Below are positions 1-59,084 of a stretch of DNA of 59,084 nt, piece after piece. The stretch's first letter is position 1. Each line of letters begins with the position of its first letter. This DNA is from a virus (taxonomy: Duplodnaviria > Caudoviricetes), in IMG/VR virus record IMGVR_UViG_3300047552_000148, positions 1 through 59,084 of that record; one strand, written 5' to 3'. A model generated the notes under the pieces. The model saw nothing but the letters and a program-made list of their open reading frames with translations. It was not told where the DNA came from and did no database searches. Position numbers and translations under genes: made by a program.

Positions 1-9
1 TAGCTTTGC

Positions 10-99
10 TCATAGCATCCTCCCAGCAATCACGCCCATTGCGTACCCAATTGCAAACACAGTGACTGGGTGTGCCAGTGCGTCAATGAGTTTCTTCAT
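10..99 (-). CDS. 29-aa hydrophobic peptide, allele A ([29 protein letters not shown])
   Basis: Translated by hand; GGAG upstream of the ATG; stop overlaps the next ATG (ATGA). Confidence 0.6.
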   Translation of the reverse strand: MKKLIDALAHPVTVFAIGYAMGVIAGRML

Positions 100-187
100 T
101 GTCAATCTCCATAAAGTCTACACTCTCACTGTAATAGCCATTACTTGTACCATACCAACGAACATCAACATATCCCTTAGCTGTAGC
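61..187 (+). repeat. Direct terminal repeat, copy 1 (127 nt)
   Basis: Identical to 58958-59084 by direct comparison. Confidence 0.97.
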
Positions 188-493
188 AAACTTATAGAAT
201 GTCCATGTGAAGCTGTCTTGATATTCAGGAACAACTACACCGTCTGGATTCACTTGCGTGTGGACAACTTCTTCAGCCAACAAAATTGGAGAGCCCACTA
301 GGTCGTCTAAGTCTCCAACAATGTCTTCAATGTAGACATCCTCGCAGCATTCTTGGCAGTGTGTCAGTACATACTGTTTACCGTTGTCTAGTGTGAACAG
401 CAAGTCTTGGTCTTTAATGACCTCTACAGCTTTCAATGTAGTGCCAAGCAGCATGGATAGTTTAGCTTCGTTGTTAAATATATATTTCATCAT
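83..493 (-). CDS. Conserved phage hypothetical protein (HxQxCCE...SNGYYSE family)
   Basis: 136-aa ORF; AGGAG RBS; motifs QECCEDV and [10 protein letters not shown] are typical of a widespread phage family. Confidence 0.8.
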   Translation of the reverse strand: MMKYIFNNEAKLSMLLGTTLKAVEVIKDQDLLFTLDNGKQYVLTHCQECCEDVYIEDIVGDLDDLVGSPILLAEEVVHTQVNPDGVVVPEYQDSFTWTFYKFATAKGYVDVRWYGTSNGYYSESVDFMEIDNEETH

Positions 494-499
494 AGCTCC

Positions 500-637
500 T
501 TAGCTTAACCACCAAAACAAAGACACTATCGCCGCCACCATTGCAACAATGCCTACAACAAAGAATATTGCCGCCATATCAGCAACCCAATCATCATCCG
601 CTACACCATAATTGTAGCCACCGTTATCGTTAAACAT
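500..637 (-). CDS. Small membrane protein (45 aa)
   Basis: Hand-translated MFNDNGG...AAIFFVVGIVAMVAAIVSLFWWLS; fills the gap between neighbours. Confidence 0.6.
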   Translation of the reverse strand: MFNDNGGYNYGVADDDWVADMAAIFFVVGIVAMVAAIVSLFWWLS

Positions 638-1494
638 TACGCAATCTCCGTGATGTATTCTGCAACGTCCCACAGTTGCTGATTAATTTCAATGGCTTTC
701 TTGACGCTGTTGATTGGCCGTGCCTTGCGCATTACGCCCTGCGGATGGGTCGCAGACACACTCCGCACCATGGCGTTACCTCTAATAACAGCTTCCTGCA
801 CACGCTGCAACACCTTCCACGCATCATATCCTTCGTCTTCTTTACGGGTAGGCAGCAATGCGTCTTTGGTAGTCTGTGCCACAGCGTAGCAGCCTGTCTT
901 TGCTACGTCTGGATTGTAAGAGTCCCAACGTGTTAGCACACCATTAGCAGCCAAAGAAAAGGCTTGGTCGTGTGTTAATGTTGTAGAACGCATACGCTCA
1001 ATCTTCTCCATCATCTTAGGCAGGTTGGCTACGGTGCTGCGCAGCATTTCTTCAAAGCCATAAATAGCAGAGCGATTGTGATAAACGACGGATGAGAAGC
1101 CATCACCAGCAATGATGCCGTTGGAGCAGATAAAGCGAAAGGCTCCAGCGTGCAGCTTCACAGCACCAGTGCCATCGTGGCTGTTGTACAACACAATTTC
1201 GCTGCGAAACTCTTTAGCATCAGCATCACAAATGTCAGAGCGATGGCTGAATGCAACTAGATGATGTGCATGCTCAGCACCTTCAGCCTTGCGGCTACGC
1301 TTCTGTGCTGCCTGCGTAGGGAAGTAGCCATAGTCTGCCATAACAGGCAACAAATCGGCTGTATGCAGAGCCACATAGCGGTCAGTCAAGTGGCCTGCTT
1401 TGCTATGTGCGAACACGGCAGGAGCGCGTGTTTGAATGTCAGCGTTGGAGAGAATGCCGTTGTTGGCTGCGCGGGAGAAGATTAGATGTGCCAT
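637..1494 (-). CDS. DUF932/DUF945 family protein
   Basis: NSHDGTGA...AGAFRFICSNG signature; AAGGA RBS. Confidence 0.85.
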   Translation of the reverse strand: MAHLIFSRAANNGILSNADIQTRAPAVFAHSKAGHLTDRYVALHTADLLPVMADYGYFPTQAAQKRSRKAEGAEHAHHLVAFSHRSDICDADAKEFRSEIVLYNSHDGTGAVKLHAGAFRFICSNGIIAGDGFSSVVYHNRSAIYGFEEMLRSTVANLPKMMEKIERMRSTTLTHDQAFSLAANGVLTRWDSYNPDVAKTGCYAVAQTTKDALLPTRKEDEGYDAWKVLQRVQEAVIRGNAMVRSVSATHPQGVMRKARPINSVKKAIEINQQLWDVAEYITEIA

Positions 1495-1530
1495 TTTGTT
1501 TTCCTTTAGGAAGTTGTTGAAGAGGTGTGT

Positions 1531-1559
1531 AGATTAACTGTTTTATTCTGCTTAGTCAA
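1531..1559 (-). promoter_or_regulatory. Putative sigma70 promoter TTGACT-17-TAATCT
   Basis: Intergenic, upstream of the DUF932 gene, 17-nt spacer. Confidence 0.55.
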
Positions 1560-1560
1560 A

Positions 1561-1791
1561 TTATTTCTTTGATTGTTGTGTCTTAGCAACAAGAGGGTTC
1601 ACCCATGTGAATGCTGCTAAGTGGACAACATCACCGAACATGTTGAAACAAAGGCTGTACATGCCATCTATGTGCGAAAAAAAGAACACCTCTTTGGATG
1701 GTGTTGCTTGGATGTAGCTTTTGTTTGGCACTTTGTAGAGAGGTATAGTGTCTTGGATGTCGAAGTCTGCAATGTCAATAGCCTGTAGCAT
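1561..1791 (-). CDS. Hypothetical protein
   Basis: 76-aa ORF with AGGAG RBS. Confidence 0.7.
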   Translation of the reverse strand: MLQAIDIADFDIQDTIPLYKVPNKSYIQATPSKEVFFFSHIDGMYSLCFNMFGDVVHLAAFTWVNPLVAKTQQSKK

Positions 1792-2238
1792 TTATAGCTC
1801 CTTATAAAAACGATGGTTAGAAATTGTCAAAGTTTGCTTCATCTTTTTAGCCCACACCGGACGACTCTTTCTATGATGATAGTGTGTAGCACCACCAGTG
1901 ATATCGTCAGCGCTCACAGCCAGTGCCACGGTGGAGAATAGCTGTTCTGTGTCTTCAGTCAATGGCTTAGCTTTGTCTTTGATGGTCCAGCTAAATTGCC
2001 GTGGCTTATAAACAACAGAACAAACATCTTCGCCAGACTTAGCAGCCCTGTTCAGCGTTACATGCACCACTGCTGTGACACCTGCTGCGCCTTCGCCTCT
2101 GGCTTCGTGGTAGGCGTTAGCAAGTAGGCACTGTAGCTGCTGTAGCGAGGATGTAGAAGGCACTGCTTCGACTGTCTCAGGCTGTTGATGCGTCAGCGCT
2201 GCCAGTAAAGCCAGTGCCACAACGGAGCGCTTAAGCAT
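1792..2238 (-). CDS. SleB-like cell wall hydrolase (Hydrolase_2); start revised to ATG 2238
   Basis: CLLANAYHEARGE, V.LNR, QFSW, TGGATHYH, HRFY motifs; N-terminal hydrophobic segment. Confidence 0.9.
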   Translation of the reverse strand: MLKRSVVALALLAALTHQQPETVEAVPSTSSLQQLQCLLANAYHEARGEGAAGVTAVVHVTLNRAAKSGEDVCSVVYKPRQFSWTIKDKAKPLTEDTEQLFSTVALAVSADDITGGATHYHHRKSRPVWAKKMKQTLTISNHRFYKEL

Positions 2239-2518
2239 TAACAGGCTTACCTGTAACGTACACACGCTCACCATTGCAAGCCAGTGCCACAATGGAATTG
2301 ACATTAATCGAGCGATAGCCTTTAGCGTTTACATCGTAGGCAATGATGTATTGATCACGATTGACGGTACAGAGCCCACCCTTGAGCGCTTTAGTAACAC
2401 CAGTGCGACCAACTAGTTTGCGAAGGCTTCCGTCTTTTTTGATGAAGCTAACAGAAAAGAAACGTCCGTTGCTGTTGGCAATGGCGGTGGAAATAATGCT
2501 GCTAAGAGATGTTGACAT
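2231..2518 (-). CDS. SH3/WYL_2-like small protein
   Basis: FFSVSFIKKDGSLR...YDV...GYRSIN pattern; GGAG RBS. Confidence 0.7.
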   Translation of the reverse strand: MSTSLSSIISTAIANSNGRFFSVSFIKKDGSLRKLVGRTGVTKALKGGLCTVNRDQYIIAYDVNAKGYRSINVNSIVALACNGERVYVTGKPVNA

Positions 2519-2613
2519 AAAAACTCCGTTGGTTGTTTAGCTTGATAGACTACTCTGCCCTATGCAAAACAGTCTAGCAAGCCCTGTGAAGGGCCTGTGC
2601 CACAAAGGGCTAG

Positions 2614-2895
2614 TTATAGGGGCGTTGTTGGCTTGAAGCTCTCATACGTACGTATGCGGCTTGGTTTGTTGGTGTGCTTATTAACCCATTTGATGCTGGT
2701 GCCCCAGCAATGTAACTCGGTGACTAATAAGTGCAAATCCTCATCCTCTTCTAAATAAACATAATCACCTCGTTGATATGAATACTCAGATATTAGATTT
2801 TCAATGTTGAGATTCTGCAACACTGACCGCTTAACCTTACCCCATGCGTGAGATGGGTCAATGTACAGGATGATGGTGAAGTGCTTATTATTCAT
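2614..2895 (-). CDS. Conserved phage hypothetical protein (DPxHxW...YLEED)
   Basis: 93-aa ORF with the DPSHAW and VYLEEDED motifs. Confidence 0.7.
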   Translation of the reverse strand: MNNKHFTIILYIDPSHAWGKVKRSVLQNLNIENLISEYSYQRGDYVYLEEDEDLHLLVTELHCWGTSIKWVNKHTNKPSRIRTYESFKPTTPL

Positions 2896-2900
2896 TTCAA

Positions 2901-3101
2901 TTAACCTTTAGCATAAGCATTAAACAAACTATCAAATTCAGCCTTATATCCAAGCTGTGCCAACTTACGACCCAGTGCCACAATGCTATCTCGCTGGTCT
3001 TGGCCTTTCCTGTAATAGCGGCTATCATCACTACGTTGATAATACCAGTCGTGGCCTTTAAGTTGGCGCTCTAGTTCGATTAATAGTTCGGTGTGAGACA
3101 T
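2901..3101 (-). CDS. Hypothetical protein (HDWYY..SDD)
   Basis: 66-aa ORF, AAGGA RBS. Confidence 0.7.
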   Translation of the reverse strand: MSHTELLIELERQLKGHDWYYQRSDDSRYYRKGQDQRDSIVALGRKLAQLGYKAEFDSLFNAYAKG

Positions 3102-3114
3102 AAAATATCCTTAT

Positions 3115-3351
3115 TTAAAATGGTGCGTCTTCAATTGGAGCGGGGTGCAGTGGCGGTGGTGTATTATCTCGTTTAGTCTGTGCCACAGCGGGGAAAGGCC
3201 AGTTATTCAACACATCAACCTGCTTCTGTGCGTCTGCTTTGTTGATAAAGTCACTTGCGCCAGTGCCACTTACCCACACAATGCGAGTTTCATAATAGCC
3301 TTTTACAATGAAATAGCGACCAGTGGCTTCGCTTTGTATAATGTGCCACAT
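3115..3351 (-). CDS. Hypothetical protein
   Basis: 78-aa ORF in the minus-strand early operon. Confidence 0.65.
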   Translation of the reverse strand: MWHIIQSEATGRYFIVKGYYETRIVWVSGTGASDFINKADAQKQVDVLNNWPFPAVAQTKRDNTPPPLHPAPIEDAPF

Positions 3352-3357
3352 AATATA

Positions 3358-3510
3358 TCAAACCTTATGAAGTTGTGAAACCAGTGCCACAGCGTATTTA
3401 CGGGCAGCATTGTCGCCTAAGCCACGGCGTTTTGCGCGTTTATATTCGGAGAACACTGCCCATGCATATCCGTGGGTTTCGATGTTGCTTAGAATTCGGA
3501 ATGTGACCAT
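3358..3510 (-). CDS. Small hypothetical protein (50 aa, MVTFRIL...)
   Basis: Hand-translated; strong AAGGAG RBS. Confidence 0.6.
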   Translation of the reverse strand: MVTFRILSNIETHGYAWAVFSEYKRAKRRGLGDNAARKYAVALVSQLHKV

Positions 3511-3603
3511 TTTGTTTTCTCCTTAGAAAAGTTAGCTAAACTGAATAGACTTTGATTAAATCTATTCGGGTTAGCCAGTGCCACTAAGGGCACTAGCATG
3601 GGT

Positions 3604-4467
3604 TTAATGCATAGCAATGGCGATAGTGACGCCCTTAAGGCTTTGCAGTCCGCAGGCGTGACCTTTACCAGTGCAAGTGCCACATTTACCGGGGCAAGGA
3701 AACACTTTACATGTAACATTGTCGCGGATAGCCTTAGCATTAGCTACAGTGCCGTGTTCGGACGATTTTACTTTATGCCCTACATTGACAGCGATAAACT
3801 CGCCACGAGTGATAGGCAAAGCTTTAATGCGTTCTACTGTAGCATTTTCGCTATTGTGTCCGCCTGATATGTTCAAGACGTAATTAGGCGCAAGGGTATT
3901 ATTGGCAACACTGTTAGAATGCAGTATTTGCTTGAAGCTTTTAGAATACCCATAAGCTTTAATATCTGACCTAAATTGCAACAATTGATTCCAGAAATCA
4001 AAAGTGTCAGAGCTATCAAAGTCACCATCAACATAAAGACGCAAAGTAACATTTTCGGGCAGTGCCAAGAAAGCTTGCGACAATGCAATGCTATTAAAGC
4101 GCTGCAAATACGTGTTCTGCACTTGCCGGGCGAATGCGTCAGGATAGCACCATGCTGTAAAACTGTAGCAATAGAGCAAGCATTCACCAGCACCGGGGCA
4201 TGTAACGGCGGGTAGTACGCTATAGGAATAGAACGGAAGCTTGCTATTGCCCTTTGCAAAGATTTTGTATAAGGGCTTTTTAGTTGCAAATATATTTGCA
4301 AGCTTGGCGAAGCTTCGCCGCCATGCCACACCATTAAATGCTGGGTCACATTGTAGAGATAGCAATGCTTTAGATATTTCATTGTCGCCACATGTTGCAA
4401 CAATTACGGCGAAGTCTTGAAGCTTGGCAAATTTGATAGCTGTGGGCGCGAAGTTTTTAGTTTGCAT
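3604..4467 (-). CDS. Gp88-like protein (mycobacteriophage gp88 family, Cys-rich, radical-SAM-like)
   Basis: GNSKLP, TCPGAGECLLYCY, RLYVDGDF and a C-terminal CPGKCGTC; AAGGA RBS. Confidence 0.7.
   Translation of the reverse strand: MQTKNFAPTAIKFAKLQDFAVIVATCGDNEISKALLSLQCDPAFNGVAWRRSFAKLANIFATKKPLYKIFAKGNSKLPFYSYSVLPAVTCPGAGECLLYCYSFTAWCYPDAFARQVQNTYLQRFNSIALSQAFLALPENVTLRLYVDGDFDSSDTFDFWNQLLQFRSDIKAYGYSKSFKQILHSNSVANNTLAPNYVLNISGGHNSENATVERIKALPITRGEFIAVNVGHKVKSSEHGTVANAKAIRDNVTCKVFPCPGKCGTCTGKGHACGLQSLKGVTIAIAMH
4284..4319. repeat. Two adjacent perfect palindromes (TTGCAAATATATTTGCAA; GGCGAAGCTTCGCC)
   Basis: 4284-4301 (18 bp) and 4306-4319 (14 bp), read directly. Confidence 0.9.
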
Positions 4468-4469
4468 TT

Positions 4470-6075
4470 TGTTTTCCTTTGGAAATCTGCATCACGTTGT
4501 GTGCTGCATTGGGTTGAATTATGCACAATGTTTGCGACAATGCAAGACGTAAACGCGACCTATTCTTGCATATCTGCGACATGTTGCATAAATACAACAA
4601 GTGATGTTGCTTCGCTGTTGCTGGGTTGTCTATATAGCGACTCGGCGATGTAGGCGTTGTGTTTTGTTGTGGTGTATGGCTTGCAAGGCTTCTAAGCAAT
4701 GGGGAGTGGATTAGGTTGCAACATTGTCTTATATGCTTTTTGATATATTGAATATGATCTGTATAGTCTAAAGTGTATACCGCCTAGTCTTTTCTTGACC
4801 AAATGGTCAGGATTTATACAGGGCGTTTCAACATCCTATAAATATCAACTGTTTTTGAATCAGTTTTCTAGATTGTCGTAAGTGCTTGATTTTGCTAGTC
4901 TTTTTTGCTTTGCTAGTAAATCATACGCCTAGTATCTGATCTCACTTTACCCTGAATCAACCCCTTATCTGCCCTATATAGTGACATCGCGCCATCACTG
5001 GGGGCAGGTATGGGCCACCCCCCGGTAGCGCGTACGTTGTACATGGTGAAGCACACAGATCAGGAAAATGAAGTTGTTAACCACATCGTCAAATCTGCCT
5101 CTTTTTTAAGCAGATGTGTACGACCACACAGCGTTCCAGCAAGTGTGAGCGTTAACAATGCTGCACTGCGACATTTAAGTCTTTGTTGCAAATCTACAAC
5201 AGCATAGCTAACCCACCCATCTTCGCCTATACTGCGATGTTGATCTACAAAGCTATGCAGCCGTGATGTCCAATGTCACACCTGCTTTGTTCCCATCAGA
5301 GCAAATCTAAGCTGTTCCTTTAGCTTTGTAAGCGTTTCTGTTCTCATAAGAGCAAATATCTGCTATCTCATTTGTTGTAAAACGTCAACAACTTTGTTGT
5401 AGCGAAACAACAACATAGGGTTTTTATATTTGACAAAATCACTTTTTTATGCTATACTTTAGTCTATATAGACGATGTAGACAAAGAAGTCTTCAACGTA
5501 ACAGGTAAGCTCTGTTACGCTAAGTTGTCTCTAAGCAGCCCTAGACCGGCTCCAACTTAGATTAAACAATAAGTTTAATAAATAGATAACTAAGTTGCTA
5601 ACGATGAACTAATTAGCTATATAGCTACCAAGCAATCTAAGTTGCTAAGAAGTATGTGGTAGTCTATATAGCCTACTTAGACATTAACAGATGTTGATGA
5701 AATATACAGAGAATATTTTGTTGTTATCTAAGTTGTTTCTAAGTAGTCTAATTAGCTATATAGTTCTATATTGAAAACAATGCGCATAAAAGATAAGACG
5801 TATTGAGCGATATAGACCTATATAGTGGAACGATTTAAACATTAACAGAAATAGCTATTGATTGTTTACTAAGAAGATAGCTTCTTTTGTTTCCTAAATT
5901 GAAACCTAAATGGTTTCTCTTTTGTTTATCTAAGTAGAAACTAAGTTGTTCAAACAATTGATATTGCTGTACAATTGGTGTACACTATCTGTACAGTCTA
6001 TATAGATCTTTCAAACATGCACATCATTTACCCGTTGTTGTTTCTCAACATCTTCTTTTCCTTCTTCTTTGTCTA
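4470..6075. other. Large, mostly non-coding divergent control region (candidate origin or packaging terminus)
   Basis: Strand switch; AT-rich; 8x CTATATAG, 5x TAAGTTG, G5/C6 box. Confidence 0.7.
5430..5458 (+). promoter_or_regulatory. Consensus-like sigma70 promoter TTGACA-17-TATACT with extended -10 TG
   Basis: TTGACA 5430-5435 and TATACT 5453-5458, facing the structural arm. Confidence 0.75.
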
Positions 6076-6336
6076 ATGAGCAAACGTAAGAGCTTCCCAC
6101 CATTGCTCTCAACAAGAGACGAAGTAGCTTCTTACGGCTTAGTTAATGTATGGCCTTACAACATCAACATAGAAGCCTATGTTGCTCTTCACAACGATAA
6201 GCTGGATAAGCTGCCTCACATTCCTCACAGCGCCGTCTTCTATGTTAGGAACTTGCTTGAGGCAGAGACGGGCTATTACTTCCCGCTAGACATGGTGGAG
6301 GCTGCTATGGTGGCTGAGGGATGGAGAGGGCGCTAG
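6076..6336 (+). CDS. Conserved phage hypothetical protein
   Basis: 86-aa ORF (IPHSAVFYVR), first gene of the + arm. Confidence 0.6.
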   Translation: MSKRKSFPPLLSTRDEVASYGLVNVWPYNINIEAYVALHNDKLDKLPHIPHSAVFYVRNLLEAETGYYFPLDMVEAAMVAEGWRGR

Positions 6337-6518
6337 CGGCAATGTCGTAAGGCTGCAAGTAGCTTGCTACGACATCGACATTAACAGACATTGATTCACC
6401 ACCATCTCTCCCATAGTCCGCAAACTAAGGAATGTGTTGTTTGTTTGTTCTTTTCGTTTATAACATTGAAGACTATTCGTAACATTGACGTTGTTACATT
6501 TTTACTAAGGACATTTAT

Positions 6519-6884
6519 ATGGCTACCTCTGCTGAGAAAGTATCGAAATATCGTGAGCTTGCTAAAGACAAGTCTCTTCCGCAAGCTGTGCGTGATCAAT
6601 ACGACACTAAAGCCACAGCGCTGGAGCAGAAGGCTTATGAAGAAACTAAGGCAGGTAAGAGTGTTAGCAATGTTCCTGAAGGAATGAAACGTGAAGGCTT
6701 TGCTAAGGGTGGTGTTGTCGCAAAGGCTCCGGTTGGTCTAAATAAGAAGGCTACGCCTGCTGCTTCTAAGACACCGGCAGTTAAGACTAATGTAGCTGTG
6801 TCCAAAGTGTCTGCTCCCAAAGTTGCTCCTAAGAAGGTGATGTTGGCTAAGGGTGGCAGTGTTGCTAAGAAGGGGTGCAAATAA
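6519..6884 (+). CDS. Basic Lys/Ala-rich protein with two AKGG motifs
   Basis: 121-aa ORF, AAGGA RBS. Confidence 0.8.
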   Translation: MATSAEKVSKYRELAKDKSLPQAVRDQYDTKATALEQKAYEETKAGKSVSNVPEGMKREGFAKGGVVAKAPVGLNKKATPAASKTPAVKTNVAVSKVSAPKVAPKKVMLAKGGSVAKKGCK

Positions 6885-7591
6885 TGGCTACACGCAATGT
6901 TCGTCAAGGTCCAGTGTTTGGTGATGACCGTCCTGTTCAACGTAATAAAGAAACAACCAATCCAGACAAACCCAATCGTTCTCCCGGTGAAAGCAATGCT
7001 GCTCGGCGCATGCCTTCTGTTCGTGAAGACTTTGTTAAGTCTGCAAGCAAAGACATAGAACGTGTTGGTAAAGGACTAGAGCCAACAGGTAAGTCTGCTC
7101 TAACCCGCTCTGCACAACAGAACGCTGCTGGTCGTGCCATTTTGCGTACGGCTGGTCGTGTTGGTTATGGCGCTGCTGCGCTTGAAGTTGGTTATGCGGC
7201 TGGTCGAGAGATTGACAAGCACACAGGTGTTGGTAAAGAGATTGTTGAAGGCTCTGGTCTTGGTAAAGTAGTAGACCGTGCTGTGAATATGCGGGATAAG
7301 GTGGAGCTTACTAAGGAGGCTAAAGATCGCTTGGCTAAGAAGGACGAGCCTGAACAAGCCAGCTACAGCAATGAAGGTCGCCGTGTACGTGAACCTGCTG
7401 TAGAGAAGAAGGAAGAGACTAAGGCTGCTCCTAAGAAGGCTCCTTCAATGAAAGAAGAAGGCGTACGCGAAGGCTCCAACAAGAACATTGATGATGAAAC
7501 TCGTCAACGTGCTATGAAGGCTGCCGAGTTTGCTAAGGGTGGCTATGTTGGCGCTGCACATAATGTGTTTGCTAACAAGTTTAAGAAATAG
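6884..7591 (+). CDS. Hypothetical protein with a C-terminal FAKGG motif
   Basis: TAATG overlap with the previous stop gives start 6884. Confidence 0.8.
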   Translation: MATRNVRQGPVFGDDRPVQRNKETTNPDKPNRSPGESNAARRMPSVREDFVKSASKDIERVGKGLEPTGKSALTRSAQQNAAGRAILRTAGRVGYGAAALEVGYAAGREIDKHTGVGKEIVEGSGLGKVVDRAVNMRDKVELTKEAKDRLAKKDEPEQASYSNEGRRVREPAVEKKEETKAAPKKAPSMKEEGVREGSNKNIDDETRQRAMKAAEFAKGGYVGAAHNVFANKFKK

Positions 7592-7593
7592 AA

Positions 7594-7947
7594 ATGCCCA
7601 ACGGCACAGCAAAACATCGCAGCGTAGGAACCAACCTAACAGCAGCGACTAGCAACACCATCTACACCTGTCCAGCCAATTACACATCCAAGGTTGAGTT
7701 GCTCCACGTTGTCAACAACACCAGTGGAGCTAAGAAGATTGATGTTGCTTGGTATGACGCTAGCGCTGGTGAGAGCTATCACATCACTGCTAGCTATTCC
7801 ATCAACAGCTATAGCTATTTCATGTTGGTGGACGGCTATCTTGTTATGAACGCTGGTGACTACATAACCTGTACACCAGAGGCAGGCGCAGACATGAGCG
7901 CCATTGTTTCTGCTGAAGAGAAATATGATCCAATGAGTAATAATTAA
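7594..7947 (+). CDS. Putative virion structural protein (beta-rich)
   Basis: TIYTCP...LHVVN...LVMNAGD pattern common in phage virion proteins. Confidence 0.6.
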   Translation: MPNGTAKHRSVGTNLTAATSNTIYTCPANYTSKVELLHVVNNTSGAKKIDVAWYDASAGESYHITASYSINSYSYFMLVDGYLVMNAGDYITCTPEAGADMSAIVSAEEKYDPMSNN

Positions 7948-7948
7948 T

Positions 7949-8311
7949 ATGGCAAAAGAACTAACAGAACAGCATCAGAAATTCTTGGAAGTGTTGTTTA
8001 ACGAAGCTGGTGGAAACATCACTCGTGCTAAGCAGCTTGCAGGGTTCAGCCCCGGCTACAGCACACGCTTGCTGACGAATTCACTCAAAGAAGAAATCAT
8101 TGAAGCTACCCAGCTATTCATTGCTATGAACGCTCCAAAGGCTGCTGTGGCTATGGTGAGTGGTATAGACGATCCTACTGAGTTGGGCATCAAAGAGAAG
8201 ATGAATGCTGCGAAGGACTTGCTGGATAGGGCTGGTCTGGTTAAGACAGATAAGGTGCAAGTGGAAGCAGTGAATGGTGTTATGATATTGCCTGCAAAGG
8301 AACAAAGCTAA
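7949..8311 (+). CDS. terS: Putative terminase small subunit
   Basis: LTEQHQKFL...A...AGFS HTH and AAKDLLDRAG; lies upstream of terL. Confidence 0.75.
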   Translation: MAKELTEQHQKFLEVLFNEAGGNITRAKQLAGFSPGYSTRLLTNSLKEEIIEATQLFIAMNAPKAAVAMVSGIDDPTELGIKEKMNAAKDLLDRAGLVKTDKVQVEAVNGVMILPAKEQS

Positions 8312-8314
8312 GCA

Positions 8315-8815
8315 ATGACGGACAGCGAAGAAGATGTAGTTAATGTCGAAGTCGAAGAAAGCATTAAAGCATGGGACTTCGGCTTAGATGTTTACATTCT
8401 TCCTCAGCCTAAAGACGCCAAAGAATATCTGAAGATACCACGGCTTAGTCGTAGCTGTCCTTTTGGCTACACCATTGATGAAGCCGAGCCAGATTGGCTA
8501 CAGCCTGTTCCGCTTGAGCTTGCTGCTATGGAGAAAGCTCGTAAATACTTGAAGCAATATAGCTATAGGCAAGTAGCAGCATGGCTTACTAAGGTGACGG
8601 GACGGTATATGAGTCACGTTGGCTTGATGAAAAGGATAAAGAGTGAACAAACCATTGGAAGAAAATCGTCTACTTATCGAGAGCTTGCCAGAAGGTACGA
8701 AAAAGCGCTTAAAAAAGCGAAAGAGTACGAAGAACGCATCGGCAAAAGCTCAGACGACTTCTTCAATAGTGATCGTTACCGAGCCATCGAACAGTCTTTC
8801 AGCAACGACACCTGA
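8315..8815 (+). CDS. Putative HTH DNA-binding protein
   Basis: PFGY and SYRQVAAWL...SHVGL helix-turn-helix-like segment. Confidence 0.7.
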   Translation: MTDSEEDVVNVEVEESIKAWDFGLDVYILPQPKDAKEYLKIPRLSRSCPFGYTIDEAEPDWLQPVPLELAAMEKARKYLKQYSYRQVAAWLTKVTGRYMSHVGLMKRIKSEQTIGRKSSTYRELARRYEKALKKAKEYEERIGKSSDDFFNSDRYRAIEQSFSNDT

Positions 8816-10802
8816 AACTGCTGTTGAAAACACAGCTACACCCGCAGAAACACCAGCGCCAGTAGAGCAAATCCACAAGAATGTGGTGTTTCGGCCTAAT
8901 CCGGGACCACAAACAGCCTTCTTAGCTGCTTCTGAGCGGGAAGTGCTCTATGGTGGGGCCTCGGGCGGAGGTAAAAGCTACGCTATTCTTGCTGATCCTA
9001 TGCGGTATATGCATCATCCGCAGTTTTCTGGGTTGATATTGCGTCACACAACAGAAGAATTGCGTGAACTTATCTGGAAAAGCCAAGAACTCTACCCCAA
9101 AATCTACCCCGGCATCAAATGGAGTGAGCGAAAGCTGCAATGGGAGACGCCGCAGGGTGGTAGATTGTGGATGTCGTACCTTGACAGGGACGAAGATGTG
9201 ATGCGGTATCAGGGCCTTAGCTTCTGCGTAGCTAAAGGCACACCTGTGAAGCTATCTGATGGCTCTTACAAGAACATTGAAGACATTTCTGTAGACGACA
9301 CTGTAGCAACACTGGAAGGCTCCGGCAAAGTTGTGTGGAAGTCTTCTGTTATGAAGAAGAAATGTGTTGTTGCTACTACATACACATCATCAGGCAAGCT
9401 AATTGGTACGCAGGTACACCCACTGGACCACTGCTTCTCTTTGTTGAGTGATAAAGCCATTCAAAACACAGACGAAGCCAGAAAGTTTGTTGCTGCTGAT
9501 ATTCAGTGGAAGTCTTATCTTGATGTGCCAGATGCGAATGGAATGTTTCCAGTTGCATTATCGTATAACGATGGGCTTAGTTACGAACAAACATCTTATG
9601 ATCATCCATACACAGGAGAACAGCGCCCTATTCAGGTATGGCTAAGCGTTGGTGTTGTTAGATTCACCAAGATTGATGACTTGTTTGTTGAAGTGTACGA
9701 TCTCACTGTAGATAAACACAACCACTACATTACAGGTAATGGTCTTATCAACAAAAACTGCTACATCGCATGGGACGAGCTAACCCAATGGCCTACCCCG
9801 TTCGCATACAACTATATGCGTTCGCGTTTGCGTACCACGGCACCTGATCTTCCGTTGTCTATTAGAGCTACAACGAATCCGGGTGGGCCGGGGATGGCTT
9901 GGGTTAAAAAGATGTTTGTTGACCCTGCGCCATTTAATACTCCGTTTTACGCTACAGATATTGAAACAGGTAAACCTCTGGTCTATCCAAAAGGACACAG
10001 TAAAGAAGGTGAATATCTTTTTAAGCGTAGGTTTATTCCTGCGAAGCTGTCAGATAATCCATCACTTGCTGCCTCTGGTGACTACGAGAGCATGTTACTA
10101 TCTCTACCAGAACAACAACGCAAACAGTTGTTAGAAGGAAATTGGGACATCGCTGAAGGTGCTGCCTTCTCTGAATTCAACAGGGCCATCCACGTTGTAG
10201 AGCCTTTCACAATACCGTCTAGCTGGCCTCGGTTTAGAGGATGTGATTATGGATACAGTAGTTTCAGTGCTGTGCTTTGGTTTGCTGTTGCACCTGATGA
10301 CCAGCTAGTCTGCTATCGTGAACTATATGTAACCAAGATGGTTGCAGAAGACTTAGCTGATGCGGTTATGGAAGCTGAGAAACATGAGAAGGTGCGGTAT
10401 GGTGTACTTGATAGTAGCTGCTGGCACAATCGAACTGGCGGAGGCCCTTCTATTGCTGAGCGTATGATTGTTAGAGGGTGTCGCTGGCGTCCTGCTGACC
10501 GTAGTGCTGGTAGCCGTGTTGCTGGTAAGAACGAAATACACCGAAGGCTACAAGTTGATCCTTACACGGAAAAGCCAAGACTTGTGTTTTTTAATAACTG
10601 TACACACATCATTGCTGATCTACCCACTCTTCCGTTAGATAAAACAAATACTGAAGATATTAATACAAAGGTTAAAAATGATCATGGGTACGATGCCCTA
10701 CGTTACTCTGTGATGAGTCGTCCCCGTAGTGGTATATTTGACTTTGATACTTCTTCACAACGCAGTGGGTTTATCCCTTCTGATCCTTACATGGGCTATT
10801 GA
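8643..10802 (+). CDS. terL: Terminase large subunit containing a mini-intein
   Basis: Walker A GGASGGGKS, Walker B WDELT, TTNPGG, nuclease D-YG and DHGYDALRY; GTG start with AAGGA (start uncertain). Confidence 0.95.
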   Translation: MNKPLEENRLLIESLPEGTKKRLKKRKSTKNASAKAQTTSSIVIVTEPSNSLSATTPETAVENTATPAETPAPVEQIHKNVVFRPNPGPQTAFLAASEREVLYGGASGGGKSYAILADPMRYMHHPQFSGLILRHTTEELRELIWKSQELYPKIYPGIKWSERKLQWETPQGGRLWMSYLDRDEDVMRYQGLSFCVAKGTPVKLSDGSYKNIEDISVDDTVATLEGSGKVVWKSSVMKKKCVVATTYTSSGKLIGTQVHPLDHCFSLLSDKAIQNTDEARKFVAADIQWKSYLDVPDANGMFPVALSYNDGLSYEQTSYDHPYTGEQRPIQVWLSVGVVRFTKIDDLFVEVYDLTVDKHNHYITGNGLINKNCYIAWDELTQWPTPFAYNYMRSRLRTTAPDLPLSIRATTNPGGPGMAWVKKMFVDPAPFNTPFYATDIETGKPLVYPKGHSKEGEYLFKRRFIPAKLSDNPSLAASGDYESMLLSLPEQQRKQLLEGNWDIAEGAAFSEFNRAIHVVEPFTIPSSWPRFRGCDYGYSSFSAVLWFAVAPDDQLVCYRELYVTKMVAEDLADAVMEAEKHEKVRYGVLDSSCWHNRTGGGPSIAERMIVRGCRWRPADRSAGSRVAGKNEIHRRLQVDPYTEKPRLVFFNNCTHIIADLPTLPLDKTNTEDINTKVKNDHGYDALRYSVMSRPRSGIFDFDTSSQRSGFIPSDPYMGY
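9225..9758 (+). mobile_element. Mini-intein (178 aa) in TerL
   Basis: Starts CVAKGT, ends VYDLTV...HYI..GLINKN followed by Cys; no endonuclease domain. Confidence 0.9.
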
Positions 10803-11464
10803 TGTTAGAAATAATCTCAAGAGATGAAGCTAAAGAAAAAGGGCTTACTCATTACTTTACTGGTGTACCTTGCTTTCGTAATCACCTAACTGTTCGTTAT
10901 GTTTCTACTCACCAGTGTTATGAATGCCATAAACTAAAAAGAACAAAGTATGTTCGTGTAGTTAAAGACAAACACGCTAGAGCTATAGCTAAAGAAAATA
11001 ACGAGCTTACTTATAAGTCTGATAAGCCATGTAAAAATAATCACGACAGTCTTCGCTATACATGTAACGGAATGTGCCTAGCCTGCCTAGATGCTATTGT
11101 TAGTACAGATACTTATAAAAGCAAAACAAAAGCAAGCCGTGAGCGCAACAAGGATAAAAAAGCAGCATACGACAAGCTGTTTGATGCTAGAAACAAAGAA
11201 TATCGTGACCGATTAAAAGCAGACAACAGAGCAAAGCGCCTGCACCGTAGGGTTAAATGGGAGCAAGAACTTACCGAGTTTGTACTTGAAGAAGCTTTTA
11301 ATCTTACGAAACTTAGAAGGGAAGCCACTGGAATAGACTGGCACATGGATCATGTAATTCCATTGTGCGGTGATAAAGTTTCTGGTCTGCATGTATGGAA
11401 CAACTTTGCTGTTATTCCTGCGAAGACTAATCTTCAAAAGAACAACAAGTATGAAGTTGTTTAA
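10799..11464 (+). CDS. Free-standing HNH homing endonuclease
   Basis: WHMDHVIPL...SGLHVWNN...NLQKNN; two N-terminal PCxxxH/CxxC repeats; AT-rich. Confidence 0.9.
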   Translation: MMLEIISRDEAKEKGLTHYFTGVPCFRNHLTVRYVSTHQCYECHKLKRTKYVRVVKDKHARAIAKENNELTYKSDKPCKNNHDSLRYTCNGMCLACLDAIVSTDTYKSKTKASRERNKDKKAAYDKLFDARNKEYRDRLKADNRAKRLHRRVKWEQELTEFVLEEAFNLTKLRREATGIDWHMDHVIPLCGDKVSGLHVWNNFAVIPAKTNLQKNNKYEVV

Positions 11465-11500
11465 CCTACTTCTTCCAATTTAATTTATACCTACACAACT

Positions 11501-13588
11501 ATGGCCCTACTATCCAAACCATCCAACGACAAAACTATGGCGCTTGATGACGCCACAAAGCGTGAGCTTGACACTGGCACAGCCTTTTCTGGCAGCGGTC
11601 TAATCAACTTCATCCAACAGCGCTTCACACGGTCTGAGACATCTCGCCGTACAGACGAGCAACGCTGGCTCAAAGCATATCAGAACTATCGTGGCATCTA
11701 TGGAAGCGATGTTCAGTTTACTTCGACAGAGAAGTCGCGTGTATTCTTGAAAGTAACAAAGACTAAGACACTGGCAGCATACGGCCAGATCACTGATGTC
11801 TTGTTTGCCAACAACAAATTCCCCATCACCATTGATCCGTCTGTGTTGCCTGAAGGTGTTGCTGAAGCTGTTAGCTTTGATCCGAAGCAAGCTACACCGA
11901 CAACACCTGAAGCACCCGCTGAAGCTAAAGAGCCAACCTTTGAAGACTTCGACTTGGAGAAGCTAGAGGCTCGTCTTGGTGCTTTGTCTGATGACTTGAA
12001 AGATGTTAAAGGCTTAACCGAAGGCGAAGGCAAGACAGCCACATCTATCACCTTCTATCCTGCTATGGTGGCAGCTAAGAAGATGGAGAAGAAAATCCAT
12101 GACCAGCTAGACGAGAGTGGAGCTTCAAAGCATCTGCGCTCTACCGCCTTTGAGATGGCACTGTTTGGTACAGGTGTGATGAAGGGTCCGTTTGCTACCA
12201 ACAAAGAATATCCAGATTGGACTGAAGACGGAACATACAAGCCTGTCATCAAGACAGTACCAGAAGCATCACACGTTAGCATTTGGAACTTCTACTGGGA
12301 TCCAGACGCTAACAACACAGAAGAATGTCAGTATGTAATTGAGCGCCATAAGATGTCGCGTACGCAATTGCGTGCCCTTAAACGCCGTCCTCACTTCCGC
12401 GCTTCCGTCATTGATGAAATCGTTGCTGGCGGTGAAGGCTATGTTAAGAAGTATTGGGAAGACACGCTCAAAGACTACACCAACAGCACATCTGTTGAAC
12501 GCTTTGAAGTGTTGGAGTATTGGGGCAATGTTGACATTGACCTGCTCAAAGAGAACGACATCGACATCCCTGAAGAATACGAAGACGGCGCAGAGCTACA
12601 AGCAAACATTTGGTATTGCAACGGTAAGATACTGCGCTTGGTGTTGAACCCGTTCAAGCCATCTAACATCCCCTATTACGCTGTTCCATACGAACTCAAT
12701 CCCTACAGCCTTGCTGGTGTTGGTGTTGGTGAAAACATGGACGACACACAGACGTTGATGAACGGCTTTATGCGTATGGCTGTTGACAACGCTGTACTCT
12801 CTGGCAACTTGGTGTTTGAAGTTGATGAAACAAATTTGGTGCCCGGACAAGACTTGAGTGTATATCCCGGCAAAGTGTTTCGGCGTCAAGGTGGCGCTCC
12901 CGGTCAAGCTATCTTCGGCACTAAGTTTCCTAATGTGTCTCAGGAAAACCTACAACTGTTTGACAAAGCCCGTCAGCTTTCTGACGAGTCTACGGGTATG
13001 CCTTCGTTTGCACACGGTCAAACTGGTGTGAGTGGTGTTGGTCGTACAGCTAGTGGCATCTCTATGTTGATGAACGCTGCTGGTGGCTCCATCAAGACAG
13101 TGATTAAGAATTTGGACGACTACCTGCTTGCTCCGTTGGGCAAAGCATTCTTCAACTTCAACATGCAATTCGATTTCGATAAAGAAATCCGTGGCGACTT
13201 GGAAGTTAAAGCATGTGGCGTGTTGTCGTTGCAGCAAACGGAAGTGCGTAGTCAACGTCTCATGCAATTTCTACAGATTGCTTCACAGCCTACGCTGGCT
13301 CCCCATGCTAAGTTTCCGTACATCTTGCGTGAGATTGCAACTTCGCTGGGGCTTGATGCAGACAAGGTGACGAACGACTATGCAGAAGCTATGAAGCAAC
13401 AAGCGTTGATGACTGCTAACGCTCCTGCTGCACCTATGGGTGTTGCTGGCCCCGGCGCTGCTGGTGCTGGTCCGTTGCCAGTCTCTGACACTGCTGGTGG
13501 CGGTGGTGGAAACATTGGTGTAGGGGCTGCTCCTCCTCCGGGCGCTCCCGGCTTTAGCGCTGCTCCGCAACAAGGCTTGCCAGCATGA
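11501..13588 (+). CDS. Portal protein
   Basis: 695 aa following terL; LFGTGVMKGP, RTASGISMLM patterns of P22-like portals. Confidence 0.88.
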   Translation: MALLSKPSNDKTMALDDATKRELDTGTAFSGSGLINFIQQRFTRSETSRRTDEQRWLKAYQNYRGIYGSDVQFTSTEKSRVFLKVTKTKTLAAYGQITDVLFANNKFPITIDPSVLPEGVAEAVSFDPKQATPTTPEAPAEAKEPTFEDFDLEKLEARLGALSDDLKDVKGLTEGEGKTATSITFYPAMVAAKKMEKKIHDQLDESGASKHLRSTAFEMALFGTGVMKGPFATNKEYPDWTEDGTYKPVIKTVPEASHVSIWNFYWDPDANNTEECQYVIERHKMSRTQLRALKRRPHFRASVIDEIVAGGEGYVKKYWEDTLKDYTNSTSVERFEVLEYWGNVDIDLLKENDIDIPEEYEDGAELQANIWYCNGKILRLVLNPFKPSNIPYYAVPYELNPYSLAGVGVGENMDDTQTLMNGFMRMAVDNAVLSGNLVFEVDETNLVPGQDLSVYPGKVFRRQGGAPGQAIFGTKFPNVSQENLQLFDKARQLSDESTGMPSFAHGQTGVSGVGRTASGISMLMNAAGGSIKTVIKNLDDYLLAPLGKAFFNFNMQFDFDKEIRGDLEVKACGVLSLQQTEVRSQRLMQFLQIASQPTLAPHAKFPYILREIATSLGLDADKVTNDYAEAMKQQALMTANAPAAPMGVAGPGAAGAGPLPVSDTAGGGGGNIGVGAAPPPGAPGFSAAPQQGLPA

Positions 13589-13794
13589 AGCCGTTCTTAT
13601 CCGCTTTGAAAGCGTTCGTCAACAACAAACGACAATGGGACGCTTTCAATGAAATGTTGGCATATCAGATTGAACAGCAACAGCGCAAGCTAGAGCAAAG
13701 CACAGAGATGTCTGATGTGTTTAAGGCGCAAGGCGCTATCGCTGTATTACGACAGCTTAAGTATTTGAGGGACGAAGCAAATGTTGAAAAATGA
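13585..13794 (+). CDS. Small conserved post-portal protein
   Basis: AQGAIAVLRQL motif; ATGA overlap. Confidence 0.7.
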   Translation: MKPFLSALKAFVNNKRQWDAFNEMLAYQIEQQQRKLEQSTEMSDVFKAQGAIAVLRQLKYLRDEANVEK

Positions 13795-15085
13795 AATGGA
13801 TAGCTTGCTTGCCAAAGGCGGCATGAAAGACGAAGCTGGTGAAGTTGAAGAAGAGACAGGCAACGAAGTTCCTGCTGGGTCGTTGAAGGAAGAAGTTGCT
13901 GACACTGTAGATGCAAAGCTAAGTGTTGGTGAATTCGTTATTCCCGCTGATGTTGTTCGCTACATTGGCTTAGAGAAGCTGATGAAGATGCGTGACGCTG
14001 CTAAGGAAGGGCTGGCACGCATGGAAGAGATTGGTCAGGTTGGTAATGCTGATGAGGTTGACAATGCAGATGCATTACATAGCGCTAAGGCTGAAAGCGA
14101 AGACGAAGGTGGTGATAACAACTATGCCAGTGGCGGGTATGTAGGTGGAACAGCCAACGCAGAGAAATACAAACGCGCTCCCATCAAAGGCTTTGAAATG
14201 GTGCAGATGACGGACGACAAAGGCAACACCATCTACATCCCTTACGTCAACGGCAAGCCACAGCTTCAAGTACCTGTTGGATATAAGCCTGTTGTTAATG
14301 CTGCAACTACTCCGCAGGCTGCTGCTCCGACAACAACACCTACAGCGCCTGCCACACCAGCTTATGTTGAGCCTGTACGTGGCGGTGGGGGTGCTAAGAA
14401 TGGGCCTTCTACGCCTGCTGGCGGCGAAGGTGGATTAGGAAGTATTGGATCAGGCACTGGCTACAGTGTAGACAAGAACAACGTTGCTACCCCTAACGCA
14501 AGCATTAGCCCTAAAGTGGCTTCTACTATTGGTGGAATGGTGTTCGGACCTTTAGGGGCTATCGTTGGAGGGATCGGAGCTTCTGTTGTTGGACAAGGTG
14601 ATCAATGGGGAGCAGATCAGCACAACGCACAAGTGGCTGTTGGTAACGAACGGATGGATAAGGTTTATTCACCAGAGCAAGATCAGGCAGATCAAGACGC
14701 TTTAAGTAATGCTTCTAAGCCTGTAGCAGATGCTGCTGTTGAAGGTATCAATGCTGCTGTGGCTGAGGGACTGACAACACAGCAAGCAGAATCCGTATCT
14801 GATGCTGCCGCTGCCGCTGCCGCTAATAACAAAGATGTTAAGGCTGCTATCAGTGCTGCAATTGCTGCTGCTAAAGACGCTAATAGTGTTGACCGAGCTA
14901 CGATGGGTAGTATGTCTAGCCGTAATCCAATGGGTGAAACAGGCGGCGGTATTGCTGCCAATCCAATGGGTCGAGATCCTTCACAACGAAATGCACCAGA
15001 AGGCTTTGGTGGTGGTGGAGCAAACTCTGGTGGAACTAGGGCAGGTGGGTATGGTGGTGTAGGCCATGATCCCGGCGAAGGTTGA
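13781..15085 (+). CDS. Putative head or internal virion protein (LSxGEFVIPADVV motif, low-complexity tail)
   Basis: 434-aa ORF; DAKLSVGEFVIPADVVRYIG; AKGG and ASGG motifs. Confidence 0.7.
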   Translation: MLKNEMDSLLAKGGMKDEAGEVEEETGNEVPAGSLKEEVADTVDAKLSVGEFVIPADVVRYIGLEKLMKMRDAAKEGLARMEEIGQVGNADEVDNADALHSAKAESEDEGGDNNYASGGYVGGTANAEKYKRAPIKGFEMVQMTDDKGNTIYIPYVNGKPQLQVPVGYKPVVNAATTPQAAAPTTTPTAPATPAYVEPVRGGGGAKNGPSTPAGGEGGLGSIGSGTGYSVDKNNVATPNASISPKVASTIGGMVFGPLGAIVGGIGASVVGQGDQWGADQHNAQVAVGNERMDKVYSPEQDQADQDALSNASKPVADAAVEGINAAVAEGLTTQQAESVSDAAAAAAANNKDVKAAISAAIAAAKDANSVDRATMGSMSSRNPMGETGGGIAANPMGRDPSQRNAPEGFGGGGANSGGTRAGGYGGVGHDPGEG

Positions 15086-15232
15086 TTAATATAATGAGCA
15101 AACCCAGCTATATTGTTCAATATATTTAACATATAATACAGCATACTAACAGCAGAGGTGGGCTGCTTAGTATCAAATCTTTCCCACCATTCTTGGCTAC
15201 CTAACCATGTTAGCCCCAACTTAAAGGCATTT

Positions 15233-16096
15233 ATGACAACCATTGTTGAAAAAGTAGAAACTAAAAGCGTAACACCTTCTATGGGTGGACGCAAAAGCAA
15301 CCGAGAGCGTATTGAACGTGAGGAAGCTGAGATTGAACAACTTCTGAATAAGAACAATAAGGAAGACAAAGACGAGGAAGAAGTAGCTGTAGCAGACAAC
15401 GCTTCACCAGAAGAGAAGACATTTGCTAAACGCTATGGCGACCTACGCCGTCACAGCCAACAACAACAAGCTGCCTTGCAAAAGCAAATTGACGAGTTGA
15501 AAGAACAGCTTACCAAGTCTACTGAGCAACAAATCAAACTGCCGAAGAGCGAAGAAGAGCTTGCAGAATGGGCAGCAACCTATCCTGATGTAGCTAAGAT
15601 TGTTGAAACCATTGCTATGAAGAAAGCCAAAGAAGCTGCTGAAGCAATGCAAGAACGTCTCAACAAACTAGACGAGCGCGAGAAGCTGACTGCCCGAGAG
15701 AAGGCTGAGCTTGAGTTGATGAAGATTCATCCCGACTTCGATAAAATCCGAGACACTGACGACTTCCACAACTGGGCTGAAGAGCAGCCTGAATGGGTGC
15801 AGAAGGCTTTGTATGAGAACGATACAGATGCCCGCTCCGCTGCCCGTGCTATTGACCTGTACAAGATTGATCGCAACATTGCTAAGAAGAAACCTGCTGC
15901 TGATACCAGCGCTGCCAATAGTGTTAGTACACGCTCGGGGCGTACTACCCCGGTTGATGTAGATAAAGAAGGTGTGTTTCTTGAGAGCGAGATTGCTAAG
16001 ATGTCTGTGCGGCAGTACGAGAAAATGGAAGAGCAGATTTTGAAGGCTCGTCTTGCTGGTAAGATTGTCTACGATATTAGCGCTGGCGCACGATGA
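15233..16096 (+). CDS. Capsid scaffolding protein; start revised to ATG 15233
   Basis: Acidic coiled-coil protein (KRYGDLRRH, HPDF..I) upstream of the MCP. Confidence 0.8.
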   Translation: MTTIVEKVETKSVTPSMGGRKSNRERIEREEAEIEQLLNKNNKEDKDEEEVAVADNASPEEKTFAKRYGDLRRHSQQQQAALQKQIDELKEQLTKSTEQQIKLPKSEEELAEWAATYPDVAKIVETIAMKKAKEAAEAMQERLNKLDEREKLTAREKAELELMKIHPDFDKIRDTDDFHNWAEEQPEWVQKALYENDTDARSAARAIDLYKIDRNIAKKKPAADTSAANSVSTRSGRTTPVDVDKEGVFLESEIAKMSVRQYEKMEEQILKARLAGKIVYDISAGAR

Positions 16097-16099
16097 TAT

Positions 16100-16129
16100 T
16101 TGACACTATTGAAAAAATAGTGTTATAAC
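16100..16129 (+). promoter_or_regulatory. Putative promoter TTGACA-18-TATAAC with inverted repeat ACACTATT/AATAGTGT across the spacer
   Basis: Read directly; the related TGTTATAAC also occurs at 26691, upstream of the tail fibre. Confidence 0.6.
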
Positions 16130-16208
16130 TTTTAACAGAGCGAAAACGACGACGGTCGCTGATAGTGCCAACTCACTGTCTAGCTCTTTAATCTAGTTGG
16201 AGATTGAA

Positions 16209-16766
16209 ATGGAAGTAAAAACCTGTACCTCTTGTGGGGAAACGAAGGCGTTATCTGAGTTTGGCACATCAGGAAGACATGATGGTAAACACAAACCAAA
16301 GTGCTTAGTATGTTGTGCAAAGTTGTTACGTGAATATAGACTAGCAAATCCCGAACGTGTTAGGGAACGGGATCGTAAACAATACATCAAAGACAGAGAA
16401 AAGATTCGTATCAAGAACTTGCGCAGAAGTCACGGTATAACAATGGAGAAGAAGTTTTCTTTGTTGTTGAATACAGCGATTAAACGCAAGGAAAAACGAG
16501 GACAGAAGATAGAGGTTTTTATTTCTCTTCAAGACATCAAAGATGTTTATGAGAAACAAGAAGGTCGATGTGCTTATACAAAGCTGCCTCTCACAAGTGA
16601 GCCGCACCAGCTTAATACAATAAGTCTCGACAGGATAGATAGCAACAAACACTATACTGTTGATAACATTCAACTTGTGGGTATTGCTATAAATAGGATG
16701 AAGCTAGATCATACTGAAGAACAGTTTATTCAGCTTTGTCGGTTAGTAGCAGAGAACAGTAAGTAG
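16209..16766 (+). CDS. Free-standing HNH-type homing endonuclease
   Basis: KTCTSC..EF zinc finger; QEGRCAYT, SLDRIDS..HY..DN; GGAG RBS before ATG 16209. Confidence 0.88.
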   Translation: MEVKTCTSCGETKALSEFGTSGRHDGKHKPKCLVCCAKLLREYRLANPERVRERDRKQYIKDREKIRIKNLRRSHGITMEKKFSLLLNTAIKRKEKRGQKIEVFISLQDIKDVYEKQEGRCAYTKLPLTSEPHQLNTISLDRIDSNKHYTVDNIQLVGIAINRMKLDHTEEQFIQLCRLVAENSK

Positions 16767-16900
16767 ACAGACAACCCTGTTGGACTTAGCCATTACTCTT
16801 TAGGCCATCTAGAAACTTAAAGAGTGATCACCTGAGACGAAGGCCCTGTAGACAAATGTTTGAAGCATTTTGTTTACGCCATTTCTTAAGGAGATTTTAC

Positions 16901-17971
16901 ATGGCTTTTCCTAGCGCACCATCTTATGGAAACTTGCCCACGGGCGGGTTTTCACCTACCATCTATAGCAAGAAAGTTCAAGTAGCTTTCCGCAAGTCTT
17001 CTGTAGTTGAAGACATCACTAACAGCGATTACTTCGGTGAAATCGCCACCATCGGGGACTCAGTCCGAATTTTGCGAGAGCCCGAGGTCAGTGTTCAGTC
17101 GTACGCTCGTGGTACTCAGATCACTGCACAAGACTTGAATGACACCGATTTCACTCTGGTTGTCGATCAAGCAAACTATTACGCATTCAAGTTGGACGAC
17201 ATTGAAGCTGCTCACAGCCACGTTGATTGGCTGCAAATGGCTTCGGATCGTGCTGCTTATCGTCTGCGCGATAACTACGATCAAGACGTTCTCGGTTATC
17301 TGACAGGCTACGAGCAAGCTGCTAAGCACGCTAACGCTTCTGTTGCCCGCACTACCGCTCCCGGTACTAAGGCTGTTGCTTCTGCTGGTGCTGACGAACT
17401 GTTGTCGTCCATGAAGCTGAAGAAGGGTGACTTCACCAACATTACCACTGGTAGTGCTGGCGACCACTCCATTCCGTTGGCTCCCCGTCTGCCCGGTGCA
17501 ACTGCTCTGCCTACTGCTACAGCTTCCCCGCTGATGGTGTTGGCCCGTATGAGCCGTTTGCTGGATCAACAGTTTGTTGACACCGCTGGTCGTTGGCTCG
17601 TGGTTGACCCTGTGTTTGTTGAAATGTTGAAAGACGAAGACAGCCGTTTGCTCAATAGCGACTTCGGTGGCTCTGGCTTGCAGAATGGTTTGATCATCAA
17701 CAACCTGCACGGCTTCCGTGTGTATGTGTCTAACAACCTCGCCAAGATTGGTACTGGTCCGTCTACCGCTGGTACGGCTAACCAGAACACCAACTTCGGT
17801 GTTATCGTTGCTGGTCACGACTCTGCCGTTGCAACTGCTCAACAGTTGACCAAGACTGAAACCTACCGCGATCCCGACAGCTTTGCTGACATCGTGCGTG
17901 GTATGCATGTCTACGGACGTAAAATTCTCCGTAGCGAAGCTATCGTTACTGCGAAGTACAACGTTGCGTAG
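16901..17971 (+). CDS. Major capsid protein; start ATG 16901
   Basis: TAAGGAG RBS, strong codon bias, GRWLVVDP and FADIVRGMHVYG patterns of HK97-fold MCPs. Confidence 0.92.
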   Translation: MAFPSAPSYGNLPTGGFSPTIYSKKVQVAFRKSSVVEDITNSDYFGEIATIGDSVRILREPEVSVQSYARGTQITAQDLNDTDFTLVVDQANYYAFKLDDIEAAHSHVDWLQMASDRAAYRLRDNYDQDVLGYLTGYEQAAKHANASVARTTAPGTKAVASAGADELLSSMKLKKGDFTNITTGSAGDHSIPLAPRLPGATALPTATASPLMVLARMSRLLDQQFVDTAGRWLVVDPVFVEMLKDEDSRLLNSDFGGSGLQNGLIINNLHGFRVYVSNNLAKIGTGPSTAGTANQNTNFGVIVAGHDSAVATAQQLTKTETYRDPDSFADIVRGMHVYGRKILRSEAIVTAKYNVA

Positions 17972-17985
17972 TTTTTATCATATCA

Positions 17986-18408
17986 ATGTTTCCTAACCTC
18001 TCACCCACTCATTCTGTGTACAAAGATCGTACATGTCTTGAGTGTGGTGAGTACAAAAGATATACAGAGTTCTCGTTTAGTAAGCACCCTAGAGCGCCGG
18101 AAGGATATGCTTCTGTACCAAGATGCAAACCTTGTCATGCGATATGGAAAAACAAAATCCATATTAAAAGAACATACGGACTTGAATGGGAAGATTATGT
18201 AAATCTGATGGATAAACAAGAAGGTAAGTGTTATCTCTGTGGATCATCTGGTAGTGGCAAAGATCAAAGACTTGTTGTTGATCATAGCCATACTACCGGA
18301 GAAGTTAGGGGACTTCTTTGCTGGAGTTGCAATGTTGGTATCGGACTGTTTAAGGAAGATACTGACTTGCTACGAAAAGTGATTAAGTACATTGATCGTG
18401 ATTTGTAA
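17986..18408 (+). CDS. Free-standing endonuclease VII-type homing endonuclease
   Basis: QEGKCYLC, VDHSHTTGEVRGLLCWSCNVGIG. Confidence 0.9.
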   Translation: MFPNLSPTHSVYKDRTCLECGEYKRYTEFSFSKHPRAPEGYASVPRCKPCHAIWKNKIHIKRTYGLEWEDYVNLMDKQEGKCYLCGSSGSGKDQRLVVDHSHTTGEVRGLLCWSCNVGIGLFKEDTDLLRKVIKYIDRDL

Positions 18409-18436
18409 ACAATTTCAAACTTAAAGGATATTTATT

Positions 18437-18844
18437 ATGGCTCTCTCTCAAACCGTTGCTAAGCTGGCCCGCGTTGTCGAAGCAGATGTTACTCTGCCCA
18501 CATCGTCTGGCACGGCCACTGGTATTTCGTTGCCTGCAAACTGCCTCGTGCTGGCTGCTGGTATGGTGGTGACTACTGCTGTTGCTGGATCTACTGGCTA
18601 CACTGCTGACCTGAGCGTTGACTCCACTGATGTTATCTCTGCTGTGACGCTGCAAGGCGCTGCTGTAGGCGACATTGTTACTGAAGCTGCCGTGCCTGTT
18701 GGCGTGGTTGCTGCTAACACTCTGGACGTTGTAGCTACCGTTACTGGTACTGCCACTGCTGGTGCTGTTCGCGTGTGGGCTTTGGTGCTGGACATGGCTG
18801 CTCCCATCGTTGCTGCTGACGCTGACCGCGATCAACTGGCCTAA
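18437..18844 (+). CDS. Putative capsid decoration or cement protein
   Basis: Highly biased codons, AAGGA RBS, follows the MCP, terminator downstream. Confidence 0.7.
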   Translation: MALSQTVAKLARVVEADVTLPTSSGTATGISLPANCLVLAAGMVVTTAVAGSTGYTADLSVDSTDVISAVTLQGAAVGDIVTEAAVPVGVVAANTLDVVATVTGTATAGAVRVWALVLDMAAPIVAADADRDQLA

Positions 18845-18861
18845 TAGCTAAGTTGTAAACT

Positions 18862-18895
18862 AGGGAGTGTCGGGGTTTCCTGATGCTCCCTTTTT
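18862..18895 (+). terminator. Rho-independent terminator
   Basis: GGGAGTGTCGGG/CCTGATGCTCCC hairpin followed by TTTTT. Confidence 0.8.
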
Positions 18896-18917
18896 GTTGT
18901 TTATACCGAAAGCATAT

Positions 18918-19361
18918 ATGGCAATTACAACCGCCTTGTGTTCGTCTTTCAAGAAAGAGCTTCTTGAACGCAAGCACGACTTCAACGCCACTAGCGGGCA
19001 CACATTCAAACTAGCGCTGTACACATCGGCTGCAACGCTTGACGCTTCCACCACAGACTACACCTCCACCAACGAAGTTGTTGGTACAGGATATACCGCT
19101 GGTGGTGTCACTCTCACCAACATCGACCCAGCGTTGTCTGGCACTACAGCGTTTGTAGACTTTGTTGATGCTTTGTGGACAAGCGCCACCATCACCGCTG
19201 CTGGTGGTCTGATTTATAACACCACCACTGATGGTGGCTCTGGTACAACCAATGCTGTTGCTACCCTTTCGTTTGGTGGAGACAAGACTTCAACTAACGG
19301 AGATTTTGTTGTGCAGATGCCTGCGGCAGATGCTTCTAACGCCATTGTGCGTATTGCTTAA
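18918..19361 (+). CDS. Virion structural protein; start MAITTALC
   Basis: SFKKELL, FKLALYT, GYTAGG, FGGDK motifs common in phage structural proteins. Confidence 0.75.
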   Translation: MAITTALCSSFKKELLERKHDFNATSGHTFKLALYTSAATLDASTTDYTSTNEVVGTGYTAGGVTLTNIDPALSGTTAFVDFVDALWTSATITAAGGLIYNTTTDGGSGTTNAVATLSFGGDKTSTNGDFVVQMPAADASNAIVRIA

Positions 19362-19373
19362 AAGGAAAATATC

Positions 19374-19748
19374 ATGGCTGTTACATACACCACTGCTGTA
19401 AAGAATGCTCGTTTGGACGCCGTAACAACGGCTATTGGCTCTACAGGTGTGCTGGAGATTGGCACAACTGGTATGGCTTCTGTGCTGGCTACCATTGCTC
19501 TTGGCAACCCAGCCGCTGCTGCTGCGTCTGGTGCTGTGCTTACGTTGTCTGGCTTTCCTCGCTCTGACACTTCTGCTGATGCTACAGGCACTGCTGCTGC
19601 TGCACGTATTCGTACAGCGTCTGGCGGTACAGACATCATCACTGGGTTGACAGTGGGCTTGTCTGGTAGCGATATCAATCTGGATAGCCTCTCCATCACT
19701 ACTGGTCAGACGGTCACTATTAATTCTGCCACTCTGACACATGCGTAA
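19374..19748 (+). CDS. Virion structural protein
   Basis: Ala/Thr/Gly-rich; ADATGTAAAARI motif; AAGGA RBS. Confidence 0.7.
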   Translation: MAVTYTTAVKNARLDAVTTAIGSTGVLEIGTTGMASVLATIALGNPAAAAASGAVLTLSGFPRSDTSADATGTAAAARIRTASGGTDIITGLTVGLSGSDINLDSLSITTGQTVTINSATLTHA

Positions 19749-19750
19749 TT

Positions 19751-20383
19751 ATGGCAATCATTACCCGCAATGGTAAAGGCTCTGAGCTAACGTATACAGA
19801 GCTTGATGGTAATTTCACTCAGCTTGATACACGCACTATTGATTTAGGATGGCGTGATCTTATTATGGGCGTTGATGTTAAGAACACTGGTGCTAACATC
19901 CCCACTCTTCAGAACTTCAGAGACGGAATATTTCTATGGGGTTTTGATCCTGACTCAAATCAGGAAGTGTATTGTCAAGCTCACATAGACCACGACTACG
20001 CTATGGGTACAGTAATGTATCCACACGTACACTTCTCCGTCAACGTAACCAACACAGGCACTGTACGTTGGGGCATTGAATATACGTTGGCACGTAGGCA
20101 CGACAGCACAGGGCAGACACACTTCCCTGCTTCAACAACTGTATATGTTGAACATGATGTTGATGGTGATCCGTATGCACATTACGTTGCTGAAGTTTCT
20201 TTAGCTAACACCATTCCTGCTACACATTTAGAAGTTGATACGGTTATACTGTTCCGTGTGTTTAGGGATGCTTCACATGTTAATGATACGTTTCCCGGCA
20301 CAGCCTACCTTATAACAACAGATATTCATTATCAAGTTGATAGGTATGCAACGCTAAATAAGGCTCCTAATTTTTATGCATGA
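19751..20383 (+). CDS. Putative fibre or appendage protein
   Basis: N-terminal KGSELTYTELDGNF anchor motif followed by a beta-sandwich-like domain. Confidence 0.65.
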   Translation: MAIITRNGKGSELTYTELDGNFTQLDTRTIDLGWRDLIMGVDVKNTGANIPTLQNFRDGIFLWGFDPDSNQEVYCQAHIDHDYAMGTVMYPHVHFSVNVTNTGTVRWGIEYTLARRHDSTGQTHFPASTTVYVEHDVDGDPYAHYVAEVSLANTIPATHLEVDTVILFRVFRDASHVNDTFPGTAYLITTDIHYQVDRYATLNKAPNFYA

Positions 20384-20555
20384 AATAATCTTTGACCACG
20401 AAGAAGGCAACGATGCTGTCTTCAAATGCATTAAATGTAACGCTCCTATTGGCTTCAACAAAGAAGGAATTGGCGATCCTTCTGCTAAGTTTGTTGATGG
20501 CGTATGGGTTGCTCCTGAAAACTACAATGATTGGATGTCTCCATGCGAAGCCTAA
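20376..20555 (+). CDS. Small protein (59 aa) with CxxC
   Basis: Hand-translated MHEIIFD...CIKC...; overlaps both neighbours. Confidence 0.55.
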   Translation: MHEIIFDHEEGNDAVFKCIKCNAPIGFNKEGIGDPSAKFVDGVWVAPENYNDWMSPCEA

Positions 20556-21757
20556 GTAAGTCTACACATTCTGATAAGCTAGAGCGCTGGCTTGGTAAAG
20601 AGACTGTTGAGTCTGTTTCTAAGTCGATGGAGAAGTTTTACTATCCCATTGCCTTACACGGTGTTCCCGGTAAGGTGTATGCAATGCCGGGAGGCGGCTT
20701 TGCTGGTGAGATTGAAGTTGGCTCTTACATGTCTAAGCACGATGCTGCTGCTGTCACACTTCGCAAGCTGCGTAACAAGCTAGATGCACAGGCTCGTCAG
20801 CATAAAGCTGCTGGTGTGCTTGCTGACATCATCCGCGCTGAAGGTAAGGAGATGCATTCTCTTAGCGCCTTTGCCTCCATTGATGCTGTTGTTGCTGCCT
20901 ACACTGGTGGTAAAGGTCAGGTGATGCCTTTCCAAAAGACAGGTGCTGCCTCTAATGCTATTGGTAACAGCAACGACTTGTGGACTCGTGGTGGCTTCCC
21001 CGGTGCTGGTGCTGCTGGTGCTGCTGCTCCGGGTGGTACAGTTCCTACGAGTGCTACGACAGGTGCGTTGAAATATCTCAACGGCGCTTCTACTAATTCC
21101 AATCACTATCTAAACTGGGCATTGTCTGCTTCAGTCATTAACAACTCTTTGTTGATGTATGACCGTCTGTTCTCTGTTGCTATCAACATGAACAGCACAG
21201 CTACGCAGGCAGTTACAGGTGTACCTACTCGTTATCAAAGTACAACCACCACTGCTGTTGATTACATTGGTGGCAACTTCATCTTTGAAAGTAATCCAAC
21301 AACTGTGCTAGCTGCCACTGCTCACAACGTTACAGCAGCCTCTACAGCGGTGTGGACATACACCAACCAAGCAAACACTACGGGTAAAAACTTGAACCAC
21401 AACGGTACAGCGATTCAGACGCTTGCTGGTGTTTCTGCTTGTGTTGTTGGTGGTGTAAATCTTGCTGTAGGAAATTGGTTTATTCCGTTAGCTGCTGGCG
21501 ATAGCGGTATTAAAAACCTTACACAGATGCAGCATAGCGCTGCTGTAGCTACTGGTACTATGGATGCTGTTATAGGCCATCCTATAGCTATCAATGCCTG
21601 CCCTATTGCCAACCTTTCTTGTCTTGATGACGGTTTGTACACAGCGTTAAACCTGACACCAATCATGGACAACGCTTGTATTTCTTTCTTGGAACTCACT
21701 AAACCCGCAACAACAGCCGCCAACTATTCTGGTTTGATTCGTATCGTATCGGAGTAA
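20543..21757 (+). CDS. Hypothetical protein, probably structural
   Basis: ~404-aa ORF in the structural cluster. Confidence 0.7.
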   Translation: MRSLSKSTHSDKLERWLGKETVESVSKSMEKFYYPIALHGVPGKVYAMPGGGFAGEIEVGSYMSKHDAAAVTLRKLRNKLDAQARQHKAAGVLADIIRAEGKEMHSLSAFASIDAVVAAYTGGKGQVMPFQKTGAASNAIGNSNDLWTRGGFPGAGAAGAAAPGGTVPTSATTGALKYLNGASTNSNHYLNWALSASVINNSLLMYDRLFSVAINMNSTATQAVTGVPTRYQSTTTTAVDYIGGNFIFESNPTTVLAATAHNVTAASTAVWTYTNQANTTGKNLNHNGTAIQTLAGVSACVVGGVNLAVGNWFIPLAAGDSGIKNLTQMQHSAAVATGTMDAVIGHPIAINACPIANLSCLDDGLYTALNLTPIMDNACISFLELTKPATTAANYSGLIRIVSE

Positions 21758-21760
21758 GCG

Positions 21761-23656
21761 ATGGCGTCCAGCAACACGCTAAGGGGCAACACGCTAAGGG
21801 GCAAGACGCTAAGGGGCAAGACGCTCGTCTTGGCTGCGCCCGGAGACTCGCTCTATCCAGCGGTTATTCCCTACAAAGCTGTTGCTTCTTTTCCTGCCAT
21901 TACAGGCACCTTTGCTGCAACAGAGACAGGCGGTGATGTATTTGCTGCAACAGGCACGGTAGGCTCCACAGCCATCACAGGAACGTTAGCAGCTATAGAG
22001 AGTGGTAGTGATGTCTTTGCTAGCGCTGGTGATGTTATTGTTAAAGGTTCCTTATCTGCTACAGAGACAGGCACCGACACCTTTGCTGCTACAGGCACAG
22101 TAGCTTCCGCAGCCATCACAGGCACCTTAGCTGCCACAGAGACAGGCAGCGATACCTTTGCTGGCGCAGGCGATGTTATTGTCAAAGGCTCATTAGCAGC
22201 ATCCGAAACAGGCACTGACACCTTTACCTCTTCTGGTGACGTTGTTGTCAAAGGAACACTTTCTGTTACAGAAACAACAACTGACACCTTTGCTGGTACA
22301 GGCGATGTATTCGTAAAAGGAACACTGACAACAACCGAAGCAGGTACTGACACAGTTGCTGCTACTGGTGATGTTATTGTCAAAGGAACATTGTCTGTTG
22401 CTGAAGTAGGCTCCGACACTGCTGTATTCACTGGAGGCACTGTTGCTACTGGTGACTTCGCTGCTACAGAAATAGGTGCAGACACCTTTGCTGGTGCTGG
22501 TGGTGTTGTAGCTACAGGAACATTGTCTGTTGCTGAAACAGGCTCTGACACCTTCGCCTCTGCTGGTGATGTTATTGTTGCTGGCCCTTTGTCTGTTTCC
22601 GAATCAGCCGTTGACACATTCCAATCTAGCGGTGCTGTTATTGTTACTGGTTCATTTGATATTCAAGAATCTGGAACAGAAACATTCGCCTCTAACGGAA
22701 CCCTATCTGTTACAGGAATCGTAACGGCTAACGAAGCAACACCAGATGTTTTCACTGCTGATGGTGCTGTATCTGCTCCAACTACGCTGGGAACACTGGC
22801 CGCAACAGAAGTTGGTGATGATGCTGCTACTGCTTCTGGCAAAATCATTGTTACAGCAATCGTAACGGCAAGCGAAACAGGCACCGACACATTAGCTGCT
22901 TCTGGCTACCTATCTACAGCAGGAACATTCGCTGCTACAGAAGCTGCTGACTACATTAGTGGCTACGTCACAGAAGGCTATGTAACCTCTGGATATGCCA
23001 AAGGTGGCATTGAAGGCAACGTATTGGTACAGGGTGCAGCAGCGGCTACAGAGGCCGGTGCAGACACTATGCTGGCCTTTACAGGCGATACCTACATCAC
23101 TGGGTCTGTGTACGGACAAGGTGTGTACGGAGTGGCTGTGTATGGACAGCACGGCATCATCTACATACCCCCATCGGTATCGGCTAACGCCTCCGTTGGT
23201 GTTGTTTCTGTTGTTGCTAAAGCCAACGTAAACGCCATTGGTGCAGCAGCTACAGGGTTGGCTGGTAATGTATCCATCGTTGGTGATGCCAACTTCGTTG
23301 CTCCGTCTGTTCAAGCCACAGCTAGTGTTGGTGTTGCTACAACTCGTACAAACAACTACATTCAAGTTGATGGCGTATCTGCTACAGGCTATGTTGGTAA
23401 TGTATCCGTCACCAATACATCGTTTAATTATGCTGCAACACTAGGTCAATATAATAAGGTGCGGACAGTGTATGTTGCTGGTATAACTGGCAGCAAAGAC
23501 CGCACTGTCAACATTGCTGCACAAAGCAGACTTGTATATGTTGATAAGTTGTCCACTCAATATACACGTACAGCAAACGTGTCTCAAATACCACGTAAAG
23601 CGTACACGTTAGCCAAGCCTTCATCGTCTGATAGGGCGGTGATGGTGTCAATATAG
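21761..23656 (+). CDS. Repetitive Thr/Ala/Gly-rich fibre or spike-like protein
   Basis: Many GxLxxTETGxDTFAxxGDVxVK repeats. Confidence 0.75.
   Translation: MASSNTLRGNTLRGKTLRGKTLVLAAPGDSLYPAVIPYKAVASFPAITGTFAATETGGDVFAATGTVGSTAITGTLAAIESGSDVFASAGDVIVKGSLSATETGTDTFAATGTVASAAITGTLAATETGSDTFAGAGDVIVKGSLAASETGTDTFTSSGDVVVKGTLSVTETTTDTFAGTGDVFVKGTLTTTEAGTDTVAATGDVIVKGTLSVAEVGSDTAVFTGGTVATGDFAATEIGADTFAGAGGVVATGTLSVAETGSDTFASAGDVIVAGPLSVSESAVDTFQSSGAVIVTGSFDIQESGTETFASNGTLSVTGIVTANEATPDVFTADGAVSAPTTLGTLAATEVGDDAATASGKIIVTAIVTASETGTDTLAASGYLSTAGTFAATEAADYISGYVTEGYVTSGYAKGGIEGNVLVQGAAAATEAGADTMLAFTGDTYITGSVYGQGVYGVAVYGQHGIIYIPPSVSANASVGVVSVVAKANVNAIGAAATGLAGNVSIVGDANFVAPSVQATASVGVATTRTNNYIQVDGVSATGYVGNVSVTNTSFNYAATLGQYNKVRTVYVAGITGSKDRTVNIAAQSRLVYVDKLSTQYTRTANVSQIPRKAYTLAKPSSSDRAVMVSI
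21771..21825 (+). repeat. In-frame 15-bp tandem repeat GCAA(C/G)ACGCTAAGGG, about 3.7 copies
   Basis: Encodes NTLRG-NTLRG-KTLRG-KTL. Confidence 0.95.
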
Positions 23657-23665
23657 GAAACACAA

Positions 23666-23983
23666 ATGTCGTTCAAATGGCCTCCCAAAGACCCTGATGA
23701 AATCTTAGACTATTCAATTGATTGGAGTAGGTACTTAGATGGTAAAACTATTTCTGCATGTACATGGTATGTTGATGATGCTGATGGCGTTAAGACAGCC
23801 ATTGGCAATGGTGTTGTTGTCTACGGTATTCAGAACGTAACGTCCACAATCTCTAACGGCATCACCACAATCAATCTTGGCTTAGGCACAAACAACATTG
23901 ACTACAAATTCACTTGCTCCATCACTGACAGCAATGGCAACGTAACAGAACGTGTTGTGCGTTTGAAGGTGAAGGATCAATAA
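23666..23983 (+). CDS. Putative fibre-tail adaptor protein
   Basis: WPPKDPDEILDYSIDW motif. Confidence 0.7.
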   Translation: MSFKWPPKDPDEILDYSIDWSRYLDGKTISACTWYVDDADGVKTAIGNGVVVYGIQNVTSTISNGITTINLGLGTNNIDYKFTCSITDSNGNVTERVVRLKVKDQ

Positions 23984-23984
23984 T

Positions 23985-24710
23985 ATGGCATACAACTACC
24001 TTGATTTAACCAATGAAGTTAATCGGCGTCTTAACGAAGTTGAACTAACGTCTAGCAATTTCACCACTGCTAAAGGCTTTCACTCTCAAGTTAAAGACTC
24101 TATTAACGCTGCTCTGCGTGACATCAATCAGACAACATACGAATGGCCTTTCAACCACATTGCTGCTGAAGACACTCTCACTGCTGGTGTTACCCGCTAT
24201 GCGTTTCCGTCTGATGCTAACAGCATTGACTTCGACAGCTTTCGCATTAAAGAAGACGCTACGTTTGGCAATAGCACAACTAAGCTGTCTGTTATCAGCT
24301 ATGAAGACTACCTCAATCGTTTTGTTGAGCAAGAATACAAGACTGACACCAGCAACTGCACCATTCCAATGTATGTCTTCCAAGCTCCGTCTATGGAATA
24401 CGGTGTTGTGCCAGCACCTGATCAGGCGTATGAGATTGTCTATGAATACTATCGTATCCCTGTAGACTTAGAAAGCTACACAGATGTTCCGTCTGTACCT
24501 GAGCGTTTTCGTAGTGTCATCATTGATGGTGCTATGTATCATGCGTACATGTTCCGTAGCAACGAACAAGCTGCCAACATTGCCAAGAATAAATATGAAG
24601 AAGGCATGAAGCGTATGCGTACCATCTTGGTAAATCGCTACGAATACATGCGCTCTACAGCCATCTCTACGTCCAACTTCTTTGGCTCCTTTGGTGATCG
24701 GGTGAACTAA
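23985..24710 (+). CDS. Head-tail adaptor / tail tubular protein A-like
   Basis: YLDLTNEV.RRL, EWPF, P.PD..Y...YEY; position in the module. Confidence 0.7.
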   Translation: MAYNYLDLTNEVNRRLNEVELTSSNFTTAKGFHSQVKDSINAALRDINQTTYEWPFNHIAAEDTLTAGVTRYAFPSDANSIDFDSFRIKEDATFGNSTTKLSVISYEDYLNRFVEQEYKTDTSNCTIPMYVFQAPSMEYGVVPAPDQAYEIVYEYYRIPVDLESYTDVPSVPERFRSVIIDGAMYHAYMFRSNEQAANIAKNKYEEGMKRMRTILVNRYEYMRSTAISTSNFFGSFGDRVN

Positions 24711-24711
24711 G

Positions 24712-26688
24712 ATGGCTGACGGATGGCAAACAGCAGTTGTTGAATTCAAGGGTGGCTTAGTTACTAACCTGTCTCCTTTGCAGCAAGGCGTCAACGCTCC
24801 CGGTAGCGCACGTATATTGAAGAACTTTGAGCCTTCTGTTGATGGTGGTTATCGCCGTATTGAAGGCTTTAGCAAATACGACAGCGCTATTGTGCCTGCA
24901 TACGGAGAGGCTGTTGTTCAAGGCTCTGGACAAACTGGCACCACGTTAGTGCTTTCTAACATCTTTGCTGCTCCTGCTGTTGGTGATACGTTCACTATTG
25001 CAGGCGTCACTGGTACGTACACCATTGCTACATCAGGTGTTAGCTACAACTCAACTTATAAACAAGTAACACTTACGCTGACAACAGCATTGGCTTCTTC
25101 TCCTGCTGATCAAGCTGCTGTTACGTTTGGTGTTGGTGTTGGTTTAATGAAAGGTATTGTTGCTTGGAATGAACATGTCATTGTCCAACGCAACGCTGAT
25201 CTTTATACAACCACTGGCGTAGGCTACACCAAAATCAATAAGCCAACTTATGGAACAGTGCTGGTAGATGGTGCTGGTCAGACAGGTGCTACTCTGGCTG
25301 TAGACGGGCTGACAAGCGCTCCGCAGATTGGTGATACGTTTGTTGTTGCTGGTATTGAGAAGGTTTATACAGTGTTGGCTGTTCCTACTGTTACGACAAC
25401 AGCAGCAACAATATCAATCTATCCGTCATTAGCTTCTTCACCCGCAGACAATGCTGCTGTTACATGGAAGTCTGTGTCTCGCTCTGGTGGGGATAAGCTG
25501 CGTGTAGCTAAATATACATTAAACAACATAGAGAAACTTGTTGGTGTTGATGGCTACAACAAGCCGTTTACATGGGATGGTACAACCTTCACTGTTATGA
25601 CTGAAGCGCCTGTAGACGTTACTGGCTCTTCTTTTGTTGTATCTCATAAGAATCAAACATTCTTTGCTAAAGGTGAGACGCTTGTATTCACAGCACCTTA
25701 CACTGACAACGACTTCACTGCTGCTGCTGGTAGCGGAATCATCAATGTTGGCGGTGTCATCACTGGTCTTATTGTCTTCCGTGAAACTCTAATCATATTC
25801 ACTGAGAAAACGATTAGTCAGCTATCTGGCAACACATTACAAGACTTTACATTACAGCCCATTACACGCCGAGTAGGTTGTGTAGCTACAGACACTATTC
25901 AAGAACTTGGTGGAGACATCATCTTCTTAGGTGCTGACGGATTGCGCTTGCTTGGCGCTACAGATCGTGTTGGGGACTTCAACTTAGGACTTGTGTCTAA
26001 ACCCATTCAATCTGAAATGACAGCGCTCATTGCGTCTGCCAACTACTTCGCTAGTTGCTTGATTAAGCAGAAGAGTCAATATCGTTTGTTTGCATACAAC
26101 GATAGTGTTAGCTCACGTAACGCTAAAGGCATCTTAGGTACGCAGCTAACCGCAGATAACACAGCAGCCATCTCATGGGCAGAGCTAACTGGCATTAGAG
26201 CCTACGTTGCTGACAGCGACTATTACAACCAAACTGAAACCATTGTATTTGCGCACAGTGATGGCTACGTCTATCAAATGGAAGATGGGAATAGCTTTGA
26301 TGGATTGACAATACCTGCTTCGTTTGCTACGCCTTACATGCACATCAACGATCCACGTATTCGTAAGACGTTCTACAAGATGGTGTTGTACACAGACCCA
26401 CAAGGCAGTATGTCTATATCAGCAAACTTGAAGCTAGACTTTGACACGTATGGGTCTATTCAGCCTGACACCATTGCGTTGTCAAACGACACCAACACTG
26501 TAGGCATTTACGGCTCCACTGCTACATACGGCACAGCCACATACGGAAACAAACTAGTGAAGCAATTTGAAACACAGCTTGTTGGCTCTGGGCTTTCAAT
26601 GTCGCTCCAATTTGTTTCAGACAGCATTGATCCACCTTACTCATTGGATGCCGTCACTGTTGAATATGCGTCCCACGATAGACGCTAG
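24712..26688 (+). CDS. Tail nozzle / DNA stabilization protein (tubular B, P22 gp10-like)
   Basis: 658-aa beta-propeller-like sequence (GC...DTIQE.GGD..FL), follows the adaptor. Confidence 0.72.
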   Translation: MADGWQTAVVEFKGGLVTNLSPLQQGVNAPGSARILKNFEPSVDGGYRRIEGFSKYDSAIVPAYGEAVVQGSGQTGTTLVLSNIFAAPAVGDTFTIAGVTGTYTIATSGVSYNSTYKQVTLTLTTALASSPADQAAVTFGVGVGLMKGIVAWNEHVIVQRNADLYTTTGVGYTKINKPTYGTVLVDGAGQTGATLAVDGLTSAPQIGDTFVVAGIEKVYTVLAVPTVTTTAATISIYPSLASSPADNAAVTWKSVSRSGGDKLRVAKYTLNNIEKLVGVDGYNKPFTWDGTTFTVMTEAPVDVTGSSFVVSHKNQTFFAKGETLVFTAPYTDNDFTAAAGSGIINVGGVITGLIVFRETLIIFTEKTISQLSGNTLQDFTLQPITRRVGCVATDTIQELGGDIIFLGADGLRLLGATDRVGDFNLGLVSKPIQSEMTALIASANYFASCLIKQKSQYRLFAYNDSVSSRNAKGILGTQLTADNTAAISWAELTGIRAYVADSDYYNQTETIVFAHSDGYVYQMEDGNSFDGLTIPASFATPYMHINDPRIRKTFYKMVLYTDPQGSMSISANLKLDFDTYGSIQPDTIALSNDTNTVGIYGSTATYGTATYGNKLVKQFETQLVGSGLSMSLQFVSDSIDPPYSLDAVTVEYASHDRR

Positions 26689-26721
26689 TTTGTTATAACC
26701 ACCCGATAAAGGAATCTCTAT

Positions 26722-28494
26722 ATGACCGGATATGTACGCAAAGACACAACGAATAATATTGCTGATGGCAATGTGATTAATGCTGCTGACTTAGACAATG
26801 AATTTGATGGTTTGCAAGACGCTTTCAACGCTTCCACTGGACACAACCACGATGGAACCACTGGAGAAGGCGCTCCCATTCTAGCTGTTGGACCTGCACA
26901 GGATGTTGTGTTTGGTGCTTCAGCGTTCACACCTAAGACAACCAACACTGTTGATGTTGGCTCTACATCCCTGCGTTTCAAAGATGTGTACATGGCAGGC
27001 TTGCTTAATGGTACGTTGACGTTGCCTACTGCAACAGACACGTTGGTTGGTAAAGCTACGACAGACACCCTCACCAACAAAACCATCAACCTGACCAGCA
27101 ACACCTTGTCAGGCACAACGGCTCAGTTCAACACGGCCTTGTCCGATGGTGACTTTGCTACGTTGGCTGGCAGTGAGACACTGACAAACAAAACCCTTAC
27201 CTCTCCCGCAATTACCGGCGGCACGATCAACAACGCCTCTGTGGGCGCAACGACGCCGAGCACGGGTGCGTTTACTACGCTGAGTGCGAGTGGTGCTGTA
27301 ACGCTTGGTTCTATATCTACCATCTCTACAAGTGGTGCTGATAACAGCATCACGTTTACACAGTCTGGCCCGTTCAAGGTTTCTTCTGCGACTTACACTC
27401 TTGGCAGCATTTCTACCTTTTTTTCCAACGGTGCAACCAACGGTTTAGAAATCAACCAAGCTGGCCCAACGCTTATCAAAGTCGGTGGATCAACTATCAC
27501 TACCACCAGCAGCACAGGCCTTGCAGTGACAGGCGCTCTGAGTGCTACGAACCCCGTAACCGTTCGCCCAGCAACAAATACACCACAGCTTGTATTGCAG
27601 CAGGACAACGACTCGACAAGCTACTCTACTATTCACAGAGATTCGTCAACGGGCAATCTTGTATTTGGTAACTTAACCGCACCTCTGGCTTATTTATCCA
27701 CATCCGGCAACTGGGGCTTGGGAGTTACGCCGAGTGCTTGGGCAGCGAGTCAAACAGCAATTGATGTTGGTGGCGCTTTTGGTCTTAACGCATCTGCTGG
27801 TAGCAATACGGCATCCTTCTCATTATCCCAAAACGCTTACTACAACGGCACCAATTGGATATACAAAGGAAACAATCCTGCCGCACGATATGATCAAGTA
27901 AGCGGTGTTCATACTTGGTCAACCGCCGCAACAGGGCTTGGTGGGAACACCATCACGTTCACGCAGGCGATGACGCTGGATGCCAGTGGTAATTTGCTTA
28001 TTGGCACTTCTAGCATTGGTTCGTGGGACACAAAGCTAACCCTTTCGTCAGACAGCGGAACGACAAAGTGGAGCGTTGGCCCATACTCAACTGCAACAAA
28101 CTTTGTAATCTCTGCAAGCGGTTCTTTCGGTGTGTACCTTGCCGGAACCTCTGCGACAGCGTGGTCATCGGTTTCTGATGAACGCGAAAAGACAGACTTG
28201 CTTCCGATTGAAAACGCAGTGCAAAAAGTTGGCACACTTCGCGCTGTAACTGGTCGCTACGTCAAAGACGAAACAAACACCCGCAAGTCGTTCCTAATCG
28301 CGCAAGACGTTCAAGCTGTTTTGCCTGAAGCGGTCAGCGTACAGGACGATGAGCAGGGAACCCTTGGCCTCGCGTACTCTGATGTGATTCCATTGCTGGT
28401 TGCAGCAATCAAAGAACAGCAAGCCCAACTGAATCAAGGCTACCAAATGATTCAGGCGTTAGAGGTACGCCTTGCAGCCTTGGAGGCCAAGTGA
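26722..28494 (+). CDS. Tail fibre with C-terminal peptidase S74 chaperone
   Basis: TLTNKT repeats; SDEREKTD...IAQDV..VLPEAV...LLV.AIKE. Confidence 0.88.
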   Translation: MTGYVRKDTTNNIADGNVINAADLDNEFDGLQDAFNASTGHNHDGTTGEGAPILAVGPAQDVVFGASAFTPKTTNTVDVGSTSLRFKDVYMAGLLNGTLTLPTATDTLVGKATTDTLTNKTINLTSNTLSGTTAQFNTALSDGDFATLAGSETLTNKTLTSPAITGGTINNASVGATTPSTGAFTTLSASGAVTLGSISTISTSGADNSITFTQSGPFKVSSATYTLGSISTFFSNGATNGLEINQAGPTLIKVGGSTITTTSSTGLAVTGALSATNPVTVRPATNTPQLVLQQDNDSTSYSTIHRDSSTGNLVFGNLTAPLAYLSTSGNWGLGVTPSAWAASQTAIDVGGAFGLNASAGSNTASFSLSQNAYYNGTNWIYKGNNPAARYDQVSGVHTWSTAATGLGGNTITFTQAMTLDASGNLLIGTSSIGSWDTKLTLSSDSGTTKWSVGPYSTATNFVISASGSFGVYLAGTSATAWSSVSDEREKTDLLPIENAVQKVGTLRAVTGRYVKDETNTRKSFLIAQDVQAVLPEAVSVQDDEQGTLGLAYSDVIPLLVAAIKEQQAQLNQGYQMIQALEVRLAALEAK

Positions 28495-28727
28495 TGTTCC
28501 GCTTGCTACTATGGCTAGACGTAACCGTCTTTCAAATCATCACATTCGGGATGGCGAAGAAGGGCGAAACCATCAGCAGCGCGGCCTATCGCGGTGAACA
28601 GCAGGGCCGTCTCATCGGGCGCATTGCTAGGCCGTGCATTGATTTTTTGCTGTGCTGGATTGGGCCACAGCCGCATTGCAAGCAGGCTTATGAATGGCAA
28701 CGACATATATACGGAGACGAGGAATGA
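28491..28727 (+). CDS. Small conserved phage protein (ETISS...HC)
   Basis: 78-aa ORF with motif. Confidence 0.65.
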   Translation: MMFRLLLWLDVTVFQIITFGMAKKGETISSAAYRGEQQGRLIGRIARPCIDFLLCWIGPQPHCKQAYEWQRHIYGDEE

Positions 28728-29155
28728 ACAGCGAAGTATTTGACATACTTAAGGAGCTACTATCATGGGCATCAGGTGTTGCATTAGCTTTGGTGGCATG
28801 GGCGTGGAAGACCAACGCCGAAGAGCATAAGATGTTACATGCTCAGATAAAAGAGGCTGCTGATAAAACCGCTGACGTTAAACAACGCACTAGCGATGGT
28901 TATTCAACATTGAATGATCGTATTATGGAACACATGGATGCACAGCAACGTGAAATGCGTGCGTTTGTTATGACGGAAGATGCTAAGTTGCTTGCAGAAA
29001 CAACAATCAATCGCAGCCACATTGCCAAAATCTTTGATAAAATAGAAGCTCAAGCACAGCGTAGTGAAGACAGGCATGTTGAAACACTACAGGCTATACA
29101 TACATTGGCAACAACAATGCACACAGCATTGGCAACAAAGGCAGATAAACAATGA
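28724..29155 (+). CDS. Membrane-anchored coiled-coil protein next to the lysis cassette
   Basis: N-terminal transmembrane segment; GAGG RBS before ATG 28724. Confidence 0.65.
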   Translation: MNSEVFDILKELLSWASGVALALVAWAWKTNAEEHKMLHAQIKEAADKTADVKQRTSDGYSTLNDRIMEHMDAQQREMRAFVMTEDAKLLAETTINRSHIAKIFDKIEAQAQRSEDRHVETLQAIHTLATTMHTALATKADKQ

Positions 29156-29580
29156 TTTCATTGAGCGCACACTTTTCACTTGAAGAAGCTACAGCGTCAC
29201 AGACAGCAGCACGGCTCGGTATTATGAATGTTCCGTCTGATGCTGTTCTTGCTAACATGAAGAAGGCTGCGTTGCAGCTAGAGCTAGTACGTATGGAGCT
29301 TAATAGCAACGCCATACACATTAGCTCTTGGTATCGCAGCCCTGCTTTGAATGCTGCTGTTGGTAGCAAGCCTACGTCTGCACACATCACAGGCTGGGCT
29401 ATCGACTTCACATGTCCTACGTTTGGCAAGCCTGATCGAATCATTCAACGTATTCTTGCTTCCAAAGTAGACTTCGATCAGGTGATAAACGAGTATGACT
29501 CTTGGGTACATATCAGCTTTGATGGTAATCGTAAGCAGGCTTTGGTGATTGATCGTAATGGAACGAGAGCGTTTGTATGA
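29152..29580 (+). CDS. Endolysin, peptidase M15A family
   Basis: HFSLEE, ISSWYRS, SAH..G.AID, WVHIS. Confidence 0.9.
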   Translation: MISLSAHFSLEEATASQTAARLGIMNVPSDAVLANMKKAALQLELVRMELNSNAIHISSWYRSPALNAAVGSKPTSAHITGWAIDFTCPTFGKPDRIIQRILASKVDFDQVINEYDSWVHISFDGNRKQALVIDRNGTRAFV

Positions 29581-29975
29581 GCGACATTACAGGCATCGGT
29601 GCTGTAGCCGACTTAGTAAACACAGCCATTAATAAGATATGGCCTGACAAGTCTGAGCAAGAGAAGCAGGCTTTAGCTGCTGCTGTGATGGTGGTGCAGG
29701 GTCAGATTGACATTAACAAAGAAGAGGCTAAGTCTCCGAGTATATTTGTTTCTGGAGCAAGGCCGTTCATTCTTTGGACATGTGGTGCTGGTTGTGCTTG
29801 GAACTGGGTTGGGCTGCCTGTAGCAAAGTTTGCTCTGCTTATGGCAGGCATCAGTGTACAAATATCTCCTGCTGATCTCTCTGAAATGATGCCCTTGTTG
29901 TTAGGTATGTTAGGCTTGGGCGGGCTTCGTACAGTTGAGAAACTAAACGGTGTTGCAGCAGTAACACATAAATAA
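29577..29975 (+). CDS. Holin (GTA 3TM-like)
   Basis: SGARPFI.W and LGMLGLGGLRT.EK; adjacent to the endolysin. Confidence 0.85.
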   Translation: MSDITGIGAVADLVNTAINKIWPDKSEQEKQALAAAVMVVQGQIDINKEEAKSPSIFVSGARPFILWTCGAGCAWNWVGLPVAKFALLMAGISVQISPADLSEMMPLLLGMLGLGGLRTVEKLNGVAAVTHK

Positions 29976-29986
29976 GGAAAACAAAT

Positions 29987-32900
29987 ATGGCATGGTCAGA
30001 AGTACAGATTGCAGGGATGAATGATAGCTGGAATAAATATAAAGATAATCCTGCATATCTCCGACAACTTATGGAGACGTATGGTGTTGGTGTTCAGGAT
30101 ATGCAGCAAGCAACTGGACTGCCCCTAATCACTATTGCGTCAGCTTTGAATTCTGACGGGGGCGCCACAAACTGGGGAGGCTTGCACTTCAACAACCAAG
30201 GTCAGCTATATGGCACCGATTGGCTGGGTATGCTTAACGACTACCAAGTGCAGAGTCAACCTGTTGTTGGTCCGACATCTACCCCTGTAGCCACACCAGC
30301 ACCTACATCTGCTCCGTCTAGCTTTACCAATGTTACTACGCCAGCAACAACACCCCCTCCGACAACATATCGTCCCGGTGAAAACTCTGGTAGTAATTAC
30401 AACCCTGACACCATAACATACGGACCTTCTTCTGTGTATCCTTCAACAACAGCACCACCTCCTGACCAGCCTACAATGGATGATGTTACTAACATGACAG
30501 CTTCACAGACAGACACAACTAAGCTGGGAGCTTCTGTTGGTGGTCTTGATAAGACAGCTTCTACAGCAAGCCTAACATCAACAGGGCCTGCCTCACAAGT
30601 GTCTACGCCTACAACAGTTAATACAACTACGGCTACAACAACCGACACAACACAAGCCCTTAAAGATGCTCAGTCTACACAGACTCCGGCAACCGGCACT
30701 GTGTCGCCACAGGCTACAACAACCGCAGCACAAGGAACATTGTCGCAAGGCGCATTAGCTACGGCACCTACAGCCCCTCCTGCTGTGCAAGTAGCACCTA
30801 CGCCATATTTGCAAGCCACACCTGATCAGCTTGCTAAAGCAGCCACTGTTGCTGATGTTGGTGGACCTGTTACGTCTACGGCTGCTCAGTCTGGTGGAGT
30901 GCAGCAAGCAACAGCAGCACGGCTAGATGGCACACCACAGGCTGTTGCAGAAAGTTCATACAATCTTGGTGAAGCTAAATACGCCACCACTACAGAAACT
31001 GCTGTGCAAGCAGCAGCTAAGGCTGGTGTTATTCCCCAAGCGCTTGTTGAACAAACTGTTGCAACGTCTAATGCTGTAGCTGCTCAACGTGATGTTACAC
31101 AGCAGGAACTTGTAGATGTTGCTCGTCAGAACTTGCAGCTTACAGAGCCTGTGCAAGCTGTTGCTGCAACAATGGAGAAGCTCAACAGCGCTGCTGTTGC
31201 CATTGCACAGCAGGGTAGCTTTAGCCAAGCGCTAGCAACGGCACAGACAGGCAGCGTTGAAGCTGCTGCTACAGTGGCTGGACAGCTTGAGAAGCTGATG
31301 CAACAGTTTAACAATGGCACTCCTGCATGGGCTGCTGGTGCTATTCGTCAAGCAAATGCTGCTATGGCTTCGCGTGGGCTTGGCGCTAGTAGCATGGCTG
31401 GTGCTGCTGTTGTGCAGGCTGCTATGGAATCTGCCTTACCAATTGCTGCTAAAGATGCTGAGACGTTTGCTCAAATGTCTTTGACCAATTTGAACAATCG
31501 ACAGCAGGTGGCGCTGGCTAATGCTGCTGCTGCTCAAAACCTTGAACTGGCAAACTTAAGCGCTCGCCAACAGACAGCTTTGCAGAATAGCGCTAATGAG
31601 TTTCAGCTTCAGGGAATGAACTTGTCTAACCAACAAGCTGTTGTGTTGGCTAATGCACAGCTTCGTGCTGCCTTCCAAGAGAAGAACTTGGACGTTCGTA
31701 CACAGGTTGCTATTACTAATGCTGCTCGTTATGCTGAAGTTAATAACATCAACCTAAGCAATGTACAGCAGGCTAACTTGCAACGCTCTGCTGAGAATGT
31801 TCAGATTGATTTGGCTAATCTGTCTAGTCGCCAACAAACAGCTTTGGCTAACTTGCAAGTAAGAGCAGCCATTGCTGGCCAAGAACTAAGCAATGAACAG
31901 CAAGTGGCCATGCTTCGTAGCACTCAAGCGTTTGAGGCTTCTCAACTTGAAGCTACAAATAAGCAACAGGCGTTTATGCAAGACTTCCAAGCTCGTGCTG
32001 CTTTGGAAGGACAGGTGTTGTCTAACAAACAACAGACTGCGTTATTTAATGTTTCTTCCATCTTGCAAGAGCGTAAGATTAATCTGGATAATGAACAGCA
32101 AACTCGTCTGTTTAATACTCAGAATGCTATGCAAATTGAAGTGGCTAATCTGTCTAACCGTCAGCAAACAGCTTTGGCTAATGCGCAGATTGAAGCTGCT
32201 TTGAAGGGGCAAGAGCTTACGAATAAACAACAAACTAACATTGTTAATGCTGCTCGTATTTCTGAGATTGCTAATATCAATTTCAACGCTGATCAACAGA
32301 ACGCTTTGGCTAATGCCAACTTCTTGCAGCAGATCAATATCAAGGACTTGGATAACAAACAAGCTGCCGCTATTGCTAATGCGGCCACCATTGCTACAAT
32401 GGACATGGCTAATCTGAACAACCGTCAACAAGCTGCTGTGTTGAATGCTAAAGCGTTCCTCGACATGGACATGAAGAACATGGACAATAAGCAGCAGATG
32501 GCTGTGTTGAAGAGTCAGCAAATTGCACAGAGCATTCTCAGTGATGCTGCTGCTAAGAATGCTGCTTCGCTCACCAATGCTACCAACGCCATTGAAGTTG
32601 ACAAGATTAACGCTACATTGAAGCTGACAGCAGATCAATATAACGCTACAGAGAAGAACAAGCTGGCTCTGGCTAATGCTGATGCTGCTAATACGCTGGC
32701 TCGTTTCAACGCTACAGAAGCTAATGACAGGGCTGAGTTTAATACACGTATGGCTGCTGAAATAAGCGTTGCTAATGCTAAGATACTGGCTGATGTTTCT
32801 GTTGCTAACACAGCGGCCATCAACGCTGCTAATGCGCTGAATGCTAAGAATGCTGTTGATATGTCTATACAGGAATATACACAGCAGATGACTACGTATC

Positions 32901-33133
32901 GAGACTTGTTGTCGATGTCTTGGAAGACAGGTGAGAATGTTGACGATAGGTTGCAAGCGTTAGCTGTAGCCATCATGCAGCGTGATGCTACAACACAAGC
33001 GGCTAACACGGCTGCTGAAGCGTCTGGTTGGCAGTTACTAGGTAACAGTTTTGCTAGGATTGGCGCGGCAGTTGCTGATTCTAAAGAAGGAATAGAACTA
33101 ATCTCTGGAATCTTTGGCGTTAAAAAGGGATAA
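29987..33133 (+). CDS. Internal virion / DNA ejection protein with Gln-Asn-Ala repeats
   Basis: 1048 aa; repeated (A)NLSNRQQxAL. Confidence 0.72.
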   Translation: MAWSEVQIAGMNDSWNKYKDNPAYLRQLMETYGVGVQDMQQATGLPLITIASALNSDGGATNWGGLHFNNQGQLYGTDWLGMLNDYQVQSQPVVGPTSTPVATPAPTSAPSSFTNVTTPATTPPPTTYRPGENSGSNYNPDTITYGPSSVYPSTTAPPPDQPTMDDVTNMTASQTDTTKLGASVGGLDKTASTASLTSTGPASQVSTPTTVNTTTATTTDTTQALKDAQSTQTPATGTVSPQATTTAAQGTLSQGALATAPTAPPAVQVAPTPYLQATPDQLAKAATVADVGGPVTSTAAQSGGVQQATAARLDGTPQAVAESSYNLGEAKYATTTETAVQAAAKAGVIPQALVEQTVATSNAVAAQRDVTQQELVDVARQNLQLTEPVQAVAATMEKLNSAAVAIAQQGSFSQALATAQTGSVEAAATVAGQLEKLMQQFNNGTPAWAAGAIRQANAAMASRGLGASSMAGAAVVQAAMESALPIAAKDAETFAQMSLTNLNNRQQVALANAAAAQNLELANLSARQQTALQNSANEFQLQGMNLSNQQAVVLANAQLRAAFQEKNLDVRTQVAITNAARYAEVNNINLSNVQQANLQRSAENVQIDLANLSSRQQTALANLQVRAAIAGQELSNEQQVAMLRSTQAFEASQLEATNKQQAFMQDFQARAALEGQVLSNKQQTALFNVSSILQERKINLDNEQQTRLFNTQNAMQIEVANLSNRQQTALANAQIEAALKGQELTNKQQTNIVNAARISEIANINFNADQQNALANANFLQQINIKDLDNKQAAAIANAATIATMDMANLNNRQQAAVLNAKAFLDMDMKNMDNKQQMAVLKSQQIAQSILSDAAAKNAASLTNATNAIEVDKINATLKLTADQYNATEKNKLALANADAANTLARFNATEANDRAEFNTRMAAEISVANAKILADVSVANTAAINAANALNAKNAVDMSIQEYTQQMTTYRDLLSMSWKTGENVDDRLQALAVAIMQRDATTQAANTAAEASGWQLLGNSFARIGAAVADSKEGIELISGIFGVKKG

Positions 33134-33135
33134 CA

Positions 33136-33339
33136 ATGAATCAAATTCAAAAGTACATGAACAAAGTCGAAGACGTTATTGCTTCGTCTTCTAAGAAGAA
33201 AGCTCCCAAAGGCGCTGGTTTGTTGACATCAAAGAAACAAGAGGAGCCTATGAAAGCTTCTTCTGACATTGAAGTGATTGCTGCCTTTGTTAGTGGCATC
33301 CGCAAAGCTAAAGAGGAAATGCTAAATGGCAACGCTTAA
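33136..33339 (+). CDS. Hypothetical protein
   Basis: 67-aa ORF within the operon. Confidence 0.65.
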   Translation: MNQIQKYMNKVEDVIASSSKKKAPKGAGLLTSKKQEEPMKASSDIEVIAAFVSGIRKAKEEMLNGNA

Positions 33340-33811
33340 AGAAACATCGTTCATGTCTATACCTGCTGGTGTGTCGTTGACTGACGAGCCGAAGAGTCGT
33401 GCTTGGCTACGTCCTCCAAAGGCTGTCAATGTGTCTGAGGTTGCTCAGATGTACATTGATAAGCTAAGCTCTGAATCTACACTGAATGACCTGCTTGATG
33501 TTGTTGAGTCTGGTGTGCCTTTGGCTACAGCAGCAGAGGCGCTGATGATGACACATGTGCATCAAGGTGAACACACCATTGACGCTGGTATTATGGTGAT
33601 GCCTGTCATCATTGAGATGCTGGTAACTATTGCAGACATCCACGGTGCGGAGTATGTCGTCTTTGGTACAAAGCCTGAGAAGACACCAGATCGGATTATC
33701 CGTGCAGCTATTAAGCAGGCAAGATCACCTGAAGCCCCTGAAGAAGCTGCTAAAGAAAAAGCACCAAAGGTTTCATTGTCTGGTTTGATGGCACGTAAAG
33801 GAGAACAATAA
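33326..33811 (+). CDS. Putative internal virion protein
   Basis: IPAGVSLT.EP...W.RPP; C-terminal GLMAR. Confidence 0.65.
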   Translation: MATLKETSFMSIPAGVSLTDEPKSRAWLRPPKAVNVSEVAQMYIDKLSSESTLNDLLDVVESGVPLATAAEALMMTHVHQGEHTIDAGIMVMPVIIEMLVTIADIHGAEYVVFGTKPEKTPDRIIRAAIKQARSPEAPEEAAKEKAPKVSLSGLMARKGEQ

Positions 33812-35262
33812 TGGGATTTAATTTGCTTGCTGCTGCTGCGGGTGCTGCTAGTGCTGTTGCTGATAAGCTAGACGAAGATCGGAAGTATGCACAACTACGC
33901 GGCACTGAAGCTGCTAAAGGTTTGTATGCTCGTTACACTAAGGTGATGGAAGAGAATAGGAAGAAACAAGACGAGACTGCTGAACGTGTTAGCCTTCTTA
34001 GTGCTGCTTTCCCTGACGCTTCTGATGCTGAGATTCAAACACTAGCAGCAAAGCCTGCTGTCTTTGATCTTGTAGCAACCCAAATCAAAGAAGGAACATT
34101 CGACAAGTCTATCAAACTGCCAACACTCACTGGTCTTGCTACTAACAACGTAGAGACAACTGCTGTTGATCGTCTCAAGGAAATGCCCGATCTTCTTAAT
34201 CAAGTCAGAGAAAAGTATGCACCAGCTACACCGTCTGTTGAAAAACAAACAGAAGAAGGCTTCTTTGCTAAGAATCGCCGCCGTGGATATGAGACAGGGT
34301 TGATGGAAACGGCACAGGCTCTTGGTGTTTCTGTTGAAGAGTTACAGAAGACTAAGGCGTGGCAACCTAAGTATGCTGATAACAAGGCTGACTATTCTGG
34401 GTTTATTCAAAAGAAACAAGACACCTTCACAGGTATTGAAAACAAGGCTAAGACAGAACGTGTCAACGAACTCGTTTCTGGTGGTATGTCTAAACCAGCA
34501 GCTTTCCAGAAAGTTAATGAAGAATTTAAGGCTAAGGAAAAAGAAGACTACGCTTCTGCTACTTTCACTTTGATTAAAGACATCACTGCGCTTAAACAAC
34601 AAGGTAAGAAAGATGAAGCCGCTAAGCTCCAGTTTGTGTTGGACGAGTATAAACGACAGCATTCCACAAAAGACGGTAAAGAAGACGGAGCAGCTAAAGC
34701 AGCTTCTAACAATCTAATCTCTTCTGCAATCAACCGGACGTACTTGAACGCAATCTCTGCTGCTCTTCCTGTAGGTACAGTGACTATTGTTGACGGCAGT
34801 CCACAGATTAGTTCAATGGTGTCTGATGAAAAGAAACAAGACGCAATCACTAAGATTCGTAAAGCGCTGTATCAGGCTAACACGACCAATGGTGTTCCTA
34901 AATCTGAAGGACATCTTCTGGGGTTGTCTCAAGCTGGCATCCTGTTTGATACACAAGGTAAACTTCTTACGAAAGGTATTGTTGATGATGAAGCACCTAG
35001 TGCTACTACGTCAACAGGTTTAGGTGCTCGTCCGGCGTCAACAGCAGGCTTGTACGACCCACAGAATAAACTTACCAGCCCTAAAGAAACTAAACAGCCT
35101 GCGACTCAAACAACTACCCCCGCACCTGCTAAATCGTTTGAAGATCAAGCAGCTAATGCTTTAAAAGGTGGAGCATCTTTAAAGGCAGTTAAAGACCTGT
35201 ACAAAAGGAAGACAGGTAAAGAACTACCCTCTACCATTGCGCAGCTTTCAACTACTGAATAA
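33811..35262 (+). CDS. Putative internal virion protein
   Basis: 483-aa helical protein with an Ala/Gly N-terminus. Confidence 0.65.
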   Translation: MGFNLLAAAAGAASAVADKLDEDRKYAQLRGTEAAKGLYARYTKVMEENRKKQDETAERVSLLSAAFPDASDAEIQTLAAKPAVFDLVATQIKEGTFDKSIKLPTLTGLATNNVETTAVDRLKEMPDLLNQVREKYAPATPSVEKQTEEGFFAKNRRRGYETGLMETAQALGVSVEELQKTKAWQPKYADNKADYSGFIQKKQDTFTGIENKAKTERVNELVSGGMSKPAAFQKVNEEFKAKEKEDYASATFTLIKDITALKQQGKKDEAAKLQFVLDEYKRQHSTKDGKEDGAAKAASNNLISSAINRTYLNAISAALPVGTVTIVDGSPQISSMVSDEKKQDAITKIRKALYQANTTNGVPKSEGHLLGLSQAGILFDTQGKLLTKGIVDDEAPSATTSTGLGARPASTAGLYDPQNKLTSPKETKQPATQTTTPAPAKSFEDQAANALKGGASLKAVKDLYKRKTGKELPSTIAQLSTTE

Positions 35263-35264
35263 AC

Positions 35265-38200
35265 ATGGCAACAAATGATGATGAGTTTGCAGCACTAATT
35301 CCTGCTAAGCAACAACAAGCTAAACAACCTGCTTTGGTTGACGATGAGTTTGCTGCGCTTGTCCCGAGCAAGCAACCTGCTACACCACAAGGGGCCTTCA
35401 ACACTCCTACTCGTCCAATGGAACACAGCAGAGTAAAGTCTGTTCTTCCCAAAGAAGAAGACATTCCTGTTGCTGATGTTGCAAAGCGTGAAGACTTGTT
35501 CAACGTTGTTCAAGACTACATGACTGCTCGTGTTGGTAAAGCAGGAGCAATGAAGAAAGACGAGACTAAGGAAGAGTACGTCAATCGGTTCATGTCTCAG
35601 ATGCGTACGGGTGCTAAGTCTGGCAACGAACTATCGTTGGCTGCTGAACTGTCGTACTTGAATAAAGCAAGTGACGAAGATCGTATCAAAGCACAGAAGG
35701 CTTATCAGCTATTTGACAACACAGCTAGTTACTTTAGCAGTAAAGGTCAGAAAGGTATTGCACCTGTACTAGATGTAGCTAAATCTATTGCTACAGCACC
35801 ATCAACTTACATCGGACTTGGTGTAGGTAAACTGGCTACAACAGCAGCAACAAAGGCAGCAGCTAAGGTTGCGTTGGGTGAAATGACAAAGACGCAGGCT
35901 GCTAAGTCTATTGCTGGTAAGACGCTGGCTGTGCCTGCTACAGAGGCTGCGTTTGGTGCTACGTCTAATGTTTACGAACAAAAGATTGATCTTACAGCAA
36001 CAGAGGCTACAGCAAAGAAGTTGGAGCAAGAGATTGCTAAGATGGACGACCCTGCTGATAAGGCCCACTATACGGCTCAGCTTAAGATGCTGCAAGACAA
36101 GGTTAAAGCAGGCGTCAAAGGTAGTGATGTAGCGTTGTCTGCGTTGCTTGGGGCAGCACTTGGTAGCCTTGAGTCTGTTGGTACTGTTGTTGGTGCAACT
36201 AAAGCTGCTAAGAAACTCGGACTTACCCCTAAGTCTTTTGATGAAAAGATGGCTGCTTCTAAAGCTAAGCAAGCCGCTGCTACTCCCTCCACACCTGCAC
36301 CAGCAGCGCCGCCTGTTACGCCTACGTCCAAGGTCAACACTCCGTTGGAAAACATAGAGTTTGATATGTTTGAAGGGCGTCAACTGCTTAATAAAGAGGC
36401 AGACGAAACAGACTTGGCTCGTATGTCGGTCAGAACAGACATGAACAAGAAGGCAATGGAGATTGCTAAGAATGTATGGGAGCGTGTTCCTGACTTGCAG
36501 CCTCGCCCTGATGAGAAAGTTAGTGACAGTGTTATGCGTGTGTTTAAGAACATCAGCGACATTGAAGACGTAGCCTTGAATGATGCTATGCAACAAGCTG
36601 GCGTTAGTCCTGAGCAGTTTGCGCAGATGATGCGTGTGTCTGTTGGTGACGGTGCTCGTTTGATGCAGCAATATTCTGTGATGAAAAAAGCAGCAGATAA
36701 GATGAAGCAGATTGATCCTGCTGCTGCTAAAGAGATTGATGCAATGTATGGTGAACGCAGCAAGATTGTTGGCAGCTTCACTTCATTGTGGGACGGTGTG
36801 TTATCTGTTGATAGAAACCTAAAAGGCATTATGGTTTCGCAGCTTGCTACAACTATTCGTAACGGATACAGCTTAGGTATCAACGTAACAATGGGGGCAG
36901 CTACTGAGGCTTTAGAGTCTACGCTATATCGTGTAGGTAAGACCGCTGCTGAAGTGAGTACAGGAAAGCCAATTACCGGATCGTTCAAAGACGGATTGAA
37001 AGGCGTTATTCGTGATGCTACACGTACAGCTTACTATCTATCAAACCCAGAACTAGCATCAGACGTTACTAAAGCGATAACAAGCAGCAACCCGTTCCTG
37101 TACCAGAAGCTTGTTAGGAGTAGTGCCGGTGAAGCCAGTACATCCGGCTTGTGGAAGCCTGTTGAGATATTGAACACCTTGAACGTGGCACAGGATGCGT
37201 TTGCTCGTAATGCGTTGTTTGCTGCCAATGTTGATAAACAACTTAGTCGTGTTGGTGTAGATATGTATGATGTGCTGGCTAACAAGAAACAGATTCCATT
37301 TGATGTTTTGAACAACGCAACAGACTCAGCGTTGGAAGCTACGTTCAGTAAAATGCCTAAGCAGGGTGTTATGTTTCACGCCATTAAAACTGCTGAGCAA
37401 CTAGGTCCCATTGCTTCTGTTGTTGTTCCTTTCCCTCGCTATATGGCTAATGCAATGGAGTGGACATTCAAACATTCCGGTGGTGGTCTTCTTACTGGCG
37501 CAGTGGATATGGCTAACGGTTCCGCTATGCTACGCAAAGGAGACGAGAAAGGGATGCGCTATATCACACGAGGACTTGAGAACGCTTCTAAGAGCGCTGT
37601 AGGCTTAGGTACGATGTACGCTCTATACAAGTACAGGGAAGAGAACCAGCACACTCCTTGGAACGAAGCAACAACAGAGAGTGGTTCTTCCACAGACGTA
37701 CGAGCAATGGGTCCGTTTGCTGTGTTGTTGGCTGCTGCTGATTATTCTGTTAAGCTTGAGAAAGGTAAGATAGAAGACTTCAAATTCAAAGAGTTTGCTG
37801 AAGCTGTTCTTGGGCTGAAGATTCCCGCTGGGTCCGCCGCTGTTATTGTAGACAGGATCGCCGCTGGCTTTTCCGCTGGTGATGTTCTTGCTCAGAAGAA
37901 ATGGGAAGCCACAGTGGGTGAGGTTGTCGGTGAGTATATCGGTAGAGCTACGATTCCGCTGAATCAACTGAGTGCTATTGTTGGCGCTATTGATCGCGAT
38001 GAAGCCCTACCACGAGACAGCTTTAACATATTACGTGGTGAAGAAGGCTTTATGAAATCTGCTCAGGAAAAGATTGAGTCTAAGCTACCTGTTCTCAAAC
38101 AGAATCAACCAGTGTCTCAACAGCCTTTGCAGTCTGGTCCTACCCGTAACGAATCTAACTTGGCAACAATGCTGACAGGTATTAACGTCAAAGGAAAACC

Positions 38201-38675
38201 TACTCCCATCGAAGAAGAGATAAATCGACTACACATTCCATATCAAAGTGTGTACACTTCTACGGGTGATAAAGTTATTGACGCTGAGGCCAAGAAGAAA
38301 GTGCTGCCTATCTTGAACATGTTCTATGAAGGAATGCAGAGTGTGTATAAGACTGAGCCAGAAGATGGACAGAAACTTAGGTTGATGTCTGCTCTAGGTG
38401 AAGCACAAAGGCTTGCAAAAGAGATCGCTATCAATGAAGATATTGTAGCTAAAGCTGCTGTAGGTAAGCAGATGAAAGACTTAGGTATGGCTGGTGACGA
38501 AGTTGAACAGTCTCGTATCTTTGAAGTACAGTTTGGTAAGAACTCGCCTGCTGTGCGTAGGCTTGCTACACAGATGTACGAAAAGCAATCAGGTAAACCT
38601 TTGGATAAAACTAAAGACTACATGATTGCGAATGAGTTTGCTAAGGCTGTGAAGGAAATCTACAGCATTAAATAG
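35265..38675 (+). CDS. Large internal virion (ejectosome-like) protein
   Basis: 1136 aa, last gene of the structural arm. Confidence 0.7.
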   Translation: MATNDDEFAALIPAKQQQAKQPALVDDEFAALVPSKQPATPQGAFNTPTRPMEHSRVKSVLPKEEDIPVADVAKREDLFNVVQDYMTARVGKAGAMKKDETKEEYVNRFMSQMRTGAKSGNELSLAAELSYLNKASDEDRIKAQKAYQLFDNTASYFSSKGQKGIAPVLDVAKSIATAPSTYIGLGVGKLATTAATKAAAKVALGEMTKTQAAKSIAGKTLAVPATEAAFGATSNVYEQKIDLTATEATAKKLEQEIAKMDDPADKAHYTAQLKMLQDKVKAGVKGSDVALSALLGAALGSLESVGTVVGATKAAKKLGLTPKSFDEKMAASKAKQAAATPSTPAPAAPPVTPTSKVNTPLENIEFDMFEGRQLLNKEADETDLARMSVRTDMNKKAMEIAKNVWERVPDLQPRPDEKVSDSVMRVFKNISDIEDVALNDAMQQAGVSPEQFAQMMRVSVGDGARLMQQYSVMKKAADKMKQIDPAAAKEIDAMYGERSKIVGSFTSLWDGVLSVDRNLKGIMVSQLATTIRNGYSLGINVTMGAATEALESTLYRVGKTAAEVSTGKPITGSFKDGLKGVIRDATRTAYYLSNPELASDVTKAITSSNPFLYQKLVRSSAGEASTSGLWKPVEILNTLNVAQDAFARNALFAANVDKQLSRVGVDMYDVLANKKQIPFDVLNNATDSALEATFSKMPKQGVMFHAIKTAEQLGPIASVVVPFPRYMANAMEWTFKHSGGGLLTGAVDMANGSAMLRKGDEKGMRYITRGLENASKSAVGLGTMYALYKYREENQHTPWNEATTESGSSTDVRAMGPFAVLLAAADYSVKLEKGKIEDFKFKEFAEAVLGLKIPAGSAAVIVDRIAAGFSAGDVLAQKKWEATVGEVVGEYIGRATIPLNQLSAIVGAIDRDEALPRDSFNILRGEEGFMKSAQEKIESKLPVLKQNQPVSQQPLQSGPTRNESNLATMLTGINVKGKPTPIEEEINRLHIPYQSVYTSTGDKVIDAEAKKKVLPILNMFYEGMQSVYKTEPEDGQKLRLMSALGEAQRLAKEIAINEDIVAKAAVGKQMKDLGMAGDEVEQSRIFEVQFGKNSPAVRRLATQMYEKQSGKPLDKTKDYMIANEFAKAVKEIYSIK

Positions 38676-38700
38676 CAGCCTTATTCGCTGCACAGCAAAT

Positions 38701-38735
38701 AAACAAGGGAGCTTCATCGGCTCCCTTTGTCTTTG
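38701..38735. terminator. Probable bidirectional terminator where the arms converge
   Basis: AAGGGAGC/GCTCCCTT hairpin with A- and T-rich flanks. Confidence 0.75.
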
Positions 38736-39227
38736 TTAGAACAGCTTCTTCACTTCCTCAAATGTTATTGGCGTGTAACTTGTTTGCTCAACACTAACAC
38801 ATCTATACCGTTTGTCTGCAATGGACTTGTTGTGAAGATGCCCATGAATGTTTCCGTTAAACCTACTCATACTATCTGGATGGATAGGGATGTGGCTAAG
38901 CAAAAACATATCAAGTACATGATAGGCTCTGACATCTTTGAAGTATTGGAGATATTCATCAATGCGGAAGATGTCGTGATTACCCTTAATCAAAATCTTC
39001 TCACCATTAAGACGCTGTAATGTAGGAAGAGCTTTTCTATTAATCACTACATCACCAAGATGATAGACTTTATCTTTAGGACGTACAGAATTATTCCAAT
39101 TCGCAATAAGAGCTTCATCCATTTCTTCAACAGAATCCCAAGGACGCAGCTTAGAGCCATCGTCCCTGAGAAACTGAGTCACTCCAACATGCCCAAAGTG
39201 GGTGTCGCTAGTGAGGAAGATGTTCAT
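38736..39227 (-). CDS. Metallophosphoesterase (calcineurin-like)
   Basis: SDTHFGH, HLGD, GNHD, SH, HGHLH. Confidence 0.92.
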   Translation of the reverse strand: MNIFLTSDTHFGHVGVTQFLRDDGSKLRPWDSVEEMDEALIANWNNSVRPKDKVYHLGDVVINRKALPTLQRLNGEKILIKGNHDIFRIDEYLQYFKDVRAYHVLDMFLLSHIPIHPDSMSRFNGNIHGHLHNKSIADKRYRCVSVEQTSYTPITFEEVKKLF

Positions 39228-39427
39228 TGCTTTACTTGCTTTGAATATTGCATACGAACAAGATTGTCAAAGTAGGCTTGGTTAAACCCACGCAGCCATT
39301 CCTTACCTGCCATGCTGTCTGGATGATAGCGGTTGTCTAGCCAGCCTTTGCTGAAGGCATAGTAACCACTTTCAAACTGAATGCGCAGAGGAGGCTGACG
39401 CTCTTGCTTGATGTTGTTGACGTTCAT
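39224..39427 (-). CDS. Ribosome modulation factor-like small protein
   Basis: GYYAFSKG...RY......EWLRGF spacing resembles RMF. Confidence 0.45.
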   Translation of the reverse strand: MNVNNIKQERQPPLRIQFESGYYAFSKGWLDNRYHPDSMAGKEWLRGFNQAYFDNLVRMQYSKQVKQ

Positions 39428-39900
39428 ATTGTTTCCTTTAATGCTGATATGGGGAGATTAAAGCAGCTTGATTTTACGACATACCCGTTAGATTCATCTA
39501 CAGTTCCTTTCTCAAGAAACGTAGCATCAACAAAGTATTGTTGTTTTTCGTACACACCAAGCCACCACGCTACAGAGAAATCGTTCTTCACTCGTACGAA
39601 TGCGTAGTAGTTGCAGTCTTGCTTTGTATTAAGCTGAGCAACACTGCAAGCATAGTGAGGCAGCGGCACAGAACTTGTGAGTTTAGTCTTTACGTCTACA
39701 GTGGCACCATTAGGCAGCACTAAGTCGTAGTCGTAAGTGTTAGCTATTTCACCGCCTAATACTTGTTGTGCTACAGCCTCACCAACAAAGCCAGCCATGT
39801 TCCCTGCACCACTGGTGATGCTATTACGTAGCTGACCCATTGCTGCTGCTTTGTCTCTAGCTTCAACTAACATTGATGGTGTGATTACTACCTCAATCAT
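39424..39900 (-). CDS. Putative PD-(D/E)xK nuclease-like protein
   Basis: GE......YDYDL......VDVKT. Confidence 0.55.
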   Translation of the reverse strand: MIEVVITPSMLVEARDKAAAMGQLRNSITSGAGNMAGFVGEAVAQQVLGGEIANTYDYDLVLPNGATVDVKTKLTSSVPLPHYACSVAQLNTKQDCNYYAFVRVKNDFSVAWWLGVYEKQQYFVDATFLEKGTVDESNGYVVKSSCFNLPISALKETI

Positions 39901-40403
39901 TGATGTTCCTCGCGCAGAGACTTAGGTGCAAACTCACCATGATATTGTTTACGAATCTCGTCTGCCCTATCACATGCTTCCTTAAAGTCTGCGTAGTAGC
40001 CAAAGCGTTTTACTTTACCGTTGACACCAACACGCACTCCACATTTGCCTCTACGCTTATCAAAACTAACTCCGGGTTTACCTGACGTGTTGTTTCTATT
40101 CTTTCCTCTGTTCATACTATTTTGAGAAGTCGTTGCTTCTCGTAAATTTTCGATTCTATTGTTATCACATATACGATTGATGTGGTCAATCACCTTAGGA
40201 AGATATCCGTGGTGATACAGGAAGACTAAACGATGCTCGTACCACAGCTTATTAAACACAGACCCTCTTCTATACCCTGTAGCTTTATCAACACTCCCAA
40301 ATCTATCCCCTACATGTACACTCCTAGCTGTCCTAACCTTCCAATATAGACCTCCGTTCTTATACTCAAAAAGTTCTTTAGCCTTTCCTTGTGTTAGAGT
40401 CAT
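39897..40403 (-). CDS. HNH-AP2 homing endonuclease
   Basis: HRLV...IDHIN...NNRIENLR; NTSGKPGVS...AP2-like tail ending HGEFA. Confidence 0.9.
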   Translation of the reverse strand: MTLTQGKAKELFEYKNGGLYWKVRTARSVHVGDRFGSVDKATGYRRGSVFNKLWYEHRLVFLYHHGYLPKVIDHINRICDNNRIENLREATTSQNSMNRGKNRNNTSGKPGVSFDKRRGKCGVRVGVNGKVKRFGYYADFKEACDRADEIRKQYHGEFAPKSLREEHQ

Positions 40404-41170
40404 TGTCTGTCCTCCCACTTAAGCTTCGCTAAAATATAGTTTTTAACCAAACTACTTCGCACAATATCATCAATACCAAACTCTACGTGAGTGAAGTCTT
40501 TCATGGTAGAGATAATGTCGAGGAAAGGCAACAGACCAGACTTGTCTTCCTTCTTACGCAAGTCAGCTTGTCGATAGTCTCCACAGATAATGAACTTGCT
40601 AGTATGTCCAACACGAGTGATGATGGTGTCTAGTTCATGGAAGTTGCAATTCTGTGCTTCGTCTAAAAGCAAGATGGCGTTGTTGAATGTTGTGCCGCGA
40701 ATGAAACTGGTGCTGATGAATTCAATGTGACCTTGCTCCACCAGCCTATCCCATGCGTCCTTGCGACCAAACAAGTCAGCAGCAATTTGCTTATACGGCT
40801 CAATGAACATAGACATCTTCTCGTCTACGCTCCCCGGCAAATGCCCCATTTCACGACCCTGTACAGAGCTACGTACAATGACGAGCTTGTCGTAAGGAGT
40901 AGACTTGTCTAGCACATCTTCCAACGCCTTATACATAGCGCAATAGGTCTTGCCTGTACCAGCCACGCCGTGCAGCGAAACAAAATAATGACCACTTCGA
41001 TATGCATCAAAGAAGTCTTTTTGTTTATCTGTCTTAGCCTGAATAGTCTTCATGTCGTCAAGACGAATGCGAAGGCTGTTGGTAGCTTTACGTTGTGCGA
41101 AAGGCTCTAGCACCTTATCAGGTGCTGTCTCATTGAACAAAGCAGGTGCTTGTCGTTTCTTAGTTGCCAT
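40400..41170 (-). CDS. phoH: PhoH-like ATPase
   Basis: GVAGTGKT, GHLPG, RGTT, DEAQN, GD..Q.D, DIVRS. Confidence 0.95.
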   Translation of the reverse strand: MATKKRQAPALFNETAPDKVLEPFAQRKATNSLRIRLDDMKTIQAKTDKQKDFFDAYRSGHYFVSLHGVAGTGKTYCAMYKALEDVLDKSTPYDKLVIVRSSVQGREMGHLPGSVDEKMSMFIEPYKQIAADLFGRKDAWDRLVEQGHIEFISTSFIRGTTFNNAILLLDEAQNCNFHELDTIITRVGHTSKFIICGDYRQADLRKKEDKSGLLPFLDIISTMKDFTHVEFGIDDIVRSSLVKNYILAKLKWEDRQ

Positions 41171-41248
41171 AGATTTCCTATGTGTTGTGTTAATGAAAAC
41201 GCCACCAAGCGTTGCTGCTCAGTGGCGTGTAAATGATAGCACTAAAGG

Positions 41249-41434
41249 CTATGCTGTTTCTTCTTCGTCAACGACAAAAGGAACAGACCTCACTGTAGGG
41301 TGCTGCTTCATAAAGTCTTCACGGCTAATGTCAAAGCCGATAAGAACTTCCTTGAATTCAACACCGTCATTCCTAAGCTGCTGCTTCAAAGCTACACAGG
41401 CTGGGCAGTTGAGTTTGCTATATACGGTTTTCAT
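41249..41434 (-). CDS. Glutaredoxin
   Basis: YSK.NCPAC...RSVP; directly after RNR. Confidence 0.85.
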   Translation of the reverse strand: MKTVYSKLNCPACVALKQQLRNDGVEFKEVLIGFDISREDFMKQHPTVRSVPFVVDEEETA

Positions 41435-43722
41435 ATTTCGCATCCTCCAGCAGCACACGAAAGAGTCTGAACACCTTCAACATTATCTGTATTCTCAATG
41501 AAGGCTTCCCAATTGATTGTTGCCGGTGTAATCTTCAACATCTCTTCGTACTCAGCCTTAGTAATTTCTTCATAAGGACTTTGGCGATACGTACCTCCAT
41601 CTTGCGGCAGAAAGCTAACACCAGTGATCTGGTCAAAGTTGTTCCACACCCAAGCACCAACATCGGGCCATTCATGTTCCTTCACCGATATCGTCACAGA
41701 AGGCTTATGCTCTGTGTAGTGTTGCTGATACAGCAGCCACAGACGTAGATGCTTGATAGCGTCCAAGTCGTCACGCAACAAAGCTCCTTCCTTCACAGCA
41801 ACAGGGAAACTAAACACTGTTGTTGTATCTGGCTTCATCACACAAGGCTCAGCAGGAAAGCCTGAGTCTTTCAAGAACTTAGTCAGTGGGTCTTTGTTGT
41901 CTCCACGTACACGGCGAATGTAATATTGACTGTGCTGTGGATGAATGCCACTGGCTGTGCCTGTAAGCTGAGACACAGTGCCTTCAGGCTTGATGGCTGT
42001 GGTGGCTACAGAGGCGTTGATGCCAATAGCAGCAGCAAGATCAACATTAGTAGCAACAACCGTCTCACGCAAAGAATTAAGTAGGATAGGTAGGGATTCA
42101 TTGTCGGGATTGTTCAGCAAAGCATTGTCCAAGATGCCGGTCATAGACACACCGAGCAAACGCTCTTCTTCTGTGTTGCTCTGCCATATCTTACGCAGAT
42201 AAGGGAAGTGTGTCAGAGTGCTTTGGAATGTACCAAGCATAGACGCCATTGCCATCTTCTCATGCAGGGTATCTTCATCGTCATCAGCACGGACGATGAC
42301 GCTGGAGAGGTTACAGAATTGATATGGGCGTAGGATGATTTCGCTGTTGTGTACAACAACACCTTCAACAACACCCCAATGTGTGTCGGGTTCGGTGAAG
42401 TCAAACACTTCTTCTTCGCCCAAGTCCATAGTTACAGCTACAACCTTTCCGGTGTAGCCAGAAAGCTCCATCTGAACTTCTTTACCATTAAGATATTGAG
42501 CCTCTTCTTCTTGTCCATTTGACAACATGAAGCGATGATCAGGTGTGCAGAAGATTTTAATAGGCCGTTGACGATATCCCTGATTAATCTCAACAGAGCA
42601 GATTTTTTTAACACCAGACGACCACACCTTACCAACAGTGGTCTTACCTTTATAGTTGATGATGTTTACAGTCTCGCGCTTAGCCAACTCTGACAGTTCA
42701 ACATATCCTTCATCCGTCAACAGACGCATATCGCCAGTAAAGCAGCACGGATTAGTTCCGAAGTCTTTGTGATGCTTGCGGCGTCCATACTTCACCGCCT
42801 GATTCTCGCTAGCATATCTATTGAAGATGCCTCGCTCACCGCTATGGCTTTCATAGATGCTAGACCACTCACGCATAAACTGCCCCACTGAAGGCTTCAC
42901 ATCATAGACAGCGCTGTTGTTTGCCAACGCACGTTGTCCATTACCTTCCCACCAATTACCTGCCTTAGCATGGGCCATACGGTCGTCTGTCAAATCAGAC
43001 AAGCTAATCATTGCAGACCTACGCACACCACCTACAACAACAACCTCGCCAATCTTACACATAATGTCGTGGCATTCCAGCGATGTCAGCTTCCTACCAA
43101 CAGCACCTTTGAACTTGGCAATGACGTAGCGAAACAGATCAACCAACGGCTCTGGTCCACTGGCACGACCGCCAAAGGTTTTAAGACGCGCACCAGCAGG
43201 GCGTACATGCGACACATCCCACTTAGGAATCTCACCAGCATATAGCAGGGTGATGATTTGACGCAGCGCCTTAGCCCAGCCTTCTTTGGAGTCTTTAACG
43301 AATACAGAAGTGTTACTGTCGAAGAGCTTGTCTGGTACTTCTGGAAGATGTTTAATGTATTTTGTTTCAACGCTGAAACCTACACCTACACCGCAAAGAA
43401 GTACATACATAGCTTCATCAAAGCTCTTGATGTCATCTAGTGTAATCATGCTACAGTTGTATGAAGCTACGTTCTGCCGTTCCAATGCCTCACCAGCAGT
43501 CATAATAGCCCGCATAGAAGGCATCACTTCGCTGTTCTCCACAGCCATTTGCAGCTTGTTACGCACAGACGCTGGCAACTGATAGCCGTGCTTGTCGTTC
43601 AAGTGTTTTTGCATGAAGCTGAAGTAGCGTTCTACAGTTTCATCCCAGTGTTCGCGGCGTCCTTTGTCGTCAAGGAAACGAGCATAGCGCGATTTAGCAA
43701 TGTAAGTTTGGAAGGGTGTCAT
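41431..43722 (-). CDS. nrdJ: Class II (B12-dependent) ribonucleotide reductase with a mini-intein
   Basis: PSMR, NCS, GGVRRSA, NPC/SEI, KPEGTVS, C-terminal CAAGGC; no nrdB partner. Confidence 0.93.
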   Translation of the reverse strand: MTPFQTYIAKSRYARFLDDKGRREHWDETVERYFSFMQKHLNDKHGYQLPASVRNKLQMAVENSEVMPSMRAIMTAGEALERQNVASYNCSMITLDDIKSFDEAMYVLLCGVGVGFSVETKYIKHLPEVPDKLFDSNTSVFVKDSKEGWAKALRQIITLLYAGEIPKWDVSHVRPAGARLKTFGGRASGPEPLVDLFRYVIAKFKGAVGRKLTSLECHDIMCKIGEVVVVGGVRRSAMISLSDLTDDRMAHAKAGNWWEGNGQRALANNSAVYDVKPSVGQFMREWSSIYESHSGERGIFNRYASENQAVKYGRRKHHKDFGTNPCCFTGDMRLLTDEGYVELSELAKRETVNIINYKGKTTVGKVWSSGVKKICSVEINQGYRQRPIKIFCTPDHRFMLSNGQEEEAQYLNGKEVQMELSGYTGKVVAVTMDLGEEEVFDFTEPDTHWGVVEGVVVHNSEIILRPYQFCNLSSVIVRADDDEDTLHEKMAMASMLGTFQSTLTHFPYLRKIWQSNTEEERLLGVSMTGILDNALLNNPDNESLPILLNSLRETVVATNVDLAAAIGINASVATTAIKPEGTVSQLTGTASGIHPQHSQYYIRRVRGDNKDPLTKFLKDSGFPAEPCVMKPDTTTVFSFPVAVKEGALLRDDLDAIKHLRLWLLYQQHYTEHKPSVTISVKEHEWPDVGAWVWNNFDQITGVSFLPQDGGTYRQSPYEEITKAEYEEMLKITPATINWEAFIENTDNVEGVQTLSCAAGGCEI
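42346..42744 (-). mobile_element. Mini-intein (133 aa) in RNR
   Basis: CFTGD...TPDH...VFD...VVHN followed by Ser. Confidence 0.93.
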
Positions 43723-43737
43723 ATATATTCTCTCTGT

Positions 43738-43760
43738 TAAAAAAAGGAGCCGTAGCTCCT
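43738..43760 (-). terminator. Rho-independent terminator
   Basis: AGGAGC/GCTCCT hairpin followed by a T run on the minus strand. Confidence 0.7.
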
Positions 43761-43788
43761 GAAGGGGTAGGAGGTATAGCTCAGCGCT

Positions 43789-44106
43789 TCATCGTTCGTC
43801 TCCCGAGCCAGCAACAACCCCACGAAGGGATCGGCTTTGCAGCTTCATCAAGTTGCCTGCACAAATGTCAGACATGCTCAAATAATTATCACTAGCAATA
43901 CCAGCCACCATCCACATAACATCACCAAGCTCCTTCTTAATAGCATCACGATAGGCATTGACATCGCCACCATCACGGCGCAGCTTAGCAGCCTTGCCTA
44001 CCACCTCACCTGCTTCCGCTGCAAGATTGAGCAGGCAGTATGTTTCATCTGCTGTAGGCAAGCGATACTTCATTGCCTCTGTTTGATAAATGTTAATGTC
44101 GTTCAT
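43789..44106 (-). CDS. mazG: MazG-like nucleotide pyrophosphohydrolase
   Basis: EAGEV..K..K, KELGDVMW, KL..R...G...GSGD.R. Confidence 0.88.
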   Translation of the reverse strand: MNDINIYQTEAMKYRLPTADETYCLLNLAAEAGEVVGKAAKLRRDGGDVNAYRDAIKKELGDVMWMVAGIASDNYLSMSDICAGNLMKLQSRSLRGVVAGSGDER

Positions 44107-44273
44107 AGATAGCGATCTGTCTTTATGCCGGAAAAGAGTACGCCTGCAAGAATAAGAAACACGATTGCGATTGAAGCAATTGATGGTGCAAACACAACCC
44201 ACCAAGACCAATCAATGTAGTTAAATATCTTTGCACCAACGAAGATGAGTGTGAGAGTGTGGAAGTAGTTCAT
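44103..44273 (-). CDS. Small membrane protein (56 aa, IDWSWW.V)
   Basis: Hand-translated; ATGA overlaps at both ends. Confidence 0.65.
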   Translation of the reverse strand: MNYFHTLTLIFVGAKIFNYIDWSWWVVFAPSIASIAIVFLILAGVLFSGIKTDRYL

Positions 44274-44431
44274 TTCCAATCGTCCTCATCCTTAGCTGTA
44301 TCTACAATGCTTTCCTTTACCAAAGCAGAGATGCCTTTGTCTAACAAGAATTGCACCGTCTCAACATCACATTGCAGCAGCAGCACAAGACTGCCATCTT
44401 CTGTTTCCTGCACATCTAATACGTCTAGCAT
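44270..44431 (-). CDS. Small acidic hypothetical protein (53 aa)
   Basis: Hand-translated MLDVLDVQET...; overlaps neighbours. Confidence 0.6.
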   Translation of the reverse strand: MLDVLDVQETEDGSLVLLLQCDVETVQFLLDKGISALVKESIVDTAKDEDDWK

Positions 44432-45327
44432 CAGAATAGTTCCTTCTTAAGTTGTTTAACTTTCACGGTTGTGTATGTCGCTAGTGTTTTGAAGTTGATG
44501 GTGGGGTTCTTGTTTTCTCTAACAATGTTCCACATCTCTTCTCGCACTAGGTCGTAGAACACAGTGTGTAGTAGCTGAGGAATAAACTGAGAAGTCCAGC
44601 CATCACGGGCTAGAACAATCTTTGCGTACACCTTATCTACCAACGCCTGTGTTACATACTTGTCTACGATTTTCTCTTCAACGACTTCACAGCCAACAAC
44701 AGGCGCACCCATTGTCTTGATGTGATTGTCTTTGAATTCGTTGCTTACAATTTTAGCCCAGCATTGTCTGCCGTACTTATTCTTGTACGCATAGTTCTTA
44801 ATTACAACACCTTCAGCTACACCAGCACCATCTTTGATTAGGAAGTTGGCGTTGTCAATACACTTCACAAACATTTCGTATGTGCCGTTCTTGACAATGG
44901 CTACTGGTGCGATGAAGTGTAAGCCTGCTTCTGTCAACATACCAGCATAGTCTTCGTAAGGAACAAAGCATTCGTTCTTAGTATCGTAGACATCAAAGAC
45001 ATAAAACTTACGCCATGCATCATCGTTGTAATACTTTACTGTGTGTGGAACAAGCCATTCACCGTACAGCGTAAGCCACGGATAAGCATTGGTAAAGGCT
45101 TGGATGTTGAAGTCGTTCACCATAGCAGCCATGAAGCCAGCGTTGTCTGCGTCTAAGCTAAGTTGTCGGTTACGACTACCGCAGCAAAGCACACCACCTG
45201 CTTCTTCTTTCCACACAGAAGCGTTAGTTCCATCAATCTTTGGAAAGACATAGGACAGACCAACTTCAATGCCTTCTACTTCGGTGTTACCGAAGCGTTC
45301 AAGGTGCATGTATTTAATAAAGCTCAT
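44431..45327 (-). CDS. RNA ligase (Rnl2-like nucleotidyltransferase)
   Basis: KIDGTN, GEW, FYVFD, EGVVIK, AKIV. Confidence 0.82.
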   Translation of the reverse strand: MSFIKYMHLERFGNTEVEGIEVGLSYVFPKIDGTNASVWKEEAGGVLCCGSRNRQLSLDADNAGFMAAMVNDFNIQAFTNAYPWLTLYGEWLVPHTVKYYNDDAWRKFYVFDVYDTKNECFVPYEDYAGMLTEAGLHFIAPVAIVKNGTYEMFVKCIDNANFLIKDGAGVAEGVVIKNYAYKNKYGRQCWAKIVSNEFKDNHIKTMGAPVVGCEVVEEKIVDKYVTQALVDKVYAKIVLARDGWTSQFIPQLLHTVFYDLVREEMWNIVRENKNPTINFKTLATYTTVKVKQLKKELF

Positions 45328-45716
45328 TTACGTTTCCTTTCTTGTTTCTCTTGATCAGACTTCACCTTATGGCATGAGGTACAGAGAATTTGGTAATTGT
45401 CTAGCTCACAAAACATTCTGTCAATGTAAACATCCCAGCTTACGAAGCCTTGTTGTGTGTCAACAACAGGTTGTATGTGATCGACTTGCACATCAGCAGC
45501 AACAAAGACATTGGCACAGCTAGCACAGCGATAGTGCATAGCCATCTTCCCTGTCTTTGCATTCACTTGCCTACCAACAAAGGCTGTCTTCAACGCCTTA
45601 AACTTCACAGGCCAACGCCGTGAGGCAGCACGAAGAGCAGACGTAACAAAGCTCTTAAACCTTGCTTCCGTCCACTCCCCGCCGTTGCGTTGCTTAGGCT
45701 TAGAGGATTTCGCCAT
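45324..45716 (-). CDS. HNH endonuclease (probably a core gene)
   Basis: CASC, VDHI.P, QILCTSCH..K. Confidence 0.85.
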   Translation of the reverse strand: MAKSSKPKQRNGGEWTEARFKSFVTSALRAASRRWPVKFKALKTAFVGRQVNAKTGKMAMHYRCASCANVFVAADVQVDHIQPVVDTQQGFVSWDVYIDRMFCELDNYQILCTSCHKVKSDQEKQERKRK

Positions 45717-45903
45717 CTGCCAAGTGTGTTAGGTCAACCCTGCTATTGCGATCTTCTTCAAGCTCAAGCAACAAGTCTTTAGCTGTATCCACAGCATCGT
45801 CTAGTGTGACAGCAATGAAGTGACTCTCAAGCTGATTGCCTTCATAGTCAATGGTGTAGACAACAACAACCCAACCATTCTCAACACGGTTAATTGATAC
45901 CAT
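45700..45903 (-). CDS. Hypothetical protein (MVSINRVENGW)
   Basis: GAGG RBS before ATG 45903. Confidence 0.65.
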   Translation of the reverse strand: MVSINRVENGWVVVVYTIDYEGNQLESHFIAVTLDDAVDTAKDLLLELEEDRNSRVDLTHLADGEIL

Positions 45904-46351
45904 TGTCTTTGTCCTCTCCAAGTTCAAATGCCAACAAGAAAAGTAGGCAGCACATTGCGTGGGCGAGGTGACTGATACCTGTTTCGCTGTCATTCTTTTC
46001 ACCAGCACAGTAGGCGGCGAAGTGTCGTCCTGCCGCATCAATGTAACGGGTTCTAGCATTGGGAACCTTTCGCCAGTTATTTGGTGAATATTTTTTAGCA
46101 CCGTATGTCAGCACCTTCACCACTTCTGTCAGAGCTTTCCATTGCATCAACGACCACTGCGGCTTACCAGCATCAAACTTAACGCCTTCGCCAGATAGGT
46201 TGATACGTTGCCCAGCGTTAGATGGCATCACTCGCTCTGCTGCTGGTGCTGTAACACGAGCGTCTACGAAGTTGCTGAAGTCTACGCAAGTATTACAAGG
46301 CGCGTGTGTTGAGGATTGTTCAGCGTAAAAGCAGTCACGACAAATACCCAT
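45890..46351 (-). CDS. DUF5664 dATP/dGTP diphosphohydrolase-like protein
   Basis: KFD.GK, YGAKKY..NNW, D.ETG..HLAHA. Confidence 0.88.
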   Translation of the reverse strand: MGICRDCFYAEQSSTHAPCNTCVDFSNFVDARVTAPAAERVMPSNAGQRINLSGEGVKFDAGKPQWSLMQWKALTEVVKVLTYGAKKYSPNNWRKVPNARTRYIDAAGRHFAAYCAGEKNDSETGISHLAHAMCCLLFLLAFELGEDKDNGIN

Positions 46352-46352
46352 A

Positions 46353-46688
46353 TCAGCACATCCTTCCGTATGTTGGTGTGTCTTCATCAAGCACAATGTC
46401 TTTAGAAGTTTCATTCATGGCTGCAACTTCTTCCTCACCATAGATTTCTTGACAGCGTTCATGTACACGGTTGGTTAGCTCTTCATCTTCTTCCATCAAC
46501 GAAATGGTAGCGGCCATCATTGTAGCAACCATCACCATATGATGTACTTCTTCGTCCTTCATTGTGAACGGGCCATACCCACCAATCACAATTTCAAAAT
46601 CACCATCCCATTCTTTACCTTCAACAATAGCGGGACGCAAAATGATGGCTACATCATTAGGCTTTATCTGTTTACTGGAGGTTGCCAT
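46353..46688 (-). CDS. Hypothetical protein
   Basis: 111-aa acidic ORF. Confidence 0.7.
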   Translation of the reverse strand: MATSSKQIKPNDVAIILRPAIVEGKEWDGDFEIVIGGYGPFTMKDEEVHHMVMVATMMAATISLMEEDEELTNRVHERCQEIYGEEEVAAMNETSKDIVLDEDTPTYGRMC

Positions 46689-47376
46689 ATTTCATCCTTG
46701 TGTCTACGCAGGTACAACAACCTAGCGTTTTCAATTACACGTTCTTCATTACCATCGTAAGCGTCTATACAACGTAGATACATATCCACTTCATCAACAC
46801 TCTCTTCCAGTATCTTCGCAGCCTTAGCTGGTCCAACACGATAGAGTCCTTTGATGTTGTCAGCATCATCGCCTGTTAGTATCTGCATGTATAGGCTTTC
46901 AAGACCTTCCTCTTCAGTGACGTAGTAGCCTTCCTTCTTAACGAAGTTGTAATGCCAGCCTTGCACTTGCTTAAAGTCTTTGTCTACACTAACAATGATG
47001 CTTTTGTTTAAGGCTGCTGTAGCCTCAATAGCAATAACATCATCGGCTTCTTCTCCGTCTGATACGTTAGCACCCCACTGTTCAATGAGGTGCATACGCA
47101 GATAGGGAAGGTGTTCAGGTTTTGCAGATCGGTTGCCCTTGTAAGGCGCAGTCTTTGCAATGTTATGCCTGAAGTTGTTCTCCCCTGTAAGGAAGAGTTT
47201 CCACTTATCTACGTAGCACCCATTGAAGGTGTTGTCTACTTCGCATACAAGGATGTCAGCAATATAGTTGTCCATACGATGGCAAGCTATCTTCACTGGT
47301 TCATCCTTGCAGGCGAAGGCTACTCTGTACGTTATCAGATCAGCTAAGCGTCTACGAGTGCAACCATATGCTTCAT
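46664..47376 (-). CDS. 5'-3' exonuclease (T7 gp6/FEN family), interrupted after codon 10 by a net 5-nt insertion
   Basis: YKGNR, EADD, SVDKD, GD..DNI.G...VG; the N-terminus MKHMVALVDA lies in another frame behind an AAGGAGG RBS. Confidence 0.88.
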
Positions 47377-48050
47377 AGACCAGTACCCTCCTTCTGATTA
47401 CCATCATCAGTATGGGCTGCTAAATATTTAGATGCCTTCATTAAAAGTTCCTCGCTATCTTGAAAAAATCCTAATCCTCTATTACAGTTTGTACATAGAA
47501 ATTTACGAAGCATTCCTGTATCGTGATTATGATCTAAGTGTGTTAAGTGCCCGTGCATTGGAAGATGATTAGAACAAATTGCACAAGAGTTGTTTTGTTG
47601 CCTTAATCTTTCTTCATATTCCTCTAAAGATATTTTATGTCTAACTAGAACATATGCTGCCTTTTTATATCGCTTGTATTTTGGATTACTTTTATTAACA
47701 TGATGAAAGGCTATTGATTTTTTACTAGCACATTCTTTGCAATAGTAAGCTAATCCTTTTCCTTTTTTATTGTTCTTATCTTTATGAAACTCATCGTGTA
47801 ATTTAAGTTCTCTACAGAAAGAACAAGTCTTGTGTGTGTCTGTAACATATTGAACTTTAACCTTTTTTTCTACATTGCTTCTACTTTTAGCCAGCGTTTC
47901 TGACGAACATTTTCTACAAGAGTGAGACAAATAGTTTCCATGCTTGTTTCTTTTATCGTTTGTAAACTCGCTAAACAGTTTAAGTTGTCTACATGTAGAA
48001 CACTTTTTATGGGTCTCATTAAAGAACTGTGGTTCTCTTTTATTAGACAT
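47373..48050 (-). CDS. Endonuclease VII-type homing endonuclease with two N-terminal zinc-finger repeats
   Basis: CAIC...HLDHNHDTGMLRKFLCTNCNRGLG; very AT-rich. Confidence 0.9.
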   Translation of the reverse strand: MSNKREPQFFNETHKKCSTCRQLKLFSEFTNDKRNKHGNYLSHSCRKCSSETLAKSRSNVEKKVKVQYVTDTHKTCSFCRELKLHDEFHKDKNNKKGKGLAYYCKECASKKSIAFHHVNKSNPKYKRYKKAAYVLVRHKISLEEYEERLRQQNNSCAICSNHLPMHGHLTHLDHNHDTGMLRKFLCTNCNRGLGFFQDSEELLMKASKYLAAHTDDGNQKEGTGL

Positions 48051-48081
48051 AGCAAATCCTTTCTATATACTTTGCTAGAAA

Positions 48082-48110
48082 GGTATACCGAAGCAGATTC
48101 GCTATGTCAA
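48082..48110 (-). promoter_or_regulatory. Sigma70-like promoter TTGACA-17-TATACC for the HEG
   Basis: -35 at 48110-48105 and -10 at 48087-48082. Confidence 0.7.
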
Positions 48111-48143
48111 TCACAAAAGAGTTAATAAAGCCAGCAAGCTACA

Positions 48144-48347
48144 TCACTCAGGTTGTGCAAGAGGAAGCTCTGGCTGTTCAGGAACAACTTGCTTCTCTTT
48201 AGCAGCCTGCTCTGCTGCTTGTACTTGTGGTGTAGCTTGCTGATGAATGATGTTGATGTGTTGAGCAACAGCCTCGTAAGGCAGCTTACCCAGCCCAGCA
48301 AGGCAGGCATTCACTGTTTCAATGTGGAGGTCAAGTTTAATATTCAT
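48144..48347 (-). CDS. Small conserved phage protein (LGKLPYEAV)
   Basis: 67-aa ORF, TAATG overlap. Confidence 0.7.
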   Translation of the reverse strand: MNIKLDLHIETVNACLAGLGKLPYEAVAQHINIIHQQATPQVQAAEQAAKEKQVVPEQPELPLAQPE

Positions 48348-48760
48348 TACAGTACATCCTCATCTTCAGCAGACATAGGCGCACTTGCTGCATACGCCAC
48401 CAAGTCAGTTACAGTGATCTTCACAATGGAAGGACTGACACCAGACTTGTTCTTGTACTTCCAATCATATGTGCTAATCAAAGCTACAGCCTTGGAGCCG
48501 TTGCCAATCTCTTCAAAGATTTCATCACCATCTGTATCGAACAGCTTCATGGGCTTGCTGCTCTTGCAAGTGATGTAAGAGCCTTGGTCAGCCTTCTTAT
48601 CTTCACCCACCTTCACTTCAATGCCCATACCTTCCAAAGCCTCAACAGCTTTCTCAGACAAGTTGCAGAGGTCCATCTGGTATTTACCAGACATCTCATT
48701 CACTTTGTTGTTCTGACACCAGAAGATGGTGGCTTTAATCTTTGCACGTTCGTTGCTCAT
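48347..48760 (-). CDS. Single-stranded DNA-binding protein (T7 gp2.5-like)
   Basis: KYQMDL, IGNGS, acidic C-terminus; between polymerase and exonuclease. Confidence 0.78.
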   Translation of the reverse strand: MSNERAKIKATIFWCQNNKVNEMSGKYQMDLCNLSEKAVEALEGMGIEVKVGEDKKADQGSYITCKSSKPMKLFDTDGDEIFEEIGNGSKAVALISTYDWKYKNKSGVSPSIVKITVTDLVAYAASAPMSAEDEDVL

Positions 48761-48794
48761 AAAAGTTTCCTTAAGGTTGTTGCCTACCAATGTT

Positions 48795-50882
48795 TCAGAG
48801 GGTAGGCTTCTCTGTTATCACCAACTTGTTAGCTTCACTAATGTAGTAGTCGAAGTTTAAGTCGTCTCTATTATAGTCGCTAATGTTGTTGCAAATCTTA
48901 ACATCCCAATCGGTATCAATGCCAAGTCGTCTGTCTTCTCCACCAACAACAAGAGGTGGCATAATCTTTACAAGTTTACCACCACTATTGCTAATGTAAT
49001 AGCGGCAGATGTTCTGTTGTTCAATGTCAGTGTTGTCTTTTACCAACACCAGCTTGCTGCTGCGTGGTACTTTGGTGCGCAAGAGGAAGTCGTATTTGTT
49101 TTGATGGTTGCTTATAAATTGAGCAACGTCTTCACCACGTAGCATAGCTGCCTCTGCTGCCATCGGTATCACTAAGCCACCTTGGTTTTGATGCCAACCT
49201 AAACTCTCGTATTGATACTGCCCCTTGCGTTTCACTTTCCCGTTTGTGTACACAGCAATGTAGTTGTTGACATCGCGGATGTACATAGCGGAATAGAAAG
49301 CAAACTCAAGCTGTAGCCCGACCTGCTTCTGCCAAGCTGTACACACATCGTCATAACGCTGACGTTGATTACGTGGTAGCTTCACAGTTACACCGTCAGT
49401 GTTGACCTGTATCAATGTCAACCCTTCAATGGATAGCAATTGCTCAGCCAACAGGCACAGACTAAGCTGCCCATTCACCGTGATGGTCATGGTGTATTTG
49501 GGGTCGTAGAACGGGCTGTATTGGTTGTTGCTGTCTCCGTACACACCGTTCAACGCCAGCTTCAGCATAGCGTTCTCAGCGCTTCCTTTAGGTGTGTTCT
49601 TACGTTGTTGATACAGGTCTTCGTAGATGTTGCAAAACTCTTCACCTAAGTGTTCGGGGTAGACACGATTGGCAATGGCAATGTTGGGATACATTGAACT
49701 AACATCTGCGTCCACAATCTCATACTCTTCGTCTTCCTTCACAGCCTGCGAAGAAATGCTACCGTGAATACCACCAGTACCGAAGTCGAAACGGAATCCG
49801 TCAACAACAACATTCAAGTTCTCAGCTTCGTTCCATGTCTTCCAATAAGAGTATTGCGCTTCACCTTTCTTCTTAGCCTTCAGTTCCACCTTCTCTACCC
49901 AGCCTTCTGGATATTCTTGTTTGAAAGCAGCAACGTCTTCCGGTGTTGGTTCACCCTTGAACTTCTTACGCATCTTCTCCATGTGTGCAAACATCGACAC
50001 CTTACCTAACAAGTGTTCAGGCAAGTCAGAGAATACACCTTTAGTTTCAGAGATAGTTTGTTTAGCGAACCATTCAAAGACAGTGTTGAATTCAGGACGA
50101 GTGAAGTTGTAATAGTTGAATAAGCAATCGCCAATGTTAATTGTTGGTCGCTTAGTCTGATTCATTACACGCTTACCATTGTCATCAATCTTGTAGCAAG
50201 AATGTGGCAGAGCTTTCTCAAGCTGCATAATGAAATAGTCTTTACCAATCTTTGTATCGTTGTGGTTTAGAAAGTTACGGCGATACTTCTTAGTAAGCTG
50301 TTCACGAAAGCCAATCATTTCCTTTGACACGTTGTAGAACTGGAGCGTTTCTGTAACATCGTGAGCGTTGTATTTCAACAGCACATCCATCTGATCTTCC
50401 GTTAGCTCAGTACCAACAGGGAAGGGCAGGTCTTCGATGGTGTCAGACTTCATGTTAAATTGAAGCATCTTCAGCGAGGTTGCTCTGGCTTTGTTGTCGA
50501 AGTGCCATATCTTGTACAGATCAATCTGCTTCACGTACGTATCAGCTAAGCTAATCGTTTTAGCGAAGTCATCTTGACCTGTCTTGATCTGTTCCATTGC
50601 CAACTTGTACGCCTTAATGGCAACAGCTTTACCGGATACACCAGTGGCTTTTTTACGCACCTCTAACAATCCATGCACAACAGGATAGTCAAAGCTGATG
50701 TTGTTGTATCCAACGAGTCTGTCCTTAGACGCACGTAAGACATCAAGGAAGGCGTACACTTCCCCGATCTGATTCTTGCGAGTAGAGCATTCAAACAACT
50801 TCAGATCAGTACCGTCTTCTTTGATGGCACAGAAGCTGAAGATGTTAGGGAAAGTCTCTATATCGTACACCCAATCAGCCAT
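48795..50882 (-). CDS. polB: Family B DNA polymerase
   Basis: Exonuclease DIET and GYN..FD; DVSSMYPN, KLALNGVYG, NTDG. Confidence 0.92.
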   Translation of the reverse strand: MADWVYDIETFPNIFSFCAIKEDGTDLKLFECSTRKNQIGEVYAFLDVLRASKDRLVGYNNISFDYPVVHGLLEVRKKATGVSGKAVAIKAYKLAMEQIKTGQDDFAKTISLADTYVKQIDLYKIWHFDNKARATSLKMLQFNMKSDTIEDLPFPVGTELTEDQMDVLLKYNAHDVTETLQFYNVSKEMIGFREQLTKKYRRNFLNHNDTKIGKDYFIMQLEKALPHSCYKIDDNGKRVMNQTKRPTINIGDCLFNYYNFTRPEFNTVFEWFAKQTISETKGVFSDLPEHLLGKVSMFAHMEKMRKKFKGEPTPEDVAAFKQEYPEGWVEKVELKAKKKGEAQYSYWKTWNEAENLNVVVDGFRFDFGTGGIHGSISSQAVKEDEEYEIVDADVSSMYPNIAIANRVYPEHLGEEFCNIYEDLYQQRKNTPKGSAENAMLKLALNGVYGDSNNQYSPFYDPKYTMTITVNGQLSLCLLAEQLLSIEGLTLIQVNTDGVTVKLPRNQRQRYDDVCTAWQKQVGLQLEFAFYSAMYIRDVNNYIAVYTNGKVKRKGQYQYESLGWHQNQGGLVIPMAAEAAMLRGEDVAQFISNHQNKYDFLLRTKVPRSSKLVLVKDNTDIEQQNICRYYISNSGGKLVKIMPPLVVGGEDRRLGIDTDWDVKICNNISDYNRDDLNFDYYISEANKLVITEKPTL

Positions 50883-51021
50883 AGCGATTCAGCACCTGTA
50901 ACATTTCGTTAATACTTTGCAACACCCTTATCTGATCCATCGGCTCCAGCTTATTCCACGTAGGAACATTACCGCCCCACTTAGCTCTGATGGCTTCCCA
51001 ATACTTCTCAACATCACTCAT
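50875..51021 (-). CDS. Small hypothetical protein (48 aa)
   Basis: Hand-translated MSDVEKYW...; GGAG RBS. Confidence 0.6.
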   Translation of the reverse strand: MSDVEKYWEAIRAKWGGNVPTWNKLEPMDQIRVLQSINEMLQVLNRYG

Positions 51022-51181
51022 TATCTTTCTCCGTTGTCGTGTCCTTGAATGTCTCAGCCAGCTTCACTAGCTCTTCCTTCTTAGGCTCGTCTTTGTTAAA
51101 GATAGCTGCCCAACGCTCTGCCCATTCTTCGTCAGCAATGGAGCGAGGGCGCTGTGTACTTCCCTTGCCTCCATCGCTCAT
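51014..51181 (-). CDS. Small conserved phage protein (MSDGGKGS..RP)
   Basis: Hand-translated 55 aa; ATGA overlap. Confidence 0.65.
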   Translation of the reverse strand: MSDGGKGSTQRPRSIADEEWAERWAAIFNKDEPKKEELVKLAETFKDTTTEKDNE

Positions 51182-51393
51182 AGCTTTGCTCCATAGTGTT
51201 CAGCCACCAGCCTTACAGCCTTGCGCAGCTTCTTTGTTTGTTGAGCTTCCTCGTCTGGGTCAAAGCTAAAGCGTGGTACGCCTGCTGGCTCAGACAAGTC
51301 GTTATACAAATCGCGTAGCTCACCAACAACAACTTCATCAACGAGGTCGTGCAATGCGCTGTTGATGGCGGCGTTCTTGTGGAATACGGTCAT
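51178..51393 (-). CDS. Hypothetical protein
   Basis: 71-aa ORF, AAGGAG RBS. Confidence 0.7.
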   Translation of the reverse strand: MTVFHKNAAINSALHDLVDEVVVGELRDLYNDLSEPAGVPRFSFDPDEEAQQTKKLRKAVRLVAEHYGAKL

Positions 51394-53000
51394 AGCAGTT
51401 CTCCTTCTGGTTCGTCTTCAATTTCAAACATTCTACCTGTCTCTTTATTGTAAAGGAGGTTGCAAGCAGGTCCGGTGGTCCCGCTCCAGCGGTTCTTTAA
51501 AACCCTTACCTTTGTTGTATTTCTGACAACAAGGTCTTCAGCTTGCCCGTTGCGCTCAAGTCCAATCACCATATCGCTAAGCTGCGCAATGGATGCACTA
51601 CCACGTAGCTGAGCCAGCGATGTAGCTGCGCCTTCTTCATGGCCTTTGTCGCTTGGTCGTTTCAAATGCGACACAACGATGAGAGCAATGTTTGTTTCCT
51701 GCACCAACGTACGCAGCTTCGTCATAATTTCATCAATGGCTTTGCGTTCATCCCCGTTCTCTTGCGAAGAGATAATGATACTAAGGTGGTCGAGGAAAAT
51801 GTATTTAGTTCCCAATGCCTTAGCCATGTAGCGCACACGGTTGATGATATTCTCAATTGAACTGGAGCCGAAGTGGTTGAATAGATACATGCGACCTGTG
51901 CCCAACGTCTTCTCGAAAGCGTCTTTGCGCTCTACATCAGACACTGATACATCAGGTAAATGCAAGGGCACATTAGCAGCCAATGACATCAACGACAACG
52001 CAGTCTTACGCACACTCTCTTCCATAAACATCAAGCCAATGTTGTCGTTTGTTTCTTGCAGCAGATGCCAAATGATTTCACGCAGCACTTGGCTTTTACC
52101 TAAGCCGCTGCCTGCTGTGACGGTTACGAGTTCACCTTGCCTAATACCGTAGGTGAGTTCGTTCAAGCCCTTCCACGGATACATACAGTCTGCTGGGGCC
52201 ATAGGCTTGCACACTTCATCCCACAGCGTAGAGCCAGACACTATGCCATCAGGTACATACACCTCAGCCTGCCACCAACGATTGACATAGGCTGCTTCCT
52301 TGCCTGCTACGAGCCAATCGTTAGCATCTTTCAAGTCTGGCACTGGCTTAAATATCTTGCACTTGCTACCAAACAACTCAGCCACTTCCTTCGCAGCCTT
52401 CTGCCCCGGAGCATCACCGTCAAAGTTGATGATGATGTTCTCAAAGCTGTTGAGATATTCGTACTGTGCCTTGCAATCTTTTAATGCTGATGCTGCACCG
52501 TTGCGGATAGATACAACAGGCCACTTGCTGCCTGTCATTTGGTAGATTGAAAGGCAATCAATTTCGCCTTCACAAGCCGTTATGTATTTACCTCCTGATG
52601 GAAACAGTTGTTGTCCAAACAGCGTGCCTTTGCTCCAGCTACCTTCAGCACTAAACTGCTTATCCTTAAGACTACGCACCTTCATAGCAACAAGCTGTGA
52701 GTCTTTGTCGTAATAAGGAAAGTAGATGTTGTCTTTGTGTTGAACAACACCAAACCTCTCCAGTGTGCTTTTGTTTAGTTTACGTTCTGTCCATGTAATG
52801 CTACTACCCTCGTTGTATTTTGCATGGAAGGAGCGATCAATCTTGTCGTCTGTTGTGTCTATCGTTGTCATATCTATATCGTCTGTCGGTGGTGAATAGG
52901 TGTTGCAAACAAAGCAGTAGGTGCTGTAGTCATCATTCATAGATGCGCCATCACTACTACCACATTGTTCACATGCGATGTGTGTGCGAATGAACGTCAT
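51390..53000 (-). CDS. T7 gp4-like DNA primase-helicase
   Basis: Zinc finger CxxC..CxxC, Toprim EGEID and FDGD, Walker A AGSGLGKS, LRGS, KNR. Confidence 0.95.
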   Translation of the reverse strand: MTFIRTHIACEQCGSSDGASMNDDYSTYCFVCNTYSPPTDDIDMTTIDTTDDKIDRSFHAKYNEGSSITWTERKLNKSTLERFGVVQHKDNIYFPYYDKDSQLVAMKVRSLKDKQFSAEGSWSKGTLFGQQLFPSGGKYITACEGEIDCLSIYQMTGSKWPVVSIRNGAASALKDCKAQYEYLNSFENIIINFDGDAPGQKAAKEVAELFGSKCKIFKPVPDLKDANDWLVAGKEAAYVNRWWQAEVYVPDGIVSGSTLWDEVCKPMAPADCMYPWKGLNELTYGIRQGELVTVTAGSGLGKSQVLREIIWHLLQETNDNIGLMFMEESVRKTALSLMSLAANVPLHLPDVSVSDVERKDAFEKTLGTGRMYLFNHFGSSSIENIINRVRYMAKALGTKYIFLDHLSIIISSQENGDERKAIDEIMTKLRTLVQETNIALIVVSHLKRPSDKGHEEGAATSLAQLRGSASIAQLSDMVIGLERNGQAEDLVVRNTTKVRVLKNRWSGTTGPACNLLYNKETGRMFEIEDEPEGELL

Positions 53001-53320
53001 TGTTCTTTCTTCTTAGCTGCTCTGGCTTTGCTGTATACATGAAAGCGCTTGGTTGCTAGCAACGCTGCGTCTCTGTCTTTGCTCAAGCCGTAGATGGTTC
53101 CGTGAGTTTCGTTCTCTTCACGCTTACGCTTAACAACCTCTGTCATTATCTCAGAAGCTGTGCGCTTACCTACTGCTTTGGCTTTGAAATAGTCGTCTGT
53201 TGCAAACACGGTAGGCTCACCAGTGTTCCAATCGAAGACGCTCTTAGGCTTTGTTGGTGGCATATATATAAATCTTTGTTTGATGTGGCAGTATTTAATC
53301 AAGTCTGACAATGAAGACAT
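52997..53320 (-). CDS. Hypothetical protein
   Basis: ORF between thyX and the primase-helicase; start uncertain. Confidence 0.6.
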   Translation of the reverse strand: MSSLSDLIKYCHIKQRFIYMPPTKPKSVFDWNTGEPTVFATDDYFKAKAVGKRTASEIMTEVVKRKREENETHGTIYGLSKDRDAALLATKRFHVYSKARAAKKKEQ

Positions 53321-54000
53321 TAAACTTCTCCTACTAAAGCCGACCAAGAATGTGGGAAGAGTGGCTTAATTATCTCAGCCATTGGCTCTGCTAGTTCTCG
53401 CACTTCCACCTGTGCGTGTGGGTCAAGACGTAGTTTGCAAGCACGAGCAAATGCAGCCAAGCTACCTGTCTCAATCCACTCAGTCATCATGCTCTGAGGC
53501 AGCACCATACGTGCCTGCTCTGGAGCAACGCCATCTTCTAGCAGATGTTGATAGACCTGTGCCGAGCTTCTGTTGTAGCTGGCAATAACCTCGTTGATGA
53601 TGTGAGCGTGATCTACCTCTTCGTTCTTGCTGCCTTGCTTAACATTGTCTGCACGTTTACGCCACATTGCAGGCATGTAGAAGGTTGGTTCTTCATCAAC
53701 ATATCTGCGGCTAGTCTCGTTACGTGTTATCCCTATCATGTGCTTGAACCATTGACGAGCAACGAAGATGGGAGCGCTGATACGAAAGCTCAGTTGTGGA
53801 TGCGAGAAGGGCGACCAATGGTTATGTTTAGCAAGGTATTGAATAAGTTTAATATCACGATCAGCTAATATACCTAAGTCTTGTTTACGAAATCCCGCTT
53901 TAACTTCCCACTCACTTTCCTTAGCCATTGAAACCCTTGCCGCATTGCAGATCGTCAAGTCAGTTCCTAAAACATCAATAAGTTGTACATTAATTTTCAT
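53320..54000 (-). CDS. thyX: Flavin-dependent thymidylate synthase
   Basis: AARVS, H.SPF, ARQ..KH, NE.SRRY, EQARMVLP, HAQ.E. Confidence 0.95.
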   Translation of the reverse strand: MKINVQLIDVLGTDLTICNAARVSMAKESEWEVKAGFRKQDLGILADRDIKLIQYLAKHNHWSPFSHPQLSFRISAPIFVARQWFKHMIGITRNETSRRYVDEEPTFYMPAMWRKRADNVKQGSKNEEVDHAHIINEVIASYNRSSAQVYQHLLEDGVAPEQARMVLPQSMMTEWIETGSLAAFARACKLRLDPHAQVEVRELAEPMAEIIKPLFPHSWSALVGEV

Positions 54001-54233
54001 AGAATAGAATAAACAATAAAGCCAAAGATAGAAACAGCAGCGATGATGACGATGATGGCATCAGGCAAGAAGATGTCGGGCTGCTGTACTACCTGTGTGA
54101 TAGGATGTAGTATAGCGTTGCGCCTAGCTCTACGACATTCCTTACACACACTATAGAGCTTGTCTTTCTTTGTTGCGTCTTTATGAAAACCGCTAGTGTC
54201 TTTAACGGCTCCGCAACTGGGGCATAGTTTCAT
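53997..54233 (-). CDS. Zinc-finger protein with a C-terminal transmembrane helix
   Basis: CPSC...FHKD...CKEC followed by AIIVIIAAVSIFGFIVYSIL. Confidence 0.6.
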   Translation of the reverse strand: MKLCPSCGAVKDTSGFHKDATKKDKLYSVCKECRRARRNAILHPITQVVQQPDIFLPDAIIVIIAAVSIFGFIVYSIL

Positions 54234-54384
54234 TGTGAAGTTCCTTATCTATTGAGGGTTGAAGAAGATGTTGAGTGAGTAGGATAGCAACATATAAGTA
54301 GTAATTGTGTATGCCTTTGTGAATCATATGTTGCTCACGCAACAACTGTATACAATCAGCAACACCACGTTGATAGCTGTTCAT
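54202..54384 (-). CDS. Hypothetical protein
   Basis: 60-aa ORF, GAGG RBS. Confidence 0.6.
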   Translation of the reverse strand: MNSYQRGVADCIQLLREQHMIHKGIHNYYLYVAILLTQHLLQPSIDKELHNETMPQLRSR

Positions 54385-55466
54385 GCTTGACCTCTCATAT
54401 CAAACGCCACTGTAGCAGATTTTAAGCTGTGTCGCAGGTAAGGCGTCAAGGAATGTGCTGTAGCGTGGCCTGAAACAGACATCACGTTAGTGACAGGCAC
54501 ACCCACCTCAAGCAACTCCGTGATGGCAGTGCGGCGTAGATCGCGTAGCTGTAGCTCAGGTGGCAGCTTGGCTGCTTCCATTATATCGTTAGCTATCTTA
54601 GACAAGGCAGTGAGCGTGTAAGGCACTGGCTTGCTGCTACGTTTCACATTAGGCACAATGTATGGCTGCCAGCCTAGCTCTTTATGTTGCTGCTTCAACA
54701 TAGCCTGCAACGATGCAGGTGTAGGCAGTGTCACTTTAGCACGGCGCTTACTCTGTGTCAGTGTTAGTACACCAGTGTCTACGTTGTAGCAAGACCATGT
54801 GAGCATACGCATGTCACCTAGACGCTGCGCCCATGAGTAGGCCATGTAAGCAAGCAAGCCTATGTTGCGCCATTCATATTTGGTGAAGGCTGTGTCCATG
54901 AAAGCCTTAACGTGTTCCTTCTCCCACGTTACACGGCGTGGCTTGTCTGTTTGCTTCACTACATCAGTGAAGACGTTATATTTAGTATACCCATTACGGA
55001 TGGCATAGCTCATAAGCAAACGATAGACAGCTAAGCTGTGGTTGGATAGGCTAACAGACTTTGAAGAGTGCATGTCGTATATTCTTTGAGCAGCAGGTGT
55101 AGACAAGTCACACAGTCGTGTCTTTGCCAGTGTTGTGCCTGCTGTCTTGCTGCCTAGCCAATACGACAAGTAGTAGGCGTAGTCTTGCTTAGTCTTTGGT
55201 TGTAGCTTGATGTATTCGTTAGACTGCTTGTATGCAGCAACAACGTCACCAACATTAGACTTCTCTGATAGCTGCTTCAATCTACTACGCTCATTGCGCC
55301 ATTCGTCAAGTAGAAGATTTTGCTCTTCGCAAAACTTCAGCGCTTCATCGTAGTTGTCGGTGAGGGTACAACGCTTCACTATGCCAGCTTCAACAGCGTC
55401 TGCTGGAGGAACATAGCGGTAGTTGCCGTTGGGGCTGTCTTGCATGTAACGTGAATATGTTTTCAT
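54381..55466 (-). CDS. int: Tyrosine recombinase / integrase
   Basis: QRLGD, QSK, DLRRT, SGH and TPY supply the catalytic residues. Confidence 0.88.
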   Translation of the reverse strand: MKTYSRYMQDSPNGNYRYVPPADAVEAGIVKRCTLTDNYDEALKFCEEQNLLLDEWRNERSRLKQLSEKSNVGDVVAAYKQSNEYIKLQPKTKQDYAYYLSYWLGSKTAGTTLAKTRLCDLSTPAAQRIYDMHSSKSVSLSNHSLAVYRLLMSYAIRNGYTKYNVFTDVVKQTDKPRRVTWEKEHVKAFMDTAFTKYEWRNIGLLAYMAYSWAQRLGDMRMLTWSCYNVDTGVLTLTQSKRRAKVTLPTPASLQAMLKQQHKELGWQPYIVPNVKRSSKPVPYTLTALSKIANDIMEAAKLPPELQLRDLRRTAITELLEVGVPVTNVMSVSGHATAHSLTPYLRHSLKSATVAFDMRGQA

Positions 55467-55541
55467 GGCTGTGAAGTTTAGTTGCTGGAGCAGAGTTGTC
55501 AATCTTATCTGTTGTTGTCGCACAACAGCAAGCGTTATTAG

Positions 55542-55736
55542 CTAAGCATTGTCTGTTTGTAAAGCATTGTTTTCAACAGCGGCTTCTTCCTTAAGACGTT
55601 GCATTGCATGTTTGATGCAGCTTATGCACATATAGCGTGTCTTGTCTGGATTGACCAGTGCAAGCTGCCCTGTCTTTACTTCAGCTTTGCAGAAGCTGCA
55701 TAGCTGCTTTGGTTTGATGAAGGGTATTGTTGTCAT
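55542..55736 (-). CDS. ClpX-type C4 zinc-finger protein
   Basis: CSFC...MCISC. Confidence 0.65.
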   Translation of the reverse strand: MTTIPFIKPKQLCSFCKAEVKTGQLALVNPDKTRYMCISCIKHAMQRLKEEAAVENNALQTDNA

Positions 55737-55990
55737 TTTGTTTTTTTCATTGTATTAATACAATCGTTCCAACCTCTGTTGTATTCGCCTTGCCATCCGT
55801 AGTCAGCACCACCAACTGGGAAGCGTTTCTCCACCGGCTTTTCTTGCAGTGCCTCCCACTTCGCATTCACTGCGGCTTCGATTGCTCTGGCAAACTTTGT
55901 GGCTTCTGTGAATCCGACTTCATGTTTCCAATCATCTCCATCAGGAATGATTTCTTTGATTTCTTCATCCGTCAACGGTGTCGGTTTCAT
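55733..55990 (-). CDS. Hypothetical protein (PLTDEEI...FARAIE)
   Basis: 85-aa ORF with a common phage motif. Confidence 0.7.
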   Translation of the reverse strand: MKPTPLTDEEIKEIIPDGDDWKHEVGFTEATKFARAIEAAVNAKWEALQEKPVEKRFPVGGADYGWQGEYNRGWNDCINTMKKTK

Positions 55991-56303
55991 ACATCCCCTT
56001 CAGTGCTTTATCACGCAGTCGCACAAACTCGCACTGTCCACAACGACACTGAGCGCCGTATGCCAGTGTGTGTTCACTGTGCGTAGATTGCCCCAACGCC
56101 TCCCGCAACCGCTGGTTATGCGCCTTCAACGCCTCACGCTCATCAGCCATAATCTGTAAGTGCTTGCAGTCCATACGCAGCTGGTTGTTCGCTGCTTCTA
56201 ACTCGCGGATGCGCTTCGTCAACCAAATGTCTGGTACAGGCAATGGATCGCCAAGCACAACATCTTGGAAGCGGCTCGGGTCTTTCATGTGGTCGTAAGT
56301 CAT
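55965..56303 (-). CDS. Coiled-coil hypothetical protein
   Basis: 112-aa ORF. Confidence 0.65.
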   Translation of the reverse strand: MTYDHMKDPSRFQDVVLGDPLPVPDIWLTKRIRELEAANNQLRMDCKHLQIMADEREALKAHNQRLREALGQSTHSEHTLAYGAQCRCGQCEFVRLRDKALKGMYETDTVDG

Positions 56304-56518
56304 ACATCCCCCTTCAGTGCCTTCTCAGCAGCGTCATAAATATCAGTTGGGCAGTCTGCCCGTAGTGTGCAAGCCATCATGCCGACAAGAGCGTTGCGGT
56401 AACGTGCAGCGTTTGCATGTGCTTCAGCGAGTTGGGTGCGTAGTGCATCACGTTCGTTGCGGTACTCAACCATCTTGGCGACAACCTCATCCCAAGTCAT
56501 TCGTCTTTCAGTAGTCAT
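56300..56518 (-). CDS. Hypothetical protein
   Basis: 72-aa ORF with ATGA overlaps. Confidence 0.65.
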   Translation of the reverse strand: MTTERRMTWDEVVAKMVEYRNERDALRTQLAEAHANAARYRNALVGMMACTLRADCPTDIYDAAEKALKGDV

Positions 56519-57234
56519 GTCTTGCCCCCTTGCGCTAAGTTGTCGCGTTCATTGCATACACGCTCATAGTGACCCCGCACATCTTGCAGCGTGTCTTTCA
56601 GCCTCTCATTCTCTGCCTGTAGTGCTGTGAGTGCTGAGGCGGGGTAGAGTGCCGTTGCCTCATCTAATGGTTTCTCACAAGACATGAAGCAGTCATCAGG
56701 CCAATACTGTCCGGTCAGCCAACTGTCCAGCATCACATACGCCACAGGTTCAACCTTGGTCAGCGCAGCGTCCAAATGTCGAAAGTGCGCTTCTAACTCC
56801 GGAGGAACCACATCTACCTTGGTCAGTCGCTCGACTTCTGCCTTAAGTCGCTCAATCTCACGTTCTGCCTTGCCTTCGTCCTGCGACAGTGCTGCCCACT
56901 CGCCTGTGATACGCTCTACTTCTGCCTGTGCTTCAGCGTACTTTTCAAGCACCTTTTCAGAAGTCTGGGTGCTGAAATCGACAAGCCTAGACATCTCAAG
57001 CAGCTTTGCTTTTTCTTCAGCGAGTTGGGTGCGTAGTTCAATGCCCTCACGTTGGCTTGCTGCAAGCTGCTCATAAAGCTGATCACGTTCTTGGCGTAGT
57101 GCTGCGAGTGTGGAGGCGGGGTAGAGTGGTTGCCACACTTTTGCAAATGGTGGTGCTGATTCGACAGCAATGCAGAACTGCCCGGCCTTTGGAATCCAAT
57201 ACGCCACCGGCTCCACCTTGTTTGTGTCAATCAT
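56515..57234 (-). CDS. Coiled-coil protein with a duplicated EPVAY...LYP module
   Basis: Two KVEPVAY...LYPAS repeats; likely start MIDTN at 57234. Confidence 0.7.
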   Translation of the reverse strand: MIDTNKVEPVAYWIPKAGQFCIAVESAPPFAKVWQPLYPASTLAALRQERDQLYEQLAASQREGIELRTQLAEEKAKLLEMSRLVDFSTQTSEKVLEKYAEAQAEVERITGEWAALSQDEGKAEREIERLKAEVERLTKVDVVPPELEAHFRHLDAALTKVEPVAYVMLDSWLTGQYWPDDCFMSCEKPLDEATALYPASALTALQAENERLKDTLQDVRGHYERVCNERDNLAQGGKT

Positions 57235-57659
57235 TTCTTCAACTCCCTCATAACATTTTGTTGCCAACGTCCATCCTCACGCATCACACGCAACTGGCCT
57301 AGACTTTCAATAGCAGCATCAATCGCAGCGTTCCACTCTTTACGCAGCATTTCCTGCATCATCTCTTCCATTGCAGCCAGCACCAGCTTTGCTGTCTCAG
57401 TGACTTCGACTTCAGGGTCTACCCAGATACGATCACGCTCAATACGCATGACAGGCTCTGGGTTGCCACTGTGGAAGCTAATGGACGGAGGTGGCGGGTC
57501 AGGGTTGTAAACTTTTAACCCCATAGGCTCAGACGCTGCTGGGATGCTCCACGAATCCGTATAGAGTTTCTCTGCACCACAATCGCAATGTGCAGGTCGT
57601 GGGGGATCACACAGCAGAAGCTGTGTCACGCTGGCGCAGTCGGATTTGTGTTCAATCAT
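57231..57659 (-). CDS. Hypothetical protein
   Basis: 142-aa ORF, ATGA overlaps. Confidence 0.65.
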   Translation of the reverse strand: MIEHKSDCASVTQLLLCDPPRPAHCDCGAEKLYTDSWSIPAASEPMGLKVYNPDPPPPSISFHSGNPEPVMRIERDRIWVDPEVEVTETAKLVLAAMEEMMQEMLRKEWNAAIDAAIESLGQLRVMREDGRWQQNVMRELKK

Positions 57660-57838
57660 TTCGCATCCTTCAGTTCCTTAAGGCGATCTTGCAGGTACTT
57701 AATCTCCGCACGTTTGTATGCTTCTGCGGCATGTTCGCGGATCAAGTCTTGTGCTTTATGGTAGGCAACGCCTTGGGCTTCTGTGCGAAAGCCAGCATTG
57801 ACAATGCAAAGAGCATCAATTAGTTCGCGGTCAGTCAT
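57656..57838 (-). CDS. Hypothetical protein (MTDRELI)
   Basis: AAGGA RBS, ATGA overlap. Confidence 0.6.
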   Translation of the reverse strand: MTDRELIDALCIVNAGFRTEAQGVAYHKAQDLIREHAAEAYKRAEIKYLQDRLKELKDAK

Positions 57839-58020
57839 TTGCTTTCCTTCACAACAGGCACATCGCGCCATTCGTACTTTGCACAGCGGGGCTCTGCTAA
57901 GGCCTCAAGGTCGTTCTGTATCCACTTCTGCTGCAAGACTTGGACAATCTCTTTGTAGGAGTAGCCCCCGTTGTCATCAGTTTCGCGCTCAACAAAGCGC
58001 AATTCATTTGTCGGTGTCAA
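57835..58020 (-). CDS. Hypothetical protein (MTPT..LRFVER...LQQ.W...EWRDVP)
   Basis: TTG start with AAGGAG; common phage motif. Confidence 0.65.
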   Translation of the reverse strand: MTPTNELRFVERETDDNGGYSYKEIVQVLQQKWIQNDLEALAEPRCAKYEWRDVPVVKESK

Positions 58021-58196
58021 TTTGCTTGCTCCTTCAACAATTCAATCTCTTTCCTGAAATAGCCATCGTTTTCTAATCGTGGTGTAAATTGCAGAGCAAG
58101 TTCAACAGCATCCTCCAGCCCTTGCCGGTACATAGCTTTCATCTGGGATTCGGTGTACTCATACAGGCCATCAGGTTGTCGGTCAGGTAGTTTCAT
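58017..58196 (-). CDS. Hypothetical protein (59 aa)
   Basis: Hand-translated MKLPDRQ...; AAGGAG RBS. Confidence 0.6.
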   Translation of the reverse strand: MKLPDRQPDGLYEYTESQMKAMYRQGLEDAVELALQFTPRLENDGYFRKEIELLKEQAN

Positions 58197-58504
58197 TTCT
58201 TCGCTCCTTCAATAACCGCCAAGGCAATGGCTTTCTGTGGAGTGTCTGCGTGAATCCAGCGAATAGAGTCTGAACACCATGCGCCATCAAAACGAATAGG
58301 AAAGCATTTGTACTTCTCTGCTATCGGGCCAATGACGTTCCAATCTCGGTAGTCGAATGAGCGCCCGTAATTAAGTCCTTCCACTAGCACATTGATAAAT
58401 TCCATCTCACTGTTACCGATACCAAATGTGTGATGCACGATCTGTTCAGGCTTCCAACCAATAGCCAGTGCCAAGGCTTTGGAGATTTCTAGGTCAGATT
58501 TCAC
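58193..58504 (-). CDS. Hypothetical protein, possibly NinX-like
   Basis: DW..IGPIAEK pattern. Confidence 0.55.
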   Translation of the reverse strand: MKSDLEISKALALAIGWKPEQIVHHTFGIGNSEMEFINVLVEGLNYGRSFDYRDWNVIGPIAEKYKCFPIRFDGAWCSDSIRWIHADTPQKAIALAVIEGAKK

Positions 58505-58710
58505 AGTACCCCCTTCGCCGCATCAATAGCAGAACCCATCTTGTCTTCGTAATCAGCAAGCATCCATCCGTGCTTGTTGCAATGCTCCAGTACATCAAGC
58601 ATTTGCCTGATCACAGCTTCTTGCTGGCGCAACAGGCCAGCGGCTTCGTATCGTGTCGATACGAATGGGGTGAGCAGTAGCTCATCAGCAATCCCAATAG
58701 CGCGGCTCAT
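58501..58710 (-). CDS. Hypothetical protein (AA.LLRQQEA)
   Basis: AAGGAG RBS before ATG 58710. Confidence 0.65.
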   Translation of the reverse strand: MSRAIGIADELLLTPFVSTRYEAAGLLRQQEAVIRQMLDVLEHCNKHGWMLADYEDKMGSAIDAAKGVL

Positions 58711-58910
58711 TTCAAGCACTCCTTCGCCGCTGCTAGTGCGGCATCTACTGGTGTGTACCAACGTAACGCTACGGATTTGTGAGGCTCCAGTGCTTCAACA
58801 CACAGCTTTAATGCAGCTTCTTGCTGGCGTAGTAAATCAGCGGCGTACTCAGGAACATAGGTCTTTCCCCGTGTTGTCATGCGGTCAGCCATGTCGGTAG
58901 CTTTACTCAT
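58707..58910 (-). CDS. Hypothetical protein, paralogue of its neighbour (AADLLRQQEA)
   Basis: 67-aa ORF, GGAGG RBS. Confidence 0.65.
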   Translation of the reverse strand: MSKATDMADRMTTRGKTYVPEYAADLLRQQEAALKLCVEALEPHKSVALRWYTPVDAALAAAKECLK

Positions 58911-58996
58911 ACCATCCTCCCGACAACAACGCCCATCGTGTAGCCAACGCAGAAGATAGTGACTGGGTGTGCCAGTGCGTCAATGAGTTTCTTCAT
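58907..58996 (-). CDS. 29-aa hydrophobic peptide, allele B ([29 protein letters not shown])
   Basis: Hand-translated; homologous to 10-99. Confidence 0.6.
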
Positions 58997-59084
58997 TGTC
59001 AATCTCCATAAAGTCTACACTCTCACTGTAATAGCCATTACTTGTACCATACCAACGAACATCAACATATCCCTTAGCTGTAGC
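58958..59084 (+). repeat. Direct terminal repeat, copy 2 (127 nt; probable assembly k-mer overlap)
   Basis: Identical to 61-187. Confidence 0.97.

Follow-up and report, generated by a model that had tools for sequence, protein, structure and literature searches.

An 11-nt word densely arrayed on one strand of the first early genes in a freshwater HMO-2011-type phage

The C1 operators of phage P1 are asymmetric sites, dispersed at promoters across the genome and bound by a monomeric repressor. Known Chi sites are 5-8 nt in length, and T4 RegB is an example of a sequence-specific endoribonuclease acting on early transcripts. In the stoperator system of mycobacteriophages, according to excerpts of a published account (PMC9283540), a monomeric repressor recognizes asymmetric sites, the orientation of which is tied to transcription. 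Localised nicks at consensus sites are described, in the part of another report used here (PMC3517423), for the phages tf and T5 and for phiKMV-like phages.

The window discussed here, i.e. the whole stretch of DNA analysed (59,084 nt), represents an entire podovirus record of the HMO-2011 type and encodes an integrase. The first early genes of this freshwater phage carry a 10-11-base word in a dense array on one strand, and the array is a genuine nucleic-acid signal.

The word and its setting

The 10-mer CCAGTGCCAC occurs seven times (1920, 2211, 2281, 2972, 3260, 3381 and 3575), always on the plus strand, against 0.19 copies expected, and none of 100 shuffles got to seven. The core GTGCCAC is found 12 times on the plus strand, at these seven sites and at 876, 2597, 3180, 3343 and 3677. 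An exact recount on both strands thus bears out all coordinates of words and near-copies in the preliminary description, as well as the single orientation of the 12 copies within 876-3683. No further core is present on the plus strand outside the array, whereas the minus strand carries two, at 37185 and 39701; only the latter had been noticed before. The window total of 14 cores is at chance level (10.15 expected; 14 of 100 shuffles reached 14), so that counting against a background, as proposed earlier, reveals an excess of the 10-mer and none of the core. The anomaly is the one-strand clustering of GTGCCAC, not its window-wide number: one strand of a 3.9-kb stretch holds 12 of the 14 cores (binomial p 1.3e-16; best p among 22 control windows, 3.9e-5), and an unbiased scan of the window identified GTGCCAC as the most clustered 7-mer.

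Since the array genes run on the minus strand, the coding-strand form of the word is (T)GTGGCAC(A/T)G(G). In a logo built from 57 sites the word is asymmetric and ~11 nt long, T-GTGGCAC-W-G-R-Y, with an information content of ~18 bits over 11 nt by our own sum. All 12 array copies lie on the coding strand and point in the same direction relative to transcription. Only one transcription unit carries the array and all genes of the region are co-directional; a flip of the word with gene direction could therefore not show, and orientation relative to transcription is inseparable from orientation relative to the DNA.

Two known signals were compared with the word and rejected. The sigma-54 promoter consensus consists of TGGCAC at -24 and TTGC at -12, five bases downstream; TGGCAC is present in the word, but information at the TTGC positions amounts to 0.07-0.40 bits, and the usual base there is A or C. 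The consensus of the DnaA box is TTATNCACA; the only part of it present in the complement of the word is CCACA, and two invariant G residues occupy positions where T is required.

The region is organized as follows, the genes of the operon being given in order of transcription.

637-4467, minus strand: array-bearing section of the leftward early operon, on its promoter side (ORFs with PHROGs and Pfam annotation)
3604-4467, minus strand: GP88-like gene
3358-3510, 3115-3351, 2901-3101 and 2614-2895, minus strand: small ORFs
2231-2518, minus strand: WYL_2 gene
1792-2238, minus strand: SleB-like hydrolase gene
1561-1791, minus strand: ORF
637-1494, minus strand: DUF932 gene
4468-6075, no strand: 1.6-kb non-coding region between divergent operons

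The array occupies the 3.6 kb nearest the promoter in the leftward early operon, which continues into integrase and replication genes. The array genes are of early type, as the preliminary description had it, and lie immediately downstream of the divergent control region. The latter (4468-6075) holds all eight CTATATAG palindromes of the window and no copy of the word; it is likely the site of promoters and perhaps also of an origin. The genome encodes at least six HNH or endonuclease VII-like proteins as well as a T7-type primase-helicase, and the terminase genes are situated 4-7 kb away from the array. The last 127 bases of the window repeat positions 61-187, which lie inside a gene; as the record is complete, its ends are an assembly break and no physical end, and the earlier placement of the array beside a genome end, in first-injected DNA, has to be abandoned.

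The individual copies, listed on the strand of the array genes, are the following.

870-886, minus strand: copy with core at 876-882, in the DUF932 gene; coding strand CGCTGTGGCACAGACTA, encoding A-V-A-Q-T
1920-1929, minus strand: exact 10-mer within the SleB-like hydrolase gene; coding strand GTGGCACTGG, encoding V-A-L
2211-2220, minus strand: exact 10-mer within the signal-peptide codons of the SleB-like hydrolase gene, read as V-A-L
2281-2290, minus strand: exact 10-mer read as I-V-A-L-A, close to where the WYL_2 (Sm-like) gene ends
2597-2603, minus strand: intergenic core copy (GTGGCACAGG), within the 95 bases that separate genes 2614-2895 and 2231-2518, with a small hairpin alongside
2972-2981, minus strand: exact 10-mer, in the 66-aa ORF 2901-3101, encoding V-A-L
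3174-3190, minus strand: copy with core at 3180-3186, in the 78-aa ORF
3260-3269, minus strand: exact 10-mer, in the 78-aa ORF but in a different frame (S-G-T-G)
3343-3349, minus strand: core copy spanning the start of the 78-aa ORF (ATG-TGG-CAC), in a third frame
3381-3390, minus strand: exact 10-mer, close to the end of the 50-aa ORF, encoding V-A-L
3575-3584, minus strand: exact 10-mer, in the 93-base gap between genes 3604-4467 and 3358-3510
3677-3683, minus strand: core copy, read as C-G-T-C in the GP88-like gene

The 17-mer of 870-886 is identical to 3174-3190, and part of the site at 3575-3584 pairs with 3589-3594 to form a 6-bp hairpin. Near-copies are present at 1166 and 58465, with one mismatch each, and at 4059, with two.

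Selection on the nucleic acid and turnover of sites

Such an array could be a by-product of protein coding, via codon bias or repeated peptide motifs, or of chance. The frame GTG-GCA-C(T/A)G (V-A-L/Q) is indeed used by seven of the ten intragenic copies, and V-A-L is encoded by five of the seven exact 10-mers. Two copies are accounted for by protein motifs. The core at 3677-3683 is, by our own reading, probably constrained by the C-G-T-C of the GP88-like protein, and the near-copy at 1166 is explained by the motif D-G-T-G, which is kept in five of six DUF932 orthologues, the sixth having D-G-S-G. Against this reading, synonymous shuffles yielded a mean of 1.42 cores (maximum 4) compared with the 10 observed in coding sequence, a number reached in none of 1000; V-A-L tripeptides number six against 0.78 expected, and neither synonymous nor codon-order shuffles attained the observed count of any of three patterns (0/1000 each). 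The word is spread across seven mutually unrelated genes, three reading frames and two intergenic sites, and the spacings divisible by 3 are 4/11 in the array versus 17/17 in true coding repeats, which rules out an in-frame coding repeat. The reading is refuted by shuffles, spacings and clustering statistics alike, and we regard its probability as negligible; codon or dipeptide bias, named earlier as a competing explanation, fails with it. These results, along with the orthologue comparison below, support the earlier proposal that selection acts on the nucleic acid, not on the proteins.

DUF932 orthologues read Y-A-T-D/E-T-T at the position of 870-886, hence this site arose through amino-acid change. 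At the position of 2281-2290, three of four WYL_2 orthologues have I-V-S-I-S and the remaining one I-L-S-I-S. In the SleB-like gene, the site at 1920-1929 adjoins a 3-codon deletion relative to the orthologues, and that at 2211-2220 is within a 4-5-residue insertion missing from them. The window sites in these three genes were thus made by amino-acid changes or an insertion. They are absent at the same positions of the orthologues; the target of selection is copy number in the region, not placement.

Clustering in related phages, a check suggested in the preliminary description, is found in a freshwater subclade, which has the same word, strand and region as the window, and not in marine relatives: these lack the array, and HMO-2011 and CRP-1 are at background. 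What is conserved in the subclade is regional density, while individual sites differ even in orthologous genes. For loci L010, L011, L013 and L014 the observed word count was never reached in 300 Markov simulations; it was reached in 5/300 for L009 and 54/300 for L012, and loci L015-L020 have the word count expected. MW202701 carries seven copies in 5.8 kb versus 0.10-0.12 per kb elsewhere, at positions of its own within the same genes as the window. The word is thus shown to be real, strand-specific, selected at nucleotide level, gained by protein recoding and kept as regional density in the subclade.

Viral contigs were also scanned for word pairs, and 80 of at least 120 matches were examined. 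Among these 80, the sole out-of-frame, irregularly spaced cluster homologous to the window genes belongs to a relative (L176), and dense clusters outside the relatives of the window are nearly all in-frame coding repeats. Out-of-frame clusters with tight spacings were seen in L105 and L116, and loose clusters in L154, L109 and L181. The scan weakly favours a lineage-bound reader of the word. The G+C content of motif-bearing relatives (42.6-46%) differs from that of motif-free ones (48.5-48.9%), which suggests different hosts. Besides the WYL_2 gene (2231-2518), the genes limited to motif-bearing genomes are those for a Lys/Ala-rich protein (6519-6884), 33811-35262 and small proteins at 52997-53347 and 50875-51021; no recognisable DNA-binding fold was detected in these four, and the fold predicted for 52997-53263 (pLDDT 52.7) is unusable.

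Candidate functions of the array

By analogy with mycobacteriophage stoperators, we tentatively favour an array of oriented protein-binding sites that would block early transcription; the protein and its roadblock effect are both what we infer. The words would be double-stranded DNA sites for one sequence-specific protein, encoded by phage or host, which would occupy each site in a fixed orientation. Occupation of the dozen sites, all of which lie downstream of the leftward early promoter and within 3.6 kb of it, would raise a one-way barrier to RNA polymerase, and thereby silence or shut off the early operon including the onward integrase and replication genes, operating as do the stoperators of L5-type mycobacteriophages. 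One int-bearing HMO-2011-type phage is stated to integrate in the portion of the source used here (PMC9038755); given this and the integrase of the present phage, silencing of the early operon would be needed. No repressor or helix-turn-helix protein was recognised among 65 ORFs (PHROGs) or 25 + 18 ORFs (Pfam), searches which novel folds could escape, and the control region, where an operator would be expected, is free of the word.

The words may instead be recognition sites of a phage nicking enzyme, the packaged DNA then having a strand-specific nick per copy. This analogy is unlikely to hold. In tf, according to the excerpts of PMC3517423, a 9-nt consensus with two degenerate positions is confined to one strand, each of its 14 copies is nicked, and one half of the genome holds them more densely. 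The array word is similarly confined to one strand and rare elsewhere, and the HNH and endonuclease VII-like proteins are candidate nucleases. Nevertheless, 12 sites in 2.8 kb are far denser and more local than any nick-site case described there, no nuclease gene is specific to motif-bearing genomes, and extra nicks bring no obvious gain, yet the lineage acquired sites by altering proteins. An action in the early mRNA, as GUGGCAC(U/A)G, is quite unlikely; the word would be recognized by a sequence-specific protein, either an endoribonuclease or one that binds RNA, and early transcripts would thereby be shut off, stabilised or titrated. Copies on the sense strand of one operon only, selection on their number and the small Sm-like/WYL_2 protein encoded within the array agree with an RNA site, which the preliminary description had also considered, along with a loading site for a translocase. 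However, there is no shared RNA fold (mean pairing probability 0.67 versus a background of 0.52, sd 0.18; local structures differ) and no Rfam match for the array, and the WYL_2 gene is absent from L009 and L013, both of which bear the motif. One position of the word may be A or U, which is unusual where a single strand is recognized; the argument is weak, since coding may also favour Leu/Gln there.

Chi-like sites of the host, the first function proposed for the array, are decidedly unlikely. RecBCD or AddAB would enter at a DNA end close to the packaging or control region and be switched by these sites from degradation to repair, so that the genome or concatemer is protected. The oriented word, the distance of 4-7 kb to the terminase genes and a selected copy number with unconstrained position, which fits recognition succeeding only part of the time, are compatible with this function, and so are the different hosts suggested by G+C content. 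However, the word was an outlier in 0/401 gammaproteobacterial and 0/301 alphaproteobacterial genomes, a sample that may not include the host of the phage, so that the proposal finds no support there. In the densest sampled genomes it ranks 143rd to 4744th among 8-mers, with a Markov-level count and no strand skew; GCTGGTGG is skewed 44:14 in one of them. The word is restricted to 2.8 kb and not oriented genome-wide, the 80 loci examined of at least 120 include no irregular cluster from a phage that is clearly unrelated, and an enzyme on its way from the control region to the first site would already have degraded the promoter. A role in replication is highly improbable. As polar fork barriers or priming/helicase sites on one side of a control-region origin, the words would bias fork direction or aid a switch to rolling-circle replication. 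An origin in the control region is likely, as the corresponding regions of relatives contain perfect DnaA boxes in a common orientation (six in L009, 5834-5929; three in L015, 7175-7205); the phage encodes a primase-helicase, and by our own reading all copies are on the would-be lagging-strand template of a leftward fork. On the other hand, we know of no Ter or primase site that resembles the word, the control region of the window has no exact DnaA box and only two one-mismatch copies, and no terminator-protein gene was recognised among the ORFs scanned with PHROGs and Pfam.

Comparison with known systems

Like a Chi site, the window word is short and oriented, its effect would rise with copy number, and its exact position would be immaterial. 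Chi is defined by host-chromosome excess and skew, and the word has neither in the 702 sampled genomes, which may not include the host; at ~18 bits and 11 nt, it is also longer than Chi and is confined to one region. The P1 C1 operators would share asymmetric sites, many places of occurrence and a monomeric repressor with the array; they form no intragenic array themselves.

With the nick consensus of tf, phiKMV-like phages and T5, as presented in the excerpts of PMC3517423, the word shares shortness, asymmetry, degenerate positions, restriction to one strand and occurrence in podoviruses. The nick sites described there are scattered over tens of kilobases, and close relatives have them at similar positions; the window word has 12 sites within 2.8 kb, and the positions of these turn over.

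It is possible, if doubtful, that the freshwater HMO-2011-type clade has an undescribed cis-acting system, in which recoded early genes carry a dense one-strand 11-nt array for a dedicated reading factor. If so, that factor would control the handling of the first part of the genome, by making its entry directional, nicking one strand, driving replication one way or shutting off the whole operon, and no known signal family would match the array in sequence, density or placement.

The stoperators of Cluster A mycobacteriophages, as far as the excerpts of PMC9283540 describe them, are distributed genome-wide and mostly in short intergenic gaps, and are accompanied by an operator at the early promoter and a known two-domain repressor (helix-turn-helix plus stoperator domain), neither of which was found here; the window word is packed into 876-3683, with 10 of 12 copies intragenic. 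In both systems, going by the same excerpts (L5, TipsytheTRex), a single asymmetric word of 11-13 bp is present in many copies, the orientation of which follows the direction of transcription, the word varies between lineages, and the phages are temperate and reliant on host RNA polymerase. Stoperator-like roadblocks and strand-specific nicks fit the array at least as well as the three functions first proposed for it.

Genome layout and the oriented array

The window is an entire IMG/VR virus record with a completeness rating of 100%. Its last 127 bases (58958-59084) are a copy of 61-187, inside the DUF7448 gene, and its first 60 bases differ from the stretch matching them upstream of this terminal repeat; this is the pattern left when a circular assembly is closed at a single k-mer and has a variant tip. 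The assembly is therefore circular or permuted, and the record ends are uninformative on the physical ends. The preliminary description saw the array correctly and erred in placing it beside a genome end, which is here an assembly break in a complete record. Within the leftward early operon the array occupies the 3.6 kb nearest the promoter, which is not a demonstrated genome end. The genome is arranged as follows:

4467 down through 1, then 59084 to 38736, leftward: accessory early genes, integrase, ThyX, primase-helicase, DNA polymerase, exonuclease, RNR and PhoH, in this order
4468-6075: non-coding region of 1.6 kb
6076-38675, rightward: structural block with small and large terminase subunits, portal, capsid, tail and internal proteins

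No tRNA genes were found in the window, and its DNA occurs in freshwater metagenome runs, with no RNA run among those listed. A SleB-type cell-wall hydrolase with a signal peptide (1792-2238) is encoded among the early genes, separate from the lysis cassette at 29152-29975. At least six HNH/endonuclease VII-like genes, an unusually high number, are present (10799-11464, 16197-16766, 17986-18408, 39897-40418, 45324-45716 and 47373-48050), and several lie between structural genes. They probably encode homing endonucleases.

The word under study is an oriented motif of 10-11 bases, also written TGTGGCACTGGC. Its 10-mer form, CCAGTGCCAC, occurs seven times in the window, on the plus strand only, from 1920 to 3584, compared with 0.19 copies in shuffled sequences, and none of 100 shuffles reached seven. 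The core GTGCCAC is present in 14 copies over both strands; 12 lie on the plus strand from 876 to 3683, and those at 37185 and 39701 are in the opposite orientation. Because this total is not above chance (10.15 expected), the anomaly is the one-strand clustering and not the number. A 2.8-kb stretch with 12 cores all in one orientation has a binomial p of 1.3e-16, to be compared with 3.9e-5 for the best of 22 equally sized control windows, and GTGCCAC emerges from an unbiased scan as the most clustered 7-mer of the window. The seven exact 10-mers and 12 co-oriented cores of the preliminary description are thus confirmed in coordinates and clustering by counts and shuffles, the core is far from uniformly frequent (12 of 14 copies in the array), and the single core it had reported elsewhere, at 39701, is one of two. 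All genes from 83 to 4467 are on the minus strand, and therefore the coding strand and the mRNA carry the word as GTGGCACTGG. We also note an identical 17-mer, TAGTCTGTGCCACAGCG, at 870-886 and 3174-3190 in unrelated genes (DUF932 and a 78-aa ORF), which holds the 11-bp near-palindrome CTGTG-C-CACAG.

Selection on the nucleic acid and turnover of sites

Ten of the 12 cores are intragenic, and two stand in intergenic gaps (2597 and 3575). The intragenic copies are read in the following frames:

GTG-GCA-CTG/CAG (V-A-L or V-A-Q): seven copies
xGT-GGC-ACx: two copies
ATG-TGG-CAC: one copy

An in-frame coding repeat is ruled out by the 11 spacings, of which only 4 are divisible by 3, and by the lack of relationship among the genes. 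Ten early genes were subjected to synonymous-codon and codon-order shuffling (1000 shuffles). The core was observed 10 times, with means of 1.42 (maximum 4) under synonymous and 0.53 under codon-order shuffling; the corresponding values are 8, 0.29 and 0.10 for GTGGCACWG, and 6, 0.14 and 0.02 for the 10-mer. For each of these patterns the observed value was reached by 0 of 1000 shuffles. The tripeptide V-A-L occurs six times in the early genes (0.78 expected), which together with the shuffles indicates that codon choice and amino-acid order are both bent to spell the word. Two places are better explained by protein: the near-copy at 1166, a D-G-T-G motif conserved in five of six DUF932 orthologues, and the core at 3677, the C-G-T-C of the GP88-like protein.

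The capsid protein shares 66-70% identity with its counterparts in Puniceispirillum phage HMO-2011 and the Roseobacter CRP phages, and the integrase 35-40%. In GenBank the nearest record, MW202701, comes from a spring and shows identities of 66% in the polymerase, 79% in the capsid and 53% in the integrase. Searches of GenBank phages with the first 6 kb or the GP88-like protein gave no near matches, and no relatives came from peptide-pattern searches with the GP88-like protein (viral contigs) or with the polymerase and PhoH (genome contigs). The syntenic early region of MW202701 carries seven coding-strand GTGGCAC cores in 5.8 kb (1.21 per kb), the majority of its copies reading GTGGCACAG, and its other modules carry 0.10-0.12 per kb. 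Near the start of this early region (44100-44303), a stretch annotated as CDS consists of tandem 8-9-base units, ACTACAGC/ACAGCACT.

A DUF932 protein search returned 26 viral loci, and core counts were assessed by order-2 Markov simulations (300 per locus).

Cores in the six closest DUF932 loci, and simulations reaching the forward count
L009: 4 forward, 0 reverse; 5 of 300
L010: 8 forward, 3 reverse; 0 of 300
L011: 9 forward, 3 reverse; 0 of 300
L012: 4 forward, 2 reverse; 54 of 300, not significant
L013: 6 forward, 0 reverse; 0 of 300
L014: 9 forward, 4 reverse; 0 of 300

The other 20 loci have 0-2 forward cores each, and in the motif-free loci L015-L020 cores are at Markov expectation. The clustering is thus seen in related phages, namely MW202701, L010, L011, L013 and L014. 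The loci L010-L014 are not all independent, as L010 is close to L011 and some sites are common to L012-L014. The word is at background in the marine members HMO-2011 and CRP-1, and three complete freshwater relatives (G410-G412) hold 1-3 copies of the 9-mer each. Early-region words particular to CRP-1 (ACACAYT) and HMO-2011 (ACATTGA) were dropped, their p being no better than that of the best control windows. A logo from 57 sites reads C(-4)-n-y-T-GTGGCAC-W-G-R-Y and shows no further conserved element up to 20 bases to its left or right.

Individual sites turn over. At the WYL_2 gene site the window has I-V-A-L-A and the orthologues I-V/L-S-I-S/A; at the DUF932 site it has Y-A-V-A-Q-T-T and the orthologues Y/F-A-T-D/E/H-T/H-T, L009 being one synonymous base short of the word. 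The site in the SleB-like signal peptide falls within a 4-5-residue insertion, a second SleB-like site adjoins a 3-codon deletion, and the SleB-like and 93-aa orthologues of MW202701 have their own sites at different positions. At a site common to L009 (6698) and L013 (6878), the variable base swaps Leu for Gln, GTG-GCA is fixed and the flanking codons differ synonymously. As orthologues lack the sites of the window at the corresponding places, selection is on how many oriented words the region holds and not on position. The earlier proposal of selection on the nucleic acid is supported by this turnover and by the shuffles, and codon bias is not the explanation. The lineage of the window is the furthest along.

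The divergent control region and the search for a reader

All eight window copies of the palindrome CTATATAG, mostly as GTCTATATAG, lie within 4630-6005 in the 1.6-kb divergent non-coding region, which also contains five copies of CTAAGTTG (5520-5941); in MW202701, three of four CTATATAG copies are in the equivalent region. The palindromes and words probably serve the switch as operators or promoter elements. A likely early promoter (TTGCAT, ~16 bases, CATAAT), read by eye on the minus strand at 4505-4600, precedes the first early gene by ~35 bases and stands between two CAT(T)GTCGCA repeats. A promoter and terminator scan of 1-6600 gave counts not above shuffles, and this promoter is absent from its list. 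The control region of L009 contains six co-oriented DnaA boxes at 5834-5929, 12-21 bases apart, of which five match TTATCCACA exactly and the sixth has a mismatch, and L015, a more distant relative of L009, contains three at 7175-7205, spaced 11 bases. This suggests a DnaA-dependent origin in the divergent control region; the control region of the window has two one-mismatch boxes only.

No helix-turn-helix or repressor family was found among the ORFs searched (65 with PHROGs, 25 + 18 with Pfam). The following five genes are common to three complete motif-bearing genomes and missing from five motif-free ones:

WYL_2 gene, also missing from two motif-bearing loci
6519-6884: Lys/Ala-rich protein
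33811-35262
50875-51021
52997-53347

Their association with the motif is confounded by shared descent. Gene two of the rightward operon, 6519-6884, encodes a protein whose helical N-terminus is conserved and whose tail, rich in Lys, Ala, Met and Gly, repeats the motif (M/A)AKGG; it is seen only in motif-bearing genomes covering that region. Homologues of the 88-aa form of 52997-53347 (52997-53263) are all unnamed, and its fold model is unusable (pLDDT 52.7).

IMG/VR was scanned for GTGGCACWG pairs 55-85 bases apart, an insensitive search, and 80 loci were examined from at least 120 stretches. Among these 80, L176 is the only out-of-frame, irregular cluster with homology to window genes (DUF932 47%, GP88-like 51% identity), and it is a relative. 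Leaving out L105 and L116 (out of frame, tight spacings) and the looser L154, L109 and L181, the dense clusters in unrelated contigs (L178, L134, L111 and others) are in nearly all listed cases in-frame Gly/Thr-rich coding repeats, with spacings divisible by 3 in 17 of 17 (L178), 13 of 13 and 4 of 4. This speaks weakly for a reader bound to the lineage of the phage. Genome record G004 has twenty tandem 12-bp units with GTGGCAC in a structural-module protein (contig 49085-49318; L035 9086-9319), where the frame appears to break just after the units; this array is a coding repeat for (T-T-G-G)n and has no relation to the word of the early genes. A literature search by the word itself returned primer-type matches only.

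Rival readings and comparison with known systems

HMO-2011-type phages are abundant in water, and to our knowledge their regulation is essentially unknown. The literature consulted on them names an integrase and no repressor or control element (PMC9038755). The array is a real, strongly selected cis-element without explanation. It offers a clear experimental handle on a short word strong enough to reshape protein sequences, and illustrates that dense regulatory words can hide in coding sequence, overlooked by annotation pipelines. Its reader, once found, would reveal one of four things: a new type of lysogeny or shut-off switch in phages infecting Gram-negative hosts, a new nicking system, a host Chi or RNA-level control.

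Five features bear on mechanism: the word is asymmetric and 11 nt long, its polarity is strict with respect to the one transcription unit that holds it, selection acts on its copy number, it is restricted to a single lineage, and the phage bears an integrase and depends on host polymerase. Several readings were set aside: the -12 element of sigma-54 promoters is absent, promoters with a fixed second element are dismissed by the lack of such an element beside the word, and DnaA boxes do not match it (57-site logo and DnaA-box search of the window). Replication-linked polar sites would share the strict polarity and are very improbable. A signal in the early mRNA, as raised in the preliminary description, would suit a word confined to one transcription unit and is unlikely; Rfam gave sub-threshold chance matches only (1-6600 and 53800-56600), and folding around the 12 sites gave no common structure.

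Chi-like sites of the host, also raised there, would be oriented as the word is, and we regard them as improbable. In 401 Gammaproteobacteria class genomes (TGGCACWG) and 301 Alphaproteobacteria (GTGGCACWG), a sample outside which the host may lie, the word was not found as a Chi-like oligomer, and the densest genomes reached about 4.4 and 4.6 times uniform expectation. In 100-200 kb stretches from four of these and 42 kb from a fifth, it ranks 143rd to 4744th among 8-mers, equals the maximal-order Markov expectation and has no strand skew; E. coli Chi, GCTGGTGG, is skewed 44:14 in one of them and unremarkable in the window (six on the plus strand, three on the minus). A host search by capsid alignment against bacterial genome contigs returned only phage-sized contigs in unrelated MAGs and is uninformative on the host.

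The next closest system after stoperators is that of the nick sites of tf, phiKMV-like phages and T5, an unlikely reading by analogy. These sites have a short consensus on one strand only, with degenerate positions, in podoviruses (PMC3517423), and the word shares the one-strand-only short consensus and its degeneracy. If it were a nick site, the HNH/endonuclease VII-like proteins would be candidate enzymes.

The closest resemblance, proposed tentatively by analogy, is to the stoperators of L5-type mycobacteriophages: the words would be oriented protein sites that block early transcription. Stoperators are asymmetric sites at which a monomeric repressor stops elongating polymerase in one orientation only (PMC9283540). 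Shared with them are an asymmetric word, polarity tied to transcription, many copies and an integrase-bearing phage. The proposal is kept tentative because three defining stoperator features fail: no repressor was found among the families searched, no copy lies at the promoter, and stoperators are intergenic and genome-wide, whereas the sites of the window are intragenic and local. For now, the array is best filed as a new variant kind of oriented protein-site arrays in phage genomes.

Follow-up and report, generated by a model that had tools for sequence, protein, structure and literature searches.

To our knowledge, efficient natural bypassing has been described in very few systems, T4 gene 60 with its homologues and one yeast mitochondrion. 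The mitochondrial bypass gaps of Magnusiomyces capitatus measure 27-55 nt, and synthetic stop-hops have an efficiency of only about a percent. In E. coli reporters, ribosomes have been documented to hop from one codon across a stop to a matching one (PMC5009743, PMC6815119), and the accessible text of PMC5009743 knows of no natural in-frame stop-hop and states that short-distance counterparts have long been expected. The closest described arrangement is T4 mobA/gene 60, for which the accessible part of a preprint (10.1101/2022.08.31.505936) describes a free-standing His-Me/HNH-type endonuclease and a non-coding gap acting as one mobile unit in a conserved replication-related gene, insertion at an invariant acidic or metal-site residue with UAG directly after the take-off codon, a gap that always accompanies the endonuclease and insertions that mostly look recent relative to the age of the element. 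The locus analyzed here resembles mobA/gene 60 in each of these respects. It lies in the window, by which we mean the whole 59,084-nt stretch of DNA analyzed, and a sequence-only reading had already drawn the analogy, which is apt.

All features of the locus are on the minus strand. The TGA of a free-standing homing endonuclease ORF (47375..47373) overlaps the ATG (47376..47374) of a leader whose frame, here frame A, translates to MKHMVALVDA, ten sense codons (47347..47376) forming a cassette-borne replacement N-terminus. Take-off is proposed to occur at the last codon, GCT, which is followed by TAG (47346..47344). The exonuclease body is read in frame B, two bases ahead of the leader frame, through a GCT (47344..47342) that begins with the G of the TAG and is the proposed landing triplet, and then GAT (47341..47339; ADLITYRVAFACKD...), which encodes the second Asp of a D-x-D motif. 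From this GAT the body comprises 225 codons (46664..47341) and ends in TAA (46666..46664). Between leader and body there is therefore a five-base coding gap, TAGCT (47342..47346), made up of the stop TAG and CT and identified from the sequence and by comparison with relatives. Since the closest annotated phage exonuclease starts MIALVDADILAYRIAFAC, the window carries the family N-terminus plus five extra bases; relatives read M-I-A-L-V-D-A-D.... The stop and frame break at the start of the exonuclease, which the sequence-only reading had pointed out, are seen directly in the sequence and its translations.

The body matches Pfam 5_3_exonuc_N and 5_3_exonuc weakly, just under the cutoffs (33.7 vs 34.3 and 26.9 vs 40), and was compared by tblastn with 1302 phage records that carry an exonuclease annotation. 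Positions 7-233 match the family profile, whose matches extend to Taq and T5 exonuclease, and this is the sole copy in the 59-kb genome. A family profile search of the 59-kb record found no second FEN-type exonuclease, and we rejected on this ground the idea that a second copy makes the gene dispensable. Sequence alignments to solved FEN structures start only at about residue 73 and do not reach the N-terminus. In a model of the intact relative L042 (pLDDT of 88.8), residues 2 to 7 form strand 1 with D7 at its end, and Foldseek matched this model to T5 FEN (E value of 3.7e-8, TM score of 0.64) and also to ExoIX and T4 RNase H. Going by the profiles and the model, the exonuclease is a FEN-type 5'-3' exonuclease with the PIN-like FEN fold and the acidic residues conserved in it. 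D7, a candidate metal ligand that probably corresponds to D19 of T4 RNase H or D18 of Taq, and D9 are invariant in 22/22 aligned relatives. The five extra bases fall between x and the second D of this invariant D-x-D, at the strand-1/helix-1 turn of the L042 model, and the leader encodes strand β-1 together with the first invariant Asp.

Counting the window, a TAGCY gap is found at the same codon boundary in 11 contigs, which contain eight distinct junctions in four lineages, of the types GCT-TAGCT, GCT-TAGCA, TCT-TAGCT and TCC-TAGCC. TAG directly follows codon 10 in all eight junctions, and every gap found uses UAG under a metagenome search pattern that also permitted TAA, TGA and TGG. The suggestion that the insert accompanies the endonuclease held throughout, with each of the 11 gap contigs showing an adjoining upstream endonuclease whose TGA is overlapped by the leader ATG. 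Among the 80 best IMG/VR exonuclease relatives, 78 show M..D-x-D without interruption and have no endonuclease next to it, while the remaining two are L037, which has the gap, and L073, which is truncated. In two related cassettes, L106 and L107/L108, the layout is the same but the gap is absent, so the element can persist without it.

The sequence-only reading had placed the endonuclease next to the exonuclease start. It does lie there, but not merely upstream: as judged from comparison with relatives, the whole cassette is inside the exonuclease ORF and carries a duplicate N-terminus. A decayed remnant of the native exonuclease 5' end is found at 48111..48144, where an ATG overlaps the TGA of an upstream 67-aa gene and is followed at once by TAG. 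This ATG/TGA overlap resembles that of endonuclease-free relatives, and in L007 a homologous 65-aa gene ends where the intact exonuclease begins. Equivalent remnants upstream of the cassette read MTISLIDSD (intact) in L097, MTTALIDV-stop in L092 and MFALL-stop in L093, and in the window, L092, L093, L095 and L096 the displaced native 5' end is broken by stops or deletions. At the left end of the cassette is a putative promoter, TTGACA-N17-TATACC (48082..48110), which a consensus scanner missed because the second hexamer lacks T at position 6; it is present in six of the seven junction contigs examined, the other (L094) having too little upstream sequence. An inverted repeat, CCTTTCTA/TAGAAAGG (48058..48083), spans the endonuclease ribosome-binding site, presumably with a functional role, and other cassettes have similar, imperfect repeats. 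The leader has a Shine-Dalgarno sequence, AAGGAGG (47387..47393), within the 3' end of the endonuclease and 10 nt before the ATG, which is kept in 6/6 aligned junctions and reads AAGGA in the L103 lineage.

The endonuclease ORF (47373..48050) encodes 225 aa with an EndoVII/His-Me finger domain, scoring 63.8 bits to Pfam PF02945 (cutoff of 23.6), and two N-terminal Cys4 repeats; relatives of 168 aa have one Cys4 repeat fewer. Its best PDB relatives are Hpy99I (E value of 1.5e-10) and T4 endonuclease VII, its GC content is 0.30-0.32 compared to ∼0.44 in the flanks, and endonucleases of different cassette lineages are only 50-60% identical. From the last base of the gap onward, the cassette-bearing L037 matches the endonuclease-free L042 at 92.8% identity; upstream the two share 92.6% identity, and ∼650 nt in the former stands in place of 155 nt in the latter. 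Between L092 and L097, dS is 0.03 for the endonuclease and 0.53 for the exonuclease, and between L092 and L096 the values are 0.33 and 0.75. Given its presence and absence between such similar flanks and the contrast in dS, the endonuclease is, on comparative grounds, a mobile element, as had been proposed. A quick exonuclease tree requires at least two gains or losses of the element, and four by parsimony. In every lineage the D-x-D codons mark the cassette end, which suggests that the endonuclease cleaves there.

We consider a +5 hop of peptidyl-tRNA within this mobile cassette to be the best explanation for the locus and rate it slightly to the probable side of even. An EndoVII/HNH-type endonuclease cassette has inserted into the only FEN-type exonuclease gene of the phage directly after the D-x-D codons, supplying the promoter-like element, the endonuclease and the Shine-Dalgarno sequence. 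It also supplies exonuclease codons 1 to 10 anew, and these are connected to the native body by the five bases UAG-C-Y. With peptidyl-tRNA on codon 10, here GCU, and the A site at UAG, the ribosome would fail to terminate. It would then slide 5 nt, the tRNA would re-pair on the GCY that starts with the G of UAG, and decoding would resume at GAY, giving a product that reads ...VALVDADLITYR. Full-length exonuclease would arise only through such skipping of five bases. A cognate re-pairing triplet is available for the +5 move only, and UAG is the only stop that donates the G of GCN. The comparisons show the anatomy, mobility and conservation of the cassette and the frame switch, while we infer the hop, its efficiency and protection from self-cleavage, whereby the gap probably keeps the rebuilt gene from resembling the target of the endonuclease. 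A phage-encoded suppressor or expanded-anticodon tRNA was rejected, as ARAGORN finds 0 tRNA genes in the window.

The hop had been envisaged between matched codons, and this part of the proposal needs qualification. Take-off and landing triplets are GCU/GCU in two junctions and GCU/GCA in one, a pair that one tRNA-Ala could read by wobble. They are UCU/GCU in three and UCC/GCC in two, and in these two Ser lineages (4-5/8 junctions) the triplets are identical at just two of three bases.

A hairpin at the landing codon, also proposed earlier, did not survive: it can be drawn in the window with 8/9 pairs, counting a G-U, but does not appear in the minimum-free-energy fold, and the other junctions do not conserve it. 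The conserved hairpin instead pairs the start codon with codons 7 to 9 (GUCUAUGA...UCGUAGAC, 47350..47380), its 5' arm comprising the endonuclease stop and the leader start and its 3' arm ending directly before the take-off codon. An RNAalifold consensus of six junctions keeps seven stem pairs in 6/6, two of them changed to U-G, and single folds agree, although five of six are no better than shuffles. The stem shows no compensatory change across the six junctions, so support for it is conservation only. L103 folds a longer version, and the no-gap cassettes L106 and L107 do not fold one. At take-off the 3' arm would be inside the ribosome and so cannot refold during a 5-nt move, and we rejected this hairpin as a direct driver of the hop. 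The junction folds contain no conserved structure at or after the stop; there is no 50-nt gap, and the nascent chain has just 10 residues. Bacterial genomes (genome_contigs) yielded 0 matches to the hairpin-plus-gap pattern. We record the start-codon hairpin as an unexplained feature specific to the gap lineages.

The leader always has ten codons, whereas the native genes examined have 7 to 11 and the no-gap cassettes have 7. Ten codons place an initiating ribosome 27 nt behind one paused at the UAG, and 27 nt is the reported collision spacing of E. coli ribosomes. This spacing, together with the start-codon hairpin, may act as a stimulator.

The cassette copy of the leader is intact in 8/8 junctions. 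Between the window and L094, the leader is identical at 29/30 positions and the endonuclease tail at 37/40, compared to an identity of 0.43 at fourfold sites, the junction being far more conserved (P = 2e-10). The leader of L037 keeps A-L-I-D-S while four of the five codons differ synonymously from those of L042, including AGT versus TCT. In close pairs, three substitutions in the leader leave the frame A product unchanged but would replace residues non-conservatively in frame B (W>R, Y>H and H>Y), and after the gap the changes are mainly synonymous in frame B (D>D and I>I), with an L>I at the next codon. As read from these substitutions, the selected frame switches at the gap. Intact junctions, synonymous changes in frame A and decaying native copies support selection of the ten-codon leader as the exonuclease N-terminus, the role first assigned to it from sequence.

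The same data bear on the alternative that fares best, which we nevertheless regard as unlikely: the leader would end at the UAG without any full-length enzyme, and the cassette would be a selfish knockout that spreads by homing although it inactivates the exonuclease, with the intact bodies as recent captures. A look for RNA runs containing this stretch listed none. Because the endonuclease moves often, intact bodies may indeed be recent captures and not the outcome of selection after insertion. Stop-hops are inefficient, and the endonuclease is far younger than the bodies by the dS values above for L092 and L097, so residence times may be short. The accessible text of the T4 MobA preprint (10.1101/2022.08.31.505936) considers such elements possibly mildly deleterious parasites. 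However, the leader travels with the cassette, so new captures cannot refresh it, and yet it is intact in every junction, including those of cassette lineages with highly divergent endonucleases. In its own frame it has changed only synonymously or conservatively while displaced native copies alongside it decay, fourfold sites are far less conserved than the junction, and the genome has no other FEN-type gene.

A second alternative accepts that full-length enzyme is made and changes the recoding event, with a -1 shift giving D-x-L-A-D or a +2 shift giving D-x-A-D, each adding one or two residues between the Asp. Both shifts arrive in the body frame, and a stop in the A site stimulates shifts, according to the accessible portions of PMC5009743 and PMC6815119. 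Across lineages, [U/C]UA and GC[U/A/C] vary only synonymously in frame B (UUA/CUA for Leu and GCU/GCA/GCC for Ala), a pattern that fits a -1 shift as well as it fits re-pairing. Nevertheless, the sites C-GCU-UAG, U-UCU-UAG and C-UCC-UAG contain no slippery X-XXY-YYZ heptamer, and peptidyl-tRNA-Ala would have no pairing partner at -1 or +2. Exactly one residue separates the two Asp in all 78 uninterrupted relatives and in the no-gap cassettes, and the additional residues would fall at the strand-1/helix-1 turn of the model. We think such a shift distinctly improbable.

Two further readings seem to us very improbable, and to the same degree. The first takes the ORF caller's gene (46664..47407, MMVIRRR...RRRLAD) as real, starting at a frame-B ATG in the endonuclease 3' end (47407 or 47404) and giving the exonuclease 22 novel N-terminal residues. 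All four lineages have an ATG from which frame B stays open, and the product includes V-L-V-Y-E or I-L-F-Y-D, which bears a loose likeness to a strand with an acidic residue after it. That ATG, though, is accounted for by conserved D/N-G codons of the endonuclease and, as the sequence-only reading had noted for its ribosome-binding site, is not preceded by a Shine-Dalgarno or purine-rich stretch. Such a product would not have strand 1 and the invariant first Asp in the native register, and substitutions in this stretch change residues non-conservatively in frame B and leave frame A unchanged. The second is rescue at the DNA level, in which replication slippage at flanking repeats deletes the five bases in some progeny and these supply the enzyme. 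Flanking repeats (GCT..GCT, CT..CT and CC..CC) exist in every lineage, and contigs cannot reveal minor variants. Repeats of 2-3 bases are poor slippage substrates, however, both sample assemblies carry the gap, and no close relative without the gap turned up for any gap-bearing cassette. The weakest alternative, a sequencing or assembly error, has the frameshift itself as its sole support and can be dismissed, as independently assembled Logan contigs of two runs from one sample, probably the source of the window, show 0 differences over 46400..48400 (word depths of ∼30 and 41) and the gap recurs at the identical position in 10 other contigs from IMG/VR and other metagenome records. Contigs from two further samples (X3 and X4) cover parts of the body, none bridging the junction.

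The +5 hop would make this a second endonuclease-plus-gap cassette, apparently unrelated to the first, whose gap is a minimal 5 nt and whose natural variants include gap-free sisters. It would offer a compact, easily engineered system to ask what take-off and landing need and would support the view that homing endonucleases recurrently recruit recoding as a self-shield. Full-text literature searches found no report of bypass or a hop in a phage exonuclease gene. We tentatively propose, as a claim that falls somewhat short of probable, that this is the first obligatory stop-hop in nature, a bypass of 5 nt at codon 10 that changes frame, needs no nascent-peptide signal and evolved in an EndoVII-type cassette to rebuild a gene without recreating its cleavage site. 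Gene callers mis-annotate gap-bearing exonucleases, that of the window included.

Compared to T4 gene 60, as far as the accessible descriptions of that system go, the gap here is 5 nt and not 50 nt, the landing triplet overlaps the stop, and there is no conserved take-off stem-loop or internal mini-Shine-Dalgarno. Take-off at codon 10 also makes a long nascent-peptide signal impossible. The host gene is a FEN exonuclease here and a topoisomerase in T4, the endonuclease here scores as Pfam Endonuclease_7, and the cassette gives a duplicate N-terminus whereas the T4 protein is split into two subunits with added tails. MobE in nrdA of phage Aeh1, like other intron-less endonuclease insertions in 10.1101/2022.08.31.505936, is likewise a free-standing endonuclease in a coding sequence, where sequence added at the break retains function. 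There, however, two polypeptides reassemble, while the leader here must be joined to the body because ten residues are too short for a separate subunit. Another proposed short-gap bypass in a phage gene shares a Shine-Dalgarno-like element 5' of the gap but needs a rare UUA codon and a nascent KGWG motif and has no endonuclease cassette. The mitochondrial elements of Magnusiomyces capitatus are also short frame-breaking inserts tolerated via translational bypass but, as the accessible text of PMC5009743 has it, involve mitochondrial ribosomes whose decoding is relaxed, have an unused codon in the A site where this cassette has a stop, and show no link to an endonuclease. In the synthetic E. 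coli stop-hops, as presented in the accessible parts of PMC5009743 and PMC6815119, peptidyl-tRNA leaves the codon before a stop and re-pairs on a matching codon close by with no elaborate signals, much as we propose here. Those hops are engineered and of low efficiency, whereas the +5 move proposed for this cassette would be natural, frame-changing and a conserved requirement for the enzyme.

In the window, where every feature described here lies on the minus strand, AAGGAGG is followed after 10 nt by an ATG at 47376 that overlaps the TGA stop of the endonuclease ORF. This ATG opens a leader of ten sense codons (MKHMVALVDA, 47376..47347) that runs directly into TAG (47346..47344), and the exonuclease body (ADLITYRVAFACKD...; 47344..46664) begins at the G of that TAG in a frame two bases ahead of the leader, leaving a gap of five extra bases, TAGCT (47346..47342). 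Reading and translating the sequence directly reproduced the junction exactly as the sequence-only reading had described it. The gap is not an error, since Logan contigs from a pair of runs on a single sample, which is probably the source, were both identical to the window over 46400..48400 (0 differences), such contigs being blind to minor gap-free genomes. The runs listed for this stretch included none of RNA.

The window, 59,084 bp long, is a complete virus record in IMG/VR with a replication module resembling those of Zobellviridae-like podophages such as CRP-5, CRP-6, and ICBM2. Its genome holds no tRNA genes, and no second copy of the exonuclease gene was found in it. Close by lie genes for an RNA ligase (44431..45327), another small HNH endonuclease (45324..45716), and a protein (45890..46414) whose N-terminal domain is of the dATP/dGTP diphosphohydrolase type, together with a 695-aa DNA polymerase-like ORF (within 48795..50882) with no Pfam match at E 0.001. 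Upstream of the cassette lies a protein of 131-149 aa (48347..48790; homologues in the related contigs L037, L042, and L086) without a Pfam match, whose acidic C-terminal tail (DDDDVL, EDEDVL) is as in single-stranded-DNA-binding (SSB) proteins.

The nearest annotated phage exonuclease begins MIALVDADILAYRIAFAC. Among the best 80 IMG/VR relatives, 78 show an uninterrupted start of the form ...[hydrophobic strand]-D-[A/S]-D-[I/L]-x-x-Y-R; one of the other two is truncated, and one, L037, is interrupted like the window. D7, D9, Y13, and R14 are invariant in a family alignment of 22 sequences. The intact relative L042, modeled with AlphaFold (pLDDT 88.8), has residues 2-7 in strand 1 and residues 8-18 in the first helix, and the best PDB matches of the model are a plastid exonuclease, T5 FEN, ExoIX, and T4 RNase H. 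Given the invariant D7 and this strand, the leader specifies strand 1 together with the first of the invariant Asp residues, which we take to be the counterpart of the metal-ligand Asp at the end of this strand in FEN nucleases.

Pattern matching and searches with the endonuclease retrieved ten further contigs that have a gap of five bases at the boundary seen in the window (L037/L092, L086/L093, and L103-L105 from IMG/VR; L094-L098 from metagenomes), giving eight distinct junctions in four lineages. Leader, take-off codon, gap, and next codon read MKHMVALVDA or MKHTIAIVDA with GCT-TAGCT-GAY (window, L093), MKHMVALIDA with GCT-TAGCA-GAC (L094/L095), MTRITALIDS with TCT-TAGCT-GAY (L092, L097, L096/L098), and MSQTVGIVDS with TCC-TAGCC-GAT (L103/L105, L104). 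As the sequence-only reading had anticipated, the gap occurs only with the endonuclease, which is present in 11/11 gap contigs, each time ending in a TGA that the leader ATG overlaps; we found no gap without it. The stop is TAG in every junction, with a metagenome pattern that admitted TAA, TGA, TGG, and any two next bases. All exonuclease bodies and endonuclease ORFs with full coverage are intact, and the sequence common to the cassettes stops a few bases past the gap. The endonuclease tree neither supports nor excludes a single origin of the gap; one change fits (support 64). The leader has exactly 10 sense codons in 8/8 junctions. The number of codons ahead of the D-x-D motif's second Asp is 7 to 11 in those native genes that were examined (for example L007, 7; L042, 8; L040, 11) and 7 in both related cassettes lacking the gap; three extra leader codons accompany the gap.

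The endonuclease ORF (48050..47373, 225 aa) matches Pfam Endonuclease_7 with 63.8 bits (cutoff 23.6), and its closest solved structures are the restriction enzyme Hpy99I, the best match, and T4 endonuclease VII. Its GC content is 0.30-0.32 versus ∼0.44 in the surroundings. The window enzyme is longer because its N-terminal Cys4 (zinc-finger-like) module is duplicated; homologues in the other cassettes carry a single module and are 168 aa long, the L103 lineage being long too. Hpy99I cuts DNA with a 5-base stagger, and any link between such a cut and how the 5-base gap arose would be purely speculative. In L103 (1465..2022; also L104 and L105) the endonuclease frame continues from the native start of the exonuclease and its initial nine codons (MIGIVDSDI), so the endonuclease uses the translation start of its host gene. 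In L007 (1803..2291; also L008, L013, L040, and L046) a distant EndoVII-type endonuclease (∼36% identity) lies after one and before the other of the DNA polymerase and SSB-like genes, with its own TTGACA-N17-TATAAC motif and no frame break in adjoining genes.

From the last gap base onward, L037 shares 92.8% identity with the endonuclease-free L042, and across the upstream SSB-like gene the two share 92.6%; between these flanks ∼650 nt in L037 stand in place of 155 nt in L042. The left recombination boundary of the L037 cassette falls within the last codons of the SSB-like protein. Aligning contigs with a Ser take-off codon to L042, together with the upstream flanks, located the native exonuclease 5' end, which persists upstream of the cassette's promoter-like element. 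It is intact in L097 (MTISLIDSD, then H and a stop), reads MTTALIDV-stop in L092 and MFALL-stop in L093, consists of ATG directly followed by TAG in the window (from 48144), is deleted almost whole in L095 and L096, and in L103 is the stretch in frame with the endonuclease. The window's remnant ATG overlaps the stop of a 67-aa gene exactly as the intact exonuclease start does in L007. The element therefore inserted right behind the D-x-D codons, carrying its own replacement N-terminus.

This element moves horizontally. Endonuclease dS is far below exonuclease dS for L092/L097 (0.03 versus 0.53) and lower for L092/L096 (0.33 versus 0.75), and a quick exonuclease tree pairs L092 with the cassette-free L042 as sisters and requires no fewer than two gains or losses, four by parsimony. 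Endonuclease dN/dS for L093/L094 is 0.05. Six cassettes (window 48058..48110, L092, L093, L095, L096, and L097) share at their left end a TTGACA-N17-TATA[A/C]C motif, which a consensus promoter scan did not list, followed by an inverted repeat over the endonuclease ribosome-binding site; together these may point to regulated, low endonuclease expression. Related cassettes in L106 (1420..2675) and L107/L108 (both 1450..2639), with endonucleases 44-54% identical, have the same layout of stop/start overlap and duplicate N-terminus and an in-frame junction without a gap (MKALYDADIFCYR in L106, MKALVDGDIVVFR in L107/L108). A native remnant lies upstream in L107/L108, that of L107 (MRALIDG...) upstream of the endonuclease. 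The gap is thus dispensable for the element. We regard the anatomy and mobility of the cassette as practically certain.

Frequent movement of the element means that intact bodies, taken by themselves, are no proof of selection following insertion. The displaced native copies provide a decay control: they are decaying, and the cassette leader is intact in 8/8 junctions. Between the L037 leader and L042, A-L-I-D-S is kept with four of five codons synonymously changed (CTC/CTG, ATA/ATT, GAT/GAC, TCT/AGT). Window and L094 agree at 37/40 positions in the last 40 nt of the endonuclease, 29/30 in the leader, and 4/5 in the gap, against an identity of 0.43 at fourfold-degenerate sites (P = 2e-10); the junction was more conserved than such sites in 15/15 pairs (P < 0.05). 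Across close pairs, three substitutions in the leader are silent in its own frame and nonconservative when read in that of the body (W>R, Y>H, H>Y), with one additional change, V>I; just past the gap, most changes are silent in the frame of the body (D>D or I>I), with L>I at the following codon. The selected frame thus changes over at the gap, and these patterns indicate that the leader is selected as the exonuclease N-terminus.

It is probable, judging from the sequences, that some recoding event joins leader to body; the likeliest such event is a +5 hop, for which we put the odds at about even. The peptidyl-tRNA would find a pairing partner only with a +5 move, from GCU to GCU or GCA, both readable by one tRNA-Ala, or in the Ser lineages from UCU to GCU and UCC to GCC, with two of three positions matching. 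The third base of the take-off and landing triplets co-varies once, and among stops TAG alone can supply the G of a GCN triplet. A hop product would retain the invariant D-x-D spacing. PMC5009743 and PMC6815119 document for E. coli both stop-hops from one codon to a matching one and hops made by ribosomes that have stalled at a stop, and the former, a review, describes two-of-three pairing in yeast mitochondrial bypassing and knows of no natural in-frame stop-hop. The body frame would also be reached by a -1 shift, giving D-x-L-A-D, or a +2 shift, giving D-x-A-D, and the variation seen ([U/C]UA, GC[U/A/C]) leaves the amino acids of the body frame unchanged as well; however, the sites have no slippery heptamer, and none of the natural relatives carries additional residues at D-x-D. 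The ORF caller's start in frame B, which lies within the endonuclease, is opposed by the frame switch at the gap and, as claimed earlier, has no Shine-Dalgarno sequence, its ATG being accounted for by conserved D/N-G codons of the endonuclease.

A conserved hairpin is one candidate signal: GUCUAUGA, spanning the endonuclease stop and leader start, pairs with UC[G/A]UAGAC, a 3' arm that forms codons 7-9, ends right before the take-off codon, and lies within the ribosome at take-off. It occurs in all four gap lineages and is not folded in the two no-gap cassettes; no compensatory changes were seen in its stem among gap lineages. With a ten-codon leader, an initiating ribosome sits 27 nt behind one paused at the UAG, and 27 nt is the collision spacing given in PMC6815119. 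That the fixed leader length acts as a signal through this match is a lead rather than a result.

Our literature search, covering main texts, found no published description of this endonuclease-gap system in a phage exonuclease gene. The proposed likeness to the T4 mobA/gene 60 cassette stands in part. In both, endonuclease and gap form one mobile unit, a stop directly follows the take-off codon, and insertion is at an invariant acidic site, and by analogy with MobA (preprint 10.1101/2022.08.31.505936) the gap would block self-cleavage by the endonuclease. The 50-nt gap, take-off stem-loop, and nascent-peptide signal of the gene 60 family are missing from the window cassette, which differs further in its host gene and its Endonuclease_7-type enzyme.
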